Below are positions 1 to 64,000 of a stretch of 64,000 bases of DNA, in pieces. Under the pieces are notes generated by a model. It was not told the DNA's origin. It worked only from the letters and a program-made list of their open reading frames with translations, and made no database searches. The stretch lies in IMG/VR virus record IMGVR_UViG_3300035698_004821, positions 29,085 through 93,084 of that record; one strand, given 5' to 3'. The DNA comes from a virus. Both the position numbers and the translations under genes were made by a program. Every line of letters begins with the position of its first letter. Position 1 is the stretch's first letter.

Positions 1-1
1 G

Positions 2-3000
2 TATAAAAAGAACTACATCAGTTCACTGAGCGCTATGTTATTAGCCAGTGATGCGCCCTCTTCTTTTGTGTTCACTAAGCCTGGATTTTTAGGGCACGAA
101 GAAGGGAAGTTTCTAATAAGTTCTCCGCAGCTAACTAAGATGTTCGGCGGTGACTTAGAGAAACACACCTTAGACAAGGGTCTTTTTCAACTAGCTAAGC
201 TTAAGCACACAGACAGTGGTCTAGCGCGAAGCCTTATAGAGGAGGGCATAGACCCAACTGCGCCGTATGTGATAGCGGGTGAAAGTCGTGGGCAAACGTT
301 AGCTAGACTAAAGCTGAAAGTAGGTATTGTTGATACAGCTAATGATGCTGTATCTCGTTTACTATTCCAAGAAGGCGGAGCTATACTTGGTAAGCCGGGC
401 ATAGCTATGTTTGCACAGAATGCACCTATGGGTGATCTGTCCTTCTCTTCACCTTCTGAGAAACTCATAACCTCAGTAGAAGATGTCTTTGGTATTAACC
501 TGGGAGCAGGCAATGTACAGACCTTCGACTGGAGCCCAACTACCCAATTAGGCAAAGCAAAAACTGAAGACTTAAAGAGAATACTTAAAGCTAGTGGAAA
601 TCAGAGAGGCTTGGCTAGGCTACTGGCTGTGACAGACAACAGGCTAGCCAAAGTAGAGCTAACTGACTCAACCCTTAAGCTGAGCTTCGTCACCCCTAAT
701 AGGGTGACTCCTGCCACCTCTGAAATTAACATAGCGGCCCGTAGATTCGCCGCCACTAAGCTCAATGACTTTAACAAACTAGCTAACTCTGGCATCCCCG
801 AAGACCTATTAGAGAGTGTTCATGTTTGGCATGGTGCCGATGAGTATCTTAAGAACCATGGTCCTGATGTCTTTATCACCAACTTCATAGAAAAGGTAAA
901 AGGCAGAGACGACGCCGAAGTAATATTCCGTAAAGCTTTTGGACACGCAGCTAACATATCTATAAATGGTAAAACCAGAATGGTTGTGCCCGAGATTACC
1001 AGTGTAGATCACGCTTACCGTAACTCTAAGTTACTCGTCCTACGGATGCTCAGAGGAGGCACAGATGAAGAGAAGACGCTAGCCGCAACGATACTAAAGG
1101 GAAACAAGGTAGTTACAGATAAGATGCTCAAGTCTGGCATCACGGGTGTCACTGTAATTGGTATGGGTGGCGCGTCTAGAACTGACTTCATGGGTGATAT
1201 CAATATGATGAACCCTGTGACTATCTCTCCAACTAAGATGACCCACATAGCTGCTGGTGCAAGGCAGCTAGGCTATGACCATCTGTACCAAGACCCAATG
1301 TACAGTCTCTTGGCTGGATCTAATAAATCATGGAATAGTGGGGATATACGTGTACTAGCCGGATCAGGTCAGCTCCATATTAGTGACAAGCATATAATGT
1401 CCAGGTACGCTAAAGCTTTATATGCTAAACCAGGACACATAGATCCGTCGGCTATAGTTACGCTTAACAAGGGCGGAGGCTTTTCAATAGGGGGTAAACC
1501 ACTTAGAGCACTACCTACTGACTTTAACGATTTTTCACATGCTAAAGGTGTTGATTTTAGCCGATTAGAAGGTACCATTTTAGGCCAAAAGCAGGACATG
1601 TTGTATCTTGACCTAGGCAAAGAAAGGCAACTAGATCTTTTGGGCTCAGGTAAAAAAAGTTACAGATACTTGCCTATACCTTTAGACTACCTAAGAGTTA
1701 AAGAAGGGTTACATAACAGACTAATAATTGGCAAAAAGAACCCAACACGAGGTATTGTCCAGTCACTAGTAGACATAGACTCTAATAGAGACTTTTATAA
1801 GGATGTTTTAGCTGAGCTAGAAAATACAGAGTCAAAATTAGGCCGTCAAATGAGCCAAGGCTTCTTTAGCCTTAACAAATCTATAGCGGGTAAAGAAGGT
1901 ATTTTCCAAAAAAGCAACACTATCCTTATGCCATTAGGCGCAAGAACTAGATTGACCCCACAATCGGGTAGTTTCTTTGACATGGCATCTTTAGATGATG
2001 CCAGTAAACTATACACCAGTGTTATGTCTTCTTCAGATTTTGAAGACTACTTAGCTAGAAAGAGCGGAACAGGGAAAGGAGTCCAAAAGCAGATAAGCAA
2101 GATCAAAGAGCTGGTTAAGAAGCAGGGTCACTTCTACGCCATGGTATCTGTAGACCCCATGCAGAGAGCAGAGCACGCTAACCTGATGCGAATTCGAGTG
2201 GATCCTACTATACCTGGCTCTGCAAAGATAGGTCAGCTTAACATGGCCCAGCACCCGTTCTGGTATTTATTGTCGGAAAGAGACACAGACAGAGATGCTG
2301 CGTCTATAGTCCCTCTATCTGGTATGAGTAATACAGGGCTAACAGACGAACAAATAAACTCTCTGCTAGAAGATAGATGGTTGAGACAGCAAAAGCTATC
2401 TAAGCACTTTATGTGGTTTTACAAGCACCAGCTACTGACGGGTAGCGTGGCGTCTGCTGAAGATAGATTCTCTCTTTTAAAGAAAGGTCTAGTTAAGGCT
2501 AAGAACGCTATTAACCACATACCTACATACTTAGGTATTTCTGAGTCACTTGGTTACTCTACAGTGCGTGCCTCAGAAGACATAATGAGTAACCTCATAG
2601 CCTATGATGTGCGTGGCGCAAGACTAGCTGGCGTCAAACACTCAACAGCGTCAGATGAAATGCTGAAACTTATACGCGCTCCCTACGCTAATGACAAGGT
2701 AAGAGCTGAAATAGCTAGAAAAGCATACCAAAACATATACCAGTCACCTGTTGTTAAAGCTGGAAAAGACCTTCTAGGTGCGTTTGACGCGGCGCTCATA
2801 GACATTGGACACAAGTACAAGGGTACTGCCTTCGACTATGACAAAGTAGTAAGTGAAACTGCAGACGCTTTCTACGATCTTTTAGCCGGATCAGGTAAGG
2901 TTAGATCATTCACAGAAACGGAATACCTATACAACAACTTCCCAAAGGTAAAGTCCTCTATGGACCTCATGAAGGCAGACCTAGAGAGAGGTGCTGAGTA

Positions 3001-3682
3001 CGCTAAAGAGAGTGGTAAAAAAGCCAAAGAACAAATCTTCAGAGCAACCTCTCAGCTGATGGGAGAAATGCTAGGTGGAGGCCAAGTTCTCGCTGCATCA
3101 CAAAGCATGCCTAAAGGTGTCAACAGTATTATACAGTCAATAATGAGACCTGAAACAACTCAAGCAGTTGTTGAGTCTAATGTTTTGAGACCAGCTCTTG
3201 GTCTTGAAGAGAAAAACAAAAATAGCCAAAAAGTGGTAGGTGCGCTTCAAGACACGGGTGGAAGAATGCCGATAACCGATGGCGATGCTAGTGAGTCAAT
3301 GATGTCTAAGGCGACTAAGTACTTCAACTCATCTAAGGGTAGAACTTTTGGTGCAGGTATTGGCATCGGCGCCTTGGTAGGCGCTGGTATAGTATCTAGC
3401 ATGTCTGGCCCTGAAGCACCAATGCCAAGAGACGTCGATGGACGTCAACCTACAGACCGTGCACCCGACGTGTACAGCACGCCACCAAGAATATATGGTA
3501 ACCACCAGAGTTTCTCCGCTTCAAAGCAGGGATCTCCAACGGCAATACCTAACATAGGGGCTTATCAGTTCCCGAGTTTTGGTAATTCATCAATAACTAT
3601 AAGGGACAGATCAAGTTCCAGCAACCCCCGTATGATCGAGAGACATATGAGAGATATATCTAACAGCGATTACACATACTAA
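2..3682 (+). CDS. 5'-truncated giant virion protein at the tape-measure/ejection position, with an RNA polymerase beta'-like (two-barrel) region and a C-terminal hydrophobic helix
   Basis: Frame is open from nt 2, so ATG 35 is probably internal. Motifs: LPIPLDYLR (1670-1696), GKEG (1889-1900), ARTRLTP (1940-1960), HP-x8-DTDRD-x5-PL (from 2252). Gly-rich hydrophobic segment FGAGIGIGALVGAGIV at ~3347-3395. Lies two genes upstream of the hub-like gene. Confidence 0.7.
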   Translation, partial: YKKNYISSLSAMLLASDAPSSFVFTKPGFLGHEEGKFLISSPQLTKMFGGDLEKHTLDKGLFQLAKLKHTDSGLARSLIEEGIDPTAPYVIAGESRGQTLARLKLKVGIVDTANDAVSRLLFQEGGAILGKPGIAMFAQNAPMGDLSFSSPSEKLITSVEDVFGINLGAGNVQTFDWSPTTQLGKAKTEDLKRILKASGNQRGLARLLAVTDNRLAKVELTDSTLKLSFVTPNRVTPATSEINIAARRFAATKLNDFNKLANSGIPEDLLESVHVWHGADEYLKNHGPDVFITNFIEKVKGRDDAEVIFRKAFGHAANISINGKTRMVVPEITSVDHAYRNSKLLVLRMLRGGTDEEKTLAATILKGNKVVTDKMLKSGITGVTVIGMGGASRTDFMGDINMMNPVTISPTKMTHIAAGARQLGYDHLYQDPMYSLLAGSNKSWNSGDIRVLAGSGQLHISDKHIMSRYAKALYAKPGHIDPSAIVTLNKGGGFSIGGKPLRALPTDFNDFSHAKGVDFSRLEGTILGQKQDMLYLDLGKERQLDLLGSGKKSYRYLPIPLDYLRVKEGLHNRLIIGKKNPTRGIVQSLVDIDSNRDFYKDVLAELENTESKLGRQMSQGFFSLNKSIAGKEGIFQKSNTILMPLGARTRLTPQSGSFFDMASLDDASKLYTSVMSSSDFEDYLARKSGTGKGVQKQISKIKELVKKQGHFYAMVSVDPMQRAEHANLMRIRVDPTIPGSAKIGQLNMAQHPFWYLLSERDTDRDAASIVPLSGMSNTGLTDEQINSLLEDRWLRQQKLSKHFMWFYKHQLLTGSVASAEDRFSLLKKGLVKAKNAINHIPTYLGISESLGYSTVRASEDIMSNLIAYDVRGARLAGVKHSTASDEMLKLIRAPYANDKVRAEIARKAYQNIYQSPVVKAGKDLLGAFDAALIDIGHKYKGTAFDYDKVVSETADAFYDLLAGSGKVRSFTETEYLYNNFPKVKSSMDLMKADLERGAEYAKESGKKAKEQIFRATSQLMGEMLGGGQVLAASQSMPKGVNSIIQSIMRPETTQAVVESNVLRPALGLEEKNKNSQKVVGALQDTGGRMPITDGDASESMMSKATKYFNSSKGRTFGAGIGIGALVGAGIVSSMSGPEAPMPRDVDGRQPTDRAPDVYSTPPRIYGNHQSFSASKQGSPTAIPNIGAYQFPSFGNSSITIRDRSSSSNPRMIERHMRDISNSDYTY

Positions 3683-3683
3683 C

Positions 3684-6600
3684 ATGACAACCACAACATT
3701 AACTAACTATGCAAGCGCATATGCAGTAGGCCGCCAGCATGTTCACTTTGACTGCAGGGCGAGCACACCAACTACTGGTTTAATGAGTGATCGAGATGCC
3801 CAAGGATATTGGAGGGTTATTCGCGCAGGATCAATTATTAAACGTGAAAATGGTATATTAGACTTTGCTTGGCTTGGTCTAGACGGAGACATCGTACAAT
3901 GCATGGCTGTCGATAGTGCTGGCAACAAAGGGGAGTTTGTATCTTACACTTATAGTGTTGCTGCGAACACTGCCGCTGATGTTGTTTACTACGTCAACTC
4001 AGCAACGGGTAATGACTCTACTGGTGATGGCTCAAGTGGCCTACCTTGGGCTACTCCAGGTAAAGCTGCTACTGAGATGGCCTCGGCCTTAGGTGGCACT
4101 GAATCAGGTGTTATCTTTATCTCAGGCAGTAACACATACGTGATTACTGGATCCTTATGGGGTGGTGGTGATGCACTAACCCGTCAGGTTAGGTTTATAT
4201 GGGATGGGACTGGTACGAAGCCGACTCTTAGCTTCTCGAATAATGCTACAGGATTTATCACTGGTAAGCGTGAGTCGCCACATATTGAAGGCTTTATATT
4301 AGATGGTGACGCGGTAGACGGAACTGCTAATAGTTACTGCGTTACCTTTAACCGTGATGGCGGAGTCGCAGCTGATCGATCGGCCTACAACATCATGTTG
4401 GTCAATTGTGACCTGCGGAACTTTTCAAACCATATTGAAGGTAATGAGGTAACCGTAGGGTCATCGGACCGATCATCTGGCTGTTTTGACTTTGTCGCTC
4501 TTGAAAACTGCACACTAGCGGGTATTCACGGAGCATCTCCAGGTGCCCAGTACTACCTTTACTCTTGGAAGTACGTAGAGAAGTGGTTACTTAACAACGT
4601 CTCATTCGGTGCTGCGGTTAGTTTCAACTCAGGTATAAGACTACTACAGACAGGTAGAGGTTATACCTCTGATGTTGTAGAAGACTACGGAATCAAAAGA
4701 ACCCGATTCACTATCGCTCCAGGAGTAGGTAACGAGACTAAACTTCAGTCTCACGTTCGATGGACTAAGTATGCTGGAGATGGAGATGATGTCATAGGTT
4801 ACGAGACTGATGCGTCTAACGTTGGCATTAGTTACGTTGAAGATATTCGATACTACGACTGTAGGCTACTGGATTCAAGAATATCTTTTAGAGCTAATGA
4901 AGGAGCAGTTCTAAATGGTGTTAATGTCACTAGGTTTGACATTATCAATACAGTATCTAAAGGCTACCATATTGGTAGGACTGCTGCTGTAGGTCACTCC
5001 ATTAGCTCCATCAGGTGGAGGGATTGTGCAGTAATCAGAGACTACCAAAATGGCGCATTCATCACTATAGATGGTGTAGCCGATGGTCTAGAGACTGACT
5101 CCTTACTGTTCAACGGCTGCTACGTTTATTGGCGGATGACTAATGGCTTTGAAGGTGGTGGTGTATTCTACTCTGCGTTCAATGCACTAAGAGCCACGAT
5201 CGCTGCGGCAGTTCACGGTGACTCTGATAATAACCATACTGCTAAAGTAAACTCTACTTTCCTGCGGTGGGCTTCTCACTCAGATGATTCTGGGGAATCT
5301 GACTTAACTCAATGGCAAGCTGTATCTGACGCTGACGACTCTTCAGATACACATAATAGTACTACACTATTCTTAACTAATAATGGTGCATCTGACTTTA
5401 GAGATACTGATGTCACACTAACTAGTGGAGCAGGACCATTAAATAATGTTGGATCTCCCTTAGCTCTTGGCGTTGCTATTGACTCAGCAGGTAAGTTAAG
5501 AAGTGCCTCTACCCCTGATGCAGGACCCTATGAGTTTGGAGCTACGGATCTACCCGACGACCCACTACCCGACGACCCACTATCCCCTCTATTAACTACG
5601 AGTTCCATGCCTGTTGTTACAGTCGAGGTACAGTCCCCACCGGTGACGCCTTTGCCCCTAGTATCAGCAGGCTCTATACCTGCTGTAACAGCGAACATCG
5701 CTACATCTACAGAAGTAGTGGTTGGTTCTCCTCTTATATCCACAGTTAGCCTACCAGTAGTGGTTGGTTCTCCGCTTATACCCACGGCTATCCCACCCCT
5801 TTCTAGTGTAAGTAGCCTACCAACTGTAAGTGTTGCTTCCGTTGATCACTTTCAAATTGACACAGCTGGACCAGGAATGGAAAGCTGGAGATCTACAAAA
5901 TTCTCGGCTACAGTTAATGGTGATACAGCCTACGTCTATGCACATACTAGAGAGACACAGTTTTCGTGTTCAGTTTGGGACGCAGGGGTTGATGTTGAGC
6001 AGTCCGTGCTTAGGTATGGCGCTAGTGAAGCAACGACAGTAACCATTAGTCTTGCGGATGCCACTGCAATTACGTCTGCTATAGTCTACCCAAAAAACTT
6101 AGGTGTTACCCAGGTAATTTCAATGGGAGTCTTGACATTGACCGTGCCTGCGAATGTCAGACTACGGGTTGAGGTTAATGGGGACCGTGCCGAAGTACTG
6201 TCTTTACTCGCCAACCCGCTTACTTCTACTCCTACCTCAGTAGTTGACTACACAACTCTAGCAAAAGCTATTGACTCTGTGAGTACTACTGCAGACGGGT
6301 ATATAACTATTACGGCGCATGGTTGGACTGGGTTTTTACGCGGTCTTATGACTACGCCAGATGAGTTACCAACACCTACCGAAGGTACAATAGGGGCTTA
6401 TGAAGCAGTTCTTCTTTTGGTCATTGATGAAAATACTGTTGTAATTTTAGACGATAATTACGTCCCAAGGACATTTAGCGCATCAGGTAGTGATGTGTTT
6501 ATGTCTCCAGCCCAATGGACTGATACGGTTAACACACTGTTAATACCCGCCGGTCAGCATAACATAGGTGCTCAGTTTACCCTGGGTGATAACGTAAGCG

Positions 6601-8075
6601 TCTACCTTGAAAAAGGGGCTGTAGCCCTAGGGTCATTTCAAATGAACTGCACTAATGCAAGGGTACATGGTCCTGGCGTTTTAGCAGGAACTCACGTTGA
6701 TTCTCTGGTTGGCTGGAACTCGGGGGACTTTAATGTAAAAGTAGTTACATCTATGTTTTACAGGGCCCCCACTAGTTCTGATGATCACTCTAATACTATT
6801 GAAGATATCACAGTGTTGGGTAGCCCTTTCTTTTTAAACTTTTTAGGTGTAAAGAAGTTTAAAAATGTGGCACATATATCTCCCTGGAATTACTCAACAG
6901 ATGGTTTTGCTCCTCAGACTATAACAAGTAACGAAAGTGATATAAGTGAGATCATAGATTGTTACGCTCTTTGTGGCGATGACGCGTTACGAATAAGTAT
7001 AAGAGAACGTAGCTGTGAAACTTCAGGCACCTTTGTTACCACTACAAACAATTCATGCATTAGCAGTGACACTAGGGTGCATTTTATTAATGAAAATAGG
7101 TATAGCAAGACTACAGACACGCACTTAATGCATTTAGGAAAAGCGGATAGTGTCGGGGGTAATATAGCCTCTAAAACAATAATTAAGTTATTGACCGACG
7201 GTCGCGATAACACACCACCCTTTGGTCACTTCAACTACACTTTTGAACGGATCAATGTATGGGGACCAATAGAGTCTAGGCTTTTTTGGTTGGGTAGTTT
7301 AGCTAACCCGTTTCAGGTTAGTAGAGGTTTGCATGGTGTGGTGCAAAACGTACTCTTTAAAGACTTTACTGTAGAAGCAGTCCCTGGTCAAATCTCATCT
7401 ATCACATCTAAGGATGCCACTAACACACCCTCTAATATTACTTTTGAAGAACTATCTATAGGCGGCCAAAAAATATTTAGTGATAACCGGCATTCTTATG
7501 TGTCCGTGTCGGGTCTTGCATATGATATAGTCTGGGACATTCGGCCTGGCACAATACTTCTTGATCCTTCTGAGGTGCACAGCATCTCGTCTATTAATCT
7601 TCTTTATGCTGGTGATGTACCGGCCATACTTGTAAGTAATAGTGAATCAGTAGCGACTACATCAGCTGGGCAAGGAGGCTTAACAGAGGTTATAGCTTTT
7701 GATCTACACCTAAAGGTAGGTCAAGCAACAGCCTCTGGAACTAATGAGCCCATTGATCCACCAAGAGATCCACCGACCGAGCTACCCGTATTTAGCATAT
7801 CCGTTCCCTCCTCTACTCCCAGCTTAGAGCAGGCTGTGGCTATACGGGATGAAGTGGTGCTGCCTATACTGCTAGAGCTTGATAAAATTGATAACAATAT
7901 TGCTAAAGCATCCACTAATAGCAAGGTGGTGTGGTCGCAAAGTGTATTAGATCGTATAGAGGTTCCTGCTGTGTCACGGACCATAATTAAAATTAAAGCT
8001 GCCAACTACAGTAAGTTCACCCGAAGGGTGGACAGTCCTGTCGTAAGAGCGTCCACACCTAGACGAAGATTCTAA
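3684..8075 (+). CDS. Two-module beta-helix protein; putative polysaccharide depolymerase (module 2 GH49/GH28-like)
   Basis: Module 1 starts YYVNSATGNDSTGDGSSGLPWAT and ends TPDAGPYEF, typical ends of right-handed beta-helix domains. A Pro/Val/Ser linker follows. Module 2 has SAIVYPKNLG..VEVNGD..LLANP, VYLEKGAV, VHGPGVLAG, STDG and GDDALR. Confidence 0.7.
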   Translation: MTTTTLTNYASAYAVGRQHVHFDCRASTPTTGLMSDRDAQGYWRVIRAGSIIKRENGILDFAWLGLDGDIVQCMAVDSAGNKGEFVSYTYSVAANTAADVVYYVNSATGNDSTGDGSSGLPWATPGKAATEMASALGGTESGVIFISGSNTYVITGSLWGGGDALTRQVRFIWDGTGTKPTLSFSNNATGFITGKRESPHIEGFILDGDAVDGTANSYCVTFNRDGGVAADRSAYNIMLVNCDLRNFSNHIEGNEVTVGSSDRSSGCFDFVALENCTLAGIHGASPGAQYYLYSWKYVEKWLLNNVSFGAAVSFNSGIRLLQTGRGYTSDVVEDYGIKRTRFTIAPGVGNETKLQSHVRWTKYAGDGDDVIGYETDASNVGISYVEDIRYYDCRLLDSRISFRANEGAVLNGVNVTRFDIINTVSKGYHIGRTAAVGHSISSIRWRDCAVIRDYQNGAFITIDGVADGLETDSLLFNGCYVYWRMTNGFEGGGVFYSAFNALRATIAAAVHGDSDNNHTAKVNSTFLRWASHSDDSGESDLTQWQAVSDADDSSDTHNSTTLFLTNNGASDFRDTDVTLTSGAGPLNNVGSPLALGVAIDSAGKLRSASTPDAGPYEFGATDLPDDPLPDDPLSPLLTTSSMPVVTVEVQSPPVTPLPLVSAGSIPAVTANIATSTEVVVGSPLISTVSLPVVVGSPLIPTAIPPLSSVSSLPTVSVASVDHFQIDTAGPGMESWRSTKFSATVNGDTAYVYAHTRETQFSCSVWDAGVDVEQSVLRYGASEATTVTISLADATAITSAIVYPKNLGVTQVISMGVLTLTVPANVRLRVEVNGDRAEVLSLLANPLTSTPTSVVDYTTLAKAIDSVSTTADGYITITAHGWTGFLRGLMTTPDELPTPTEGTIGAYEAVLLLVIDENTVVILDDNYVPRTFSASGSDVFMSPAQWTDTVNTLLIPAGQHNIGAQFTLGDNVSVYLEKGAVALGSFQMNCTNARVHGPGVLAGTHVDSLVGWNSGDFNVKVVTSMFYRAPTSSDDHSNTIEDITVLGSPFFLNFLGVKKFKNVAHISPWNYSTDGFAPQTITSNESDISEIIDCYALCGDDALRISIRERSCETSGTFVTTTNNSCISSDTRVHFINENRYSKTTDTHLMHLGKADSVGGNIASKTIIKLLTDGRDNTPPFGHFNYTFERINVWGPIESRLFWLGSLANPFQVSRGLHGVVQNVLFKDFTVEAVPGQISSITSKDATNTPSNITFEELSIGGQKIFSDNRHSYVSVSGLAYDIVWDIRPGTILLDPSEVHSISSINLLYAGDVPAILVSNSESVATTSAGQGGLTEVIAFDLHLKVGQATASGTNEPIDPPRDPPTELPVFSISVPSSTPSLEQAVAIRDEVVLPILLELDKIDNNIAKASTNSKVVWSQSVLDRIEVPAVSRTIIKIKAANYSKFTRRVDSPVVRASTPRRRF
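5550..5582 (+). repeat. 15-bp tandem repeat (ctacccgacgaccca x2) encoding LPDDP-LPDDP linker
   Basis: Exact units at 5550-5564 and 5565-5579, followed by a partial cta. Confidence 0.95.
5714..5785 (+). repeat. Imperfect 42-bp-period repeat encoding VVVGSPLI x2 in the linker
   Basis: agtagtggttggttctcc occurs at 5714 and 5756, each followed by N-cttata-N-ccac. Confidence 0.9.
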
Positions 8076-11000
8076 TGCTAGAAAATAACACAAACCTACA
8101 GATAGGACCCCTAAAGTATAGCCACGTTGTTCAGAAAATTGCTATACAGGAGAGAAAGTCTGTGGACGTCCTAGAGACTACAAGGTCGAATAGAAACTTT
8201 GTAGTAGACTCTGGCGAAGCAATGCACAAGGCGCAGATAAGACTATTGTTTACTGGGCTAGATGAGATCAATAGAGGTGCAGGAGCCGAAGGCGAAGAGA
8301 GTGGCCTAAGAGGACTGATAGCTCTATTCCGTACTGCCCCCATTATCTCCATACTAAACAAGTACCTGAATACATCATGGAAGAAGCAGGACGAACTGCT
8401 TAGAGAGGATGATGGCTCCCTCTCTGAGGGTAGTGTCTATTTCTCAGAGATAGTTCCTGTGGCCTTAGATGGTATAGAGCTAGAGAATGTCCCTGACATT
8501 CCCTTTAGTATCCAGGTCACGCTGTCGGTATCTAGGGTTGAGATTGGCCCTGTGTCTAACTCCGAAGTTCTGTATTACCTAGGTGAGAATAGCAAGGAGG
8601 ATAGGAAGGAGAGACCTCAAGATGCCTTCTGGTTAAGGAAGTGGATAGAGCAGATATTAAGTTCTGATGAAATACCAGAGCTAAAGCCTACCGACTTTGA
8701 TAAAGCTAACTTTAACTGGTACGGTAAGACAGCAGTTGGCACAAGCATAGAGACTAATAGAGAGAACTTTCACTTACACCTTACTACATCAGATACAACG
8801 ACAGGCGGTGTACTCATATCTGAGAACTGCTCCATGCGCCATAGGTTTGCCTACAACAAGCTACTGGGTAACATCTTCTCCTTTCCAACGCACATGGGAT
8901 CCACAGCCCGATCTATGTCTCTGGACATTGTCTTCAACAACCAGGAGTCGGATGAAACGTACGCCCAGTTCTGCAGGTTCAAGGAGACAGCGGATGAGAT
9001 AGCTAAGAGCAAGAATAGGTTTGATAGAGTCACAGGGTGGCACATTCAGACCCCTATATCTAAGTTGCTTGGCCTTAAGAAGACGACACTAGCCGAAGGA
9101 GTCCCAGGTCAAAAACCATACGAAGGGGTGTACGTGCCTGTTAATATTACCTCTGAGAGTGGGGAGCAACCTAATATGGTCAACTGTAGAATAGACCTAC
9201 TAGAGAGTAATGTAGACTTCTACAGGGATAATGAGATCAACCTAATCAATGGAGGCACAGACTATGAGGACCTGTGGCAATACTTTGATAGTATTATGGA
9301 TCAGGAGTTCGCCTTTCGGAAGAAACTAAGGGATGATAAGGATGCGGCCATACGAGAAATAGTAGGTAGAAGTAGTGAGGATAACTACAAAGGGTACCAG
9401 CTGTTCTGGCCTATAACCCAGGGGGTTACAAAGATCAAGACAGCTTCTCCCTTTGCTATACTAAATGTAGATACACTACGTGCCGTCTTCCTGGACCCTG
9501 ACTTTGATGTAGGTGGAAGGATACGTGACGCACTGTTGAACCACTCTCTAACATACGGGGAGGTGGTAGCCAACCGTCGAGTAATTATATCTGATAAAGT
9601 TGTACAGAATGGTAGCCTAATTTGGAGAACTTTTGCTGGACTAGACAACAATGATCTAGAGACAGGAAAACTAATAGAGGCAATTCGTAATGTAGTTGCT
9701 ACTCAATTCATGACTTGGTCTGACTTAGAGGAGCCAAGTGTGCAGGACATAGTTCGACATTTAGCTAATCCGGCTACCTTAGGTGATCAACCCCCAGAGA
9801 TTCTAGGTGGGCTTGGAGCCGTAGATATTCTATCTACTGCCATAGCTATAGACCTAACCCGAGGGTTCTTAGGTGATGCTAAAAGCTTTTTTACTACAGA
9901 ATCATCAACAGGAAAAGTACTTTCTAGGCTATTCTCAAGTAAGTATGAGTTCCTTCCAGCCTTCAAGGAGGCTTTGTTTAAGGTAATAACAGAGCGAAAG
10001 GGTAAGCCTAAACTCCTACCTCATGTATATTCTACAGATGGTGTCTACTCTGCCTTCTACAAACTCATAACATCCTACACCCTAGAGAAGGACGCCACCA
10101 TAGGCATACAAGAGGCAAGAGATAACTATGTACAGGACAATAGGAACCTACAGGGCTCCAGTCTATACCCTGACCTTTTACTGCCTACGTATGTTGACCT
10201 CTATGGGAAAGATAGATGGAGTGAGTTCGCGCCGACTATAGAAGACTTAGGTCTAGACACTTACTACGAGGGGGCACTTACTTCAGAAGACCTTAAGGCT
10301 GTTCAAGGTAATGACATCGTGTCACCTGCTGCATGGTTCTATATAAAGCGAGTTAAGAATGGGGAGACAGGCTTGAAAAGCCTAGCCAGAACTACGGCTG
10401 ACGTCATAGACAAGACTAGTCCCAACCTCCATATCTCCATGCCCTTCAATACTAATGAGATAGCAGACATCAAACAGCTGATCCAAAAGGATGGGAAAGA
10501 GACAGGCATGAAGGGTATGAAGACTAACCGTACCCTCTCTGAAATCATTGAGGATTCCTTATACTCCTACAAGGAGTCTGACCCCTCTGGGTACAGACAA
10601 GACCTAACCACCCTACTAACTAACGCTGATAAGTTTGAAGAGGGGTATCTAAAGGATAACGGATCTCTTAAGGTCTACATACACCACAATAATAACTACT
10701 CGATACCTAGGGAGATTAATGTTCCAGGACTAGGTGCTCAAGTATACAAGATAGCGAGCAAGAAGAGAGAGCTCAATACTGATAAGCTACGCAGACTAGA
10801 CGCAGATGCGGCGTACACGACTCCTCTTGAGGAGGATGTCAAGTTCAACAGACACCTAGATGGCAACACTAGAAAACTTATGGACTCTTCTCTTAGCCAA
10901 ATACCAGATGACCAGTACAGCCCGGAAAGGTTGTTCCCATCTATAAAGGTATTCCTGATAGACAGAAGAGGCAATGACATAATAGCAGACGATGGTCTGT

Positions 11001-14000
11001 TCTCTGTCAACGCCATAGTCTCTGTGGATGTGACACTAGATAAACAAGACGCCCCACTGGCCGTGATAAAGTTAGCTGACCCACTGTACACACTGCAGAA
11101 TGACTACTTCGATAAGTCCAACATATCCAACAGGGATAGCAAAGGGAACGCTTTACCTGAGAATAGAAAGAAGGTCCTAGGCTCTCTAAGAGACCCTGAC
11201 TCAGATAGCAACCTTAAGAGATACAAACTCATCCAGGGCAGATCCATACAGATCAGGATGGGCTATAGCTCCATGGCGTATAACCTGCCTATCGTATTCA
11301 CAGGCAGAATTACAGAGATAGTGCCTGGTGATCAGCTCACTGTCGTGGCGCAAGGCTGGAAAGCTGAGCTTATAAACCGTAAGGTTAGCTTCCTTAACAA
11401 GGAGCCTGCCAACTGGGGAGCAAGAGACCTAGCTATCCAAGCGATAACCTACGCGAACCCGGATGGGTTCGGCGATAAGTTCCCTGAGCATGACGCTCAG
11501 TTCATCCTACGTAACCTTAGAAACCAGGATGTCGCTTCCGCAGTTACTAACGCTATAGATGCCTACCAGAACATCCAATTAGAGGGTGTCGGCTCGACAG
11601 GTGTTGTAGGTGGCTTAGGCAATTACATAATCAAGACCATAGGTCTTAAGTCGGTTACTAAGAAGGATAAAGGCTTTGACACACGCCTAAAGAACATATG
11701 GTATCCGGATACATCACTGTACAGTAACGTATTCGGTCTGAGATCCACCTTTGGTTTAATGCCTAGCTTCCTAAACGATAGCTGGATTATACCCTTACAG
11801 CCCGCCTGGGACGCCCTACAAGAGGCGTCAAGACATGCGTGGAACTGCATTATAGATGTGGTGCCATACGATAATGAAGCAACCATCTTCATGGGCCATC
11901 CTGACCAGCCTTATTACTTCACTCGGGGTACAGCCCTTAGCAAGGCGCTGTATAACAAGTACAGGAAGAGCTCTAACAAAGATGTTAACAAGGTGTTGAG
12001 CAACTTGTTCAATGGGTTCTTAGACTCTAAGTACTATGCCAATGAGGCTCCAGACTTTATAGAGGGTCGGATTAAGGCTGCTGCAGCACTACTGACTGAA
12101 AGACAAGGCTTCTTTGTAACTAATAGGAACGCGATTTCAGCTGCTGCCGCTAGCATCTTCCGAGGAGTAGAGCTATCGGGTCTGTCCGCATTCGGTTCCC
12201 TAAGTGACTACTATAGGCTGTACGCCAAGTACTTACTTGAAGACAAGGGTAACGCCTCTGAGCTTGTCGCGTCCAATGCCATATTTGAGGAAGCAGAAAA
12301 GTCCGGACTACCCTTAGCTAGACTAGAGCAGGTGAAGAATACGGGTGTATCTTCCGACTTCACTATCCTAGTCTTTGCCAAATTCTTTGGCATAGATGCT
12401 AGTAGAATATTCATAGGCTGGCCGAATGCAGACAAGGATATAAATCAAATACTAGCTAGGAACTCAAACGTGGAGGACTTCCTGAAGCCTGTAGAGATAG
12501 CTATAGACGGGCTGACGGGAAGGAGCTACTACAGCGACAAGTTATTGGAGTACATAGACAAAGACCTACGCCGAATAAACTCTACTAGACCCCTCGTTGA
12601 ATATGTGAGCGCAGGATCAGGTGGAGCCTCAGTTAGTGCCTACAGCATTCTACCCACCCTTAGATACGCCAAGACGTCTACGTCGTACCTGAGTAACGAA
12701 GGTCTTACCTCGTTCATTACTCAAAGCTTAGAAGCCTACAGTACTGATGATGCATCTAGCAGAGGTCTACTGGATAAAGCTTCACACAGGGCAACACTGA
12801 CGGACCTTAGGGCCAAGATAGAAGCCATCAGATCCAACAAGGAATACATAGTTAGTAAGTCCATACTCAGTGAGCTTGGTGTACCAATTAATGGAAAGCT
12901 GTCTGACATAGTCAAGGACAACATAGCCTTATTCAAGATATTCATGTACTTCTTCTGCTCCTACGTCATGGAAGACGGAGAGGCTATACAGACAACACAA
13001 GAACTTACTGAGGATAATGACTTCAAGTTGCCACCGAACATGAAGGTGTTTAGGGTACATCACTACGCTGACGATGACCACAACATTATACAGAATAACA
13101 TTGTGTCTACTACTCGTGAGATGTGGAATACGGTAGTTATTGAGCACCCTTCCGCTGGCTCAGCCGAAGACACCGTTAGCTCAGAAGAGCAGCTCTACAC
13201 TCAGGGAAGAATCAATGCAGGCGCCAACTGGGTGTACTACCCCAAGCAAGAAGTGACAGGTGTAATAGGTCTACAGTTCCACCCTGGTCTAACATTAGCT
13301 AATAAGAAAATAAAGGTATTCACAGAGCTAAACTGCCAGAGCCCTGAGCTCGCTGCAAAGCTGGCTTGTAACCACCTTGCCCAAGGCATTAGAAAGATGT
13401 ATCGTGGTAACTTGCTCCTACTGGGTAAAAACATTAAGCCCCACGATAGAATCATCTTAGGTGACAAGTACACCAACATGGCTGGACCAGTAGAGGTGGA
13501 GAGCGTGATACATCACTGGAATGCTGATCAAGGTTGGGTAACCAACATCATACCTAATGCTGTATGCGACTCCAACCCAGGAGCAGGTATACTACAGACA
13601 GCTGCCATGGAAGCTACCTTCCAAGGTGTCTTCAATGTAATTGACTTCGTATCAGACGCACTCATGTGGGCTACAATTATAGCAACCCTAGGCGCGGCTA
13701 CTCCTCTAGCTGTGGGTGCCTTTAGTGTTAAGCAGGGTGTATTAGGTTTAGCCAAGAAGGTAGTGAGTAAGGGTCTACGTGGGAGCTCTAAAGAAATCCT
13801 CAAGTCGTATGGAAGAAGACTCAAGTCCGCAGGGGCAGGGGCAGGTGGTGTTGGCGGTGCGCTCCTAAAGAGAGGGCAGTCGGTGAATGCACTTAGAAAG
13901 GTCTTCCGTGAAGTAGCCGGTCCAGGAGTAGCTTTGCTTAGCAATGAGTTGAAGATAGGCGCAGCAGAATTTGGGGCACATATGTTCTTTAAATCCAATG

Positions 14001-14203
14001 TTATCGCTGGGTTTGTTGATTCATCTAAAGATGTCGAACAACTGCCCGTAATTCTATCCCCCATACTGTTCAATGGCAACCCATTTACATCAGGGCTAGA
14101 GACAGAGGATGCCATATGGGCCATAGCCTCTTTCGGATTCTACTACTCCTCAAGAGAGCTTCAGAGAGGAGCAGCCCTTCTTTACGATGAGATCTTTAAA
14201 TAA
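8075..14203 (+). CDS. Giant baseplate hub-like / central tail protein (2042 aa)
   Basis: IQIRMGYSSMAYNLPIVFTGRITEI resembles the hub (gp27/gpD-type) strand motif. A late G...IKPHDRIIL..VESVIHHW motif is present. Lies upstream of the gp25-like and J-like genes and has hydrophobic C-terminal helices. Confidence 0.7.
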   Translation: MLENNTNLQIGPLKYSHVVQKIAIQERKSVDVLETTRSNRNFVVDSGEAMHKAQIRLLFTGLDEINRGAGAEGEESGLRGLIALFRTAPIISILNKYLNTSWKKQDELLREDDGSLSEGSVYFSEIVPVALDGIELENVPDIPFSIQVTLSVSRVEIGPVSNSEVLYYLGENSKEDRKERPQDAFWLRKWIEQILSSDEIPELKPTDFDKANFNWYGKTAVGTSIETNRENFHLHLTTSDTTTGGVLISENCSMRHRFAYNKLLGNIFSFPTHMGSTARSMSLDIVFNNQESDETYAQFCRFKETADEIAKSKNRFDRVTGWHIQTPISKLLGLKKTTLAEGVPGQKPYEGVYVPVNITSESGEQPNMVNCRIDLLESNVDFYRDNEINLINGGTDYEDLWQYFDSIMDQEFAFRKKLRDDKDAAIREIVGRSSEDNYKGYQLFWPITQGVTKIKTASPFAILNVDTLRAVFLDPDFDVGGRIRDALLNHSLTYGEVVANRRVIISDKVVQNGSLIWRTFAGLDNNDLETGKLIEAIRNVVATQFMTWSDLEEPSVQDIVRHLANPATLGDQPPEILGGLGAVDILSTAIAIDLTRGFLGDAKSFFTTESSTGKVLSRLFSSKYEFLPAFKEALFKVITERKGKPKLLPHVYSTDGVYSAFYKLITSYTLEKDATIGIQEARDNYVQDNRNLQGSSLYPDLLLPTYVDLYGKDRWSEFAPTIEDLGLDTYYEGALTSEDLKAVQGNDIVSPAAWFYIKRVKNGETGLKSLARTTADVIDKTSPNLHISMPFNTNEIADIKQLIQKDGKETGMKGMKTNRTLSEIIEDSLYSYKESDPSGYRQDLTTLLTNADKFEEGYLKDNGSLKVYIHHNNNYSIPREINVPGLGAQVYKIASKKRELNTDKLRRLDADAAYTTPLEEDVKFNRHLDGNTRKLMDSSLSQIPDDQYSPERLFPSIKVFLIDRRGNDIIADDGLFSVNAIVSVDVTLDKQDAPLAVIKLADPLYTLQNDYFDKSNISNRDSKGNALPENRKKVLGSLRDPDSDSNLKRYKLIQGRSIQIRMGYSSMAYNLPIVFTGRITEIVPGDQLTVVAQGWKAELINRKVSFLNKEPANWGARDLAIQAITYANPDGFGDKFPEHDAQFILRNLRNQDVASAVTNAIDAYQNIQLEGVGSTGVVGGLGNYIIKTIGLKSVTKKDKGFDTRLKNIWYPDTSLYSNVFGLRSTFGLMPSFLNDSWIIPLQPAWDALQEASRHAWNCIIDVVPYDNEATIFMGHPDQPYYFTRGTALSKALYNKYRKSSNKDVNKVLSNLFNGFLDSKYYANEAPDFIEGRIKAAAALLTERQGFFVTNRNAISAAAASIFRGVELSGLSAFGSLSDYYRLYAKYLLEDKGNASELVASNAIFEEAEKSGLPLARLEQVKNTGVSSDFTILVFAKFFGIDASRIFIGWPNADKDINQILARNSNVEDFLKPVEIAIDGLTGRSYYSDKLLEYIDKDLRRINSTRPLVEYVSAGSGGASVSAYSILPTLRYAKTSTSYLSNEGLTSFITQSLEAYSTDDASSRGLLDKASHRATLTDLRAKIEAIRSNKEYIVSKSILSELGVPINGKLSDIVKDNIALFKIFMYFFCSYVMEDGEAIQTTQELTEDNDFKLPPNMKVFRVHHYADDDHNIIQNNIVSTTREMWNTVVIEHPSAGSAEDTVSSEEQLYTQGRINAGANWVYYPKQEVTGVIGLQFHPGLTLANKKIKVFTELNCQSPELAAKLACNHLAQGIRKMYRGNLLLLGKNIKPHDRIILGDKYTNMAGPVEVESVIHHWNADQGWVTNIIPNAVCDSNPGAGILQTAAMEATFQGVFNVIDFVSDALMWATIIATLGAATPLAVGAFSVKQGVLGLAKKVVSKGLRGSSKEILKSYGRRLKSAGAGAGGVGGALLKRGQSVNALRKVFREVAGPGVALLSNELKIGAAEFGAHMFFKSNVIAGFVDSSKDVEQLPVILSPILFNGNPFTSGLETEDAIWAIASFGFYYSSRELQRGAALLYDEIFK

Positions 14204-14721
14204 TGGAACTATTTGATAAACTAAGAAACCAAGCCAAGCTAGATTCTAGGCGATTCGGCAAGAGTATAGCCTGTAGGATTGTGTACGACAAGCTACTGGA
14301 TATAGTGGAGAAGGAGAACCTTGCGCCCTCTGGTATATTCTTCAACAGGAAGACAGGGTTAGACCCCATCAATTACAAAATGTTTGTGATACCTGTGAGT
14401 AGCTACCCGCAAATAGAGAGGTTAGTTAAGGACTATACGACTAGCCTTCCAGATAACCAAGACCCCCAAGACTTTGAATCTATAGAGAGAACCACCCAAT
14501 CTAGGTCAGGTCTTGTAGCAGCCCTTGAACAGAACCTCATCTTAGTTACGATAGGAATGGCAGTACCTCATGGACTGGGAGCAGGTCTTCTCCCCGAAAT
14601 GTGTGACGTACTTATAGATAGTGTTGATGTAAACCAAACTATAGAAGGTACCTATGTCTATAGGACTAAGGAAAAACTTAGAACACGAGCACAGCTCAAT
14701 GACAAATTAGACAACCAATGA
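14203..14721 (+). CDS. Hypothetical baseplate-region protein
   Basis: 172-aa ORF coupled by TAATG and ATGA overlaps; no motif recognised. Confidence 0.6.
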   Translation: MELFDKLRNQAKLDSRRFGKSIACRIVYDKLLDIVEKENLAPSGIFFNRKTGLDPINYKMFVIPVSSYPQIERLVKDYTTSLPDNQDPQDFESIERTTQSRSGLVAALEQNLILVTIGMAVPHGLGAGLLPEMCDVLIDSVDVNQTIEGTYVYRTKEKLRTRAQLNDKLDNQ

Positions 14722-15380
14722 CACAACCTAATCCCCTTGACGTCACCGCTATAGGCGGCTCGCACTCTGGAACGAAGTCTCAAGATGAGATGGCGGCCAG
14801 GGTTAGCTTTACAATAGATAATGATAAGAGTATATCTGAAGTAGGTAACAAGATAATGAGTGCTGCCGAGTGGCAGTTCACTTCTCTGTCTGACCCTAAT
14901 AGATCACCCAAGTATGCTGTAGATCCTTCGGTCGCCTACTACGGTGCTGGTGCTCTTAGCTTGCTGCCTAGGGTAGGTAAGTTTGTCTTCGCCGCTAACA
15001 TGAATGAAGCTAATCGAGGTGCCTTCCGTTTAGATCATGGAGAGTCTAACTTCTACTCTAGCATGAATAAGACCACCCTGGGGTCACTAGACATAGACAC
15101 TGTGGACGGTCAAGTTCTTAACCCTCAGTCTCCTCAACAACCTAGCACCAACTACAGTCCTACCAAGCCTTGGATCAAAAAGCTATTCCCTACACTGTCT
15201 TCAAAAAACTTGATGTCCATAGCTATACTAGAGCTTGTGCAAAGGACACTTCTCGACTCACTAGACAGTCAGAGAGAGCCTCAAGCGTCAAAAAATAACG
15301 AGCGCAAACAAGGTATAGACATGGGCACCATTATCGCGGATAACCAAGAGATACAAGATCAAATTTTAGGAATCAATTAA
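14718..15380 (+). CDS. Hypothetical protein at the position usually held by the baseplate spike
   Basis: 220-aa ORF between the hub-like and gp25-like genes; function inferred from position only. Confidence 0.5.
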   Translation: MTQPNPLDVTAIGGSHSGTKSQDEMAARVSFTIDNDKSISEVGNKIMSAAEWQFTSLSDPNRSPKYAVDPSVAYYGAGALSLLPRVGKFVFAANMNEANRGAFRLDHGESNFYSSMNKTTLGSLDIDTVDGQVLNPQSPQQPSTNYSPTKPWIKKLFPTLSSKNLMSIAILELVQRTLLDSLDSQREPQASKNNERKQGIDMGTIIADNQEIQDQILGIN

Positions 15381-15823
15381 TGGCTATATATACCCAACAA
15401 GATATTGAATCAACACTAGATGGTGATATACAGCTATCCCCTAGAGGGGATCTACAGTTAGCCAATCCACTTGACACGTTCAAGTCATTAGCTAACTTTT
15501 TATTAAGGACAGACTTCGGAGATTATAGCCCGGATACATCGGTAGGCTGCAATCTAGGTTCCTTCGTAGGTGAGCTAAACACTACGGATAACAGGCAGTT
15601 TATGGAGTATAATATAACTAGTGTCCTGCGAGAGAGATTATTCACCGTAGCAGATGTTGAAGCTACGGTTGTTCCATTCGATCTAAACGAAGTTCTTTGT
15701 GTTGTCAATATAGGTGGTTCCTACTTACTAGATGGAACCATACAGACTATTAAAGGCGAAACACTAACGTACACATTCCCATATATAGATGGGACCCACA
15801 TCACGCCAATCACTACAGACTAA
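15380..15823 (+). CDS. gp25/gpW-like baseplate wedge (sheath initiator) protein
   Basis: 147 aa; GDIQLSPRGDL..LRTDFGDY..VGCNLGSFVGELN pattern; directly upstream of baseplate J. Confidence 0.8.
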   Translation: MAIYTQQDIESTLDGDIQLSPRGDLQLANPLDTFKSLANFLLRTDFGDYSPDTSVGCNLGSFVGELNTTDNRQFMEYNITSVLRERLFTVADVEATVVPFDLNEVLCVVNIGGSYLLDGTIQTIKGETLTYTFPYIDGTHITPITTD

Positions 15824-16968
15824 TGGTCACAAGAAAAAACTTTTCTGATTCAGTACAAGATAGCGTCAGATATCTAATTAAAAATACTGACATAACCTAC
15901 TTTTCTGACGGGTCTATAGCAAAGGCGTTAGTTGAAACCAATAACTTAGAAGTAAGTAGGATTCAGCAATACGTGACAGGAGTGTTCCAGAATGCATTCT
16001 TGAGTTCCACCACAGGTATCTATCTAGATATGTGGGGAGAGACTCTTGGTCTTCCTAGAATTAAGGACAGACGAGCAACGGCACTGATCCAAGATGGAGC
16101 AGTCCGTTTTTATGTATCTAACGGAACACTGGGATCAAGGCTTCCCAATCCCGACAACTCAGGTTTAGGTCTTATACAATCAGGGGTATCTATTACGACT
16201 GCCTCAAACACTGTAGAGTACAAAGTTACGGAAGCGGTAACTTTCCCGGTAAATACTAGATCAGTATTTGTACCAGTCACAGCACAAGGAAGCGGCACAG
16301 ACTACAACGTAGGTGCTAACCAGCTGACTGTACATAACCTCAACAAATCAGAGGTCAAAGTTACTAATGACATTGCCATAGTTACGGGAAAGGACGTGGA
16401 ATCTGATGAAGAGTACAGGTTCCGGCTTTCACGAGCTATGACATCTAGATACGGAAGTAACCTCGCTGCTGTTGAGGTAGCTGCTGTATCTAATCCTGGC
16501 GTAGCCAGGGCAGAACTCCTGCAGTATGCTAGAGGCGCTGGGACCTTCGACGTACTGCTTATACCTCAAGGCAATAGAGTTACAGTAAGTACACGAGAGA
16601 ATACTAGAAGAGCTATAGAGCAGGTCGCTGCCTATGGTGTCTCTTTCGAGGTAAGAGAACCAGAGTACGTTCCTGTAAGGATCTCACTCCAGCTAATATT
16701 TAACAACAACGTCACAGAAGCAGAACGAATTAGCCTTAGAGCACAAGTTCAATCTAGTATTTTACAATACATTGCCTCCATCCCTCTGGGTGGAGAACTA
16801 ATCATTAACCAATTACGAGCCGCTTCCCTTGTGAGTCCCAGTATTAAAGATATCAAAATAATTGAACTGTATGTCAACTGTAAGCCTAGAACGCTCAGAA
16901 ATGTACAGCTTCGCGAGGATGAGCTATTCATCCCTGACGAGAAGACTGAGGCCATCGAGATAATATGA
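15823..16968 (+). CDS. Baseplate J-like (gpJ/gp47) wedge protein
   Basis: 381 aa with GIYLDMWGETLGLPR, GKDVESDEEYRFRL and ARGAGTFDVLL motifs typical of Baseplate_J. Confidence 0.9.
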   Translation: MVTRKNFSDSVQDSVRYLIKNTDITYFSDGSIAKALVETNNLEVSRIQQYVTGVFQNAFLSSTTGIYLDMWGETLGLPRIKDRRATALIQDGAVRFYVSNGTLGSRLPNPDNSGLGLIQSGVSITTASNTVEYKVTEAVTFPVNTRSVFVPVTAQGSGTDYNVGANQLTVHNLNKSEVKVTNDIAIVTGKDVESDEEYRFRLSRAMTSRYGSNLAAVEVAAVSNPGVARAELLQYARGAGTFDVLLIPQGNRVTVSTRENTRRAIEQVAAYGVSFEVREPEYVPVRISLQLIFNNNVTEAERISLRAQVQSSILQYIASIPLGGELIINQLRAASLVSPSIKDIKIIELYVNCKPRTLRNVQLREDELFIPDEKTEAIEII

Positions 16969-17438
16969 CATTCGAAATATACAAACCTGAGTACAACCCT
17001 AGTGACCTTACTGGTCAGGTAGGAGGCAACATAGGTACAGAGATACTAAGTGGGTATATTAACGAACTGTTCCAGCACGTCTCTTCTCCTCCCTCTGGGA
17101 TAGACACCACTTCGTATCAATATAGGAAAGTGTTTGTAAAGAACACTTTTACAAGCACAGCCACAAATACACGAGTATGGGTGGACGCTATAGAGCATGT
17201 AGATCAGATTACGTTAGCTAAGTCTACAGCCATAGATGACCTTAGTACGGCGTCTACAAGGGAACCTGCTGGTATATCTGGCTGGTCATCCCCCGCAAAC
17301 TACGCAGAAGGGACGAGTCTCGGAACACTTGTCTCTAATGCACACACAGGCATCTGGATAAGACAAGCTCTTTCCGGCGTCTCCCTCCCTGACCCATATG
17401 CCACCTTCCGTATCTACGTCGGTGGAATCGTACAATGA
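16965..17438 (+). CDS. Small phage structural beta-sandwich protein
   Basis: NELFQHVS..YRKVFVKN..GTL...GIWIRQ pattern resembling small phage tail-associated proteins. Confidence 0.55.
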   Translation: MTFEIYKPEYNPSDLTGQVGGNIGTEILSGYINELFQHVSSPPSGIDTTSYQYRKVFVKNTFTSTATNTRVWVDAIEHVDQITLAKSTAIDDLSTASTREPAGISGWSSPANYAEGTSLGTLVSNAHTGIWIRQALSGVSLPDPYATFRIYVGGIVQ

Positions 17439-19087
17439 CATCATCTAACTTTGACCTTTCGGTTCACCTTGATTACAAAACTAGACAGACAACGGTAAGT
17501 CTAATTAACCCTTATCCTACTGGTGGTACCACAGACACCCCAAACATGCTGTTCAGAATGTATGATAAGAACGGCTGCGTCATCCAACACATAATACTAT
17601 CGGGGGACCCTTCGTCCTATCAGTCTCAGACCCTTAATCAGACCGCCTCGTTCGGCCTACAGATAGGAGGTCTTGGATCAGAGAACCCAATCGGAGGTTA
17701 TGACTCATCTATAAACCACACAGACACCTCTGGTGTCTCCGTCGCCTACACGACAACTATGTGGGAGATGAGTGCGGAAGTCATTGACACCCCCGTCTTC
17801 CTCTTCGCTACACAAGCGATAGAGAACGGTTTCCGTGATTCCCTGTACATTGATGTGGACAGGAGAGATGACTGTTACATAGGGACCCCACTACTTATTA
17901 CAGACGGCGACGCTGTAGTCCAGGGCACAGTAGATGTTGTGACTGGTGACACGTACATGACCCTGGCATACGATAAATCTATCTCTGCCTATACTAACTC
18001 TACTATGGGTAATGCTGTCTGCGAGGTAATAAGTGGAGCCAACCTAGGTCAGACGTTCTCTGTAAGAGAACATACACCAGGTAGTGATTCATTATCTGTG
18101 GACTTGGACGTCAACCACCTATCAGGGCAGATAGTTAAGGTCATGCCCTACCGTACTGTTACGTCCTATGAGGGTTGGACTTACACTGGCTCTTCAGCAT
18201 CTAACAAGGGCGATGGAGGTATGCGGGCTAGGTTTGGTTTAGATACGGATATACCAGCGGGTCCAGGATCAATACATTATCTCTCTGGCACCGTAAGTGG
18301 CGACGCCACAATTGCTCACCCGTTTGATTTAACGAACACACCTGTGTTCAGCGCTTCTGTCGTTGTCCTACAGGACGACCCTTACATGCGTATTGTTTCC
18401 CCTGGTGACTTAGTTTACTTTACACCAGCGGCTTCCCCTAGTTCTGAATCCACAGGTGTGATTATATCTGTAAATGAGCATGCTGTGTCTGCAGATGGTG
18501 ACTTTGCAATAACATACTGGCCAAATGAGCCACCGACCGCCACGTCAGAGTATAAGATCTTCCGATCAAATGTGGTCGATCTGCAGTCTTACCCAGAGCT
18601 AGGTAGGGATTACCTATGTATCGCTCGCGATGGCTCCTTAGTAAATACTGGAGAGAGGTACGCAACTGTAGTTAGGACTCCTTCCGTCGAAGTAGACTTC
18701 GCAGCCAATGAATTTGAGAGTACCTTCCCAGCCATACCGGAGTCTAGTCACTTCCACATCGGACCTGTCTACCTTAGTAACGGGCAGACGCTACTAGAGG
18801 ATGGAGTAGGCAGTAACGGAGTGGCCCCTCACCTGCACTTCAGTGGTCTGGTTACCAACGGAGATCCAGAAGCACCGGCGACTTTGATTGACACTACAGC
18901 CTTCTCAACCCAGAGAGCTGATGCAGCCCACAAGTTTGCTGGTATGTACTACAAGGATGGCATCATGACCATGGCAGTAGGGACCTCCTTCAATGCATCA
19001 GAAACTATAATCTGTAAAACGGTTATCAATTACGGATCTATTAAGATAGACAAAGTATTTACTATACCTGTACAGCCTTCAGTATGA
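17435..19087 (+). CDS. Putative virion structural protein (550 aa)
   Basis: Acidic, S/T/G-rich beta-type composition; ATGA-coupled on both sides. Confidence 0.55.
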   Translation: MTSSNFDLSVHLDYKTRQTTVSLINPYPTGGTTDTPNMLFRMYDKNGCVIQHIILSGDPSSYQSQTLNQTASFGLQIGGLGSENPIGGYDSSINHTDTSGVSVAYTTTMWEMSAEVIDTPVFLFATQAIENGFRDSLYIDVDRRDDCYIGTPLLITDGDAVVQGTVDVVTGDTYMTLAYDKSISAYTNSTMGNAVCEVISGANLGQTFSVREHTPGSDSLSVDLDVNHLSGQIVKVMPYRTVTSYEGWTYTGSSASNKGDGGMRARFGLDTDIPAGPGSIHYLSGTVSGDATIAHPFDLTNTPVFSASVVVLQDDPYMRIVSPGDLVYFTPAASPSSESTGVIISVNEHAVSADGDFAITYWPNEPPTATSEYKIFRSNVVDLQSYPELGRDYLCIARDGSLVNTGERYATVVRTPSVEVDFAANEFESTFPAIPESSHFHIGPVYLSNGQTLLEDGVGSNGVAPHLHFSGLVTNGDPEAPATLIDTTAFSTQRADAAHKFAGMYYKDGIMTMAVGTSFNASETIICKTVINYGSIKIDKVFTIPVQPSV

Positions 19088-22000
19088 TCAATAAAAGAGC
19101 AACCGTGGGTGGGCTAGCTCCCACCTCATTCCATAGGGGTAAGGTCCTCTACCCCCGAGTAGACGTGTCCTCACTATCTAATTGGACATTGACTAATGGC
19201 AGGGTGAGCTTCACCTTTCTAGAAGATATTACTACTGGAGTACGCTTGGCCAACTGGGAGGAAAGTTCCTTCTCAGCACCCACCGTTAACCAGTCTAAGA
19301 ATCTATGGTCTATGGGTATGCTCAGCAAGTACACGCTACACAACGCGTCAACAACAAGATTCAACACATATGTGGTCTACCCTAGAAAGGCCAACTTTGT
19401 AGGTCCTGCACCTCTACCTGTTGAGAACGGTACTGTCAAATCATTCACGTTTCAATGGACAAACGTGGCGTACGATAGAAAGAACCCAACGTACACCTGC
19501 TCCGTTACTCTAGTTGCCTCATTAGACACTGAAGAAGATAGTCTGGATATGCAACTGCAGGTTGATGCCGATCAAGCTTACACGTCCCATGATCTTGATC
19601 TTCTGTATTCCGACGCAGTGCACTACCTGGGGATGCCTACGCTCATCTTTCAGAAGGACGCTGACGAGGCAGTTAACAAGGGTTCTTTCGTAACTAACTC
19701 AAGCGGTTACGGGTACACGTACCTTAACCCTTTTAAGCACCTAAGGGCCCCTAGATATGAAGCAGAGTCTATTCAGTTTAGCCATCTAGGGAACAGGGCA
19801 TATGCTGCTGGCCAACCTAGTGCTCCACTCGCAGCTCTCTTTAAGTATAACTACGGGTCTCCCGGTGGTTTCTCCATTCCGGCTATGGTGTATGGCAATA
19901 GGGATACCAAGGAAGGTACTCTGATTTACGGGCTAGACACAGAAGGAACTAACCCTAAAGCCTTTCAGTTCTACTTAGACGATGCAAACCTATTCATCAA
20001 GACGGCACACATCTCTGATGAAGCCTTTGACCCCTACGGTGTTGGCGGTTACGTCAATGACTCAGGTGGACAGAATTACTCGATACAAAATAAACCCACC
20101 TGGTCACTAAGGATACACCCATTCAAGTCCACCACTAAATGGGCAGATTGGTATGGCTATGGACTGTACAGGGATACAGTAATTGACAAGCAAGAAGCTT
20201 ACGGCTGGCTGCCTCCTAGCTTCTATGACAGGTACCAAGCAGGAGAGATAAGCAAGCAGGCTGCAGAAGTACCTATGATACTTAATACCTTTGGTTTCAC
20301 AACTGGAGATATGAGCACACTTCCGATTGCTGCTGACTATTACAGATACCTGTATACAAATGCAATCAATCCGGGACACACTACTCCTCCTGTCATACCT
20401 ATACACTACCAAACTGCTGAGCTGAACTTCGACACTAATAGAAGAACGGGTGAGGCTGATCCTGCAGCGACTTACAATGGCTGGGAACCGTGGGCTGGAC
20501 ATGGTACAGGTATTGATCACTTTGGCCCTGAGGCATATAAGGCCCCGGACTACACAGGGCTTAATGCCAATTCATCGGGAGCGTTCTACGAACTAGCTGC
20601 CACAGGTCACCTACCTTATTCATATAACGCATACCCATTCACTATATCCTCTGGCTCTGTGTGGACACAAACGTATAGCGGCATTGACCTCATTGGTAAA
20701 GCCATCAACGAGTCATCTACACGCATAACAAATGATATATATAGGGCCTGGGCATATGATGGTCAAGCTCCTGGTATCTTTGGTGGAGGCTTTAGTGCTT
20801 GCTTTGTTCCTCAGGTGAACAAAGATAAGAATAAGCTGATAGCCGCCACCCAAGGTCTGCAAGGGATGAACAACTACCACGACACCTTAGGTGCCTGGGG
20901 TAGAGGTTGTACTGCAGAGTCCCACGTACATTATGACCCCACCTTAAAGAAGGAAGTAGTCACTACCCACCCTAGATCCGTGTTCTCCCGTTACTATAAC
21001 AGGAAGATGGTAGAGTGGTCTGATGAATGGACCGTAGCCTCAACTAGTGGCTTTCGAACTAAGTTTGGTAATGACGCAGGTTCGTATGGTATAAAGGACT
21101 GGAAGATGGGTCAGAGTGCTGAGTTCCCTGTAGACCTTAACCTATCAAATGTACCTATTGCCCTTATCTATGAATCAGTAGGCCCCATCTTTAATGCGTA
21201 CGTCCACGATGTTTTAAATCCTAGAACAGATGTCACGTCTGTACCTTTAATAGACAACCTATCCGACCAATCTATAGCTAGTGGTGTGGCTCTTGGAATA
21301 ACACAATACGCGTGCCACATCGAGCCACCGAACTGGCTTCAACGTTGCCCCGTAGCTAAGATAGCTCTAAACGATAGGATGACCCAGAATGAATGGCATG
21401 CTGTCTACGCATCTAATGCCTCACCTGTCTTCTGGAGGAATGAGGCACCCACTGGAGTAGGTGCATACGGTCAGTCGTTCTACTCAACGGGCACCAGCGA
21501 AAGACAAGCTATGGACTGGGCATCATTTGCTCTTACTCAATGGCCCTACTCAAACAACCTAAGCGTGTGGCATGTGAGTAATCAGTTTGAATTCATCAAC
21601 CCAGCATACGGCGAGATCGTTAGTAATGAGAATGAAGTATTCCAATCGGGTGTATGGAGTGGCTATGCAGAAGACCTACTAACTAGGATGATCCGTATCC
21701 AATCATACAACCCTGATTTCATACATCATGGTGATATGCTATATCCTCTGGATAGTTATTCAGTAGATAGGAGTGTAGAGAATGCGGGAACCAATGGTTT
21801 CCTCCGCTCTCAGCACCCCAATAATGAGGACATTGACTCCCTTGTCACAGGCGACGAAAAAGTAACCCACTTTGTCAGGCGACATAGAGAGAATGGTAAC
21901 CTGCTTATTGCTATAGGTAACTGGTTCTCAGGTAGTAGCTCTTTCCAGGCTACCTTCGATCCGGATACGTATGAAATAACTAATGGCTATCAGGTGTATT

Positions 22001-23760
22001 CTCTGGATGTAAACACCGTTAACCATGGCACTAAGACCTTAGACACTATTGTTGAAGCGGGTGCCAACTTCCACATAAACCTCAACCTAGATCAATATGA
22101 GTTCAAGGTGTACGAGATAGAGGTCAACCAGGGTCAACTGGACAATGAAGTCTTTGCTGACCTACGGACAGACTACACTCCCGTAGCCTACGGCTACTCA
22201 ATACAAGACGTCTCTATGGATAGCTTGTCAATGGCTTACTCATACGGTAGTATAAGTCTTGGAGATCTTGAAGCTCGTCAAGAAGGGTTCAAGTCTCCGG
22301 CCACGCAAGAGATACTAAACAATCTCCCGCAGTGGATGAAGATGAGGCAGAGCACAGAGTCCGATGGCTGGAAGCTAACCAACACATGGGGCATGGCCCT
22401 AGAAAGGGTAGTAGAGAATGCAGAAAAGAACACCACCAACCTAAACATCATCACGGCAGAGACATACCCCCTTAGCAAGGTCACACACATAGATATAACA
22501 TCCAAAGATCTCCTGGAACCCAGAAATGCTAGGAACCTTTTGTTCAACTCGTCCTTTTCTATAAAGGATGTTAGCAGATCCAAGATGCCAGCCGGCTGGG
22601 AGAAGTACACGGCTGACCAGTCTACGGCTCTCAGCGACAGGAGTACTGGTATAACTTGTTGCTCCCTAGTCTCCCCATCTGGTAAGATGAAGGTAGGGCA
22701 AGGCGCCATACTAGGTAATGTCATGATAGGGAAGATGTATGCATCCGTGTACGTTCTATGTGACGCGCCTAACACTGATATCACACTCCATGTGTCTGTC
22801 GAACAAACGGATGCTGTTAACAACGCAAGCCAAGCCAAGATAACTAGTAGATCAGCCGAGTGGGTAAGACTAGTACTGCCTATAGATGTTAATAGCCAGG
22901 TGTACAGAGTCAACTTCTCCATCACAACCAACTGCAATAACCCCGTTATCATCGCTGCCCCTCAGTTAGAAGTGGGGTCTCTAACAGCTTGGTCTAAGTC
23001 ACTGCTTGACACGCTGCCTTATGAGCCTGCTAGTTCTATCTTCAACCTAGTCTACTCTCACTCCAACGAAATTAATACAAGAAAGATAGTCGTGCACCCT
23101 ATATCTGAAGAAGATAGATTCATTAACGTTAGCAGGCCTACGAGAATAGAAAGAACCTCAGCACCTATAAGGGATATAGAGCCCTACTCCAGTGCCGCAT
23201 TCGGCAGGAAGGTTGACCAACTAGGTGAAGTAACTCGTACCGAGTTCTCAGTACTAAACGGTCAAGTAGCAGAAAGATCTATAGCCCCGTCCAACTGGGA
23301 CATCTTTGGTAGGTATAACATTAAAGATCTAAGGTTCTATGAGGAACTAAGATATGGCACAAGAGATGACTCTAGTGTAACTATACTGCCTGTAGTGGCA
23401 GCCGTAAGAAATGACATCCTGTACGTCGTCTGCAAAGAGACGTCCAATGGTGAAACTAACTATGTGGTTAAGATAATCGACCCTAGGACCCCACCTAATG
23501 GTGAGGACTACCTAGAGTCAGTGATAGACTTTGACCTTGATCTAAATTTTGATAAGACGTTTAGCATAGAATCACAAATAGATGAAAAGGTGTTCTCTAT
23601 ATCTTTCTCAGATATCGAGCCCACTTATATGATCATCACTACTACAAATAACATAAGCTGTTACTACAAGTTGCACTTCGATTATTACTACTTTAATAAT
23701 TCAAAAAATAGACTGTACCTTGTAGAGTCTTACCCTGAAGCTAATATATCAGTTATCTAA
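19084..23760 (+). CDS. Large baseplate protein with N-terminal glycoside-hydrolase-like (DUF6259-type) region and CBM-like domain
   Basis: ADW..YRD, NFDT..PDY, YHDTLG..C..H..HP and SAEFPVD recall DUF6259-like barrels. These are followed by a NLPQWMKMRQ segment and an RNLLFNSSF CBM-like domain start. Confidence 0.5.
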   Translation: MINKRATVGGLAPTSFHRGKVLYPRVDVSSLSNWTLTNGRVSFTFLEDITTGVRLANWEESSFSAPTVNQSKNLWSMGMLSKYTLHNASTTRFNTYVVYPRKANFVGPAPLPVENGTVKSFTFQWTNVAYDRKNPTYTCSVTLVASLDTEEDSLDMQLQVDADQAYTSHDLDLLYSDAVHYLGMPTLIFQKDADEAVNKGSFVTNSSGYGYTYLNPFKHLRAPRYEAESIQFSHLGNRAYAAGQPSAPLAALFKYNYGSPGGFSIPAMVYGNRDTKEGTLIYGLDTEGTNPKAFQFYLDDANLFIKTAHISDEAFDPYGVGGYVNDSGGQNYSIQNKPTWSLRIHPFKSTTKWADWYGYGLYRDTVIDKQEAYGWLPPSFYDRYQAGEISKQAAEVPMILNTFGFTTGDMSTLPIAADYYRYLYTNAINPGHTTPPVIPIHYQTAELNFDTNRRTGEADPAATYNGWEPWAGHGTGIDHFGPEAYKAPDYTGLNANSSGAFYELAATGHLPYSYNAYPFTISSGSVWTQTYSGIDLIGKAINESSTRITNDIYRAWAYDGQAPGIFGGGFSACFVPQVNKDKNKLIAATQGLQGMNNYHDTLGAWGRGCTAESHVHYDPTLKKEVVTTHPRSVFSRYYNRKMVEWSDEWTVASTSGFRTKFGNDAGSYGIKDWKMGQSAEFPVDLNLSNVPIALIYESVGPIFNAYVHDVLNPRTDVTSVPLIDNLSDQSIASGVALGITQYACHIEPPNWLQRCPVAKIALNDRMTQNEWHAVYASNASPVFWRNEAPTGVGAYGQSFYSTGTSERQAMDWASFALTQWPYSNNLSVWHVSNQFEFINPAYGEIVSNENEVFQSGVWSGYAEDLLTRMIRIQSYNPDFIHHGDMLYPLDSYSVDRSVENAGTNGFLRSQHPNNEDIDSLVTGDEKVTHFVRRHRENGNLLIAIGNWFSGSSSFQATFDPDTYEITNGYQVYSLDVNTVNHGTKTLDTIVEAGANFHINLNLDQYEFKVYEIEVNQGQLDNEVFADLRTDYTPVAYGYSIQDVSMDSLSMAYSYGSISLGDLEARQEGFKSPATQEILNNLPQWMKMRQSTESDGWKLTNTWGMALERVVENAEKNTTNLNIITAETYPLSKVTHIDITSKDLLEPRNARNLLFNSSFSIKDVSRSKMPAGWEKYTADQSTALSDRSTGITCCSLVSPSGKMKVGQGAILGNVMIGKMYASVYVLCDAPNTDITLHVSVEQTDAVNNASQAKITSRSAEWVRLVLPIDVNSQVYRVNFSITTNCNNPVIIAAPQLEVGSLTAWSKSLLDTLPYEPASSIFNLVYSHSNEINTRKIVVHPISEEDRFINVSRPTRIERTSAPIRDIEPYSSAAFGRKVDQLGEVTRTEFSVLNGQVAERSIAPSNWDIFGRYNIKDLRFYEELRYGTRDDSSVTILPVVAAVRNDILYVVCKETSNGETNYVVKIIDPRTPPNGEDYLESVIDFDLDLNFDKTFSIESQIDEKVFSISFSDIEPTYMIITTTNNISCYYKLHFDYYYFNNSKNRLYLVESYPEANISVI

Positions 23761-23761
23761 C

Positions 23762-26191
23762 ATGACATACCCTATATTCTCTGATCACGCACCCACTGGG
23801 GAGAACGCTACAAAGGTAGTGTCCCCCAACTCATATAGTACAGCCGGCAGAACTATCGGGTACCCTAACCGGTTTGATGTGTACGTCCAGCATCTTTCTG
23901 ATGCCGACGGATCTAAATCTGTCATAGAGTCCAGAGAGGTTGCTGACCTCATTGGTAGTCGACTATACCTGCACCACAGGCCTATGGTCAACTCAGACGG
24001 GACACCATCTACGATATCTGCATCCGACGGCACTATAGACTCCTCGTTTACCAACGCTTCTCAAAGTTATATCGTATTCTCTGTCCTACCAACTGCAGCC
24101 TTCACGGTCAGCTATGTGGCTGTACCAGATTGTGACCTATCTTGGAGTGTTAATAATCTGCAGAACTCTGTTATGGAGCTTCAAGGGCAGTTAGGACCAG
24201 ACAACGATACTGACTACCCAGGCATCAAGAACCTCAAGATAGCTACGTTCAATAACCCCACAGGCTTTACGGCCGACGGCGTGCTGAATAATGGTGTTCA
24301 CTTACCTCACCTGGACCAGAACATAACCATAGCCTCTAGTGATGACCCTACCCTACAGATACTGAGAGGTACCGGATACACCATCCAGATTGGACGAGAG
24401 GCTGATAACATCATCGTAGACGGCGAGAGCTTCACTGTAACGCAATCAGATGGATCAAAGGTATCAGAGATCAATCTAGGAACTAAGACCGGAGACTCGA
24501 TCTGGTGGAAGGGTGTGGCATCAGGAGCTGGTCCTCTCTCACTAGGTGGCCCAGAATGGGCTGGCTACTCAGGTGTCGTGTTCGCTGGTGACCTTACAGG
24601 GGCCTACTACACAGGCTCAATGCTGCGAGTACATGGTGACGCCTCCTTTATGGGAAACGTTAAAGCCATAGGTAACATCACAATTATCAACAGCACAGGA
24701 AGCACATCTACTGTCATAGGTGACTGGACTATCCGAGACGAGCTGTTTGTAGAAGGCATCTCTCACCTACAGGGCCCGACCATAACTAGTCAATTAACCG
24801 TACAAGAGAACCTACACCTAGACAAGGACCTCATAGCTAATAACGCGGCAGGTCAAGGTGGAGGAGGCCAATCTCTGGTTGATGGTTTAGATTGCTCTGA
24901 GATAGCTTGGACGTACAATACAAGTATTAAAGCTAGACATGCTAACAGTGTTGTCTCTGCTCCGATGAACACATCCTACGCCGACCCTAAGAATGTAACC
25001 TATAGACCCTGGATGTCACTAGGCCCAGACAGCCTGGTTGGTGATATCTTTGCTATCACAGGGTCACTGAATGCTACGGCGTCTAGTTCCGGCGCTCACC
25101 CACATATACTCCAACTACTAATGAATGTCTCTATGGTCAGCGGCACCTACAGTGAGTATGGCTATGAGTCAGGTTACTGGTCACCTGGTATGATGGAGCC
25201 AGGATCTATGTGGATCAAGATGCTAGACGGCCAGGCACAGGGATTCAACTCGCCTATCTACGGACACACAGTGGAAGAGACGGGTACGGTTAATACACTA
25301 ACGAGACTTAATGTCTTCCTTCCGGAAGCCATCTCCAACCCCCCTCAAACGAATAACAACTACATACTGTACAACCCGGGCTCTGTTCGGTACAACACAG
25401 TAAGTGCTGCTGGTGGAGCAGGACCCACTTTCTCTATCAACGCGTCAACTACAGAGCCTTTAGCTCTGTCATTCGAGGACTCAGTCCGAGTAATGAAGTC
25501 TAACTCCTCATCATACTCACTGACTGCTGCTCTCAACAGTTCAGTCTCAGGCTTAGGTGGCTCACCTGTAACAGGTGTCGCTTACATCTATGCGGATGCT
25601 AATGGCACTGACCCTGAGAACCCACCTATCTTTAAGGCAAGACCAACTTCCATACGTATGAAGAACCAGACACCGGTCGGCGAGGTCGTGGCATCCACCA
25701 ATGGGGCCACATGGACTATCCTAGATACTGTATCATACAGACCGAATGGACATTATGACTCAGCTTGGATACCTATCTTCAATGACGAAAACGTATCAGA
25801 GGTCTCTGGTCGTTGTGTGCCCGGCTTTACGAGTGACTCGACGGACTACCTACAGGTATACTTCCACCATGATCTTGGGACAGACCTAGACATTGGTAAC
25901 ATCTCGGCTAACCTATTCTTAGGTTCCCGCGCATCTGCTACACCTGATTGGAATCAAACTCATACGCCTATGTACAGTTTCTTTGGCCAAGACAGTAGAA
26001 ACCCTCATGGTATATCTGGGTCCTTTACTCACGTGTCTCTAGGTGCAAAGAGTGTGCCCAATGCTGTGGGTGACGCAGAAGCTTCTATCTTCTTCTTAGA
26101 TAGTTCACTAATAGGTATTGATATAAGCCCTGGACTCCTAGCAGGTGCACAACAAAACTACCTAAGACTATCCGTAAACAAGAATAACTAG
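23762..26191 (+). CDS. Tail fibre-like structural protein
   Basis: VNNLQNSVMELQGQLG helix, short beta repeats (LRVHGDASF, LFVEGISHL, LTVQENLHL) and LVDGLD motif as seen in trimeric fibres. Confidence 0.6.
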   Translation: MTYPIFSDHAPTGENATKVVSPNSYSTAGRTIGYPNRFDVYVQHLSDADGSKSVIESREVADLIGSRLYLHHRPMVNSDGTPSTISASDGTIDSSFTNASQSYIVFSVLPTAAFTVSYVAVPDCDLSWSVNNLQNSVMELQGQLGPDNDTDYPGIKNLKIATFNNPTGFTADGVLNNGVHLPHLDQNITIASSDDPTLQILRGTGYTIQIGREADNIIVDGESFTVTQSDGSKVSEINLGTKTGDSIWWKGVASGAGPLSLGGPEWAGYSGVVFAGDLTGAYYTGSMLRVHGDASFMGNVKAIGNITIINSTGSTSTVIGDWTIRDELFVEGISHLQGPTITSQLTVQENLHLDKDLIANNAAGQGGGGQSLVDGLDCSEIAWTYNTSIKARHANSVVSAPMNTSYADPKNVTYRPWMSLGPDSLVGDIFAITGSLNATASSSGAHPHILQLLMNVSMVSGTYSEYGYESGYWSPGMMEPGSMWIKMLDGQAQGFNSPIYGHTVEETGTVNTLTRLNVFLPEAISNPPQTNNNYILYNPGSVRYNTVSAAGGAGPTFSINASTTEPLALSFEDSVRVMKSNSSSYSLTAALNSSVSGLGGSPVTGVAYIYADANGTDPENPPIFKARPTSIRMKNQTPVGEVVASTNGATWTILDTVSYRPNGHYDSAWIPIFNDENVSEVSGRCVPGFTSDSTDYLQVYFHHDLGTDLDIGNISANLFLGSRASATPDWNQTHTPMYSFFGQDSRNPHGISGSFTHVSLGAKSVPNAVGDAEASIFFLDSSLIGIDISPGLLAGAQQNYLRLSVNKNN

Positions 26192-26193
26192 AT

Positions 26194-28785
26194 ATGACTT
26201 CTGATGACAGATTCTATGTCTGTGAGGCTCTGGGATTTCCAGAGGTTTCACAGTACGACTATCAAACCAACCTTCCTATCCGAGGAGTCAACGACAGAGA
26301 CTTCAGGTGGGAAGAGGTAGCAGTAAAATCTGTCTATCTACTTCAAGAGGCTACAGTGAGTGGCTCCTTTGAGTTGAACTCCTATCTTACAGACTTCTCC
26401 GTACCCAATCCAACAGGTGTCAACTATATAACTAGTGGCCTAACATCTAATAGTATGACGTATGATGGGTGGACTATAACAGGTAGCAGCACATTCTATA
26501 TCGGAATGTCTGGTGTCCAGGTAACTAGTGGAGCTATACCAGGAGTCACGGAAGACTTTTACGCACACCCCATAGCAGGTAACGATGCTGTAGGTCTTTA
26601 CTGTAGAAGCGGCAGTCAGTTCCCTGGCATGATTTCCACAGCTATGTCAACTGGAGAAGAGGGCCCTATTGTGCTCTCTAATACTCACCAGGTTTACATG
26701 CGTGCTAAGCTCAACTACGGGGAGAGTGGCAGGATACACCCAGTTATGCGAGGGTGGTCTGCTGGTAGTATTGTTGCGTACTACAACCCATTCAGTGGTT
26801 ACTGGGATACGACGGAGCCTGATGAAGGTTACTCCGTGTCTGCTACTGGCTACACAACAGTTAAGTATCAGTTCCTAGCTAACAACTTTCCTGCTGCTAC
26901 ACCCACCTCATTTGATCTGCACGTCCACAGTGACGTTAGTGGTAGTTACCTTACTGTAGATGACATCCATGTGGATGCCTTGATGAAGAAGAATGCCTTC
27001 CTGGATTACATTGTACCTACTGGGTACATGATTCAAGTTACCCCTGACCTTGGGTGGCATGACATCACAGCCATGTTCGAGTCTGATGAGACTCTACTTA
27101 ACCCTCACCTTAAGACGTTAGGGCCATACCAAGCGGACCTTGGTAACCTAAATGATAACCTGGACAATACTGTCACAGCAGCTATAGACCTAAGTGACTT
27201 CACCACGTCTACCTCAGATAATTTCAAGAAGTATCTATGGAGAGCTATACCTATTAGCCCTAATGGGCAGCTAGGATCTGGAGGACTACCAAGTAGGTTT
27301 GACTACGTTGGTACTATCATCGATAGCCTCTTTACTGTGACTGATGTTATTAATGAGGACACGTCCACTAACAAAACCATACTAGGTACCAAGTCTAGCT
27401 CTATGACTGTCCTAGTAGATGATATGGTGGCCTTCCCCGGTCTTGAGTACCCTTCCAGGACCACATGGAAGCTCACCCTTAGCATTAACTCACCAACTAG
27501 AACTCTTAGTCTAAAAGCTATAGACACTTCTGGTACCAGTTCCAGTATTCGTTATGTCACGCTTACGAACAAGTTGTATGAGCAGAACACCTCTGCTCTC
27601 TGGAATGTCTTTGATGAGCATGGACTCATAGCTGATGTAGTAAGGTTAGAGGACGAGAGCAACTACGATTACTCGCAGCGGATCAAGGATGCCTACGCGT
27701 TCAGGAGCAGCCCTGACTTCGTTGGTATAGTCAATGGCTCCACTAGAGAGTTGAACCTCAAGAAGGTGCCCGACGGCATTAAGCTTAGCATTAATAAAAA
27801 CCAGTACAACACATCAAAGGCAACTGACTTTGATATAGAGGTGACACCTTACTCCTTTAGATTGTTTAATGGCATGTTCACTAAGACGGAGAGACTCCTA
27901 GTCGACCCTGTTCATAGAACTATAGAGTTATCTAACCTACCTAAGGACTTGCCTTACTCAGTACGGTCTGATGTAAGTGCAGATATAAAGTTAAAGGATA
28001 TCTCACTACAGCTATCCCAAGACAGCTCACGGATAACGTACAGAGCTAAGATAAACTGTAAGAGGTCTACCTTCGTAAATGTCACATACCAATACGTTGA
28101 GGAAATACTCTTTAAGAGTTACCCCACTCTTGAGTCTGTGATTAATTACATAAACCAAATAAAAGACCCGTCTGGAGAATCGATACTCACCGCTCAAATT
28201 TCTTCTCTCCTTTCGGGCAATGAACAATCCCTAGGTCTATACCTTACAGCTGCTACTCTGCCTGACACTAATGCGATAGATATTGGCTGGTCCCCCGTCT
28301 ACCTAAAGAAGATGACGGACATTGGGTACAAGGATTACTTCCTTACTGAAGACAACACACTTAAGGAGACTGAGTACTATGAGTTCGTCAATGAACTCAA
28401 GAGGAGCACTAAGGTGTTCTGGGGGCATGTAGAAACGGATAGAGATAGATGGGATGCGGCTGACAGCAAGTCACTAGGTATGGAATCTATACCCACTCTA
28501 TTCGATCCACCTGTGACTAAGATCCTATCTTTAGTTAGTGGCAAGGACGAAAGGATAGACCCTACCGTAGCATGGGGCAGAAACTACATTGGTTTCAATG
28601 GTGAGTACCTCGCGAACTATGGTCTTAGTTCTCCTCTGTTCCAGCCTGGTGTAGCTCACACGAATGACCTTCAGCCTGACCTGTACCTCACGACCAGCTA
28701 TACAAACTATGCTGACTCCTTAGACTCCAACATAGGGCCCACGCAGAACAACAACAAAGTTGTTATCTTCTCCGGACAGAAATAA
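26194..28785 (+). CDS. Baseplate wedge-like structural protein (863 aa)
   Basis: WNVFDEHGL..RLEDESNYDYSQRI resembles the LD..G...R..GESD..YR.RI wedge motif; N-terminal CBM/Ig-like beta regions. Confidence 0.6.
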   Translation: MTSDDRFYVCEALGFPEVSQYDYQTNLPIRGVNDRDFRWEEVAVKSVYLLQEATVSGSFELNSYLTDFSVPNPTGVNYITSGLTSNSMTYDGWTITGSSTFYIGMSGVQVTSGAIPGVTEDFYAHPIAGNDAVGLYCRSGSQFPGMISTAMSTGEEGPIVLSNTHQVYMRAKLNYGESGRIHPVMRGWSAGSIVAYYNPFSGYWDTTEPDEGYSVSATGYTTVKYQFLANNFPAATPTSFDLHVHSDVSGSYLTVDDIHVDALMKKNAFLDYIVPTGYMIQVTPDLGWHDITAMFESDETLLNPHLKTLGPYQADLGNLNDNLDNTVTAAIDLSDFTTSTSDNFKKYLWRAIPISPNGQLGSGGLPSRFDYVGTIIDSLFTVTDVINEDTSTNKTILGTKSSSMTVLVDDMVAFPGLEYPSRTTWKLTLSINSPTRTLSLKAIDTSGTSSSIRYVTLTNKLYEQNTSALWNVFDEHGLIADVVRLEDESNYDYSQRIKDAYAFRSSPDFVGIVNGSTRELNLKKVPDGIKLSINKNQYNTSKATDFDIEVTPYSFRLFNGMFTKTERLLVDPVHRTIELSNLPKDLPYSVRSDVSADIKLKDISLQLSQDSSRITYRAKINCKRSTFVNVTYQYVEEILFKSYPTLESVINYINQIKDPSGESILTAQISSLLSGNEQSLGLYLTAATLPDTNAIDIGWSPVYLKKMTDIGYKDYFLTEDNTLKETEYYEFVNELKRSTKVFWGHVETDRDRWDAADSKSLGMESIPTLFDPPVTKILSLVSGKDERIDPTVAWGRNYIGFNGEYLANYGLSSPLFQPGVAHTNDLQPDLYLTTSYTNYADSLDSNIGPTQNNNKVVIFSGQK

Positions 28786-31700
28786 TGGTAACATACGTCT
28801 ACTCACTAAGTCCTAGCGGACCAACGTCTAGCATCCAACAAGTGATGAATAACATCACTGCCGAGCTGTCTACTGACCCAGTTATATCTAGGGACATTGA
28901 GGTCTTACTAGGCAGGGGTAACTATGCTGGGTTTACGATACCTACTGGAGCCCTGCTCCCACTGTTTGGTACCCCCTACCGCCTCAACATAAAGGCGGCC
29001 GGTGATTTCTTCCCCATAGTTGACTTTAACTACTCAGACCCTTCTCAGGTTGTTGGCATAGATATAGGCTCTGGTAATCCTAATGTGACGATCAAGGGAC
29101 TCAGAGCTCAGTACTTTGCTATTGGTATACGGGCTGGACTAAACAGTCACTTCCCTCTTGTACGTAACTGCATAGCAAACAACAACCGTAACGTTGGTAT
29201 CATGTTCGAGCAGTCGGCAGAGGCACAAGCACTACAGAACGTTGTCATCAATGGTGACTACGGTATCGTGTCCCGTCTGTGTAAGTCCTCAGCTATAATA
29301 CATAACACTATATTCCAGAACGGTGCCATTAGCACGCAGGTAGGAAAGTCTAAGTCCTGCATCTGGGCTGAGTCTGCTAACGACTACGGAGGTGGCCTTA
29401 ATGACACTGGCGTAATACACCTAGTAGGTAACGTGGCATGGAACACATCAGGCAGGTGCTTGACGCTGTTCTCTAACAACGTTGACCAGCCTGGTGCCAT
29501 AGTATCGAATTACAACGACTGGGTCGTAGGCGATCCAGATGACTTCATAGCTGTAGAGGACAACGCCTTTTTCTTCGGCCCTGAAGCTGAACCTAGACAG
29601 GTGTTCACCAACCTAACGGCATGGAAGTCAATAGGTTTCGACGCTAACTCTATAAGCCAAGACCCTAAGTTCATAGCACCCATTAAGATCAGAGCAAATA
29701 GAAACGGCTTTGCTATTGACCTCAATCTATTGCCTGTCTCCCCTGTCCTAGGGATGGTTCCTAGTTTTGCCTTCAACTCAGTAGCAGCTCAGGAATGGAT
29801 ACCAAGCTACACGGACACATCACATATAGCCACAGACATACTTAGAAGTAACCGTAACCAATCTGGTACAGCTGCTGGATCTAATGAGAAGGTATCCTCG
29901 TCTGGTTTCTTTGGCCAGGACGTATTTAGTAACCCACTGGACCTTGGCCTAGCCAAGCAGTGTGGCGTTGACCCCTTCTCTAACGTACTCTTCAAGAGTC
30001 TAGACCTATGGTACCCCAAGCTGAAACGTGGCTACTTCTACTCTAACGATAGAGAGTTCTACCTATACTCAAGAAAAGAAACGATGACCATAGGTGAACT
30101 GTCGGCGACTACACTGTACCTACCTGCGGCTATTGTGCACAACAAACCAATAGAGGTGAGGGTAGCCGGAGGCGTCGTGGCTGCAGAGTACTATGACTTG
30201 ATCAAAGATCAACTTGTTATATACCATAAGAACCTACCTATATTCACAGGTAACGAAGAAGTGGAGATCAGCGGATCAATAGCCAACTGGAATGGGGACA
30301 GCTTTGTCCATAACACCGTACTCTATAGGCTTAAGATAAATGAGGGCCACACTAGGTACCTCCTTCCGGAATACTATGTCAATGTGGGTCCAGTCGTCAT
30401 TACGGATGATATGTCCTACCCAACGGATAGTGATGCTGTATCTAATAGAGAGTTTGCACTCTCTTTCGACCCTGACTCTAATACGTCAGAGATTATCCTA
30501 GCTAACAATACAAACAAGGTATTGAACTCTCAGTTCGATTACCTTACTACAGGTAGTCTCCCAACCTTTTGGGATTCTAGTCTCTGCACTATACATGACG
30601 GGGAAAAGCCTCACTTCACAGTTGCGGGTAGCAAAGTAGCGCACATAGCTGATCAAGGATACCTAAAGACATCGCTGCAGGTTAATACAGGTGACAGCCA
30701 CAACCTTTCATTCCATGCACGAAGTGATGGTAAGGGTGATATCTCCTGGGAGATAGAGTACTACGACGCCTCGCACAACGTCCTCGGTGTCGTCGAGACA
30801 GGTTCAATAGCTGCTACTGAGTCATGGCACAGGTACGTTATTGGCTTCAATACTACAGACCAAGACTTCGGTATAACTGTCCCTCAAAAACCCCACGCCT
30901 GTACATGGCTAACGGGTTACACACCACCTACTAGGTCTTACCTCATGACTGTTAAGCTCAAGCACAACTATAGCCCAGCATTCACAGGTGACCTAAAACT
31001 TGATGCCATACAGTATGAGAGCACAGACAATGCAACACTATACCACCGTAAGACCTTCTTCAGTGAGATGACTGTGGAGTATGAGGTTGGAGAGGACGAA
31101 CACTTCATTGATACCAAGTTGTCTATGTCTCCCGTAACAAACCTAATGACAGATGGTTTCCTCTATATCCCTGAGGTCCCAGCGGCTATGTACAACGGCC
31201 CGTACACACCTACTGTCACTACACTACATGAGTGGCGCTGGCCACTCGGTCGCAAGAACGTAATGCCTTGGGCTAGGAGCAAGGGAAAGGACAAGCTAAG
31301 GAAGAGGCCATTAGGCCTATTCAACCTTGTCCCAGAGGATAAGCCCGAGATAGTTTCTCCAGTTAGTAACTACCCAACAGCCGGCAAACTGTATGTAATA
31401 CCATCTATCCCATCCACATTCGTGGGGGACAAGAATGGAGTAGGCTTCAGTATCCGAGTGAGGGACACAGACAATAACCCGTTTGCTATAGCGGGCGTAC
31501 ACGTCACCCTATCGGACTATAACCTAAGGTACCCTGGCACATTATCTAAGAGGCTTTACGGCCTCAAGCAACAGCTAGGGGCTTCCATAAACACCCAGAC
31601 AGATAACTCTGGAGTGGTGTCCTTAACCTGGATACCACCCGATAGGAATGCAGGCATATACAGGGGACCTCTCCCTACCCCTAGTCTAACATCTACTATT

Positions 31701-32267
31701 GGGGATCGCATCTCCGTCATCAAGACGGAGTATCCTGTTTCTCTTGAGTCATATGGTAATGTAACTATACTAGACAACCAGGGAAGCCAAGTAAAGACGT
31801 ACGCGTCATCGGCTACTATTGAGATACATGAGCCTGCTCTGGGGGAGAACTCCTCACAGGTCAAGCTTAAGTACCCAGCCAAGGTAAGTTCAGTTAGTGT
31901 TATCGTAGATGGCATGAGGTATACTGAGAACGAGATAAACATACTAAGCACTCATCAGTTCTTTGTAGACTATGACAACGCCTTAGTAACTGTGAAGGGT
32001 AGAGCCCCATCCGTCAAAGTAGAGTACATTGCCAGCTACGTATTCGTTAGTCAGGTAGACCCCTACAAGATAATGCTGTACCATGACAAGCTATTCCCCG
32101 GCTACACCAACAGCATAGTACTAGGCTATGACTTCTCAATTAGCTTAAACGTAACCGTGGCTGATCCTGGCACACTTGGCACTCTACAGAAGAGCTTCCT
32201 ACTGACAGCTCAGAACTCACTAGGCCAAAAAACGAACACCTATAGCCCCTTATCACTTGAATTCTAA
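28785..32267 (+). CDS. Structural protein with N-terminal right-handed beta-helix, CBM-like and Ig-like domains
   Basis: VRNCIANNNRNVGI, LQNVVINGDYGI and IIHNTIFQN repeats, closed by the AWKSIGFDANSISQDPKF cap. NKVLNSQFD CBM-like start; TDNSGVVSLTW Ig-like segment. Confidence 0.65.
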   Translation: MVTYVYSLSPSGPTSSIQQVMNNITAELSTDPVISRDIEVLLGRGNYAGFTIPTGALLPLFGTPYRLNIKAAGDFFPIVDFNYSDPSQVVGIDIGSGNPNVTIKGLRAQYFAIGIRAGLNSHFPLVRNCIANNNRNVGIMFEQSAEAQALQNVVINGDYGIVSRLCKSSAIIHNTIFQNGAISTQVGKSKSCIWAESANDYGGGLNDTGVIHLVGNVAWNTSGRCLTLFSNNVDQPGAIVSNYNDWVVGDPDDFIAVEDNAFFFGPEAEPRQVFTNLTAWKSIGFDANSISQDPKFIAPIKIRANRNGFAIDLNLLPVSPVLGMVPSFAFNSVAAQEWIPSYTDTSHIATDILRSNRNQSGTAAGSNEKVSSSGFFGQDVFSNPLDLGLAKQCGVDPFSNVLFKSLDLWYPKLKRGYFYSNDREFYLYSRKETMTIGELSATTLYLPAAIVHNKPIEVRVAGGVVAAEYYDLIKDQLVIYHKNLPIFTGNEEVEISGSIANWNGDSFVHNTVLYRLKINEGHTRYLLPEYYVNVGPVVITDDMSYPTDSDAVSNREFALSFDPDSNTSEIILANNTNKVLNSQFDYLTTGSLPTFWDSSLCTIHDGEKPHFTVAGSKVAHIADQGYLKTSLQVNTGDSHNLSFHARSDGKGDISWEIEYYDASHNVLGVVETGSIAATESWHRYVIGFNTTDQDFGITVPQKPHACTWLTGYTPPTRSYLMTVKLKHNYSPAFTGDLKLDAIQYESTDNATLYHRKTFFSEMTVEYEVGEDEHFIDTKLSMSPVTNLMTDGFLYIPEVPAAMYNGPYTPTVTTLHEWRWPLGRKNVMPWARSKGKDKLRKRPLGLFNLVPEDKPEIVSPVSNYPTAGKLYVIPSIPSTFVGDKNGVGFSIRVRDTDNNPFAIAGVHVTLSDYNLRYPGTLSKRLYGLKQQLGASINTQTDNSGVVSLTWIPPDRNAGIYRGPLPTPSLTSTIGDRISVIKTEYPVSLESYGNVTILDNQGSQVKTYASSATIEIHEPALGENSSQVKLKYPAKVSSVSVIVDGMRYTENEINILSTHQFFVDYDNALVTVKGRAPSVKVEYIASYVFVSQVDPYKIMLYHDKLFPGYTNSIVLGYDFSISLNVTVADPGTLGTLQKSFLLTAQNSLGQKTNTYSPLSLEF

Positions 32268-34531
32268 TGTCTAACTGCATAAACATAAACGGTCTAGAGA
32301 TCCTCCCTCAGGAGGATACGTTACTTGTACACTACAGTGTGACGTGTACTGGTACATGGTATTTGGCGCAGCTATCTACAGCGTACCGTAATGTCTGCGA
32401 CACTGAGTGGACTGTGATGTACCCTAACCATCAGCATCCCCGCCACACAGACTTCCCCATCGTTGTTACTCAACCTCCGTACCCTGCAACATTCGCGTGG
32501 AACTATGGGGGCATACAAGGTATATTAGCAGAGAGCTTTGATGAACAACACTCGTACCTAGTTCAGCTGACCATATTTAACTACGATTGTTTTAACACAG
32601 GACAAGTAAACACAGGAGAACCGCCTGGTAGTGGCGGAACCACCGGTGAACCTACGGGGCAGACTACTGGTCAACCTGGTACTGGAGGAGGAGGCCCTAG
32701 TGGACCTAGTGGACCTGGGCCAGGTATTCCATCAGGACCAGCGCCGGGACAACCAAGTGGCCCCTCTAATCCTGGTGGTGGCGCCCCTGGAGCCCCAGCT
32801 CCAGGAGGAACAAACCCTGGAAGACCTACTACAGGAGGACCAGGAAGACCAACAACCGGAGGCAACCCTAAAGTGCCTGGGGCTCCGCCACCCGTAAGAA
32901 GACCAGGAGGACCAACAACCGGAGGCAACCCTAAAGTGCCTGGTGCTTTGCCACCTGGAACAGGTGGCGGCCTTCCTGGTACTTCTGGAGAGCCTACTGG
33001 TACTAAACCTATCGTACCTCCTCCCCTAGTTAATGAGCGAATCCCATGGGTGTACTATACACCACACCCTGACCCTACAACACCTGTAGACCCAGGTCTG
33101 CTTGGAATTCAAATAGAAAATACAACACCTGTAACTAACAATACTAGCTATAACACGAATGTGGCACTAACATTTAACAGACCTAGTAATGCTGAACCAG
33201 GTGAAACACTGAACCCCAATATTAACTTTGTCTCAATATCCACATCACCTGCTATACCTGGCGAGCCTAACAACAACATAGGTACACCTCAGCTGACGTC
33301 TAATGTAAACTTTAACCAGGTCAACGCCTCCAGCGAAGGCAGTATACCTGGGTCCCTATCATCCAGACTCATTGGGGACAGGGTTGTTGGTAAAGCGACA
33401 GTGAATCAGATTAATACGTCCAGCCTGGAGACATCCGCATTCATGGATGTCCTGGTAGCTAGTGAGGTCGTGACTATAGGTGAGCCAATAGTTATCTCTT
33501 GTGTCTTCGCACCGCCTACGGCTATGCAAGCCAGAGCAACCATTACTGTGCAGGATGGCAACCACAACGTGACTGTGGGGAGTACGTCTCTGCTTGAGGT
33601 GTCCACAACACTGCCACTCACATGTGGTACCTCCACCCTCTCATCCCTGTACAACTTAGGTGAGCTAGTAGTCACTTGCATCATACGTGACATGAATGAC
33701 ATGGTCATTGGTATCAAGTCTATCTTAGTCTCCAACATAGAGGGGGTTAACAATGGTGTGTACCAAAGCTCTAAGGTAACTATCTCTGAGGCTATACCTT
33801 CTACCATATGTAATCATGGGGGTATGTCCAATGAACCTGTTACTCTAGACCTATCTAATAACAGGACTAAGTACGTTCTACTAACTGCAGAGACATCTGC
33901 TTCCAACTTCTCATCTGTATTACAGACGGATGGAGCTGAACAAACACCATACTCCATGTCTGTGTTCGTTCCCTCTGGAGGAGGGGGGTTCGAGGAGATC
34001 TTCTTAACTTACGATGAGGAAGAGGAGACTCTTAATGTACCTAAACTTAGTGGTGAATTTAGCTTCATATCTTCTCAAAGTGTTTTCTCTAGTTCCTCTA
34101 GGTACACTATTAATGAGGCAGAAGTCTACCCACACACACATACAGTGGGTATTGCTAATGCAACTATACCCTCAGCAACTAATGTGGCTGTCAAACTATC
34201 TGCTACGTCTACGAGTACGGCAGAATATGGTAAGCTGTACATCTCATCTGAGTTTTCCCTGAGAACAGCAAGTGGGGCTGCAACTGCCACTACTGTCACG
34301 GCCTACTTGCCTTACGGATCTGAGACCTATGGTCTCATACTTCACGGCAAGGCGTCTGGCCAAGTACCACCCACGTATACACCTAACTTGACGATGACTA
34401 GTAATGATGGCATTGGAGTGTGGAGCGGAGTAGCGCTAGCAGACGGTGACTACTACTCAGTTGTTTCCAGCATTAACAACGTCGTAAACCCATTCAAGTT
34501 ACCTGTGCTCACAAGCATCTACACACCATGA
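32267..34531 (+). CDS. Structural protein with long Pro/Gly-rich low-complexity segment
   Basis: About 140-aa PG-rich tract (GPSGPSGPGP, PTTGG repeats) between a Cys-containing N-domain and beta-rich C-domains. Confidence 0.65.
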   Translation: MSNCININGLEILPQEDTLLVHYSVTCTGTWYLAQLSTAYRNVCDTEWTVMYPNHQHPRHTDFPIVVTQPPYPATFAWNYGGIQGILAESFDEQHSYLVQLTIFNYDCFNTGQVNTGEPPGSGGTTGEPTGQTTGQPGTGGGGPSGPSGPGPGIPSGPAPGQPSGPSNPGGGAPGAPAPGGTNPGRPTTGGPGRPTTGGNPKVPGAPPPVRRPGGPTTGGNPKVPGALPPGTGGGLPGTSGEPTGTKPIVPPPLVNERIPWVYYTPHPDPTTPVDPGLLGIQIENTTPVTNNTSYNTNVALTFNRPSNAEPGETLNPNINFVSISTSPAIPGEPNNNIGTPQLTSNVNFNQVNASSEGSIPGSLSSRLIGDRVVGKATVNQINTSSLETSAFMDVLVASEVVTIGEPIVISCVFAPPTAMQARATITVQDGNHNVTVGSTSLLEVSTTLPLTCGTSTLSSLYNLGELVVTCIIRDMNDMVIGIKSILVSNIEGVNNGVYQSSKVTISEAIPSTICNHGGMSNEPVTLDLSNNRTKYVLLTAETSASNFSSVLQTDGAEQTPYSMSVFVPSGGGGFEEIFLTYDEEEETLNVPKLSGEFSFISSQSVFSSSSRYTINEAEVYPHTHTVGIANATIPSATNVAVKLSATSTSTAEYGKLYISSEFSLRTASGAATATTVTAYLPYGSETYGLILHGKASGQVPPTYTPNLTMTSNDGIGVWSGVALADGDYYSVVSSINNVVNPFKLPVLTSIYTP
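32847..32943 (+). repeat. 34-bp exact direct repeat (63-bp period) encoding PTTGGNPKVPG
   Basis: gaccaacaaccggaggcaaccctaaagtgcctgg at 32847-32880 and 32910-32943. Confidence 0.9.
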
Positions 34532-35559
34532 CAAAAATAAGAGACGAGAACTTCTCAGATCCTTCTGAAATAAACATGCATCCGTGTGTGACATCAGACC
34601 GGTGGCTTAATGCCGTGCCGGAAACTGTTGTTATAAACCAAGTGTGTCAGGACGTTTACAACACCTCTCTAGTAATTTTTAATATCTCACTAGTTGGTGC
34701 CTTCCTCTTCTCGCCCACTCTGAAGATTACGGCTGTAGACGGAGACGTGTCTTACTCCACTAATAGCGTCTCAGCTCCCTTCGCCCAAGGACACTACAAG
34801 AACCCAGAGATACCCATCAACACAAACTGCGCTACGTGGCACGGTCAGTTAGTCTTTGATGTTGGTTCTGTAATAGCTGAGTACTTGAGTGCAGCCACTA
34901 TAGAGTTCGTACTAGAGATGCAAGGCCAGGTTCCCCTGTCTTACAATGTTAGCTACCCAGCACAGACGGCTGTAACTACATTCGTATGGAACAAGGGTAT
35001 TATTCCCTCCCCCGTAAACCTAACGTATGTAGAGGGTAGTCTTGGCGTTACATTCGAGTATAATGGTGAAGTGGATTGCGCCTGTGACATTAGCTGTAGT
35101 GTCGCCTCTGGCGTCACCCAGAACATTACCTTCTGCCCTGGTGAGATGCAGACAGTTATACTATACCAGGACCCAAACTCCACTGATCCCTTCTCAGTAC
35201 TAATTCAGTTATCTGATACGATAGGTAACAACTCTAGCTTGGAGTTCCAGACTGTATTCAATACTGAACCTAAGCCACCTATTGTGACCAAAGGTGACAA
35301 ACCCAAAAGAGTTAGTGTGGGTATATTAAAGCAGTCCGCTAATAATGTAGAGATTGATGCTGTTGTGCAGTACCAAGTTTTAAAGTACGTAGGCTCTCCT
35401 GCTAATGCAACAGTATGGAAAGACTGGTCTAGACATGATTGGTCTAACTTCGTTGATTATGATGTGCTGCCGAGGCAGTCATACGGATACGCCTTAAAGT
35501 TTAAGGGGTTATTCGATGATGAGTCTCAGCTATCTGAGTGGTCTGAGATTACAATATGA
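34528..35559 (+). CDS. Structural protein with C-terminal fibronectin type III-like domain
   Basis: YQVLK...FVDYDVLPRQSYGYAL...ESQLSEW matches the FN3 C-terminal pattern. Confidence 0.6.
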   Translation: MTKIRDENFSDPSEINMHPCVTSDRWLNAVPETVVINQVCQDVYNTSLVIFNISLVGAFLFSPTLKITAVDGDVSYSTNSVSAPFAQGHYKNPEIPINTNCATWHGQLVFDVGSVIAEYLSAATIEFVLEMQGQVPLSYNVSYPAQTAVTTFVWNKGIIPSPVNLTYVEGSLGVTFEYNGEVDCACDISCSVASGVTQNITFCPGEMQTVILYQDPNSTDPFSVLIQLSDTIGNNSSLEFQTVFNTEPKPPIVTKGDKPKRVSVGILKQSANNVEIDAVVQYQVLKYVGSPANATVWKDWSRHDWSNFVDYDVLPRQSYGYALKFKGLFDDESQLSEWSEITI

Positions 35560-38500
35560 CATTCTATCCTGAAAAAGGCAACTACTCCATAGAGGAATTC
35601 GATAGCTCAGTAGGGGCTGTTTTTGATAGCCCATCCCTTCAAGGTGTGATAGGCGGGTACGTAACACTGAAGTCTTTGAAGACGGGTACCTCCAGCTACA
35701 TAAGCACATGGAACACGGATATAAGTTGGACTATTAGTGACAGCCTGTACTCAGAGGCTACGATTGGCACTACCTTCGATTTATTCACGGGTCAGATACC
35801 ACCCCTTACAAACACTGTGGTAGGTACCTGGGGTGTTGAGCCGAACACCACAGCCTGGCAATTCAATACGCCTTACCCTACATTCCTTACTGGATACGGA
35901 TACTCTGGTAGAGGTGACTTCGTCTTAGCACTTACAGAGGGAGGACCTAATCCTCTCCTCTCTGACGCCCAAGACGCTGGGTCTCAAGCGACCACCTTTG
36001 AGTTTGATGTCTCTTCTGACATCCTCTACTCAGGTCAGCTTCCTCTTCTTGGGTTCTCAGCAACGGGTAATAGCCTAAGTGGGCTACCTCCTCTTACTGG
36101 GTTCGTTAACCATGGCTTGCTCTTCTGTGATGGTACTCGCTGGGACTATATAGAGATATCACCTTATGGCGTTAGATCTCTCAACCACCCTGAGATAGCC
36201 ATACCCATAAACATGTACTCACCTAAAAAGGTGAGAGTTGGCTTCCGGGGCTTTGACCTTTTCATTGCTACTGAGGATGGAAGATCAGTTGCGGGCTACA
36301 ACAAGTTTGATACTGAAATAGACACGCCCCCTATCCCAGCCTTTGCCGCCTTCGGTGCACCCTCCTCTGAGGCCTTCTACTCTGTAGGTAATGGTATCAT
36401 GTCTGATGTAGACGCGACAGTAGGTCGCTCAACATGGGACAACATAAAGGTAGTCACAGGTGAGATGTCTATCCACCAGCTAAATGGTGCAGAACAGCTG
36501 TACACTACTAGTACGAGTACCATGTACTCCGCACCATTTGATCCTGGTGTCAACCTAAACTCATACCTATATGCTAATGTTGTCTCCGTTCCTTTCCAAG
36601 GAGGAGAGACAATTGTAACTGCACAGTCATCTGGCGTAGCCGGGTGGGAGATTCAAAACTCGGTTACCCTAAGTACAGGTACAGTAGACAGCCTAGACCT
36701 ATCCAACTTCCCGGTTGTATCTTACCCACGAACTGCGGGCGGAACAGACTACCTCTCCAACCCCATACGGTTTAAGATAGATCAAAGATCATACAACGGT
36801 GACTCTCTCCCGCCTGCTGTCGAGTCTATTGAGATCTTTGCCAACAAAGCGAACCTCCATATTGACATGCTACCAGACTGGAAGCAAGTTGGGGACTACG
36901 TACAGGCTAAGATCTATGTGCAGACAGGCACCTTCTTAACAGACGACCCTACGCCACAGCTCTGGTCCTCACTCCTATTCAATACGCCTACTGTAACAGG
37001 TAGGTATGCCTCCACTGCCATAGCAGATGAGTCAGCTAGTATAGATGTGAATGTTGTGGGCACTGGAGAGGTTAACCTGAGAGGTCCTTTCGGCGCAAGC
37101 TTCAAGAACTTTGTTGATGTCAGTCGATCAGGAGTAGCGGGTAGTGAAGCCTTCCAAGCTTTCGGTGGTCAACCCACTTTCAACTTCTTCCCCAACCCTC
37201 TCTTCTCAGAGGGATTCAGGTACCTAACCTCTGGGGATTCAAACTACTATACAGGTCAATCTGAAGGCGAGATAGCCAAAGACCTGCAGCTGGCTGCTAC
37301 GTATACAGGCTCACATAACATAGAGCTAAGTAAGCAGTCCGTCTACCGTCCTGAGACTCAGGCTAGAGTCAGCAAGATCAATAGCTACCTAGGAAGAACA
37401 TCTTCACCTAATGAAGAATACCTGCAGTCGGTACACATACTAGACAACGGCCTCAGCCACGATGGCACTGTTGGTATCGAAGCAGTCATACCTTCTGGCA
37501 TAGCTACTGGTGACTTGAAGGTCACCTTTGATCTTGAGATAGTACAAGGCACTGGAATAGAAGTAACCCTAGTAGGTAGTAGCGTGACACCGTTCGCACT
37601 ACCAGGAGAGTTCTTCAGAACTTACCGCACCGTGGGCTTCCCAGTAACCAACGCAAATGACTTTGAATTCCTTGTCAGGTTTAATGTACCATCTGGACAC
37701 CCTGCGCAAGACTATCAGTTCAATATAGACAATCTAACTGTCTCTGCATGCGACTCTAGCTATCTTACAGCTAAGGGCTTAGAAGGCTACACACATCAAT
37801 CAGGTGTGGCTAACGCTGAGACTCCTTCTGCTCCTCCACCTGGTAAAGCAGCAACAGTATTCAACTCGTCTATTTACCTCTACTCGTATCCTCAAGCGCA
37901 AGGCACGTTACTAAATCTAACTGGGGATAACGGTAGGGGTTTAGACATTTCTATAGATTCATCAGGCTACATAACTGCAGCCATGGATATGATAAGTAAC
38001 GCATGGTCCTTGAATGAGTCATCGCAGCCACTCTTCGAAGAACTAGGTCAAGAGACCATGACATCCCATGTCCCTCTGCCTCTAGGTAGGTGGACCAGTG
38101 TTGGGTTCCTGCACAATGCCGACTCATACAGTGGGTGGACTCACTCAACTAGCAGTGGTGACGGTCAGTCCTGGAACTTCGCATCCACCAACAGGTCATA
38201 CCTAACTATCGATGGGCACCCAACTGCGTCTATTGATATGATGTCTGGATGGAGGGACAAGGTAGACTACCGCGATAGAGCTTATCCTTGGGTAACATAC
38301 GTTGACTTAACGGGAGCTGTTCAGGCTACATTCGCATCAGGTATGCAGTGCGAGATAGACGCCCTACACATTCAAAGACCACCATCCGCAGATGTGGAGA
38401 CGGACCTAGCACTAAAGGGTGCCAGAGCCTACGTCCCCTACATGGTACCAGACAGCTTGTACCTACCAAATAACATAGTGGATAACCACCTTATTACAGG

Positions 38501-40418
38501 CGCTGTTCCAGAAGACAGGCTCATAGGTAGTTGCTACAACTTCTCATCCCCAAACCACACAGAGTGGGATAGGGGTTACCTTAAGAACCACCTTATCTAC
38601 CACGGCACAGTGAGTAAGGACATACTTTCTCCTTACGATGGCCAAGAGCTATACTCAACTAGATTCCACAGTGGGTCTTATGGCGTCGCCCCTTATAGTA
38701 GCTCTTACGAGAAGCTACAGAATAATACTGGACAACAGTACCTAGATGATGCAGAGACTAACTTAGCTCAGGGACATATACGTGCAGCAGGCTGGTTGTA
38801 CCCAAGAACCACTGGGGTATTTCTTACCTTATACGAAGACAGTAGTAACCTTACTGGATCTAGATTCGAACTGACGGTAAGTAGTGATCAGTACATCACA
38901 GCCAATAAGTACGATAGCAAGACCAACTCTATAGCCATTACGGAGCAAGGTCAACCGGTTAGTCTGTCTGGTTGGTCCTTTGTTAACGTCCTCTATGATA
39001 TGGATCCGGGTTACCTTACTTTTGGAGACACCTCAACAGCGACTATATGGTTAGCCAATGAATCAGGTATGGTTAACACGCCTCATGCCAGTACTGGTGT
39101 AGATTTCGGACTGAACTACAGGAACGACCTGAAGTCAGAGTTCCACTTCGGTGGAGGCGCTGACTGCAACATGTTCAACTGGATCCTGCCCATACCATCC
39201 ACTGGCGAAGCAAGTATAATTAGAAACCTACATGGTGATCATGCTAAGAGCGGTCGCTTCCAAACAGCGACACTGGGCAACGTTGCATTCACAGGCGTGC
39301 AGACCTACTCGACATATGGCTACGGATACATCCACCTAGGCCCGGGTAACACAGGAGAGGACTACTACTTTGGTCTGGCCATGCACAACAGCTATGACAC
39401 ACTACCTAGGCTGGGTGGCATAGTGGCCTACGATGATAAGCCCTTCCGTGAAGTGAACAGCTACAACATGCTGTACAACACAGCATCTGTGGACACAGCA
39501 TTCGGTTCCACCACCTCGCCCATTAGGTTAGGTAACCAGGTGCCTGAGGCTGGTATCAACATAGCCAGAGTCAGTAGCCCAACATACACAGTCTCGTCTA
39601 GCATAGCTAGCATCGACCTCTCAGATAGTAACGTCAACAACCTCGTGACCTATCGCAATGGCAGGTATGACATTGGTGGCGCTCAGATAACAGACCCTTC
39701 TGTTGTCACCGGCTACCTGGGAACCAACACACCCATCTACTCTGGTAGATACGACCTGACTATATCAGGTCAGGTTCTGTCTTCTGACGTTGAGATATCT
39801 ACTATCCAGATTACAGATCAGGAAACTAACACGTATGATAAGGCTTACTACTACTACCTAGTAGGCAGAGGAGACAGAGCTGTTAAGTCTCTAGGTACTT
39901 TCCCTCACTACACCGGTCAGATTTATGAGGACTCTACAGGAGAAGTCGTAGACAGGTACACCGCAAATTTACAGAGGATCAAAAATAGCATCAAGCTTAA
40001 GAATGCCAAGGGCGACGTCATAGATAAACAATTATATCCTTACGACATAGCTATTAGCACATACACTCCTGATGACCTGTACTACTCAGCCCTTAGTGGG
40101 GAGAATATCTACCTTGATAACATTGGTGGGTACGCTTCTGGCAAGGTCCTACCTGATTCTATATTCACAGTTATCTTACTAACAAGCAAGAACACACTTC
40201 CTGGACAGTCAGTTTTCGTTCACTACGACTCATATGACATCTATAGCAAGGAGGAGGCAGCATCTTACAAGGAGATTGTTAACCCCCAACCTATATTCCG
40301 AGAGAAACACTCGCAGGAAACCCCGAACATCGGTTACTTCTCCCTAGACCTCAACGAGAGTAACTACTACGACCTGACATTTTACGGACTAGCAACAGGA
40401 TACAGTGGGCAACTTTAA
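35556..40418 (+). CDS. Very large structural protein with LamG/concanavalin-like domains (1620 aa)
   Basis: LPLGRWTSVGF..YLTIDG and AAGWLYP..SGWSFVNV are LamG-like segments. Confidence 0.6.
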   Translation: MTFYPEKGNYSIEEFDSSVGAVFDSPSLQGVIGGYVTLKSLKTGTSSYISTWNTDISWTISDSLYSEATIGTTFDLFTGQIPPLTNTVVGTWGVEPNTTAWQFNTPYPTFLTGYGYSGRGDFVLALTEGGPNPLLSDAQDAGSQATTFEFDVSSDILYSGQLPLLGFSATGNSLSGLPPLTGFVNHGLLFCDGTRWDYIEISPYGVRSLNHPEIAIPINMYSPKKVRVGFRGFDLFIATEDGRSVAGYNKFDTEIDTPPIPAFAAFGAPSSEAFYSVGNGIMSDVDATVGRSTWDNIKVVTGEMSIHQLNGAEQLYTTSTSTMYSAPFDPGVNLNSYLYANVVSVPFQGGETIVTAQSSGVAGWEIQNSVTLSTGTVDSLDLSNFPVVSYPRTAGGTDYLSNPIRFKIDQRSYNGDSLPPAVESIEIFANKANLHIDMLPDWKQVGDYVQAKIYVQTGTFLTDDPTPQLWSSLLFNTPTVTGRYASTAIADESASIDVNVVGTGEVNLRGPFGASFKNFVDVSRSGVAGSEAFQAFGGQPTFNFFPNPLFSEGFRYLTSGDSNYYTGQSEGEIAKDLQLAATYTGSHNIELSKQSVYRPETQARVSKINSYLGRTSSPNEEYLQSVHILDNGLSHDGTVGIEAVIPSGIATGDLKVTFDLEIVQGTGIEVTLVGSSVTPFALPGEFFRTYRTVGFPVTNANDFEFLVRFNVPSGHPAQDYQFNIDNLTVSACDSSYLTAKGLEGYTHQSGVANAETPSAPPPGKAATVFNSSIYLYSYPQAQGTLLNLTGDNGRGLDISIDSSGYITAAMDMISNAWSLNESSQPLFEELGQETMTSHVPLPLGRWTSVGFLHNADSYSGWTHSTSSGDGQSWNFASTNRSYLTIDGHPTASIDMMSGWRDKVDYRDRAYPWVTYVDLTGAVQATFASGMQCEIDALHIQRPPSADVETDLALKGARAYVPYMVPDSLYLPNNIVDNHLITGAVPEDRLIGSCYNFSSPNHTEWDRGYLKNHLIYHGTVSKDILSPYDGQELYSTRFHSGSYGVAPYSSSYEKLQNNTGQQYLDDAETNLAQGHIRAAGWLYPRTTGVFLTLYEDSSNLTGSRFELTVSSDQYITANKYDSKTNSIAITEQGQPVSLSGWSFVNVLYDMDPGYLTFGDTSTATIWLANESGMVNTPHASTGVDFGLNYRNDLKSEFHFGGGADCNMFNWILPIPSTGEASIIRNLHGDHAKSGRFQTATLGNVAFTGVQTYSTYGYGYIHLGPGNTGEDYYFGLAMHNSYDTLPRLGGIVAYDDKPFREVNSYNMLYNTASVDTAFGSTTSPIRLGNQVPEAGINIARVSSPTYTVSSSIASIDLSDSNVNNLVTYRNGRYDIGGAQITDPSVVTGYLGTNTPIYSGRYDLTISGQVLSSDVEISTIQITDQETNTYDKAYYYYLVGRGDRAVKSLGTFPHYTGQIYEDSTGEVVDRYTANLQRIKNSIKLKNAKGDVIDKQLYPYDIAISTYTPDDLYYSALSGENIYLDNIGGYASGKVLPDSIFTVILLTSKNTLPGQSVFVHYDSYDIYSKEEAASYKEIVNPQPIFREKHSQETPNIGYFSLDLNESNYYDLTFYGLATGYSGQL

Positions 40419-43400
40419 TTTAAAAAATGTAGAATTCTGCAGGCAGGCTCTTCTTCAGAAGATGACCAGGCCACTGCCAGTCTTAGTGCTATACCCTAAG
40501 AACTCTACGGACACCTCACTCTATGTGCAAGTCGTAGACAACGCCACAGTCATAGCTATTCGCTACGTGTCTAGTGTCGTCACCAACGCGTCAGTGGACT
40601 TCGTTGGAAAGTCAGTTGAGGATGTGGTTCAGGAGATCAACCAGCTGAACCTACCTATCAGGGCGGCCACTGTACACAACACACTGTACCTTAACCAAGG
40701 GGATATAGTCTCTACTGGAGCTGGCTACGTGGAACTACCTGATAGCTTCACTGCCTACGACAGAGTAGACCAGTCGGGTGTTGTACTGAGAGCAAAGAAG
40801 CTAGCCGTAAGACACAAGAGCAATAGTAAGATACGTACCTTGGCGCCCTACGCTGAGAGCGCCTCCCTCCCTTGGTACCCGAGAATCACTCAGGGTTCCT
40901 TCAGCCAGAAGTATAACAACAAGCTGTACCACTTCTACATCCCAGAGTTCGATAACCAATCTTGGTCGTCTCGGTATGGCAAGCCTTTCAAGGACCTCTA
41001 TGGTGTTAAGCCAGTTCTGAAAGGTGAGAACGTTTACCAGCTACCTAGGTTCCCCGTCTACTGGGACGGCCAGAACATAACACTGTACAACGGTGACGTA
41101 CCTATATCTGAATCAGCTATAGAAGACATTGATGTAAACAATGGCCTGCTGTACACCAAGCCAGGTGTCTACCTCCAAGACGGGTTCTCCGTGGACTACT
41201 CCTACCTTGAGAAGTCGTACGTCTACAAAGAGATCAACGTCAACGGACACTTTAGTCAGAACCCTTTGATCCTAGACAAGTACGTTGTCATCTACATACT
41301 GCCCGCCAAGAGCAACCAAGGCATACGTAAGAGATCTGTCTTCCACACCATTGGGGATTCAATAGACCAAGCCATAGACTCTATTCAGCTAGACGACTCT
41401 AGCACTCCTATTGCAATCATAGGTGCTTACAACATACAGCAACTCTTCAGCTCAGACAAGGTATCTATCCTAGATACCAGAGGCAAGGGTGGTGGACTGA
41501 AACTTACGGATGGGCCAAGAAGCCCTATCCATGACATGGACCCATCCCTTGAGCCGGAAGGGACACCCATTGAAGACTTGTACCAAGAGTCCTACCGTTA
41601 CTGGGACATTGGTAACTACGATGGTGAAGCCTACCCAGGTGCAGCAGCCGTAGCTGTTGACTTGCCCATTGACCTACAAGAGGTACTATCCATAAGCGAC
41701 ATCAAGGCCAAGACTAGTAAGTACATGGCCGCCGGAGTATACCCCTCAATCAAGTATACCAAGAGAGACCTACCGTCGGTCACGGGCATGTCAGCTCAAG
41801 CCAGCTGCGCATATAACCTAGACTTGTCATGCGTGCATACAGCTTTGGTCAGTGAAGCAAAGATATACGAAAGTATACCTAGCTCGTTCACAGGTGGTGG
41901 CTGGTTGTACGAGTCGTACAATAACCCTGTCTCAATCATCTCTGGAGATTGGGATGAGTTCCAGCCTACTTTTGATATATCCTCAACTGACCCAGCGACT
42001 ATAGAGGTAAACACAACTACTGGAGTAGTCATGCCTTATTTGAAAAGCACATCATGGGCTGGCGTTTCATGGGAAGAGAGAGAAGTAGTGTACAACGCAG
42101 GCGCCCTAGAGGAGCCAGTAACGTACACACCATGGAAAGAAGTCAGGTACTACGACGTTAAAACAGTGGCCACAGGCCAGTTGGTCAAGACGTACCTGTC
42201 CCTAGATCCAGAGAGTGTTGTCAAGCAGTACAGGCACATAAATATTAACAGCCCTATACTCACTGGTAACCTGCCTCAGCTGCTAGAGGATAGCATTGTT
42301 GACATTGTTGATAACACCTTAGCCCTGCAGGTTGGCACAGATAACACCATAGACTATGCTACACCGCTAGCACGCAGGTACACCAACGTACTCGATAAGA
42401 CTGAGACCACTACTGCTGACGACTTCATACTTATAGACGGACTGTACAAGCACCTCTTCAAGATGGGTAACACACCTCTAGAAGATAAGTACTACGATAG
42501 GCTGTACCAGATAGGTGAGGACTTCATTAATGGAGGGACGTACACGGATGGTCACTACCTAAAGCCATACATCCAGAACATCGATAGCTATGTCACTGTT
42601 GCCACAAATCAGGCGTACTCTATCTTTAACTTTAATGACCCACTCAAGGCACTGAACGGTTACCTCAACATGCGTACCCGAAAAGGCCAATGGTCTGGGG
42701 CATGTGATGCTGGAGCCCAAGCATCCATAGGTTTAGCCTACGACTTGATGCAGTCCACTCTTGTTAGTGGCCCCTTTGAGAGAGGCATACCTATATACTG
42801 GACATACTTCCCACAAAATATACCCGATGGATACACACAAGACCTACTTAGTGGGTTCCTCTTAGAGGATCCATTTGATACAGTAGGTACCCTTAGTGAT
42901 GTGGTCACGGAACACAACGCCGATGCCACATTCAACTTCTCATTACCTGCCTTAATGTCAACATGTGTAGCTAATAGTGGTGAGCTAGTTACTGACGTCA
43001 ACGCTCAGTCTGTATGGACTGAGGCGTATGACCTAACTGTGCAGTCTACCGTGAATAACATTGATATAGCGATTAACGAGCAACGCACACTTAGTGGACT
43101 ACCTACGACGACTCACTGGTTCGTAGGGCACAATAGACTTGGCTCATACTTGGGCAACACTCTATTCAATATGGTAGAGGCTTACGGTTACGTTAGTGAA
43201 TACAACGTTTCTAGAGAGTCTATTACAGATGTTAGGTCACCAGCCGGTGCTAGTGCCAACGATCTGAACTACATGTTCTCTGGTATAGAGACTGTGCTTG
43301 AGGCTGGATACGATGCGGTTTACCACAACCTCCTAAGAGGTGGTGTTGTAGAGCCCGACATGGCGCTAACACTGTACGGTTACGGTTGGTACCTCAACAA

Positions 43401-45282
43401 CTGGAAGAACAACTACGGTATAAGATCCAAGACCTACTCAACGGACAACAGAGATAAGTTTGAGAAGCTCTTCCAAAATGGGCTAAGGCAGCTGGTTAAA
43501 AACCAAATCACCCCAGAGGGTGAACTGCTCGAAGCTAACACTGTCTACGGGGAGATTGGTCCCTTCCCGGCTAGCACAGCCAGCAAGATACTTTACCCAC
43601 TAGCTGAAGCCATCAAGCTTGACTACAGTAACTGGGCTGGTGTAGCTGAGGGTGTAGTAAACACACTAGTTAATACATACTCTAACGATGGACTATACTA
43701 CCAGAACCCTTACCGACAGACTACACAACCAGGTAAGGAAAACGACGTACTAGCTGGACTCATTGAGATGTATAAGGCAGTAGCACAGACGGGCCAGTTC
43801 ACTAATTGGGAGCCTATGAGCGATGAGTTAACCACCCTTCGTGGTGCTGAGTTCTTGCCTCCGTTTGATTCATACGAGACTGTTCCTGTCAGTGACTGGG
43901 AAGGAACAGTTAATCCATTAGCTTTCTGGAAGTACTATAACTCAGGTGATGTAGAGACTGCCGCGAACAGACTTAAGGGCGCGGGCATCAATACTATAGA
44001 GGTGCCCCTAGACTACATCTACTGGAAGGAGAACTCTACTGAGTTCCACAGCAAGTTGGCTCACCTGCTTTCTACCTGCTACGAGAATCGCATCCGTGCC
44101 ATCCCAGTACTTATGGAAGGTGGGACCACAGCTGTACTCAGTGGACAAGAAGCCGACTACGTAAACACCTTTGGCCACACCGGTGGTAGATACTACTATG
44201 AGCCTATCTCAGACGCAGGGTTTATAAGTGGTGCGTTCTCTGGTGAGGCTTATGTCGCAGACCTCGTTAACACGTATGACAACGACCCAACCATCCTAGC
44301 ATGGAGTATTGCATCTAAGCCAGTTAACACAGCTGGCGCTATGGTTAACTACAACACCATGGCATGGAACATTAAGCAGCTAGCTACTACCCCTGTCATA
44401 TATAACCTGGATACCAACGTTAGTAACGCAGAGTACTACGGTCTATATGATCAGGACAGTGACCTTATCCCCGAGCCTGGAGACAAGAGACTGGGTGCCA
44501 CAGTGGTAGAGGTTGATGACATATACAATGTCGTCAGTCCACTCTATAACCCTAACTATGACTTCGTAGGCATGCAACCTAACAACGTCTTTAGTTACTA
44601 TCTGGATAACCTGTCTAGGCTTATAACTAAACCCACCATCCTAAGTAAGTATGGCGATGGCGCTTACGGTGACTACTCTGTTAGTATACCAAGAGCCACC
44701 TCCCGGGATATACCCTTTACGTTATCTAACTTCTTTGTATCCTCCGGAGAGTACCCAGGTAACCTGTACTTGGATGGTAGATCTAGAAACACTAAGCAGC
44801 TGTTAGCTCTGAACACAGCGGCTGTAGATGATGGCGTCACACCCACAGGACAGATAGATCAAGTTACTACATTCGAAGGCAGGTACCTATATCCGGAAGG
44901 ATTTGTTCCAGCCTCTAATGCAGGCACCATTCTTCGTGACTTGTCTTCCTGGAACAGCAGGACACTATTTTCTGCTACTACATCTGATGAGACGTTTACA
45001 CAGGTAGACATACTGTCTACTGTTCAAGCTGGTTTAGATACCTTAGATTATGTACACATCTGGACAGCGGATAACTACTTCGTACCTCAGAACCTGACAG
45101 TACAGGAGTGCAATACTCTTAACTACTACCGATCAACATGGAGCACAGTGGACGTGTTTGACTCTTCAGCTACCCAGTGGACCCTTAACGGCGATACTGA
45201 CTACGCTAGATACAACACCTTCCTAGGTGACTGGGGTAACTTCCTACTCTCCCTATGCATAAGACTAAATATAAATGGTTAA
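40405..45282 (+). CDS. Baseplate protein fused to a degenerate GH-A clan (GH5-like) TIM barrel
   Basis: GTG start overlapping the upstream stop. N-part has LDTRGKGGG..WDIGNYDGEAYP. C-part has LKGAGINTIEV, DPTILAWSIASKP and KPTILSKYG. Confidence 0.65.
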   Translation: MGNFNLKNVEFCRQALLQKMTRPLPVLVLYPKNSTDTSLYVQVVDNATVIAIRYVSSVVTNASVDFVGKSVEDVVQEINQLNLPIRAATVHNTLYLNQGDIVSTGAGYVELPDSFTAYDRVDQSGVVLRAKKLAVRHKSNSKIRTLAPYAESASLPWYPRITQGSFSQKYNNKLYHFYIPEFDNQSWSSRYGKPFKDLYGVKPVLKGENVYQLPRFPVYWDGQNITLYNGDVPISESAIEDIDVNNGLLYTKPGVYLQDGFSVDYSYLEKSYVYKEINVNGHFSQNPLILDKYVVIYILPAKSNQGIRKRSVFHTIGDSIDQAIDSIQLDDSSTPIAIIGAYNIQQLFSSDKVSILDTRGKGGGLKLTDGPRSPIHDMDPSLEPEGTPIEDLYQESYRYWDIGNYDGEAYPGAAAVAVDLPIDLQEVLSISDIKAKTSKYMAAGVYPSIKYTKRDLPSVTGMSAQASCAYNLDLSCVHTALVSEAKIYESIPSSFTGGGWLYESYNNPVSIISGDWDEFQPTFDISSTDPATIEVNTTTGVVMPYLKSTSWAGVSWEEREVVYNAGALEEPVTYTPWKEVRYYDVKTVATGQLVKTYLSLDPESVVKQYRHININSPILTGNLPQLLEDSIVDIVDNTLALQVGTDNTIDYATPLARRYTNVLDKTETTTADDFILIDGLYKHLFKMGNTPLEDKYYDRLYQIGEDFINGGTYTDGHYLKPYIQNIDSYVTVATNQAYSIFNFNDPLKALNGYLNMRTRKGQWSGACDAGAQASIGLAYDLMQSTLVSGPFERGIPIYWTYFPQNIPDGYTQDLLSGFLLEDPFDTVGTLSDVVTEHNADATFNFSLPALMSTCVANSGELVTDVNAQSVWTEAYDLTVQSTVNNIDIAINEQRTLSGLPTTTHWFVGHNRLGSYLGNTLFNMVEAYGYVSEYNVSRESITDVRSPAGASANDLNYMFSGIETVLEAGYDAVYHNLLRGGVVEPDMALTLYGYGWYLNNWKNNYGIRSKTYSTDNRDKFEKLFQNGLRQLVKNQITPEGELLEANTVYGEIGPFPASTASKILYPLAEAIKLDYSNWAGVAEGVVNTLVNTYSNDGLYYQNPYRQTTQPGKENDVLAGLIEMYKAVAQTGQFTNWEPMSDELTTLRGAEFLPPFDSYETVPVSDWEGTVNPLAFWKYYNSGDVETAANRLKGAGINTIEVPLDYIYWKENSTEFHSKLAHLLSTCYENRIRAIPVLMEGGTTAVLSGQEADYVNTFGHTGGRYYYEPISDAGFISGAFSGEAYVADLVNTYDNDPTILAWSIASKPVNTAGAMVNYNTMAWNIKQLATTPVIYNLDTNVSNAEYYGLYDQDSDLIPEPGDKRLGATVVEVDDIYNVVSPLYNPNYDFVGMQPNNVFSYYLDNLSRLITKPTILSKYGDGAYGDYSVSIPRATSRDIPFTLSNFFVSSGEYPGNLYLDGRSRNTKQLLALNTAAVDDGVTPTGQIDQVTTFEGRYLYPEGFVPASNAGTILRDLSSWNSRTLFSATTSDETFTQVDILSTVQAGLDTLDYVHIWTADNYFVPQNLTVQECNTLNYYRSTWSTVDVFDSSATQWTLNGDTDYARYNTFLGDWGNFLLSLCIRLNING

Positions 45283-48067
45283 CTTTCTAGACAAAATAAT
45301 AAGCGTCCTTCCTGAATCACAGAAGGTAGCCATCAAGTCACTCATAGCTGCCAAGGTAGCCGTGGGTGAGTTGGCTAGTATCCGCTCTAAGCAAGATGAG
45401 TCCAACCTAATATACAACAGGGTAAAGAGTAAGCTAAACAGTGTTCTTCTTAGTCCTCGCTATGCTGAGCCGGGGGGTAAGATAGACTCTGATGACCACA
45501 ACCAGAATATGGAAGAGGTCTTCATTGACCTCAACTCCCTGTACCAGTCCATAAACACTCTGTTCACCAACACTAAGGACCAGACTGTTACCTTAGACAA
45601 TGACTATCAGAGGTCCCGCGCCACTATCGAGAGGCTAATCAATGACGTGAGGGTCTACTCACTGCGTAAGCAGAACCCACAGTTCAACGAGATCAAGCTA
45701 ATTGATTTCAACTCGTCAAACAACAGCAGCAAGAAGGCACCCAGTGCCGTTGTTACTCCTGACGTTAGATTGCTGCAGCTCAAGCCACTCATCACCACGA
45801 GAACACACCTGACTAATAGGTCAGCGCGTAACACCAAGATATACACAAAGACATACAGCCAAGGTCTGAAGGGTGAACTGTCAGCTAGCTTCCCACCAGA
45901 GAACATGGTGGATCAGAAACCAGACTCCTTCTGGGGAACGATCATACTAGCTGATGCACCTGTCTCACAGATATACCAGAAGAACACCAACACGGGAGGC
46001 TCCTTCCAGGTGTCCGTGGATGGACCTGTCGTAGAGGTTTACTTTAAGTTCTCACACACTGAGAAGATAAACACTATCAAGATCCTTCCTTTCTCTGAGT
46101 TCCCAGTAAAAATACTGGACGTGTCTTACCGCCCCAGCTCTTCTTCTCAGATCTTCTTCCCTATAAAAGACTTCTCTCCGTCCACTACACTAGACTGGGA
46201 AGAGATTAACTTTAGTCCTGTCCTCGCTAACGAGGTCCGGATTACACTAACGCAAGAGAACTATAAAAAAGTCTCATACCTGTTGCCAAAATCTACTGTT
46301 GTCAACACAGATATCTTCCAAAGAATACTTAAGCTTAGAGCATCTAAAGTAATAGGTAACTCTATCTTTGATTCAGATTTCTCTTTATATCTGTTAAGTA
46401 CTATCAACTCATATGACGCTGCTATAGATAGCTTGCAAAAACTGTACAGCGATTTTAATGTAGACCTTACAACTCAACCTAATCTTGAGTTCTACGATGA
46501 CGTGACGTCACTGATTGGGATGGCATATAAGGAACTAGCACCATCCCAAGCAACACGAGTGGCCGACTCTGCCCTATCCGCACAAGCCAACCAACAGCCT
46601 GGAGACACGACAGTAAATATCACCAAGTATGAATATGTACTAGGTCTCAGAGAGGTTGAAATTAACTATCAGTTCTACTACCCCACTTCCTACTACGAGT
46701 CCGAAAAGTATGTGCCTAAGGCAACAGTGTCTGAGCTACAGATCGAAGTTGATGAGAAGCATACGGAGATAGAAACTCCGTGGCAGTCAGACTTTCGCAA
46801 GACTAGTACTGAGTGGGAGGTTGATATAGGGGACGGAAGAAAGATACCTATACACCCTAAGAATATTGTAGACAGCATAGATGGCATACCTGCGGTCAAG
46901 GATGAGAACATATCATTCAACTTTAACAATAACATCGCGTACACCCGCTTGGGTGGTTATTACGGCACCCCCTATCGACTAAAGAAGAACGGAGATGCTA
47001 TACCATCTGATGCATATAGCTCAGAGAGAATCACAGGATCGATACCTAAGATACAGATAACCCTAACTGGTGAGTACTTCGACACTAATAGTATCTACAC
47101 GGTAGACTATGCTGTTGATCCATCTAGTTATAGCCTTGACATTCTAAACAGGTTCAGCAGTGAGCCTATCTCCTCTCCTGAAATATTCAGTGAGGTAGGT
47201 ACCGATAATGATATAGAAGTATCCAAATTCCCATTCATAAACTACGAAGTTATAAACCTAACAGGTTTCTTCCAGAAGACGGATGAGTCAGAGTGGGACT
47301 TCATAACACCACAGGCCGACCTCGTCAGTGGCCAGCTAGTCATACTGCCTACCATCATTGATAGTGTTGGTAACGTTGTACAGGCTGGTAGTGTTACTGG
47401 CACACTAGTCAGCGGTCAATGGGGCAATCAATCCGGATCCACCGCCCCTGACCTAACGGGCAGCGGAGACATAGACCTATCTTACTTCGGAGAAGTAAGG
47501 GGTGTAGAGTTTGGTTACTTCCTGAAGGTGATGGACAGTAGTGTCTACGCTCAGGTTGAGACGTTCTCCGACTCGGACACCTTCATCTTAAAGGAACCTA
47601 TCACAGTTACAGAAGAACAGGTCCAAAGATGGGACTCCGTTGCCACAGGCAATGTGTTCTCTGGCCCTCTAACCTCCCCTGTTATAGGTCAGCTTACTGC
47701 TGACTATGTGATTGGTGTTGGTGTTAAGTCTGATGATAATATCTACTCTATCACTGACATAACCTACAACCCTATCCGGGTAGTAGTAGCTGGCAAGGAC
47801 GCAAAAAACATAACTAACTATGCTACTCTCATACATCCTGCGTTCACAGTGGGGTCGAACAACGACAATGACATGGAGTACATACAGGCAGGTAAGAAGA
47901 TCTATTTCAACCAGGACACAGCTGGTAGGGAGATCAGAGTATACTACAACTGGCTGACTGAGTACATACAGATATTGGGCACCCTAAAGTTTAACGGCCC
48001 TGTTAACCCTAACCTTACTCCGAAAGTAAACCAGATCAGAATCTTCTCAAACAACCTAGTAATTTAG
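45275..48067 (+). CDS. Structural protein, paralog family member 1 (N-terminal helix plus discoidin-like domain)
   Basis: SDDHNQNMEEVFIDL, NMVDQKPDSFW, YEYVLGLREV and C-terminal TPKVNQIRI. Confidence 0.65.
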   Translation: MVNFLDKIISVLPESQKVAIKSLIAAKVAVGELASIRSKQDESNLIYNRVKSKLNSVLLSPRYAEPGGKIDSDDHNQNMEEVFIDLNSLYQSINTLFTNTKDQTVTLDNDYQRSRATIERLINDVRVYSLRKQNPQFNEIKLIDFNSSNNSSKKAPSAVVTPDVRLLQLKPLITTRTHLTNRSARNTKIYTKTYSQGLKGELSASFPPENMVDQKPDSFWGTIILADAPVSQIYQKNTNTGGSFQVSVDGPVVEVYFKFSHTEKINTIKILPFSEFPVKILDVSYRPSSSSQIFFPIKDFSPSTTLDWEEINFSPVLANEVRITLTQENYKKVSYLLPKSTVVNTDIFQRILKLRASKVIGNSIFDSDFSLYLLSTINSYDAAIDSLQKLYSDFNVDLTTQPNLEFYDDVTSLIGMAYKELAPSQATRVADSALSAQANQQPGDTTVNITKYEYVLGLREVEINYQFYYPTSYYESEKYVPKATVSELQIEVDEKHTEIETPWQSDFRKTSTEWEVDIGDGRKIPIHPKNIVDSIDGIPAVKDENISFNFNNNIAYTRLGGYYGTPYRLKKNGDAIPSDAYSSERITGSIPKIQITLTGEYFDTNSIYTVDYAVDPSSYSLDILNRFSSEPISSPEIFSEVGTDNDIEVSKFPFINYEVINLTGFFQKTDESEWDFITPQADLVSGQLVILPTIIDSVGNVVQAGSVTGTLVSGQWGNQSGSTAPDLTGSGDIDLSYFGEVRGVEFGYFLKVMDSSVYAQVETFSDSDTFILKEPITVTEEQVQRWDSVATGNVFSGPLTSPVIGQLTADYVIGVGVKSDDNIYSITDITYNPIRVVVAGKDAKNITNYATLIHPAFTVGSNNDNDMEYIQAGKKIYFNQDTAGREIRVYYNWLTEYIQILGTLKFNGPVNPNLTPKVNQIRIFSNNLVI

Positions 48068-48071
48068 AAAT

Positions 48072-49700
48072 ATGACAGACGCAAGCCAAATCGCAACCGA
48101 CAGTGAGTTCTCAATAATAAAGTTGAGGAACTCCTTACAGGCGCTAGCCGAACGATCTGACCCAGACTCAGACGCTAACACTCTTTTGTCTGAAGCTACT
48201 GCGCTGTTCAAGAACTTCTTCACTAACCTGGCTGAGCCTGAGTTCAAACCTCAGACCCTAGACACAGGGGACACCCCCAAGTCTCAGATATACAACGACA
48301 ACCTTAGGGGAATGTATAATGACATCTCTCGCTTCTACACAGAGCTGAGAAACCTAGCTGTGTCTAATGTCAAGTCATTTAACTTCTCCCAAGTAGTCAT
48401 CAGCGAGGTCAGAAAAAGGGCAGCTGGTTTGGCTAGCATTGTTCTGGATCTAAACATCCTAAGCGACTTCACTAGAGGTGACGTAATAGTAGCTGGAGAT
48501 GACTTCCTCAACCTCGACCGAGTTGACACAGGAGCCGCTATGGGCTCCCCTCCTGCCGAATTAATATCTAATGGTGCTGGGCTGTCCTTGGCACGAGCGT
48601 CCACTAACAACCTAAGCACGGACCCCAGAACGAAGATAGAGATCTTCCCCGTCGGACCACCTACAGCCGGAGCTAATAGCTCAGAGGTAAACCGTAACCC
48701 TACCCCTGGTAACTTGGGCAGGTTCTACGAGGGTAACTACTATAACTTCCTAGGTCAAGCTCGACCAGAGGGTGGTAGCTTTAATATTCAGTACGTCCTT
48801 GACCCTACACAGATACAAGCTGTAGTTGACGTGACCCCCGGATCTAACACCAGCACGGAACCACCAGAGCCTAACTCACTGGGTACTGCCCCAGGACTGA
48901 TACTGGCGCCACCTCAAGAAGCAGGGGGAGCACCAACAGGAGGCCCAGCAGGGACACCCGCTGCAGGAGCCACAAGGCCAGAGGACTACTTCCTTGAATA
49001 CGGCGCATCAGAATCTGCAAAGGCACAAGCAAGACTTGCCATGCTAGACGGCAACCCTGACACCTTCTGGGAAGGTGAGTACCTAGTCAGGTTACTTAAC
49101 CCCCTTATCACTGGACCTGCAGAGTCGGCTATAGTCACTGAGCTACCTGAGACGGAGAGTGGTGGGGCCGAAGCATCGTCTGGTGATCCTGATGCTCCAA
49201 CAGCAGCAGCCTTCCAGATAGACGTTGCCGACCTGAACAACAGGGCACTAGAGAATGACTCAGTAGACCTGATAGTAGACTTGGTTATAACACTGCCTGA
49301 AGAGCAGAACGTTAACTTCCTGGCCATCAACCCTGTGGTCTTCAGCCAGAAAGCCTTCATTGAGGTCGTGGATATCTCAACCATCAGCAGCACAGAGGGA
49401 GAGTTCAAGACAGTAGACAACTGGGATGCCATCCGGTTCCCTAAGACTATTACTCCTGAGGCTAACGAGTTCCTAACGGACAGTCAGTTAGCTGCATCTC
49501 TAGCCCCAAACCGTTACTCTTACTTAGGCCAGGGAATTTATCCCTTCCCACTTAGGGTAGCTAGCAAGGTTAAGATGCGCCTGAGAATGAATCAACCATC
49601 TTCTCAGGTGTATGAAAGAACGTACGTCCTACTCAAGAATAACATTGATGTTACGACAACTACGACAACGACAGTGAAACGAGGATTTCTTAGGTTCTAA
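48072..49700 (+). CDS. Structural protein, N-terminal half of a split paralog
   Basis: Has SQIYNDNLRGMYNDI and AMLDGNPDTFW but lacks the family's later motifs; ends TTTTTTTVKRGFLRF. Confidence 0.65.
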   Translation: MTDASQIATDSEFSIIKLRNSLQALAERSDPDSDANTLLSEATALFKNFFTNLAEPEFKPQTLDTGDTPKSQIYNDNLRGMYNDISRFYTELRNLAVSNVKSFNFSQVVISEVRKRAAGLASIVLDLNILSDFTRGDVIVAGDDFLNLDRVDTGAAMGSPPAELISNGAGLSLARASTNNLSTDPRTKIEIFPVGPPTAGANSSEVNRNPTPGNLGRFYEGNYYNFLGQARPEGGSFNIQYVLDPTQIQAVVDVTPGSNTSTEPPEPNSLGTAPGLILAPPQEAGGAPTGGPAGTPAAGATRPEDYFLEYGASESAKAQARLAMLDGNPDTFWEGEYLVRLLNPLITGPAESAIVTELPETESGGAEASSGDPDAPTAAAFQIDVADLNNRALENDSVDLIVDLVITLPEEQNVNFLAINPVVFSQKAFIEVVDISTISSTEGEFKTVDNWDAIRFPKTITPEANEFLTDSQLAASLAPNRYSYLGQGIYPFPLRVASKVKMRLRMNQPSSQVYERTYVLLKNNIDVTTTTTTTVKRGFLRF

Positions 49701-49701
49701 T

Positions 49702-50565
49702 ATGGGAAGAAGAACAACAACAGTAGTGGAAGAAGAGAAGAACCTAGTTCTGTCTAAGATAGTTAAGTTCACCTACCTGCAGTCGCTGGCCATCAACGGT
49801 GGCTTGACTTCAGCTAGAGATATAGCTGGGGAGACTGAGTCTAAAAATGAAGAGGACGTCACCAGCAACCAAGACCTGAGTAGAGACTCAGCTTTTGTAC
49901 AGAACAATACAGAGATTGTCGCTGCCATCTTCTTCGGAGGGGCAGTTGAGCTTGGTCTCGGACCAATCGGTGAGGCCCTTAGCAACGCGTATAACTCTAC
50001 CTTTGGTAAGAAGACTACTGTAAATGTTAAGGTGGACTATAAAGAGTCCGGCTGGACACTCACCAAGACCTGGAACCAACCTCAGTTTGATATTGTGCGT
50101 TACGCTCTGGGCATTAGAGACTTAACCTTAGCTCAATTCACATACAAAAAGGTTAGTGAGATCATTTCTAAGCCCTGGGGATCACCTAAAGAGATTGTCA
50201 AGGTTGTTTTAAACGTAGATCAATTTGTACCAAGTGTTTTTCCTGCGGGAAATTACATTGAATACTACGTGAAAGCGAATACAGAAAACTCTGAATGGAT
50301 ACAGATCAACCCTCTAGGGTTCCCTTCTGTCTTCAGAGAAGACGGGAGCATCGTGCCCCGTGTCATCAGCTTCAATACTGAGCAGCCCTTAGGGGCCAGG
50401 CTGGAAGACAGTTACGTCACCACTGACAAACCGGTTAAGGAGATTATCTTCCGAGCCGTATTGAAACGACCCTCATCCTTAGAAGGCACTACAGCATCAG
50501 CAGATGGTTACAGCCCTATTCTAAGATCCTACCGACTTTTAATAACACCAAAGAATGGACTCTAA
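49702..50565 (+). CDS. Structural protein, C-terminal half of a split paralog
   Basis: Has RYALGIRDL, IEYYV..WIQINP and terminal SPILRSYRL, i.e. the motifs missing from 48072..49700. Confidence 0.65.
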   Translation: MGRRTTTVVEEEKNLVLSKIVKFTYLQSLAINGGLTSARDIAGETESKNEEDVTSNQDLSRDSAFVQNNTEIVAAIFFGGAVELGLGPIGEALSNAYNSTFGKKTTVNVKVDYKESGWTLTKTWNQPQFDIVRYALGIRDLTLAQFTYKKVSEIISKPWGSPKEIVKVVLNVDQFVPSVFPAGNYIEYYVKANTENSEWIQINPLGFPSVFREDGSIVPRVISFNTEQPLGARLEDSYVTTDKPVKEIIFRAVLKRPSSLEGTTASADGYSPILRSYRLLITPKNGL

Positions 50566-50935
50566 ACTATTTGAACTAGAAAAAAGAATCATCCGCCTCG
50601 AAGCTATGCTCGAAGCAAAGGAAGATCTTATCGACATCCTAACGACTGTCATGCGACAGCCGACATTACAGCCTCAGCCATATGTATTCCCAGACAACAC
50701 CGCTGCGCCTGTGTGGACCTCACATCAAGGCACGTCAAACGTCCCATTTGTGATTTCCGGATCAGTAGATCAAACGTTGTACTCAGTTAGTGGTGGGTAC
50801 GATCCTGCCGCTTGGGAGACATCATGTGGAGCGAACACAGTAGGCAAGACACACAAACCAACAGGTAACCAGAACACGACATCTGTAGAATCAAACCCTA
50901 TGCGTCTTGACTTGGCCACACCGCACGGACTATAA
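50555..50935 (+). CDS. Small hypothetical protein (N-terminal coiled coil, low-complexity tail)
   Basis: 126 aa; fills the gap exactly, with an 11-nt overlap upstream and TAATG downstream. Confidence 0.6.
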   Translation: MDSKLFELEKRIIRLEAMLEAKEDLIDILTTVMRQPTLQPQPYVFPDNTAAPVWTSHQGTSNVPFVISGSVDQTLYSVSGGYDPAAWETSCGANTVGKTHKPTGNQNTTSVESNPMRLDLATPHGL

Positions 50936-53913
50936 TGGCTATTTATAACAGACAGTACCAGAAGCTATTGGCTGGTGAGTTATTAAGGTACCTCATGCTG
51001 GGTAAGACGCCCAGTCTTAGTGAGCTGTCTGCTCGGTTATCTGATACCCTGAGCAGTAAGAGTAAGGTAACCTACAAGTACGTTCCTCAACAGTACAGGT
51101 CTGTTTTCAATAATGAAGTCTACAACAAGTCTCTCCGCCGGATCAAGTTTGACATCGATACCTTTCATGAAGAGCTCATCCAGATGTTTGCTGATGCCAG
51201 CACGAGACTTAACTTCGCCGACCTCTACCACAAGGTCAACAGCTATGAGCTGAAGAAGCTACAAGCTGAGCTAGAACTACTGCTATTCACCACGGGCAAC
51301 GCAGACTTCTACTTCGATGGTGCTTTCGAAACATTCTCCGACACCTCTAATATGGATTCGACTGTCTCCACTAGAGACGTCGTTGACCTGGCAGAACAAT
51401 GCCTTGCCCTTCCCTACGGTGGTAACAACACCCAGCGTATTGACGTGGGCTCACTGATAGATACCCCTACTGTATCTATAAATATCTCAGAGCCTAAGAA
51501 CTCTGAGGTTATATCTAAGTCTCAGATACCAGGCACCCAGTTCGGTAACATCTTTAATGATACCCTATCTGTCTGGGGCTTCGAGATAATTACAGAGAAC
51601 AACGGACCTCTAGACGCTACGTTCACCTTCCCCCTTAATCCTGATGGAGAGGTGGAGTCAGAGTTCTTCGTTAGTAGACTGGAAGTAGTCCCACACAGTG
51701 ATGGGAAACAGAACATCAAAATATCAACGTCGAATGACAACGTTAACTTCAGTACCCTGTTAGGGTATGAACAGGGCTCTCTAATAGAGGACCAGAAGGT
51801 AACCTACGCGTTCGACTTTGAGACGACCCTTGTACAGTACGTTAGAGTCACCCTCAGCAAGACTGAGGCTGATGAAGAAATACTAGAAGGCAACGTCAAG
51901 AAGTATAGATATCTTATTGGGCTTAAAAAGTTTGCTGCTCTCCAAACGGGCAGGTCAAGACAGGCAACCTATATTAGCAACCCCATCAAATTTACGTCGG
52001 GTAAAACCATAGGAAAACTATCTATAAGATCAACCCAGGCAATACCTGCTGGCTGTAGCATTAACTATGCTGTCGCTGGCGTTATAAACGGCACTCAAGG
52101 ATCATTCATCCCTATCGTACCCGTTGGCTCTCAGTCAACCATTGGGTCCAATAAGATAGTAACATTCAACGCCACGAACAAGCAGACGACTAAGTTCACA
52201 ACAACTACAGAGGGGCCTGACGCACCTATCGTATATGGCACGGCCTTCCAAGGCAAGGAGTTCTTTAGAATAGGGCCTGCTCTGGAGACCCCTCCCATCT
52301 ATGGTGCTAGTCTAATGTACCGTGGATTCAAAGCCTGGTCCCGAGACAGCTCGGGATCTTTTGAGATCCTTAATGTCACGGACAACTATGTCAGCTTCGA
52401 ACAAGCAGACCTAGAAGCCATGTACGCATTGGAGACTGAGTTCCCTAATATAACCAACTTACCTTTAGGGCAAGATGGTGTTAAGAAGGTTAGGCTTCAG
52501 GTAACTAAGCCACCCTATTATGACACGAGTAGAGGACACAGTCTTAAGCCTCAGCCTGGAACACAGAACAGCCTTCTAGACACTAGACCTAACTACGCTG
52601 TCTACAGGATAACACACAAAGCAGATCTATCTAGGACTAGTACTAATTTCACATTAGATAGTGCACGGACACAATACCTACCCATATCTAACTTCGTACT
52701 AGAGAGTGGCTCAGCGCTTGAGCTACCCAGTATCGCTGGAGGCGCCGGAGCTATATACCAAGAGGGCATAGACTATACCTACGAGGTTATAGACATCGGT
52801 GGGCGTAACCGCCCTACCGGTAGGATTATTATACCCAATGGCAGTGCCTTCCTGGACTCTAGTGGTAACGTTATTCAGCTGCAGTTGGTGTTCTCCTACA
52901 TCATAGATCCTGACATCACCCATAAGGTGGTGAGGATCCTAGGCAATAACATCACACTAGATCATTCGAGTAACACACAGTATGATTCTATAGAGATAAC
53001 ATACAGGTACATACCTGTGTCACCTAGTCAAATCATCAAAGCTTCCATCCGCGTTAGTGACCTACCAACTAGCAGTAGCACACGCACCTTCTATGTAGAG
53101 GGAAGAGACTATGTGGTGGATGCTGATACTGGAGCCATACAACGTATACCCACTGGAACTATACCTACGACTGGATCAGTTTACGTACAGTTCTCATACA
53201 GAGGTTCGTCTGATACCTTAGAGACATTTACTACATGGGCTAACGTCTCCGCCGGCGCCGGTGCGCAGATTAAGTTTGATGTAGATCCATCTACTAAGAA
53301 GAATAGACTGGTAGTCGACTCCGAAGTAGGTGAGTCCTTCTTCGTTAATTCTAAAGAAGGCCTTATCAACCTTACCAATGCAACTAGTAGTCCTGTCCTG
53401 CCCTTCGGGTGGGTGCAGTTCATAGTCAGGTCTAAGAACCCTTCCTCGAACCAAGCCTTTAGAACTAATCTGATAGACCAAGTCATTCAGCTTAAGGATG
53501 TTAACAAGAAGAAGATATTTAAAGAGTATAACTATTACTTCAACGAGATCACTGCCTACCGCCAGCCTCTCCTTGAGAAGACACTAAACCACCTGAAGGT
53601 TAACACCCTTCTAACAGATCATGGTAACTTCGCTATAGATAGTACCACTGATCCTTTCAGCAGCTACATAGTGCTAAACTTTAAACCCAATGAAACAGAA
53701 GAACTATACCTCAAGGTCCCGACGGCAGATGCCGATGAGACAAGCCCTCCTGAAACAACTGATGAAGACTTTATGTTCACATGGAGTGAAAGAACTGAAG
53801 AGGATCTTGTCCCAACGGAAGTAGTAGTACGAATAGAACTGAACAGGAATCAGAATGTTGACGGTGCCATGACACCTAAATGTTTTGACTTTCAATTAAG
53901 GGTTGGTACATGA
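50935..53913 (+). CDS. Structural protein, paralog family member
   Basis: NEVYNKSLRRIKFDI, NIFNDTLSVW, YRYLIGLKKF and terminal TPKCFDFQL; two YxEGxDY beta domains. Confidence 0.65.
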   Translation: MAIYNRQYQKLLAGELLRYLMLGKTPSLSELSARLSDTLSSKSKVTYKYVPQQYRSVFNNEVYNKSLRRIKFDIDTFHEELIQMFADASTRLNFADLYHKVNSYELKKLQAELELLLFTTGNADFYFDGAFETFSDTSNMDSTVSTRDVVDLAEQCLALPYGGNNTQRIDVGSLIDTPTVSINISEPKNSEVISKSQIPGTQFGNIFNDTLSVWGFEIITENNGPLDATFTFPLNPDGEVESEFFVSRLEVVPHSDGKQNIKISTSNDNVNFSTLLGYEQGSLIEDQKVTYAFDFETTLVQYVRVTLSKTEADEEILEGNVKKYRYLIGLKKFAALQTGRSRQATYISNPIKFTSGKTIGKLSIRSTQAIPAGCSINYAVAGVINGTQGSFIPIVPVGSQSTIGSNKIVTFNATNKQTTKFTTTTEGPDAPIVYGTAFQGKEFFRIGPALETPPIYGASLMYRGFKAWSRDSSGSFEILNVTDNYVSFEQADLEAMYALETEFPNITNLPLGQDGVKKVRLQVTKPPYYDTSRGHSLKPQPGTQNSLLDTRPNYAVYRITHKADLSRTSTNFTLDSARTQYLPISNFVLESGSALELPSIAGGAGAIYQEGIDYTYEVIDIGGRNRPTGRIIIPNGSAFLDSSGNVIQLQLVFSYIIDPDITHKVVRILGNNITLDHSSNTQYDSIEITYRYIPVSPSQIIKASIRVSDLPTSSSTRTFYVEGRDYVVDADTGAIQRIPTGTIPTTGSVYVQFSYRGSSDTLETFTTWANVSAGAGAQIKFDVDPSTKKNRLVVDSEVGESFFVNSKEGLINLTNATSSPVLPFGWVQFIVRSKNPSSNQAFRTNLIDQVIQLKDVNKKKIFKEYNYYFNEITAYRQPLLEKTLNHLKVNTLLTDHGNFAIDSTTDPFSSYIVLNFKPNETEELYLKVPTADADETSPPETTDEDFMFTWSERTEEDLVPTEVVVRIELNRNQNVDGAMTPKCFDFQLRVGT

Positions 53914-54152
53914 CAGATGAAGAGTTAGATTTCGAAGAAGTCTTATTGGCTTATTTACGCTCAAGTAAAAAAATCAAGCTTGCAAAACTAGATGTAGAAG
54001 AAGCAGGCGTCAAAACACAATACATAGTCAGGTTCGAGGTTAACAATAGCTTTCCTGGCAACCTCACTAGCCAGATATACAATCCGTTTTCTGACCTAGT
54101 GGAACAACTACAGCATAATGAACAAAGAATTATTGAAAAGCAAGAAGTTTAG
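53910..54152 (+). CDS. Small hypothetical protein
   Basis: 80 aa, ATGA-coupled to the upstream gene. Confidence 0.55.
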   Translation: MTDEELDFEEVLLAYLRSSKKIKLAKLDVEEAGVKTQYIVRFEVNNSFPGNLTSQIYNPFSDLVEQLQHNEQRIIEKQEV

Positions 54153-54411
54153 GGCCGCCATTCTGTCGGCAGTCTCGTCCATACTGACCTTTGGGGCAGC
54201 TAAATGGGGCTGGGATCTACAGCCACAAGAGACGATGATACTGATAGGTATCATTACTACTCCCTTTCTAATGTACATCGGGGCCGAAGGCCTGTCAGAG
54301 GTGTCCGCTAAAAAGGTAGTAGAAGAGAACAAGGTGAGAGAAGACATCACAAACAAGGTACTTGCCGAGGTCGCAAAACAAATTGAGGATAAACAAAATG
54401 AAACACAATAG
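54118..54411 (+). CDS. Putative holin (2 TM helices, charged C-terminal tail)
   Basis: LKSKKFRAAIL... and YIGAEGLSE match the S(R/K)KF...YI.(A/G)EG..(D/E) pattern of small phage holin-like proteins. Confidence 0.65.
   Translation: MNKELLKSKKFRAAILSAVSSILTFGAAKWGWDLQPQETMILIGIITTPFLMYIGAEGLSEVSAKKVVEENKVREDITNKVLAEVAKQIEDKQNETQ
54385..54389 (+). promoter_or_regulatory. Shine-Dalgarno-like GAGGA before ATG 54398
   Basis: GAGGA, an 8-nt A-rich spacer, then ATG. Confidence 0.4.
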
Positions 54412-54655
54412 TAAACTTAAGATGGCCGCTGTGGTCATCCTAGCAGCCCTTTTCTCCGGCTGCGCCTGCGATACCAACTTCAGACTGTATGTGAAGGCCC
54501 ATCGCCTGGCCTATAACGTGACTACGATCCACTACTCTGCACTAGTAGCAGACTCTGCGCTCAGTGTGGAGGCTAAAGCCACTCACCTACGCAGGGTTAA
54601 AGCTGAAGAAGGCATGATTACTAAAGCTGAGAAGCTCTTAGGTATTACCAAATGA
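54398..54655 (+). CDS. Putative lipoprotein (85 aa), possible outer-membrane lysis/spanin-like component
   Basis: MKHNSKLK-MAAVVILAALFSG-C: basic n-region, hydrophobic h-region and lipobox-like FSGC. ATG 54398 is preferred over the track start at 54362. Confidence 0.65.
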   Translation: MKHNSKLKMAAVVILAALFSGCACDTNFRLYVKAHRLAYNVTTIHYSALVADSALSVEAKATHLRRVKAEEGMITKAEKLLGITK

Positions 54656-54942
54656 CAATAGAAGAAATTGTCAAGGCAGAAACTGCAACCCTAATCGCTA
54701 GTCTGGAGGGTCAGATTAATGACCCAGCACAGAAGGCGGCTATTGCTCAGATGACTGCCGACCTCGCTATGATCCCTATCCAAATGGCTAGGGGAGAGGA
54801 CACTGCACTAGTGTTTGCTTCGCTTCAAGCGGAAGCAGCCATGCGTGGAGTAACAGCTAGCCTTATGATGCAAGAAGCTGTACAGAAAGCCTGGATGAAT
54901 ATCATCCTCAAGGTCATTACAGTAGCTTTAACAGTAGCGTAA
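54652..54942 (+). CDS. Small all-helical protein with hydrophobic C-terminus
   Basis: Ala/Met-rich 96 aa ending AWMNIILKVITVALTVA; ATGA-coupled to the lipoprotein gene. Confidence 0.6.
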   Translation: MTIEEIVKAETATLIASLEGQINDPAQKAAIAQMTADLAMIPIQMARGEDTALVFASLQAEAAMRGVTASLMMQEAVQKAWMNIILKVITVALTVA

Positions 54943-54951
54943 CATAGTATT

Positions 54952-56265
54952 ATGGAAGACAAGAGAATTATCAACACCAATTCAGTTAGACGACCGGCTA
55001 GATTCCGGGGCGCTCTAACTAGTTCTGACTACAATGATAGTCAAGAAGAGATTATCACTGACATTCAGGAGTTGAGCAATGTTGTTAATTCCCTAAATGC
55101 TAGACTTACTCGATCATCATTGATTCTCAACAATGAGAATGCACATCTTAGACGCCAGGTGAATGCCCTTAGGGAGCAACAAAAATTCCAAGAGAAGACA
55201 TCAGTAGCATTTAATACTGTCACTCACCGGTTCGTAGACTTATCTAACACAGAAGGGATCTCATTCCCCAATGGATTAGATGATACTAGATCAGCCATGT
55301 TGGCTGCTGAATACGGAGAGGTAACCCTCCCCGCCAATAGTATTGAGAACAAGTTCTATACCACTAGCTTAGCCAGCAACAAACTGGTTACCCCTCCTCT
55401 GAACATCGTAGCATCTGGTACCTTTGATAAGGGTTCCGGCGATGGGTTAGTCAACTATGAGAAGGGCGGTAAAGTCTACGCTGGCAAAACGGAGCACGCC
55501 TTCAATGGCGTCAATGATCTGTACTGGGTAAGGAAGGTAGAGTTTCCCTTAGACTCAAGAGTGGACGAAGTAGAGTGCGAGCTAACTGTGATTGTACCAG
55601 AAGGCAGCAGTTCCAACAGTAACTTGATGGACATTATACCCTACCCCAACGGCGCACTCGATGTTACCGAACTAGCTACAGCCTCTGATCTAGGTAATAA
55701 CTTTATCAGAGTGGATGGCTTTGAGCCCAAGGACAACCTTGTCGCTCGCCGGTACCACTTCTCATCTACCATCGTTGACCAAGTCAAGATAAGGCTACGT
55801 CAAAGAAACTGGGTAGAAGAGAACGGCAAAAAGGTTTTCTATTATGGGCTTCAAGAACTAGGACTTAAGCTCGTGGACTACGACAAGCAGTTCACGGCTG
55901 GTGCCAGCTTTGGAGGGAACAACTCATTCATCATTGCTATCCCAGCAGTGGAAGGAACATCCTTCAAGAGTCTGTACGCTATCACTGGTAAGCCAAACTT
56001 CCTAGCGGAAGACTTCAGCCAAAGGCACATACATGTCAGACTATGCTCCTCGCTAGATTACAACAACAACGTTTTATGGGACAGCGATACTAATCTGCCC
56101 CCTCAGCAAACTACTCAGACCATTAGTGTAAACAATTCTATCATGTACGCCTTTGTGCAGATGAATTATGTCAAGACGTCCGGAGGCGTGTCTAGTCCCT
56201 TCCCTGTTGGGACTACACCGTACCTTCACGGCCTAGGCTTAAGCTACACTCTCGGTGGTTTATAA
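54952..56265 (+). CDS. Structural protein, compact paralog family member
   Basis: RFRGALTSSDYNDSQEEIITDI, HAFNGVNDLYW, FYYGLQELGL and terminal TPYLHGLGL. Confidence 0.65.
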   Translation: MEDKRIINTNSVRRPARFRGALTSSDYNDSQEEIITDIQELSNVVNSLNARLTRSSLILNNENAHLRRQVNALREQQKFQEKTSVAFNTVTHRFVDLSNTEGISFPNGLDDTRSAMLAAEYGEVTLPANSIENKFYTTSLASNKLVTPPLNIVASGTFDKGSGDGLVNYEKGGKVYAGKTEHAFNGVNDLYWVRKVEFPLDSRVDEVECELTVIVPEGSSSNSNLMDIIPYPNGALDVTELATASDLGNNFIRVDGFEPKDNLVARRYHFSSTIVDQVKIRLRQRNWVEENGKKVFYYGLQELGLKLVDYDKQFTAGASFGGNNSFIIAIPAVEGTSFKSLYAITGKPNFLAEDFSQRHIHVRLCSSLDYNNNVLWDSDTNLPPQQTTQTISVNNSIMYAFVQMNYVKTSGGVSSPFPVGTTPYLHGLGLSYTLGGL

Positions 56266-56267
56266 AA

Positions 56268-56762
56268 ATGGACATAACTGGACGAATCGAAAGTCTAGAA
56301 AGTCAGTTAGCATTCATATCACAAGAGCTAATTAGAAAACCTTCTCTGGAAGTTTTCTCCCAGTACAGTTCAGTCTGGAATCAACAATTCTGTGGTATAG
56401 ATGATAAGGTTAATGCGACGGAAGCAGCACTTAACGAGCTGCAAATTCTCTACGCTAACCTAACCCTTGATATCGATGGTGCTATACTTGATGCGAACCA
56501 AGATGTATTGTTTGAGACATTCGAAACAATAAATCAGAACTTGAAAGAATATCCCTACTCGCTTTCCTACTCAACAGGCTCAGATTTAACCGGAATACGG
56601 TACACTCTAAGCGAGACAGGATACATCCAAAAAAGTCTGGACTACGATCTCTCCGGACTTCTAACTAAAGTCAGCATAGCTGGCAATTCATTACTCTCTG
56701 TCACCCTCTCTAAGAACTTCCTGTACACTGGAGAGGACATGACAGGAGTATATTATTCATAA
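56268..56762 (+). CDS. Small coiled-coil structural protein (paralog of 62156..62443)
   Basis: ITGRIESLESQLAFISQELIRK..WNQQ..LQILYANL; C-terminal beta repeats. Confidence 0.65.
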   Translation: MDITGRIESLESQLAFISQELIRKPSLEVFSQYSSVWNQQFCGIDDKVNATEAALNELQILYANLTLDIDGAILDANQDVLFETFETINQNLKEYPYSLSYSTGSDLTGIRYTLSETGYIQKSLDYDLSGLLTKVSIAGNSLLSVTLSKNFLYTGEDMTGVYYS

Positions 56763-56763
56763 T

Positions 56764-57969
56764 ATGGCCTACAGAGACGAGATCACGGGTATAAATGCGG
56801 ATCATTTATGGCGTTTTGATGGAGACGCCAATGATACCATTGGCTTTACTACTGGTACCGCCTCATCCATAACCTACACTACTCCTGCTTTGTGTGAAGA
56901 CTCTACTAATGCAGCCCAATCTAATGATGTTGGAGATAGAATAGCTTTTCCAGATGCTTCGGATATTAATAGTTCTCTCTCAAACAAGGCCGTAGGTGGA
57001 TGGTTGAGACTCACTGAGATACAACTTCCTCCCAAGTCTATATACAGAGAAGGAACAACCACACAGCAGTTCAACTTTGTTGTTTGGTCTGGTAATATAC
57101 TTATGCTAGAAATCGTAGATAGTAGTTCTGTTTACCAGGCCTTCTCAAATGTGGCACTACAGCCAGATAGGACTTACCATATATTTGGTAGGGTAACAGG
57201 TGATGGTGACTTTGCCCTTTATATAGATGGTGTTAAGCAAGCTATTACTCAACCAACCGATGGTTTGTTTGGGTCAAGCACTTTTGATTCGGGTACCCCT
57301 ATAGAATTTGGAGACCCTTCGGGTAGTACAGAAGTGGGTAATGCACCAGTGTTGCTTAACTGTCCAGTTAATGGTTATTGGGCATTCTGGTGTACATTCA
57401 GTAATTCAGATGTGCCTAATGACACCACAATTAGAGAAAAACTGTTTGAAAAAGGGGCCCTACCTGAGTCTACGGTCACTAATCAGACTCAGCTTGATGC
57501 ATTGGCAGACACGGTTAGAGGAAACACCCCTTTAGCTATCCGAGTGGATGTCGCTGGTGACTTATCTCTATCCGCAGATAACGTAACTTTTGATCCGTTA
57601 TGCTCAATACATGTGCAATACGCAGGAACTGGCACTCTTACCTGGACTAATACTAATGGATCTGATGCTAGTATAGGCTCTACAACAGACGATGGTACTA
57701 TCACTTTTGTAAATCCCGCAACGCTTACTACAGAGCCATTAATTACTGGCTCAGAAGTGAGATATTTCATTGCCGGAACTACAGGAGAAATCAACGGAGT
57801 AGAGAGTTCCAGCACGTCCTTCTCATCATCAGTGGATGTTAGTTCTGTTGATGTTGTTATACATGCAGTGGATTATGTTTACATTAGGGTAAAGAATATT
57901 GACATGACTCAAGGTAATGTGACTTTACCTGTGTCCCAGAGAATAGACCGTAACTACAATAATCCATAA
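56764..57969 (+). CDS. LamG-domain structural protein with C-terminal RNYxNP domain
   Basis: HLWRFDG, VGGWLR, LQPDRTYHI..LYIDGV; ends DRNYNNP. Confidence 0.75.
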   Translation: MAYRDEITGINADHLWRFDGDANDTIGFTTGTASSITYTTPALCEDSTNAAQSNDVGDRIAFPDASDINSSLSNKAVGGWLRLTEIQLPPKSIYREGTTTQQFNFVVWSGNILMLEIVDSSSVYQAFSNVALQPDRTYHIFGRVTGDGDFALYIDGVKQAITQPTDGLFGSSTFDSGTPIEFGDPSGSTEVGNAPVLLNCPVNGYWAFWCTFSNSDVPNDTTIREKLFEKGALPESTVTNQTQLDALADTVRGNTPLAIRVDVAGDLSLSADNVTFDPLCSIHVQYAGTGTLTWTNTNGSDASIGSTTDDGTITFVNPATLTTEPLITGSEVRYFIAGTTGEINGVESSSTSFSSSVDVSSVDVVIHAVDYVYIRVKNIDMTQGNVTLPVSQRIDRNYNNP

Positions 57970-60185
57970 TGGCTATTACCTTTATAGATAGTAACACCCA
58001 AGATTCGGCGGCCGGCTTATCTCTTACGTTTGCCATTCCAGGTGGGGCTACCACCGATGATCTTATACTCGTCTTTGTTAAGCAATGCGAAAACACTACA
58101 CAACGTATTTGGGATGATGATGGTGGCGGCGGAAGAGGGTATACTAGACTAGACTACAATAGAACTACAGCCGATCGAGATCAAGAGACAGCTATCTATT
58201 ACAAAATACACTCTGGTACTGAAACAAACCCTACATTTACCTGGGCTTCTGGTATTACTGCAGAGCCTATGTCAGGCTCTATGCTGATATATCGAGGCAC
58301 GTATACGATTACACCTATATCTGCTTTTGCTTACGCAAATAATACGAATGACGCTAACCCACCTAATCCTTCTGTTTCGGTAGGGTTTACTAGCTCGGCT
58401 ATGGTAGTGTTTCACGCGGCTACTCATGATGATATTTCAGCAGTGGCCGCTCCTACTGGATATGCACTTAGAACGCAAGTGTGGAACGGCATCGACGACG
58501 ACCATAGAAACCATTTTACGGCTGATTTACTATCAGGTCTTTCAATAGGTGTAAACACACCTCCAGATTGGCAACACACTGTCTTAAATAATACCCCTGA
58601 GTATCATACATATTCAATAGTACTTCAAATACCCATACTTATTAGCATAGAAGTTTTCCCTGAGGGGTTTAACTATGGTGATTCTGTGGTTATCGAAGGT
58701 TTCGGCTTTGAAGCCACAAAAGGCACAGGAAAAGTAGAGCTTTGGTCGGATATCTCTGGAACAATTAAAACAACACAGACCACAACTGCTTGGGCTGATG
58801 ATGAGATTACTTTTACAGCTACACAAGGTAGTCTGAATAACAATGCTTTAATTTACATAGTCGTCACCAATGATAACGGAGACCCTAGTGGTCCAGTTAT
58901 TAGTTCGGCAGGTCTATTAGATTATAGTAGCATTATATTGGCTAATAACCCTGATCACTGGTGGGTTCTTGAGGAGGATTATGACGACACAGGGGGTTGG
59001 GCGACCACAAGTAATCTCACGTCCATTCAAGAAGGCGACGGGGGCGCCTTCGTTTCAGAATCTATGTCAGAGGGCACTACAGGGTGTTGGCAAGCTACTA
59101 ATGATAGAAGAGCATGTGCTAACACAACTGCAATGAATGCGTCTACCACTACTGATAGGTTGATGGGCGGATGGATACGCCTAGGAGAAATCTTTCAAGG
59201 ATTAACATGTATTTATGAAGAAGGCGGCAGTGTCAACAACATAGCGTTCTTTGTGGGTATGGGCAACAGACTTGTTGCTCAACTCGCGGATACCAATGAC
59301 GATAATGTGCAAGCCTTTTCTAATATGTCTTTAGAGCCTAACAGAACATACCATATTCTTTTTAGGTTTTCATATACAGAAAGTAATAAACAGTTTCAGC
59401 TTTACGTAGATGGGGTGTTACAGGAAGTAACCAGTGGTAATCCCCTAACCTCGTCGGATCTTGACGCCCATAATGCAAACATTAGTTTCGGAGGTCCAGG
59501 TGATAACTTAGAGGTGGCCGGCACTGATGTGTTATTTCTAACTGCAACCGATGCTAAATACAGCAACTGGGTAACTTGGAGTAGAGCCGTACTTCAACCG
59601 GATATAATTAAGCTTTTTAAGAGAGGAGCTGTACCTGATGTTACAATAACAACGGATATCCAAGCTAATATGCAGACAGGTATAGACGCCTTAGCGTCTA
59701 CTTCTCTATCTAACACCCCTTTATCTATCCGAGTTGAAAACTATACCGGAGCTGGGGATCTCAGTTTAGAAGCAGATGGGGTCATCTTTGATCCTCTCAC
59801 ATCAATCTATTTAGAGTGGAGAGGAGCAGGTATTCTTAACTGGACTAACTTGAATGGGTCTAATTTAATAGCTGATAAAGTGTATACACCCTTAAGCGGG
59901 ACAGTTAATATTATCAATCCTGCATCACTTACTTTACTGGGTGTAGTCTCAGGATCAGAAGTTAGGATGTATACAGAAGGAGCCACTGGTGAATTGTTTG
60001 GAATAGAGAGCACTAATGGTGAAGACAATCCCACCTATCAGTATCAAGAAACAGGTAATATTGATATTGTTATACACAACATTTATTACCAGTACTTTAG
60101 GATAGATGGGTACGCTATTACGGGAGGTGACGTAATCCTACCTGTATCTCAGATTTTTGATAGAAATTACACTAACCCTACATAG
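57969..60185 (+). CDS. Multi-domain structural protein: N-domain, IPT/TIG-like, LamG, RNYxNP domain
   Basis: IPGGATTDDLILV; VVIEGFGF..WADDEITFT; MGGWIR, LEPNRTYHI..LYVDGV; ends DRNYTNPT. Confidence 0.75.
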   Translation: MAITFIDSNTQDSAAGLSLTFAIPGGATTDDLILVFVKQCENTTQRIWDDDGGGGRGYTRLDYNRTTADRDQETAIYYKIHSGTETNPTFTWASGITAEPMSGSMLIYRGTYTITPISAFAYANNTNDANPPNPSVSVGFTSSAMVVFHAATHDDISAVAAPTGYALRTQVWNGIDDDHRNHFTADLLSGLSIGVNTPPDWQHTVLNNTPEYHTYSIVLQIPILISIEVFPEGFNYGDSVVIEGFGFEATKGTGKVELWSDISGTIKTTQTTTAWADDEITFTATQGSLNNNALIYIVVTNDNGDPSGPVISSAGLLDYSSIILANNPDHWWVLEEDYDDTGGWATTSNLTSIQEGDGGAFVSESMSEGTTGCWQATNDRRACANTTAMNASTTTDRLMGGWIRLGEIFQGLTCIYEEGGSVNNIAFFVGMGNRLVAQLADTNDDNVQAFSNMSLEPNRTYHILFRFSYTESNKQFQLYVDGVLQEVTSGNPLTSSDLDAHNANISFGGPGDNLEVAGTDVLFLTATDAKYSNWVTWSRAVLQPDIIKLFKRGAVPDVTITTDIQANMQTGIDALASTSLSNTPLSIRVENYTGAGDLSLEADGVIFDPLTSIYLEWRGAGILNWTNLNGSNLIADKVYTPLSGTVNIINPASLTLLGVVSGSEVRMYTEGATGELFGIESTNGEDNPTYQYQETGNIDIVIHNIYYQYFRIDGYAITGGDVILPVSQIFDRNYTNPT

Positions 60186-60270
60186 TGAATAATAGTATAT
60201 CTGGTACGCAAAATAAGTATAAACGCTGCGGCGTCAGAAATTAAAACAGATAAAGGTATAAAGAAAGAAC
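60186..60270 (+). promoter_or_regulatory. Only sizeable intergenic gap; AT-rich candidate promoter region
   Basis: 85 nt; GTATAAA at 60217 and 60256 and AGTATA at 60194; small ACGC-tgcg-GCGT hairpin. Confidence 0.35.
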
Positions 60271-61626
60271 ATGGTAACAGTAACAGACCCTGACCTCTTA
60301 GTGGACCCAACAGATATTGTAGTTGATACAGACGCTAAGACAATTCAAATTTTGACAGGCAGTGCCGTAGATAATGCTGGCGCCACTGGTGGGGTAACGG
60401 GTCAAGCTCTTTACTCTTTCCTAAAAGAAGAGTGGAAGACGAACTCGACTTATATTAGGTTTCCCTTCCCAATGGAAGCTATTACTCCTGAACAGTTCGA
60501 GTTTATTAACGGGTGGGCACCTGCTGATGACTCAACTAGAAAGTTGATTCGTACAGCTGGCTGGGCGGAAAGATCCCTCGCTGGTGTAATCGAAAGACAG
60601 TACACAGGTATTGTTTCTCTTGGCAATCTCGACATCGATGACCAACCTTACTCTAGGTTCGGTAATCTAGGAGACTTTGATTTCACCTATCCTGGACCTA
60701 TTAATGAGGCCCTGCAGATCTTTGGGGATGCGAGCAATGGCAACTTTGACTACTCAGCTGGTACAGCTCTAACCCTATTCTGTAGAGAGCAGGGCAAGAC
60801 GTACTCTACGTCAAACAACACTGCCATTGGTGCTACCACGCTAACGTACATTACGTATCGTTTCCCGTTGACTAATGCTGTTGATCTTAACATCACACAA
60901 ACTGATGCTATCATCGCAACTGGCGCACCGTACACGACGATTACTATTGAGTACTTCGGTACTGACCAGCTTTACGACGTTGATGATGAGGGTATCAATG
61001 AAGCTTACCGTTACATCATCACAGATGGCTTAGGTACTTCAACTACTGCTCAGATCTATGAGAAGATCCAATATGAGCTAAGGCAAGCCACAGACATTGA
61101 TAATGGTGGAGGTACTGTTACCGGTCGTGTTGCTGACAGCCTACTAAACTTCGTTGGTTCTACACTCGTTGGTGAAGACGGCGTGTTTATTACTGGCCTT
61201 AACAGTAACTTTTTGAACTCTGTTGACTTCTATGACTTCACAGGTATCGTAAGACGCTACCCGTTTGTCTCAGCTGGTAACATTAACTTTGGAGCCTTCG
61301 CAGGTTCTGGTGACTTCCGCTGGTGGGCTTTCTATGACAGTGTGCCAGCTGGTGACTATGGAACTAGTACCGGTGTTATCGTGCAAGATAGTAATGGTGT
61401 AGCACTTAGTGGTATCTTTGAGGGTGTCGCTCGTAGTTTTGACTACGCCTATGACTCTAATATACAGGGTGGACGAACCCAGGGTACAGACGCAGATGTT
61501 ACCCTTGTGGGTATTGGTCTGACCGGTGGTCAGTTCGCTTCTGTTGGGTTCACCATCACCCGAAGTCAGGGCATCTCTGTCCTTCTTGCTCCTGCACAGG
61601 AACGTAACTACACCAACCCAGCCTAA
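60271..61626 (+). CDS. Phage structural protein ending ERNYTNPA
   Basis: GVTGQALYSFLKEEWK..FPFPMEAITPEQFEF..GW pattern; related to the DVYSSWKKW segment of the next gene. Confidence 0.7.
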   Translation: MVTVTDPDLLVDPTDIVVDTDAKTIQILTGSAVDNAGATGGVTGQALYSFLKEEWKTNSTYIRFPFPMEAITPEQFEFINGWAPADDSTRKLIRTAGWAERSLAGVIERQYTGIVSLGNLDIDDQPYSRFGNLGDFDFTYPGPINEALQIFGDASNGNFDYSAGTALTLFCREQGKTYSTSNNTAIGATTLTYITYRFPLTNAVDLNITQTDAIIATGAPYTTITIEYFGTDQLYDVDDEGINEAYRYIITDGLGTSTTAQIYEKIQYELRQATDIDNGGGTVTGRVADSLLNFVGSTLVGEDGVFITGLNSNFLNSVDFYDFTGIVRRYPFVSAGNINFGAFAGSGDFRWWAFYDSVPAGDYGTSTGVIVQDSNGVALSGIFEGVARSFDYAYDSNIQGGRTQGTDADVTLVGIGLTGGQFASVGFTITRSQGISVLLAPAQERNYTNPA

Positions 61627-61642
61627 TAACCTATGAGCTATA

Positions 61643-61649
61643 GAGGTGA
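61643..61649 (+). promoter_or_regulatory. Shine-Dalgarno GAGGTGA before ATG 61656
   Basis: Complementary to the conserved 16S 3' tail; 6-nt spacer to ATG. Confidence 0.5.
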
Positions 61650-61655
61650 TTTTTG

Positions 61656-62153
61656 ATGTTAACTTTTGATGGCATTAACAGGTTAATCATAATAGTTCAA
61701 GGTGTAACTGACGTGAACGTAAAGGCAGACGTCTATTCTTCTTGGAAAAAGTGGGTCATGATTGATGACAATTCTAAGTTTTTACCAGCTATTAGAACTA
61801 TAGGGGGAGACCCTGCAGGGGATGGTTTTGCTGGTGACCTCTACTTCATGCAAAACAATTGGAGGGTACAGGTAGATGAGTTTGTGAATCTAAACGGAAT
61901 TCTTTACTCAGATGACTTTGATTCCCCCTACATCGTTGGCGCGGGTGGTGGCGTTGTAGCTTCTGTTTCTAACCTAGCTTTCGCAGTGGCAACGGCCGCT
62001 GCAGTAGTTGAGGCTCCAACGGTAGAAGAAATTGGAGACGAGGTAACAATAAGACTCCAAGTCATCCTAGACGCCCTAGAAGGCGTCGCCCAAGAAACAA
62101 CCGCTGCTGCTGCTTTGCGTTCCGCTAAGCTAGCCGCCGCACTGAGTGCATAA
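61656..62153 (+). CDS. Phage structural protein
   Basis: LTFDGINRLIII..DVYSSWKKW..AIRTIGGDP..YFMQNNW. ATG 61656 is favoured over TTG 61653 by SD spacing. Confidence 0.7.
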   Translation: MLTFDGINRLIIIVQGVTDVNVKADVYSSWKKWVMIDDNSKFLPAIRTIGGDPAGDGFAGDLYFMQNNWRVQVDEFVNLNGILYSDDFDSPYIVGAGGGVVASVSNLAFAVATAAAVVEAPTVEEIGDEVTIRLQVILDALEGVAQETTAAAALRSAKLAAALSA

Positions 62154-62155
62154 TC

Positions 62156-62443
62156 ATGACATTATCCGGAAGAGTAGACACACTTGAAAATCAAGTCACG
62201 TTCATAACTCAAGATCTTATTCAAAAGATAGATGTATCTACGTCGGCGACTAATAGTACGTCATGGAATCAGCAGATGGATGCTTTTGAGGATACTGTTA
62301 ATGTTCTCTCTGCCCAACTACATACTCTGCAGTCACTTTACACTAACCTTTACATGAGTGTACAGTCTCATTACTACGAGTTCACTGGCCACCGTGACTC
62401 AGCAGTCACTGGAGTGACACCAGTACACACTGGCGTGTACTAA
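62156..62443 (+). CDS. Small coiled-coil structural protein (paralog of 56268..56762)
   Basis: LSGRVDTLENQVTFITQDLIQK..WNQQ..LQSLYTNL. Confidence 0.65.
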   Translation: MTLSGRVDTLENQVTFITQDLIQKIDVSTSATNSTSWNQQMDAFEDTVNVLSAQLHTLQSLYTNLYMSVQSHYYEFTGHRDSAVTGVTPVHTGVY

Positions 62444-62460
62444 CCCCTATGTCTTAAACG

Positions 62461-64000
62461 ATGACTCTACAGTCTAAAAGCTTCTTAATATATAAGGGCG
62501 ACACTCTAGAAAACATAGCTCAGTTTCTTCAAGAAGAAATTGGGCTTAATGCTTTTCTTATCAAAACGATAAAGGGTGTTAGCCTCAGTAAAACAGTTAC
62601 TCAGATAACTCTTCTCTTCGAGAGTTACCCTACTGATATACTGGACAGCATAGCCCCTAGAGAAGGCGCTATCTTTACCACCGGTGTAGCCTCAGATGAT
62701 TTTGATCTAAGGTTCTTGTTCAATGATCCAGTCGACTTTCGATCTATCCAGAGTGGTACATTTTCTATAGATGGAGTGGGACTCGATACCGGCAGAGTCT
62801 ACCTAGATCCCGGAAGTAATGACTACTTCCTTAAGGTCTCAGCGTCAGGAGCTAACTTTCAGTCCGACGCTTTTCACACGTACCAACTTTCCACGTCTCT
62901 AAAGAGACAGGATGGGTCTACGTTTTCTTACACGCCTGTTGGCGGGTATGTGTTCCATACCCTCTCCAATGCTCACATTGGTGACTACAATAAGCCTTAC
63001 ATAGGACGCAGGAGAGGTAGTGTAGCAGTGGCCGTTGTACGTCTTTCTAAGGGCATAAACCCTCAGCAAGGTATCACAGAGTTCCTTAGCCAGAGACAGC
63101 TGTCAGACGACAGGCTGATAGCCTACACGCCCATCTCAACGAGTACGAACACCGTTGATGTCTACTTTATATACATTGACAAGCTGGAACCACAGATCAT
63201 CAGTGGATTCCCGCTAAATAACTCATTACTGCCAGATATATCAGCGCCCGGTAAGGTTACTTTTGTCTTTAACACACCACTAGACAAGGCTAAGCTGTCA
63301 GCCACTACAGGTCTCTTCTCTATTGAAGAGGGCTTCAGTACATCTACTAGTGTTCCCCCGTCTAAGGTGACTCTACTAGATGACCTCCAAACTGTAGAGA
63401 TAGATACTTCTACCTACTTCACCTCTCAGAAGATTTATAGTATTCTGGCCCGGCCTGGTATTCTGGGTCTGGGTGGGCTTGCTAAAGAGAAGCCGGAGCA
63501 GTGGACAATCCACATTGCGTCTTATGAGGGTGTCTCAACCACAGGAGAGGGAGCCACGGGTGTATCTCAGGAGCAGTTTAATATACTGGAAGCCTCCTTC
63601 GGTAACCATACTGGTGAAGAGACCATTCACTACACTCAGGCAGACATTGATATAGGTACAGGTCAGATCACTGACCTCCCACCACTAGTATCTGTCCCTG
63701 AGTACCTTAGTTTCAGCGGTACCTTTACAGGCCATACTGGGGAGACTGTCTTTCACTTTACCCAAGCTGAGATATCTATAACTGAGGGACAAGTCAGCGA
63801 TCTAGGTAACTATGCTACCGTACCTGAGCTAGGGTATGTGAGTGGCGAACTTAATACACATGTTACAGCTGAAAACCCACACTCTGTAAATGCAGCTGCC
63901 GTGGGCGCACCTACTGTTGCTGCATTCACAGGTCACACTGGTGAGACAGGCATACACTTTACTGTCGCATCTATTAGCCACGGAACTATACAGGGCGTTG
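62461..64000 (+). CDS. 3'-truncated tail fibre-like protein with Ig-like (Big_5-type) domains and His repeats; absent from the ORF track
   Basis: Translated by hand: MTLQSKSFLIYKG... is open for 513 codons to the window end. Contains PQIISGFPLNN..FVFNTPLD, GHTGExxxH(F/Y)T repeats and NPHSV. Confidence 0.8.
   Translation, partial: MTLQSKSFLIYKGDTLENIAQFLQEEIGLNAFLIKTIKGVSLSKTVTQITLLFESYPTDILDSIAPREGAIFTTGVASDDFDLRFLFNDPVDFRSIQSGTFSIDGVGLDTGRVYLDPGSNDYFLKVSASGANFQSDAFHTYQLSTSLKRQDGSTFSYTPVGGYVFHTLSNAHIGDYNKPYIGRRRGSVAVAVVRLSKGINPQQGITEFLSQRQLSDDRLIAYTPISTSTNTVDVYFIYIDKLEPQIISGFPLNNSLLPDISAPGKVTFVFNTPLDKAKLSATTGLFSIEEGFSTSTSVPPSKVTLLDDLQTVEIDTSTYFTSQKIYSILARPGILGLGGLAKEKPEQWTIHIASYEGVSTTGEGATGVSQEQFNILEASFGNHTGEETIHYTQADIDIGTGQITDLPPLVSVPEYLSFSGTFTGHTGETVFHFTQAEISITEGQVSDLGNYATVPELGYVSGELNTHVTAENPHSVNAAAVGAPTVAAFTGHTGETGIHFTVASISHGTIQGV

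Follow-up and report, generated by a model that had tools for sequence, protein, structure and literature searches.

Does the giant protein encoded at the tape-measure position of a contractile-tailed phage hide an RNA polymerase and, if so, does that polymerase travel in the virion? Phages have reached host-independent transcription by routes such as the T7-like giant vRNAP of N4, the split multisubunit vRNAPs of the phiKZ type, gp66 of crAss-like phages and gp96 of P23-45; to our knowledge, only few such solutions exist. The locus considered here belongs to an uncultured, marine, contractile-tailed phage, represented by a 93-kb linear virus record (completeness about 48%, CheckV estimate). 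The window, that is, the whole stretch of DNA analysed, comprises the 64,000 nucleotides at bases 29085-93084 of this record. In an initial annotation of the window, motifs reminiscent of the catalytic region of cellular beta' had been noticed in its first gene, and a single-chain two-barrel RNA polymerase, or a derivative of one, had been proposed. Our analysis favours a single-polypeptide two-barrel polymerase of the cellular RNA polymerase superfamily, a reading that includes activity and carriage in the virion and to which we assign a probability of roughly 0.68.

The gene and its place in the tail module

The giant protein had been taken to begin at the ATG at window position 35. This start was wrong: once the upstream DNA was read, as had been proposed, the gene proved to be an ORF of 1506 amino acids (aa), covering window positions -838..3682, with its true start 838 nt before the window (contig 28246). 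In what follows, P0001 denotes the protein encoded by the window part (1226 aa) and P0002 the full protein (1506 aa); residues counted from the former ATG become P0001 residues by adding 11 and P0002 residues by adding 291. No paralogue of the 1506-aa protein was found in the 93-kb record.

1..3682, + strand: polymerase-like gene, window part (last 1226 codons and stop; frame open at the window start)

The surrounding genes run in the order terminase, portal, major capsid protein, a 1446-aa gene, tail sheath, two tube paralogues and three small genes, continuing with the 1446-aa P0003, the 1506-aa polymerase-like gene, a 1463-aa gene, a 2042-aa hub protein with a lysin-type C-terminal part, and the baseplate wedge. 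The tape-measure position is approximately right only, as genes of 1446, 1506 and 1463 aa fill the slot before the 2042-aa hub; this slot of giant genes extends from the tail chaperone-like genes to the hub, and instead of a single giant gene it holds three or four, the polymerase-like gene being the second. The latter overlaps the upstream 1446-aa gene by a TAATG junction and is joined to the downstream gene by TAAcATG. In three metagenomic relatives the order P0003-like gene, polymerase-like gene, variable gene and hub recurs, again with TAATG junctions. Such an arrangement speaks for expression together with the tail proteins, and the polymerase-like protein is therefore likely to be virion-associated.

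By sheath and terminase, the closest cultured relatives are the jumbo myoviruses 0305phi8-36 (Bacillus), ME3 (Acinetobacter) and MTATph1 (Moorella). P0003 shares homology with ME3_35 (E 9e-30) and with ORF145 of 0305phi8-36 (E 4e-21), the latter a virion protein by mass spectrometry. On the other side of the polymerase-like gene, beyond the 1463-aa gene, the 2042-aa protein is a homologue of the hub/lysin ORF147 of 0305phi8-36. Between ORF145 and ORF147, 0305phi8-36 encodes ORF146, described as a "hypothetical tape measure" and also detected in virions by mass spectrometry. DxDxD is absent from ORF146, so position in the slot alone is no proof of a polymerase.

Predicted fold and conserved signatures

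We modelled P0001 residues 1-1100 with AlphaFold2 (AF2), without templates and with an alignment of 52 sequences; the model has a mean pLDDT of 89.8 and a pTM of 0.89. Among PDB entries, the best 50 Foldseek matches are all RNA polymerase beta' chains, with weak E-values (1.7e-3 to 2e-2) and probabilities up to 1.0; they include 6wmp_D (E 1.7e-3), the phage AR9 chain 7s01_d (probability 1.0) and plastid beta'. In two structure searches all matches recovered were RNA polymerases, and the two halves came out in the correct order. The N-terminal 480 residues were also modelled with confidence (pLDDT 83.7), and for residues 1-225 the searches gave no informative match. The predicted fold runs beta-then-beta' in one chain, with an intact and invariant Asp loop, in line with the single-chain two-barrel polymerase, or derivative, originally suggested. 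The features of the beta'-like half, which also has helical parts resembling a clamp, are as follows.

1400..3211, + strand: beta' (Rpb1)-like module, P0001 residues about 467-1070
1667..1696, + strand: YLPIPLDYLR, P0001 556-565; compare E. coli beta' LPVLPPDLRP (residue 247)
1883..1912, + strand: IAGKEGIFQK, P0001 628-637; compare beta' GKQGRFR
1922..2326, + strand: catalytic double-psi beta-barrel DPBB-A, P0001 residues about 641-775
1937..1960, + strand: GARTRLTP, P0001 646-653; compare beta' SGRSVI
2144..2158, + strand: VSVDP, P0001 715-719
2153..2176, + strand: DPMQRAEH, counterpart of beta' NRAPTLH
2249..2317, + strand: metal-binding loop QHPFWYLLSERDTDRDAASIVPL, P0001 750-772, with D761, D763 and D765
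2543..2626, + strand: candidate bridge helix, helix 848-875 (28 residues, AF2 model) with LGYSTVR, P0001 850-856
2729..2767, + strand: QNIYQSPVVKAGK, conserved loop/helix after the bridge helix, containing IYQSPVVKAGK, P0001 912-922

A double-psi beta-barrel is predicted around the Asp triad, as the initial annotation required. In the model its strands span E641-652, 672-676, 710-716, 726-734, 747-749 and 766-771, and the part around the Asp loop (644-775) aligns with isolated double-psi barrels, namely Cdc48-N, the designed msDPBB and VAT-N. IAGKEGIFQK and GARTRLTP (1883..1960) form the entry to DPBB-A. A catalytic double-psi barrel bearing a DxDxD metal-binding loop, one of the features by which the two-barrel superfamily is recognised, is thus present. 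Yet the motifs are off canon, with ER-DTDRD where NA-DFDGD is canonical and VDP at the site of NRxP. When positions were recomputed, every motif listed earlier was recovered in frame 2..3682 where it had been placed. The GK-to-first-Asp spacing is indeed 131 residues, against 127 in E. coli rpoC (sequence fetched); the HP-to-first-Asp spacing is, as claimed, equal in the two proteins, at 10 residues.

Downstream of the barrel, LGYSTVR resembles E. coli beta' SGYLTRR, and alignments with largest-subunit structures extend through this region. Helix 848-875 is probably the bridge helix, which would lie across the active site. QNIYQSPVVKAGK may in turn correspond to the base of the trigger loop.

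The N-terminal half carries the counterpart of the second large subunit.

2..1201, + strand: beta (Rpb2)-like module, P0001 1-400, with the putative second double-psi barrel, DPBB-B, roughly at residues 99-413
1178..1240, + strand: beta-type signature RTDFMGDINMMNPVTISPTKM, R393-M413; compare E. coli beta EDMP..DIVLNPLGVPSRMN

The beta-type signature has the form DIxxNP..P[ST][KR]M, with conserved R393 and K412; the consensus of the relatives at residues 393-413 reads RxDFMxDINxxKPxRxTPSKM, and R393, D395, D399, N401 and K412 are conserved in at least 90% of the 52 sequences. On this pattern, R393 and K412 are candidates for the basic residues supplied by DPBB-B, and motif alignment suggests that K412 would be equivalent to E. 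coli beta R1106. The string GKTRMVVPE was also considered as an equivalent of beta GNKG and was rejected, since the 52-sequence alignment shows no conservation of K324.

Homologues were recovered in two ways: a word-indexed search gave 12 relatives, and an exhaustive profile search over 1.84 billion representatives gave 58 relative clusters, 45 of them at E < 1e-30 and nearly all 1450-1940 aa long. Across the 52 aligned sequences mean column identity is 21% and only 16 columns are invariant, of which 12 fall in the motifs first noticed (R650, P719, Q721, H725, R760, D761, D763, D765, G851, Y852, Q914 and K919). That these motifs coincide with invariant columns at such low identity is more than chance. 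P558, in YLPIPLDYLR, is likewise invariant. Conservation of at least 90% is seen at G633 and L651 near the barrel entry, at D718, R722 and E724 in DPMQRAEH, at R856 in LGYSTVR, and at Q910 and V917 in QNIYQSPVVKAGK. In an alignment of three sequences that includes a relative of 25% identity, K631, G633, R648 and R650 are invariant. Another nine proteins, more distantly related, align over the GKxG-to-DxDxD stretch only and keep RDxDxD; some distant relatives read RPTPTHGAGH in place of VDPMQRAEH, which is nearer the canonical NRxPxLH. The proposal that homologues conserve GKxG and DxDxD withstood this comparison: DxDxD is kept without exception, and RxR and the final G of GKxG almost without exception.

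About 170 residues follow the polymerase part of the 1506-aa protein, and model pLDDT falls below 50 from P0001 residue 1070 on (P0002 about 1350). Two features lie in this region; the hydrophobic segment is kept in relatives, and the columns of the tail are near-invariant across the 52 sequences.

3347..3403, + strand: Gly/Ala-rich hydrophobic segment, P0002 1396-1414 (Kyte-Doolittle scan), followed by a Pro-rich linker
3404..3682, + strand: conserved C-terminal tail and stop codon, QPxDxxP .. PxIYG .. NSDYxY-end

At the sequence level, nothing ties the 1506-aa protein to a known polymerase family. The 1506-aa protein has no Pfam match at E up to 1, nothing relevant in PHROGs and no match to the tape-measure families of either collection; against PDB sequences, phmmer and a profile search were both empty. 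In the reverse direction, the PF05183 and PF00623 HMMs, run against the whole record at E up to 10, matched nothing, although the controls were recovered. Five distant relatives had no Pfam match and two had none among PDB sequences, and tblastn of the 1506-aa protein and one distant relative against 50,697 phage records was equally negative. Viral contigs scanned for related loci yielded none beyond the source record. The profile HMM gave no significant match to 0305phi8-36 ORF142, 145, 146 and 147, ME3_35-37 or MaMV-DC ORF82. With hhalign, the 52-sequence profile had no significant alignment with phi14:2 gp66, the 0305phi8-36 YonO-like protein or ME3_36; for the last two the best-scoring stretch was the Asp loop.

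Proposed delivery and competing explanations

If the favoured reading holds, the polymerase would be produced alongside the tail proteins and travel in the virion, in the tail lumen or the head. Tail contraction would then deliver it into the host, perhaps partly unfolded, where the C-terminal hydrophobic segment might hold it at the membrane near the entry pore; the first phage genes would be transcribed as the DNA enters, independently of the host enzyme, in the manner of P23-45 gp96 and crAss-like gp66. Transcription during DNA entry has been proposed for P23-45 gp96 (PMC10770324). Activity as a DNA-dependent RNA polymerase, packaging, release on contraction, retention at the membrane and transcription of the first genes we consider somewhat to clearly more likely than not. 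A compact fold of 170 kDa would need unfolding to pass the tail tube, which counts against ejection.

The fold and the catalytic conservation would also fit an active two-barrel RNA polymerase that is never packaged and works in the cell at middle or late times, like YonO or P23-45 gp64; moreover, the YonO-like polymerase of 0305phi8-36 is encoded outside its structural module. The gene examined here, on the other hand, is translationally coupled within the tail block, so its product would be made late, when a takeover polymerase would be of little use. The neighbouring genes have virion proteins as homologues, and a C-terminal hydrophobic segment with a conserved tail is typical of ejected or tape-measure-like proteins. 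An unpackaged enzyme seems unlikely. Slightly less probable still is a polymerase-derived tail or ejection protein with a mainly mechanical role, as a DNA conduit or its guard, in tail measuring or in DNA pulling. The slot is the one occupied in 0305phi8-36 by the proposed tape measure ORF146, which lacks DxDxD, and ORF146, ME3_36 and the 1506-aa protein all have a hydrophobic segment some 110-120 residues from the C-terminus. Nevertheless, the Asp triad and 13 other residues of the active-site region are absolutely conserved at 21% identity, which argues for retained chemistry; the model is a compact, high-confidence alpha/beta globule and not an extended helical ruler, and, as noted above, no tape-measure family was matched.

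A two-barrel polymerase with other chemistry, whether RNA-dependent like QDE-1/RDR2, primase-like or a PolD-like DNA polymerase, we hold to be improbable. Subunits of DNA-dependent multisubunit enzymes score equal or higher on each half, the GKxG..ARTR, LPxP and GY..R motifs are of transcriptase type, and the benefit of a DNA-dependent enzyme to a dsDNA phage is obvious. The PolD-like variant was set aside since PolD is not among the 50 VIA matches listed, in itself weak evidence. As for a chance resemblance of the motifs in a protein that is no polymerase, the failure of every sequence-database method to link the 1506-aa protein to polymerases could be cited in its favour; the two structure searches, independent of each other, and the coincidence of the motifs with invariant columns speak against it, and this explanation is already refuted as far as computation allows.

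Relation to known polymerases and cultured phages

Virion RNA polymerases have published precedents (PMC10770324; 10.1101/2020.03.07.982082), from which the protein described here differs in several respects. Gp96 of the Thermus phage P23-45 is a tape-measure-fused virion RNA polymerase (PDB 8h2m/8h2n; PMC10770324); it makes up the N-terminal part of a tape measure of 5002 aa, and the phage is a non-contractile siphovirus. The 1506-aa protein, in contrast, is no such fusion: it is encoded by a separate ORF with its own start and stop, in a phage with a contractile tail, and shows no detectable sequence similarity to gp96. Also, gp96 is without the C-terminal clamp region, whereas our model matches Rpb1-type subunits to residue about 1070. 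The crAss-like virion RNA polymerase phi14:2 gp66 (PDB 6vr4) is a protein of 2180 aa with DFDxD from a podovirus-like crassvirus, and hhalign indicates no relationship between the two. The family HMM of the QDE-1, RDR2 and YonO-like enzymes (PF05183) does not match either, and the GKEG..ARTR and GY..R motifs resemble those of multisubunit enzymes. Finally, compared with cellular and giant-virus beta plus beta' (and the split subunits of AR9 and phiKZ), we find one chain of 1506 aa instead of about 2750 aa, no PF00623 match, DTDRD and not DFDGD, and no evident alpha, omega or sigma partners. The family may have branched off independently, and in drastically reduced form, from the multisubunit (beta/beta') clade and not from the QDE-1/YonO clade.

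In jumbo phages, two-barrel enzymes have been placed in group 1 and, for group 3, in 0305phi8-36 and Clostridium phage c-st only, ME3 being absent (PMC7824862). The census table of PMC10770324 includes none of the motif variants of our relatives, and its [RK]xP..DxDxD filter would miss them because they read VDP. We found no description of a polymerase in ME3_36 or its slot in the literature, most subscription journals lying outside our search. Overall, these proteins probably form a previously unnamed family of single-chain two-barrel polymerases whose structural setting is also new. The fuller proposal, that they are new, sequence-orphan virion RNA polymerases combining a beta-beta' fusion, a C-terminal membrane segment and contractile-tail delivery in jumbo myoviruses related to 0305phi8-36 and ME3, is in our view evenly poised.

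The family would add to the phage repertoire a compact beta-beta' fusion, with a core of about 1100 residues, unrecognised by Pfam and PHROGs, whose gene lies among the tail genes of contractile-tailed jumbo phages. For at least 58 protein clusters that now bear the label hypothetical or "minor tail protein", a polymerase identity is probable, and a highly reduced member would become available for reconstructing two-barrel polymerase evolution. If the fuller proposal is true, transcription would have become coupled to DNA ejection at the tape-measure locus on more than one occasion.

For polymerase delivery through a contractile tail, gene 36 of Acinetobacter phage ME3 offers a cultured model. 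Its product, ME3_36 (vB_AbaM_ME3, 1603 aa, hypothetical), has no significant sequence similarity to the 1506-aa protein by HMM or hhalign, yet it occupies the same slot, between an ORF145-like gene and the hub. It contains exactly one DxDxD (GGDHDQD), preceded by REPAQG and, like the 1506-aa protein, has a hydrophobic segment near its C-terminus. In a Foldseek search of BFVD, the best match was an unnamed protein (E 6.8e-11) and the second best an uncultured-siphovirus protein annotated as "minor tail protein" (E 1.2e-10); the ME3 protein A0A172Q021 was recovered as a structural homologue at E 1.1e-7.

Neighbours of the polymerase-like gene in the tail module

The polymerase-like gene and a variable 1463-aa gene occupy one slot of the tail module, between P0003 and the baseplate hub candidate:

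L003:8906-13246 (contig 23906-28246), directly upstream of the window: P0003, 1446-aa gene, homologue of ME3_35 of Acinetobacter phage vB_AbaM_ME3 and of ORF145 of Bacillus phage 0305phi8-36
window 3684-8075: 1463-aa gene, directly 3' of the polymerase-like gene
window 8075-14203: gene for a 2042-aa protein with a lysin-type C-terminal part, homologue of ORF147 and ME3_37

P0003 matches ME3_35 with an E of 9e-30, and mass spectrometry has placed its other homologue, ORF145, in the virion. P0003 shares 71% identity with its counterpart in the Tara relative, a related metagenomic locus, versus 52% for the polymerase-like gene, and 48% versus 25% with the related locus L006; of the two genes, P0003 is the slower evolving. 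In a Kyte-Doolittle scan of P0003 with a 19-residue window and a threshold of 1.6, no segment stood out as strongly hydrophobic.

The Tara relative has an 898-aa counterpart of the 1463-aa gene, and the related locus L007 has one of 935 aa, with conservation confined to the last 85-190 residues; L008, another such locus, seems to lack a counterpart. The gene has a weak PHROG match labelled "tail protein", and its product carries a single hydrophobic segment (676-703). A language-model score of 0.86 offers, as a lead only, a resemblance to right-handed beta-helix, pectate-lyase-like proteins. The 2042-aa protein, on the other side, is probably a baseplate hub or cell-puncturing protein, given its lysin-type C-terminal part (phrog_20474, 2.3e-33) and its homology to ME3_37 and to the 0305phi8-36 hub/endolysin ORF147.

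The slot proteins P0002 (the full 1506-aa polymerase-like protein), ME3_36 and 0305phi8-36 ORF146 show no significant sequence similarity to one another. All three carry a Gly/Ala-rich hydrophobic segment some 110-120 residues from the C-terminus, which may represent a common membrane or tail-docking module.

Other genes upstream

Further genes of interest lie upstream in the same virus record:

L003:5643-6329 and 6371-7123: two paralogous genes 3' of the sheath gene, both matching phrog_9206
L002:10050-14390: second 1446-aa gene, directly 3' of the major capsid gene

The "major head protein" label of phrog_9206 is probably a mislabel, since the homologues of the two paralogues in 0305phi8-36 are listed as the tail tube and its paralogue. 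The second 1446-aa gene has no PHROG match and no BLAST similarity to the other giant genes.

Polymerases and possible polymerases in other phages

L012:43-3783, (-); 0305phi8-36 209484-211547: YonO-like polymerase, 1246 aa (PF05183, 1.1e-20)
L016:6652-17334, (-): ORF82L of Microcystis phage MaMV-DC, hypothetical protein, 3560 aa, with a canonical GDFDGD

The location of the two-barrel polymerase seems to differ between related phages, because the YonO-like gene of 0305phi8-36 lies far from the tail module and the slot protein ORF146 is without DxDxD. A PF05183 search of ME3 gave no match. A 798-aa ME3 protein distinct from ME3_36, A0A172Q0S6, is a weak match in structure to our AlphaFold2 polymerase model (residues 1-1100 of P0001, the 1226-aa part within the window) over 684 columns (E 0.1, probability 0.72). 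It could be a paralogue that is not carried in the virion, a situation known from P23-45.

Transcriptomics of Ma-LMM01 found a single tight 5.8-kb early cluster, on the assumption that no polymerase but the host's is at work (PMC5780444). In MaMV-DC, the GDFDGD of ORF82L stands at residue 2537, preceded by RSPPPGNTH, and the protein A0A075BUT7, which may be ORF82L, structurally matches the polymerase model (E 1.6e-5).

Follow-up and report, generated by a model that had tools for sequence, protein, structure and literature searches.

The stretch of DNA analysed here (the window; 64,000 nucleotides) comes from an uncultured large contractile-tailed phage and opens inside a 4521-nt gene on the + strand, which starts 839 nt before the window (G000:C1:28246) and encodes a protein of 1506 amino acids, P0003. 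The start ATG of this gene overlaps the stop of the upstream gene as TAATG, and the downstream gene begins 1 nt past the stop of the target gene. Sheath and tube genes are followed by two chaperone-like genes, a gene for a 1446-aa protein, the target, hub and baseplate, and this order is retained in five related contigs. In Bacillus phage 0305phi8-36 the counterparts are gp145 for the 1446-aa neighbour (match at E 3e-21) and gp147 for the hub of 2042 aa, so the target occupies the slot of gp146. The annotation of gp146 is hypothetical tape measure protein, and mass spectrometry detected it in virions. The record holds two 1446-aa proteins, and the idea that they are paralogs was rejected on comparison. 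The target thus lies between the tail assembly chaperones and the baseplate hub, as a tape measure gene does. Its product does not look like known tape measure proteins, as no Pfam or PHROG tape measure match was found and, instead of an extended helical shape, the AlphaFold models predict a globular fold for about 800 residues, with long helices confined to residues 1060-1390. Across the related contigs the target shares 26-52% identity and its neighbours 48-71%, indicating that the target evolves faster.

The features of the gene that lie in the window are collected in Table 1. Window positions 2141-2320, the region of the original prediction, correspond to residues 994-1053 of P0003 in the frame +2 translation, and the residues it numbered D750/D752/D754, counting from an ATG at position 35, are D1041/D1043/D1045 of the full protein. 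The most hydrophobic 19-residue stretch of P0003 in a Kyte-Doolittle scan falls within the Gly/Ala-rich segment near the C-terminus, and the extreme C-terminus weakly resembles its gp146 counterpart from 0305phi8-36 (P 0.044 in one of five HHalign tests).

Table 1. Features of the P0003 gene in the window (window positions; residue numbers refer to the full-length protein).
Feature	Position	Strand	Basis or remark
3' gene part, residues 281-1506	1..3682	+	ORF and translation
Predicted beta/Rpb2-like module including second barrel, residues about 300-700	59..1261	+	Model 1, VIA-align
Predicted beta'/Rpb1-like module, residues 760-1260	1439..2941	+	Model 2, Foldseek, VIA-wide
YLPIPLDYLR, aligned with beta' region-B motif (LPVLPPDLRP)	1667..1696	+	Colinear HHalign, 249 columns, P 5.6e-4
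GKEG...ARTRLTP, aligned with beta' switch-2 region (GKQGR...SGRSVI)	1889..1960	+	HHalign
Predicted catalytic double-psi beta-barrel (DPBB), residues 990-1052	2129..2317	+	Predicted strand-strand-strand-helix-loop-strand; region of the original prediction
SVDP, replacing NRAP	2147..2158	+	Residues 996-999; V997 at beta' R425 position (HHalign, family alignment)
ERDTDRD catalytic loop, replacing NADFDGD	2276..2296	+	Residues 1039-1045; family alignment
GYSTVR heading a long predicted helix	2552..2569	+	By-eye likeness to bridge helix C-terminal half (GY..RR), without statistical support
Low-confidence inter-helix loop with Q1194, K1199	2729..2758	+	Candidate trigger-loop tip
Hydrophobic Gly/Ala-rich segment	3344..3421	+	Kyte-Doolittle scan; kept in family consensus
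Pro-rich linker and conserved extreme C-terminus	3422..3679	+	S1502, D1503 nearly invariant

Searches of Pfam, PHROGs and PDB sequences with the protein and with its family profile returned nothing meaningful, and tblastn of P0003 against 50,697 phage records gave no match. A search of 1.84 billion cluster representatives gave 64 matches to the family at E<=0.001. P0003 has no Pfam match to PF05183 (the RdRP/YonO/QDE-1 clade), to PF00562 (RNA_pol_Rpb2_6) or, at E<=1, to PF00623 (RNA_pol_Rpb1_2), and the ESM Atlas gave chance-level scores only, the nearest named cluster being PF05183 at 0.78. The family HMM had no significant match to gp145, gp146 and gp147 of 0305phi8-36 or to YonO, and of the RpoC segments the NADFDGD region scored highest against it, at a value below zero. 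The family motif strings were also absent from the searchable text of the P23-45 paper supplements (PMC10770324), which may not cover the alignment file.

Two AlphaFold models and three fold searches point to a single-chain two-barrel RNA polymerase fold for P0003. In model 1 (pLDDT 78.7, pTM 0.78), residues 300-682 aligned in VIA-align with beta-type chains at Z 11-12 over 230-310 residues with an rmsd of 4-6 Å; these matches include AR9 nvRNAP chain C, Pol IV/V chain B, ASFV, vaccinia Rpo132 and E. coli beta 513-1244, and 7s01_C reached Z 12.2 against the beta-like part. All 50 of the Foldseek matches listed for model 1 were RNAP large subunits, with weak E-values. When VIA-align was run without Foldseek, the top 22 were exclusively two-barrel polymerases, with Z values of 9.6-11.9 for beta-type and 6.4-7.7 for beta'-type chains. 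Model 2 (pLDDT 87.9) gave 93 PDB matches at E<=1e-3 in Foldseek, and 50 of 50 among the matches listed were RNA polymerase largest subunits (beta'/Rpb1 type), the best being AR9 7s01_d (6.8e-6); the VIA-wide search likewise placed largest subunits in each of its top 12 ranks, the highest Z being 10.2 (305 residues). QDE-1 and P74 gp62 both align across both halves of model 1, QDE-1 at Z 9.7 over 327 residues spanning both barrels (rmsd 4.1 Å). Two-barrel polymerases have a catalytic barrel with a DxDxD loop and a second, beta/Rpb2-type barrel facing it; the former is predicted at residues 990-1052, with the triad present in 69 of 69 sequences, and the latter is seen in the predicted structure.

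The DPBB fold is also known from RlpA, MltA and expansins, and generic DPBB domains match residues 990-1052 with Z about 7. P0003 could be read as a tail protein without kinship to polymerases, with a DPBB of the lytic-transglycosylase or expansin type and a DxDxD that arose by chance. Kiwellin is in the fold list (Z 5.1), the neighbouring hub has a lysin-like domain, and the odds of a single chance DxDxD per ~1500 residues are estimated at ~1 in 4, so that presence of the motif alone is little proof. However, the RNAP matches run 250-400 residues past the barrel at Z about 10-12, compared with about 5 for kiwellin, the triad is invariant in 69 sequences, and a second, beta-type module is present. 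We regard this origin as extremely improbable, and the much greater length and strength of the RNAP matches led us to reject a lytic-transglycosylase-type DPBB.

Alignment of the family with RpoC by HHalign supports the beta' assignment, with P 2e-4 over 55 columns (the catalytic barrel against beta' 422-472) and P 5.6e-4 over 249 colinear columns, in which four beta' landmarks are in the correct order; the HHalign probabilities are modest (30-47%). In the region-B-like motif P838 is found in 59/69 and P840 in 53/69 sequences, and in the switch-2-like stretch G913 is found in 66/69 and R930 in 69/69. GYSTVR may correspond to the C-terminal half of the bridge helix, and 82-84% of 68 homologs share its residues G1131, Y1132 and R1136. 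The loop with Q1194 and K1199, both present in 68/68 homologs, is a candidate for the tip of the trigger loop; the pLDDT of model 1 dips at 896-902, between helices 880-894 and 905-919 (model 1 residues). Fold and HHalign together indicate that P0003 is distantly homologous to beta', despite the failure of PF00623 and the ERDTDRD loop. For the other half, the likeness to beta is at the level of fold only. HHalign against RpoB was not significant for the whole beta-like half or for four targeted sub-windows, and the by-eye pairings FQEGG/NFEDS and GGASR..M.D/GGQRFGEME were unsupported in these sub-windows. The original prediction had recognised no clear beta-type GDK..K lysine pair, and none was located here either; K339, R528 and R673, kept in every homolog covering them, are candidate basic residues of the second barrel.

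Conservation was scored over 69 aligned sequences with 15-76% identity, and the reading of the active site made from the single sequence holds. The three Asp residues of the triad (D1041, D1043, D1045), R1040 and P999 are each present in 69/69 sequences. HHalign sets ERDTDRD on NADFDGD, as predicted, so that the near-invariant Gly corresponds to Arg and NA to ER. At position 1044, that of the Gly, the family has Arg (40 sequences), Lys (16), Asn (4), Leu (4), Met (2), Ala (2) or Gln (1), and Gly in 0/69; at position 1039, that of the Asn, Glu occurs in 59 sequences and Asn in 5. The predicted pairing of the RxP Arg with Val is also borne out, since HHalign against the RpoC profile puts V997 on beta' R425 and P999 on P427. 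Position 997 is Ala in 32 sequences, Val in 21, Pro in 9, Ile in 4 and Phe, Ser or Thr in one each, and is never Arg or Lys (0/69). The suggestion that the missing 5' part or another gene might supply a canonical motif was not supported: P0003 carries one DxDxD only, no match to PF00562 or PF00623 (the latter at E<=10 in the record) and no paralog of the family was found in the record or in a complete 189.7-kb relative (G001), and the latter has one copy of the P0003 family and no T7-type, beta or beta' gene. PF00940 gave no match in either, but none in control genomes, which makes that null uninformative.

The mean column identity of the family is only 17%, yet R930, P999, R1040, D1041, D1043, D1045, Q1194 and K1199 are invariant, and these eight are the only such columns in residues 760-1260 across the 69 sequences. 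Judged from the alignment, all eight appear to map to active-centre elements, namely the switch-2 Arg, the RxP Pro, the catalytic loop and the trigger-loop-like tip. An invariance limited to these elements would argue for a working catalytic site over a dead scaffold.

The original prediction had offered two possibilities, a highly divergent active polymerase or an inactive, exapted RNAP fold used for DNA binding or ejection. In the second case P0003 would have no polymerase activity and would act instead in the tail, as a tape measure, lumen or ejection protein that perhaps grips DNA while it is ejected, and the Asp triad would be retained to bind a structural metal or DNA ends. The tape-measure slot and the hydrophobic C-terminal segment fit such a role, as do the loss of the R425, N458 and Gly equivalents, the lack of a recognised beta-type lysine pair and the faster divergence of the target relative to its neighbours. 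In addition, 0305phi8-36 gp146 fills the same slot without a DxDxD, which means that the slot need not hold a polymerase. However, at less than 20% identity the invariance concentrates on the residues that homology puts in the catalytic centre, and the invariant trigger-loop-like Gln and Lys are not needed for structure. Active two-barrel enzymes with odd loops also exist, such as PolD with two Asp only (PMC4996933) and YonO with DNDGD. An exapted fold is therefore unlikely, though we take it seriously. The RNAP fold and the residue alignment on which both possibilities were based stand, the active one seems favoured by the conservation, and ejection would be a delivery route and not an alternative to catalysis.

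Our preferred reading, to which we give a probability of about 0.6, is that P0003 is a nucleotide polymerase with two barrels in a single chain, most likely a DNA-dependent RNA polymerase, that is delivered with the virion through the tail and has a rebuilt sugar-sensing site. The protein would consist of a beta-like module (~300-700) fused to a beta'-like module (~760-1260), followed by a helical region, the hydrophobic segment and the conserved C-terminal tail. Its gene would be co-transcribed with the tail genes, in the slot of the presumed tape measure protein of related myoviruses, and the protein would be built into the tail and enter the cell by ejection, either before the DNA or together with it. 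An ejection role is probable because of the tape-measure slot. Once in the cell, P0003 may transcribe early genes without the host polymerase, as reported for P23-45 gp96, with the D1041/D1043/D1045 triad holding Mg2+ for catalysis. The ribose-sensing pair of beta' (R425, N458) is gone, and invariant R1040 and the trigger-loop-like Q1194 are proposed as substitutes. Several observations speak against a polymerase. The equivalents of R425 and N458 are missing, a bulky residue stands in place of the DFDGD Gly in 69/69 sequences, and the two basic residues expected of a beta-type barrel could not be mapped. It is also not obvious how a folded polymerase core of ~100 kDa would fit inside a tail tube.

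The changes at the sugar-sensing site raise the question of which nucleotides such an enzyme would use. R425, the main 2'-OH selector, and N458 are described as universally conserved in multisubunit RNAPs, and in E. coli RNAP R425 provides >100-fold selective NTP binding and inhibits dNMP incorporation (PMC7862312). P0003 might therefore be an active two-barrel polymerase with an altered sugar choice that takes dNTPs and, at the onset of infection, acts as a DNA polymerase or primase or makes mixed polymers; no sequence has a basic residue at position 997, position 1039 is mostly Glu, and PolD is a two-barrel core able to make DNA. However, P0003 keeps three Asp as RNAPs do while PolD retains only two of the triad (PMC4996933), RNAP subunits occupy the top ranks of both wide fold searches while PolD DP2 is in neither, and a PolD-like identity was set aside on these grounds. 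Invariant R1040 and Q1194 could, in addition, restore ribose sensing. We consider an altered sugar choice rather improbable. To our knowledge, the known virion-delivered phage polymerases (N4, crAss-like phages, phiKZ, P23-45) are all RNAPs, which also counts against it.

The RNAP active centre also hydrolyses RNA, and this counts in favour of another metal-dependent activity on the same scaffold, such as a nuclease or phosphodiesterase acting on host or phage nucleic acid after ejection. We know of no precedent for this, and the retention of switch-2-like, bridge-helix-like and trigger-loop-like elements together with the two-barrel geometry of QDE-1 exceeds what a nuclease needs, so such an activity is very improbable.

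Thermus phage P23-45 gp96 is an active tape-measure-fused virion RNAP (PDB 8H2M/8H2N; PMC10770324). Like P0003 as modelled, it is a single-chain two-barrel protein of a long-tailed phage whose gene takes the tape-measure position; both have hydrophobic segments downstream of the polymerase part, and gp96, too, is proposed to be ejected and to transcribe the first genes. However, P23-45 is a siphovirus and gp96 has 5002 residues, an N-terminal polymerase and a canonical DFDGD, whereas P0003 comes from a myovirus, would belong to another polymerase clade and has 1506 residues, RDxD[RK]D and no Arg in RxP. The structural likeness of gp96 to P0003 is low (Z 6.1-6.5 over 86-215 residues), multisubunit beta/beta' chains matching better, and P74 gp62 (Z 6.0-7.5) also ranks below the beta and beta' chains. 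No sequence match was found between gp96/gp64-type proteins and the P0003 family. The published screen required [RK]xP 20-100 residues before DxDxD (PMC10770324), a combination absent from the P0003 family despite its invariant P999.

Multisubunit RNAPs, especially the non-virion RNAPs of jumbo phages AR9 and phiKZ (PDB 7S00/7S01, 7OGP, 8QUE), give the best structural matches for both halves of P0003. P0003 differs from multisubunit enzymes in having both modules fused in one chain, with no other subunits detected, in lacking a Pfam beta/beta' match, in the replacement of the R425, N458 and G462 equivalents and in the position of its gene among tail genes. YonO (SPbeta), QDE-1 and gp66 of crAss-like phage phi14:2, the last of which is virion-delivered (cited in PMC10770324), carry both barrels in one polypeptide like P0003, but no sequence similarity to it was detected, and YonO has DNDGD. 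QDE-1 and RDR2 match the beta'-like half alone only in the barrel (Z 7.0-7.2, about 110 residues), and 6VR4 was absent among the fold matches listed.

Acinetobacter phage vB_AbaM_ME3 gp036, a hypothetical protein of 1603 aa, is encoded in the same slot, between gp145-like and hub genes. Among viral structures its second half ranks third as a match (BFVD E 4.2e-8 over 962 columns), and its one DxDxD lies at a relative position similar to that of P0003. The sequence match between gp036 and the P0003 family is not significant (HHalign P 0.074). Whereas gp036 keeps the RxP Arg (REP) and has GGDHDQD without an Arg before the triad, P0003 shows the reverse. One scenario, which we put forward as speculative and on balance doubtful, is that the tail-delivered beta/beta'-clade polymerase of a myovirus lineage moved its ribose-sensing Arg from the RxP strand to the loop (R1040), the gp036 arrangement being ancestral, so that the sugar is read anew or its reading is relaxed, possibly allowing DNA or mixed polymers.

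Two-barrel RNAPs have been defined by a few residues treated as universal, and published screens depend on them. In the P0003 family the metal triad is absolute and three other rules are broken, and screens of the [RK]xP...DxDxD type therefore miss it. If P0003 is active, virion polymerases in the tape-measure slot would occur not just in one Thermus siphovirus but also in myoviruses of the 0305phi8-36 group, and the family would provide a natural test case for sugar selection without beta' R425. ME3 is a cultured phage with a structurally related protein in the same slot and offers an experimental route. An active P0003 would also represent a fused offshoot of the multisubunit clade that passes through the tail of a phage.

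The window covers bases 29085-93084 of a viral record of 93,084 bp (CheckV completeness 48%). The gene starts before its 5' end, and the upstream bases give a whole gene of 4521 nt encoding a 1506-aa protein, P0003, of which residues 281-1506 lie inside the window. The original prediction placed a variant polymerase active site here, DTDRD instead of DFDGD with Val replacing the RxP Arg, and its coordinates translate correctly (table). It also asked whether the missing 5' part holds a canonical motif; there is a single DxDxD in the whole protein, so the 5' part adds none. A protein of 1500 residues is not unlikely to contain one DxDxD, which makes conservation the proper test. A word-indexed search found 13 homologs (1452-1516 aa, 31-76% identity), and 64 proteins of 390-1966 aa scored E<=0.001 when a profile was run against 1.84 billion cluster representatives; a Pfam scan of six of the most distant homologs detected no domain. 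The triad is kept in every match covering the site, in the form [E/N/T/S]RDxD[R/K/N/L/M/A]D. Among 69 aligned sequences mean column identity was 17%, and the invariant columns in residues 760-1260 were R930, P999, R1040, D1041, D1043, D1045, Q1194 and K1199, which bears out the claim that the Asp triad is retained. Judged from sequence, this pattern points to a working active centre. An inactive, exapted RNA polymerase fold would accommodate the absence of a basic residue at 997 and of Gly at 1044, but would leave the invariance to be explained, and is considered unlikely.

Coordinates and residue counts of features discussed in the text (counts from 69 aligned sequences)
Feature	Location	Length	Observation
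Predicted active-site region of P0003	window 2141-2320	residues 994-1053	
SVDP	P0003 996-999		
ERDTDRD	P0003 1039-1045		
Position 997	P0003 997		A32 V21 P9 I4 F1 S1 T1; basic residue never
Position 1005	P0003 1005		H66, almost invariant
Position 1039	P0003 1039		E59 N5, few others; Asn position of NADFDGD
Position 1044	P0003 1044		R40 K16 N4 L4 M2 A2 Q1; Gly never
phrog_9206 paralogs (upstream piece L002)	L002:10643-11329; L002:11371-12123		adjacent; labelled major head protein
Second 1446-aa gene	L002:50-4390	1446 aa	directly after major head protein gene; no family match
Gene preceding P0003	L002:13906-18246 (G000:C1:23906-28246)	1446 aa	N-terminal hydrophobic segment; 1447-1459 aa in relatives
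Variable gene	window 3684-8075	1463 aa	898-1995 aa in relatives
Putative hub	window 8075-14203	2042 aa	residues 1655-1838 match phrog_20474 (labelled endolysin)
ME3 gp036	L103:19172-23983	1603 aa	annotated hypothetical
MaMV-DC ORF65	L105:1225-6258 (-)	1677 aa	RTP...NEGDADGD; annotated hypothetical
MaMV-DC ORF82	L105:18653-29335 (-)	3560 aa	NLGDFDGD; annotated hypothetical
Sigma-like ORF of complete relative G001 (locus L100)	G001:C1:155847-156044	205 aa	sigma-70 region 2, E 0.003, below cut-off

By sequence search P0003 matched nothing in Pfam, PHROGs or the PDB, and both structures used here are predictions. For model 1 (residues 300-1390, 16 sequences; pLDDT 78.7, pTM 0.78), every one of the 50 Foldseek matches listed from the PDB was the large subunit of a multisubunit RNA polymerase, although the E-values, starting at 3e-3, were weak. 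When VIA-align was run on the Foldseek candidates, residues 300-682 aligned with beta/Rpb2-type chains at Z 11-12, among them E. coli beta 513-1244 and AR9 7s01_C (Z 12.2 with 291 aligned residues). Model 2 (residues 760-1260, 69 sequences; pLDDT 87.9) had 93 Foldseek matches at E<=1e-3, and the 50 listed were all largest subunits of the beta'/Rpb1 type, led by AR9 7s01_d (6.8e-6). A wide VIA-align search with model 2, which did not depend on Foldseek and covered 48,161 representative chains, ranked largest subunits in the top 12 places (vaccinia Rpo147, Z 10.2 over 305 residues), followed by generic DPBB domains, RDR2, QDE-1 and P23-45 gp96, whose matches were confined to the barrel (Z 6.5-7.6). 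The top 22 in the wide search with model 1 were all two-barrel polymerases. The matches to QDE-1 (Z 9.7 over 327 residues at rmsd 4.1 A) and to P74 gp62 (Z 7.5) extended across both halves, so the predicted barrels are arranged as in a working two-barrel enzyme. There is good support for the fold and for distant homology with beta and beta'.

The RpoC and RpoB alignments were built from E. coli and proteobacterial loci, so both profiles are proteobacterial only, and that of RpoC is shallow. When the family was compared with RpoC 300-520 by HHalign (P 2e-4 over 55 columns), SVDP aligned with NRAP, so that V997 faced R425 and P999 faced P427, and ERDTDRD aligned with NADFDGD; this reproduces the alignment originally made by eye and agrees with the fold. 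A looser run gave a single colinear alignment of 249 columns (P 5.6e-4), in which YLPIPLDYLR also lay opposite the LPVLPPDLRP region, and the switch-2 region was matched by GKEG...ARTRLTP. It should be noted that HHalign probabilities were modest (30-47%) in what was one planned comparison, agreeing with the fold result. The beta-like half gave no significant HHalign to RpoB, whole or in four targeted windows, so the beta-type lysine pair, which had not been recognised by eye either, stays unplaced; fully conserved basic candidates are K339, R528 and R673.

Beta' R425 is described as universally conserved and as the main determinant of NTP over dNTP selection, to which N458 and trigger-loop Q929 also contribute (Makinen et al., PMC7862312). 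A polymerase with changed sugar choice would fit V997 opposite this Arg, but is considered quite improbable. Acinetobacter phage ME3 gp036, in the same slot as P0003, reads REP...GGDHDQD, keeping the RxP Arg with no Arg before the triad, the reverse of P0003. This pattern fits an Arg moved from RxP to the loop, although compensation cannot be proved from only two lineages. PolD shows that the catalytic loop is not strictly fixed within the superfamily, but only two of the Asp align in it (PMC4996933). In a viral structure library the best match was an uncultured siphovirus protein that carries the label minor tail protein (8.2e-10), followed by the second half of ME3 gp036 (4.2e-8) and Microcystis phage MaMV-DC ORF65 (1.3e-4). 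ME3 gp036, which structurally resembles P0003, had no relatives among 50,697 phage records. MaMV-DC may encode two two-barrel polymerases, ORF65 and ORF82.

PHROG matches identified terminase, portal, major head protein, tail sheath and tube-like proteins upstream, and baseplate gp25-like and wedge proteins downstream. The local order (141-aa, 205-aa and 1446-aa genes, P0003, a variable 1463-aa gene and a 2042-aa hub with a lysin-like domain) is the same in five related contigs, across which the 1446-aa gene is 48-71% identical whereas the P0003 gene is only 26-52% identical. The P0003 start overlaps the preceding stop (TAATG), and the next gene starts 1 base after the P0003 stop. The nearest isolates by portal protein are Bacillus phage 0305phi8-36 and ME3. 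The 0305phi8-36 order is tail chaperonins, gp145, gp146 and hub gp147; the 1446-aa protein is similar to gp145 at E 3e-21, and the 2042-aa protein matches gp147, so P0003 occupies the slot of gp146, which bears the annotation hypothetical tape measure protein and was detected in virions by mass spectrometry. However, gp146 lacks DxDxD, and its likeness to P0003 is weak and at the extreme C-terminus only (P 0.044, one of five tests). The P0003 C-terminus carries the most hydrophobic segment of the protein, then a Pro-rich stretch and a conserved tail. P23-45 gp96, the tape-measure-fused virion RNA polymerase of a Thermus phage, was proposed to transcribe pre-early genes as DNA enters; the genome screen for such polymerases demanded [RK]xP then DxDxD (PMC10770324), which the present family would fail. 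That the protein is delivered through the tail is suggested by its slot, the operon coupling, the hydrophobic C-terminal tail and the precedent of P23-45.

The better-conserved 1446-aa protein before P0003, a homolog of the 0305phi8-36 virion protein gp145 and of almost constant length in relatives, may be what really sets the length, or else a partner that forms a channel; BLASTP (E 0.46) rejected a relationship to the second 1446-aa protein. The 1463-aa protein shows only 21-43% identity over short stretches among relatives and a weak PHROG tail match, and has no counterpart at that position in 0305phi8-36 or ME3. The 2042-aa protein probably combines a hub with a domain that degrades cell walls. 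The phrog_9206 paralogs correspond in 0305phi8-36 to gp140, noted as tail tube, and gp141, noted as tube paralog, and the major head protein label looks like an inherited misnomer.

The complete relative G001 (189,716 bp, direct terminal repeats) carries one copy of the family and no PF00623 or PF00562 match, which goes against the suggestion that another gene supplies the canonical motif; a PF00940 search matched nowhere, control genomes included, and was uninformative. The 205-aa ORF of G001, with its weak likeness to sigma-70 region 2, may encode a sigma factor that serves the phage in later transcription. We infer activity, virion location and roles for R1040, Q1194 and K1199, and give a probability of about 0.6 to an active virion-delivered RNA polymerase, with other activities or chance making up the small remainder beside the two alternatives discussed. 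Since ME3 is a cultured phage, it offers a testable system for a tail-slot polymerase.
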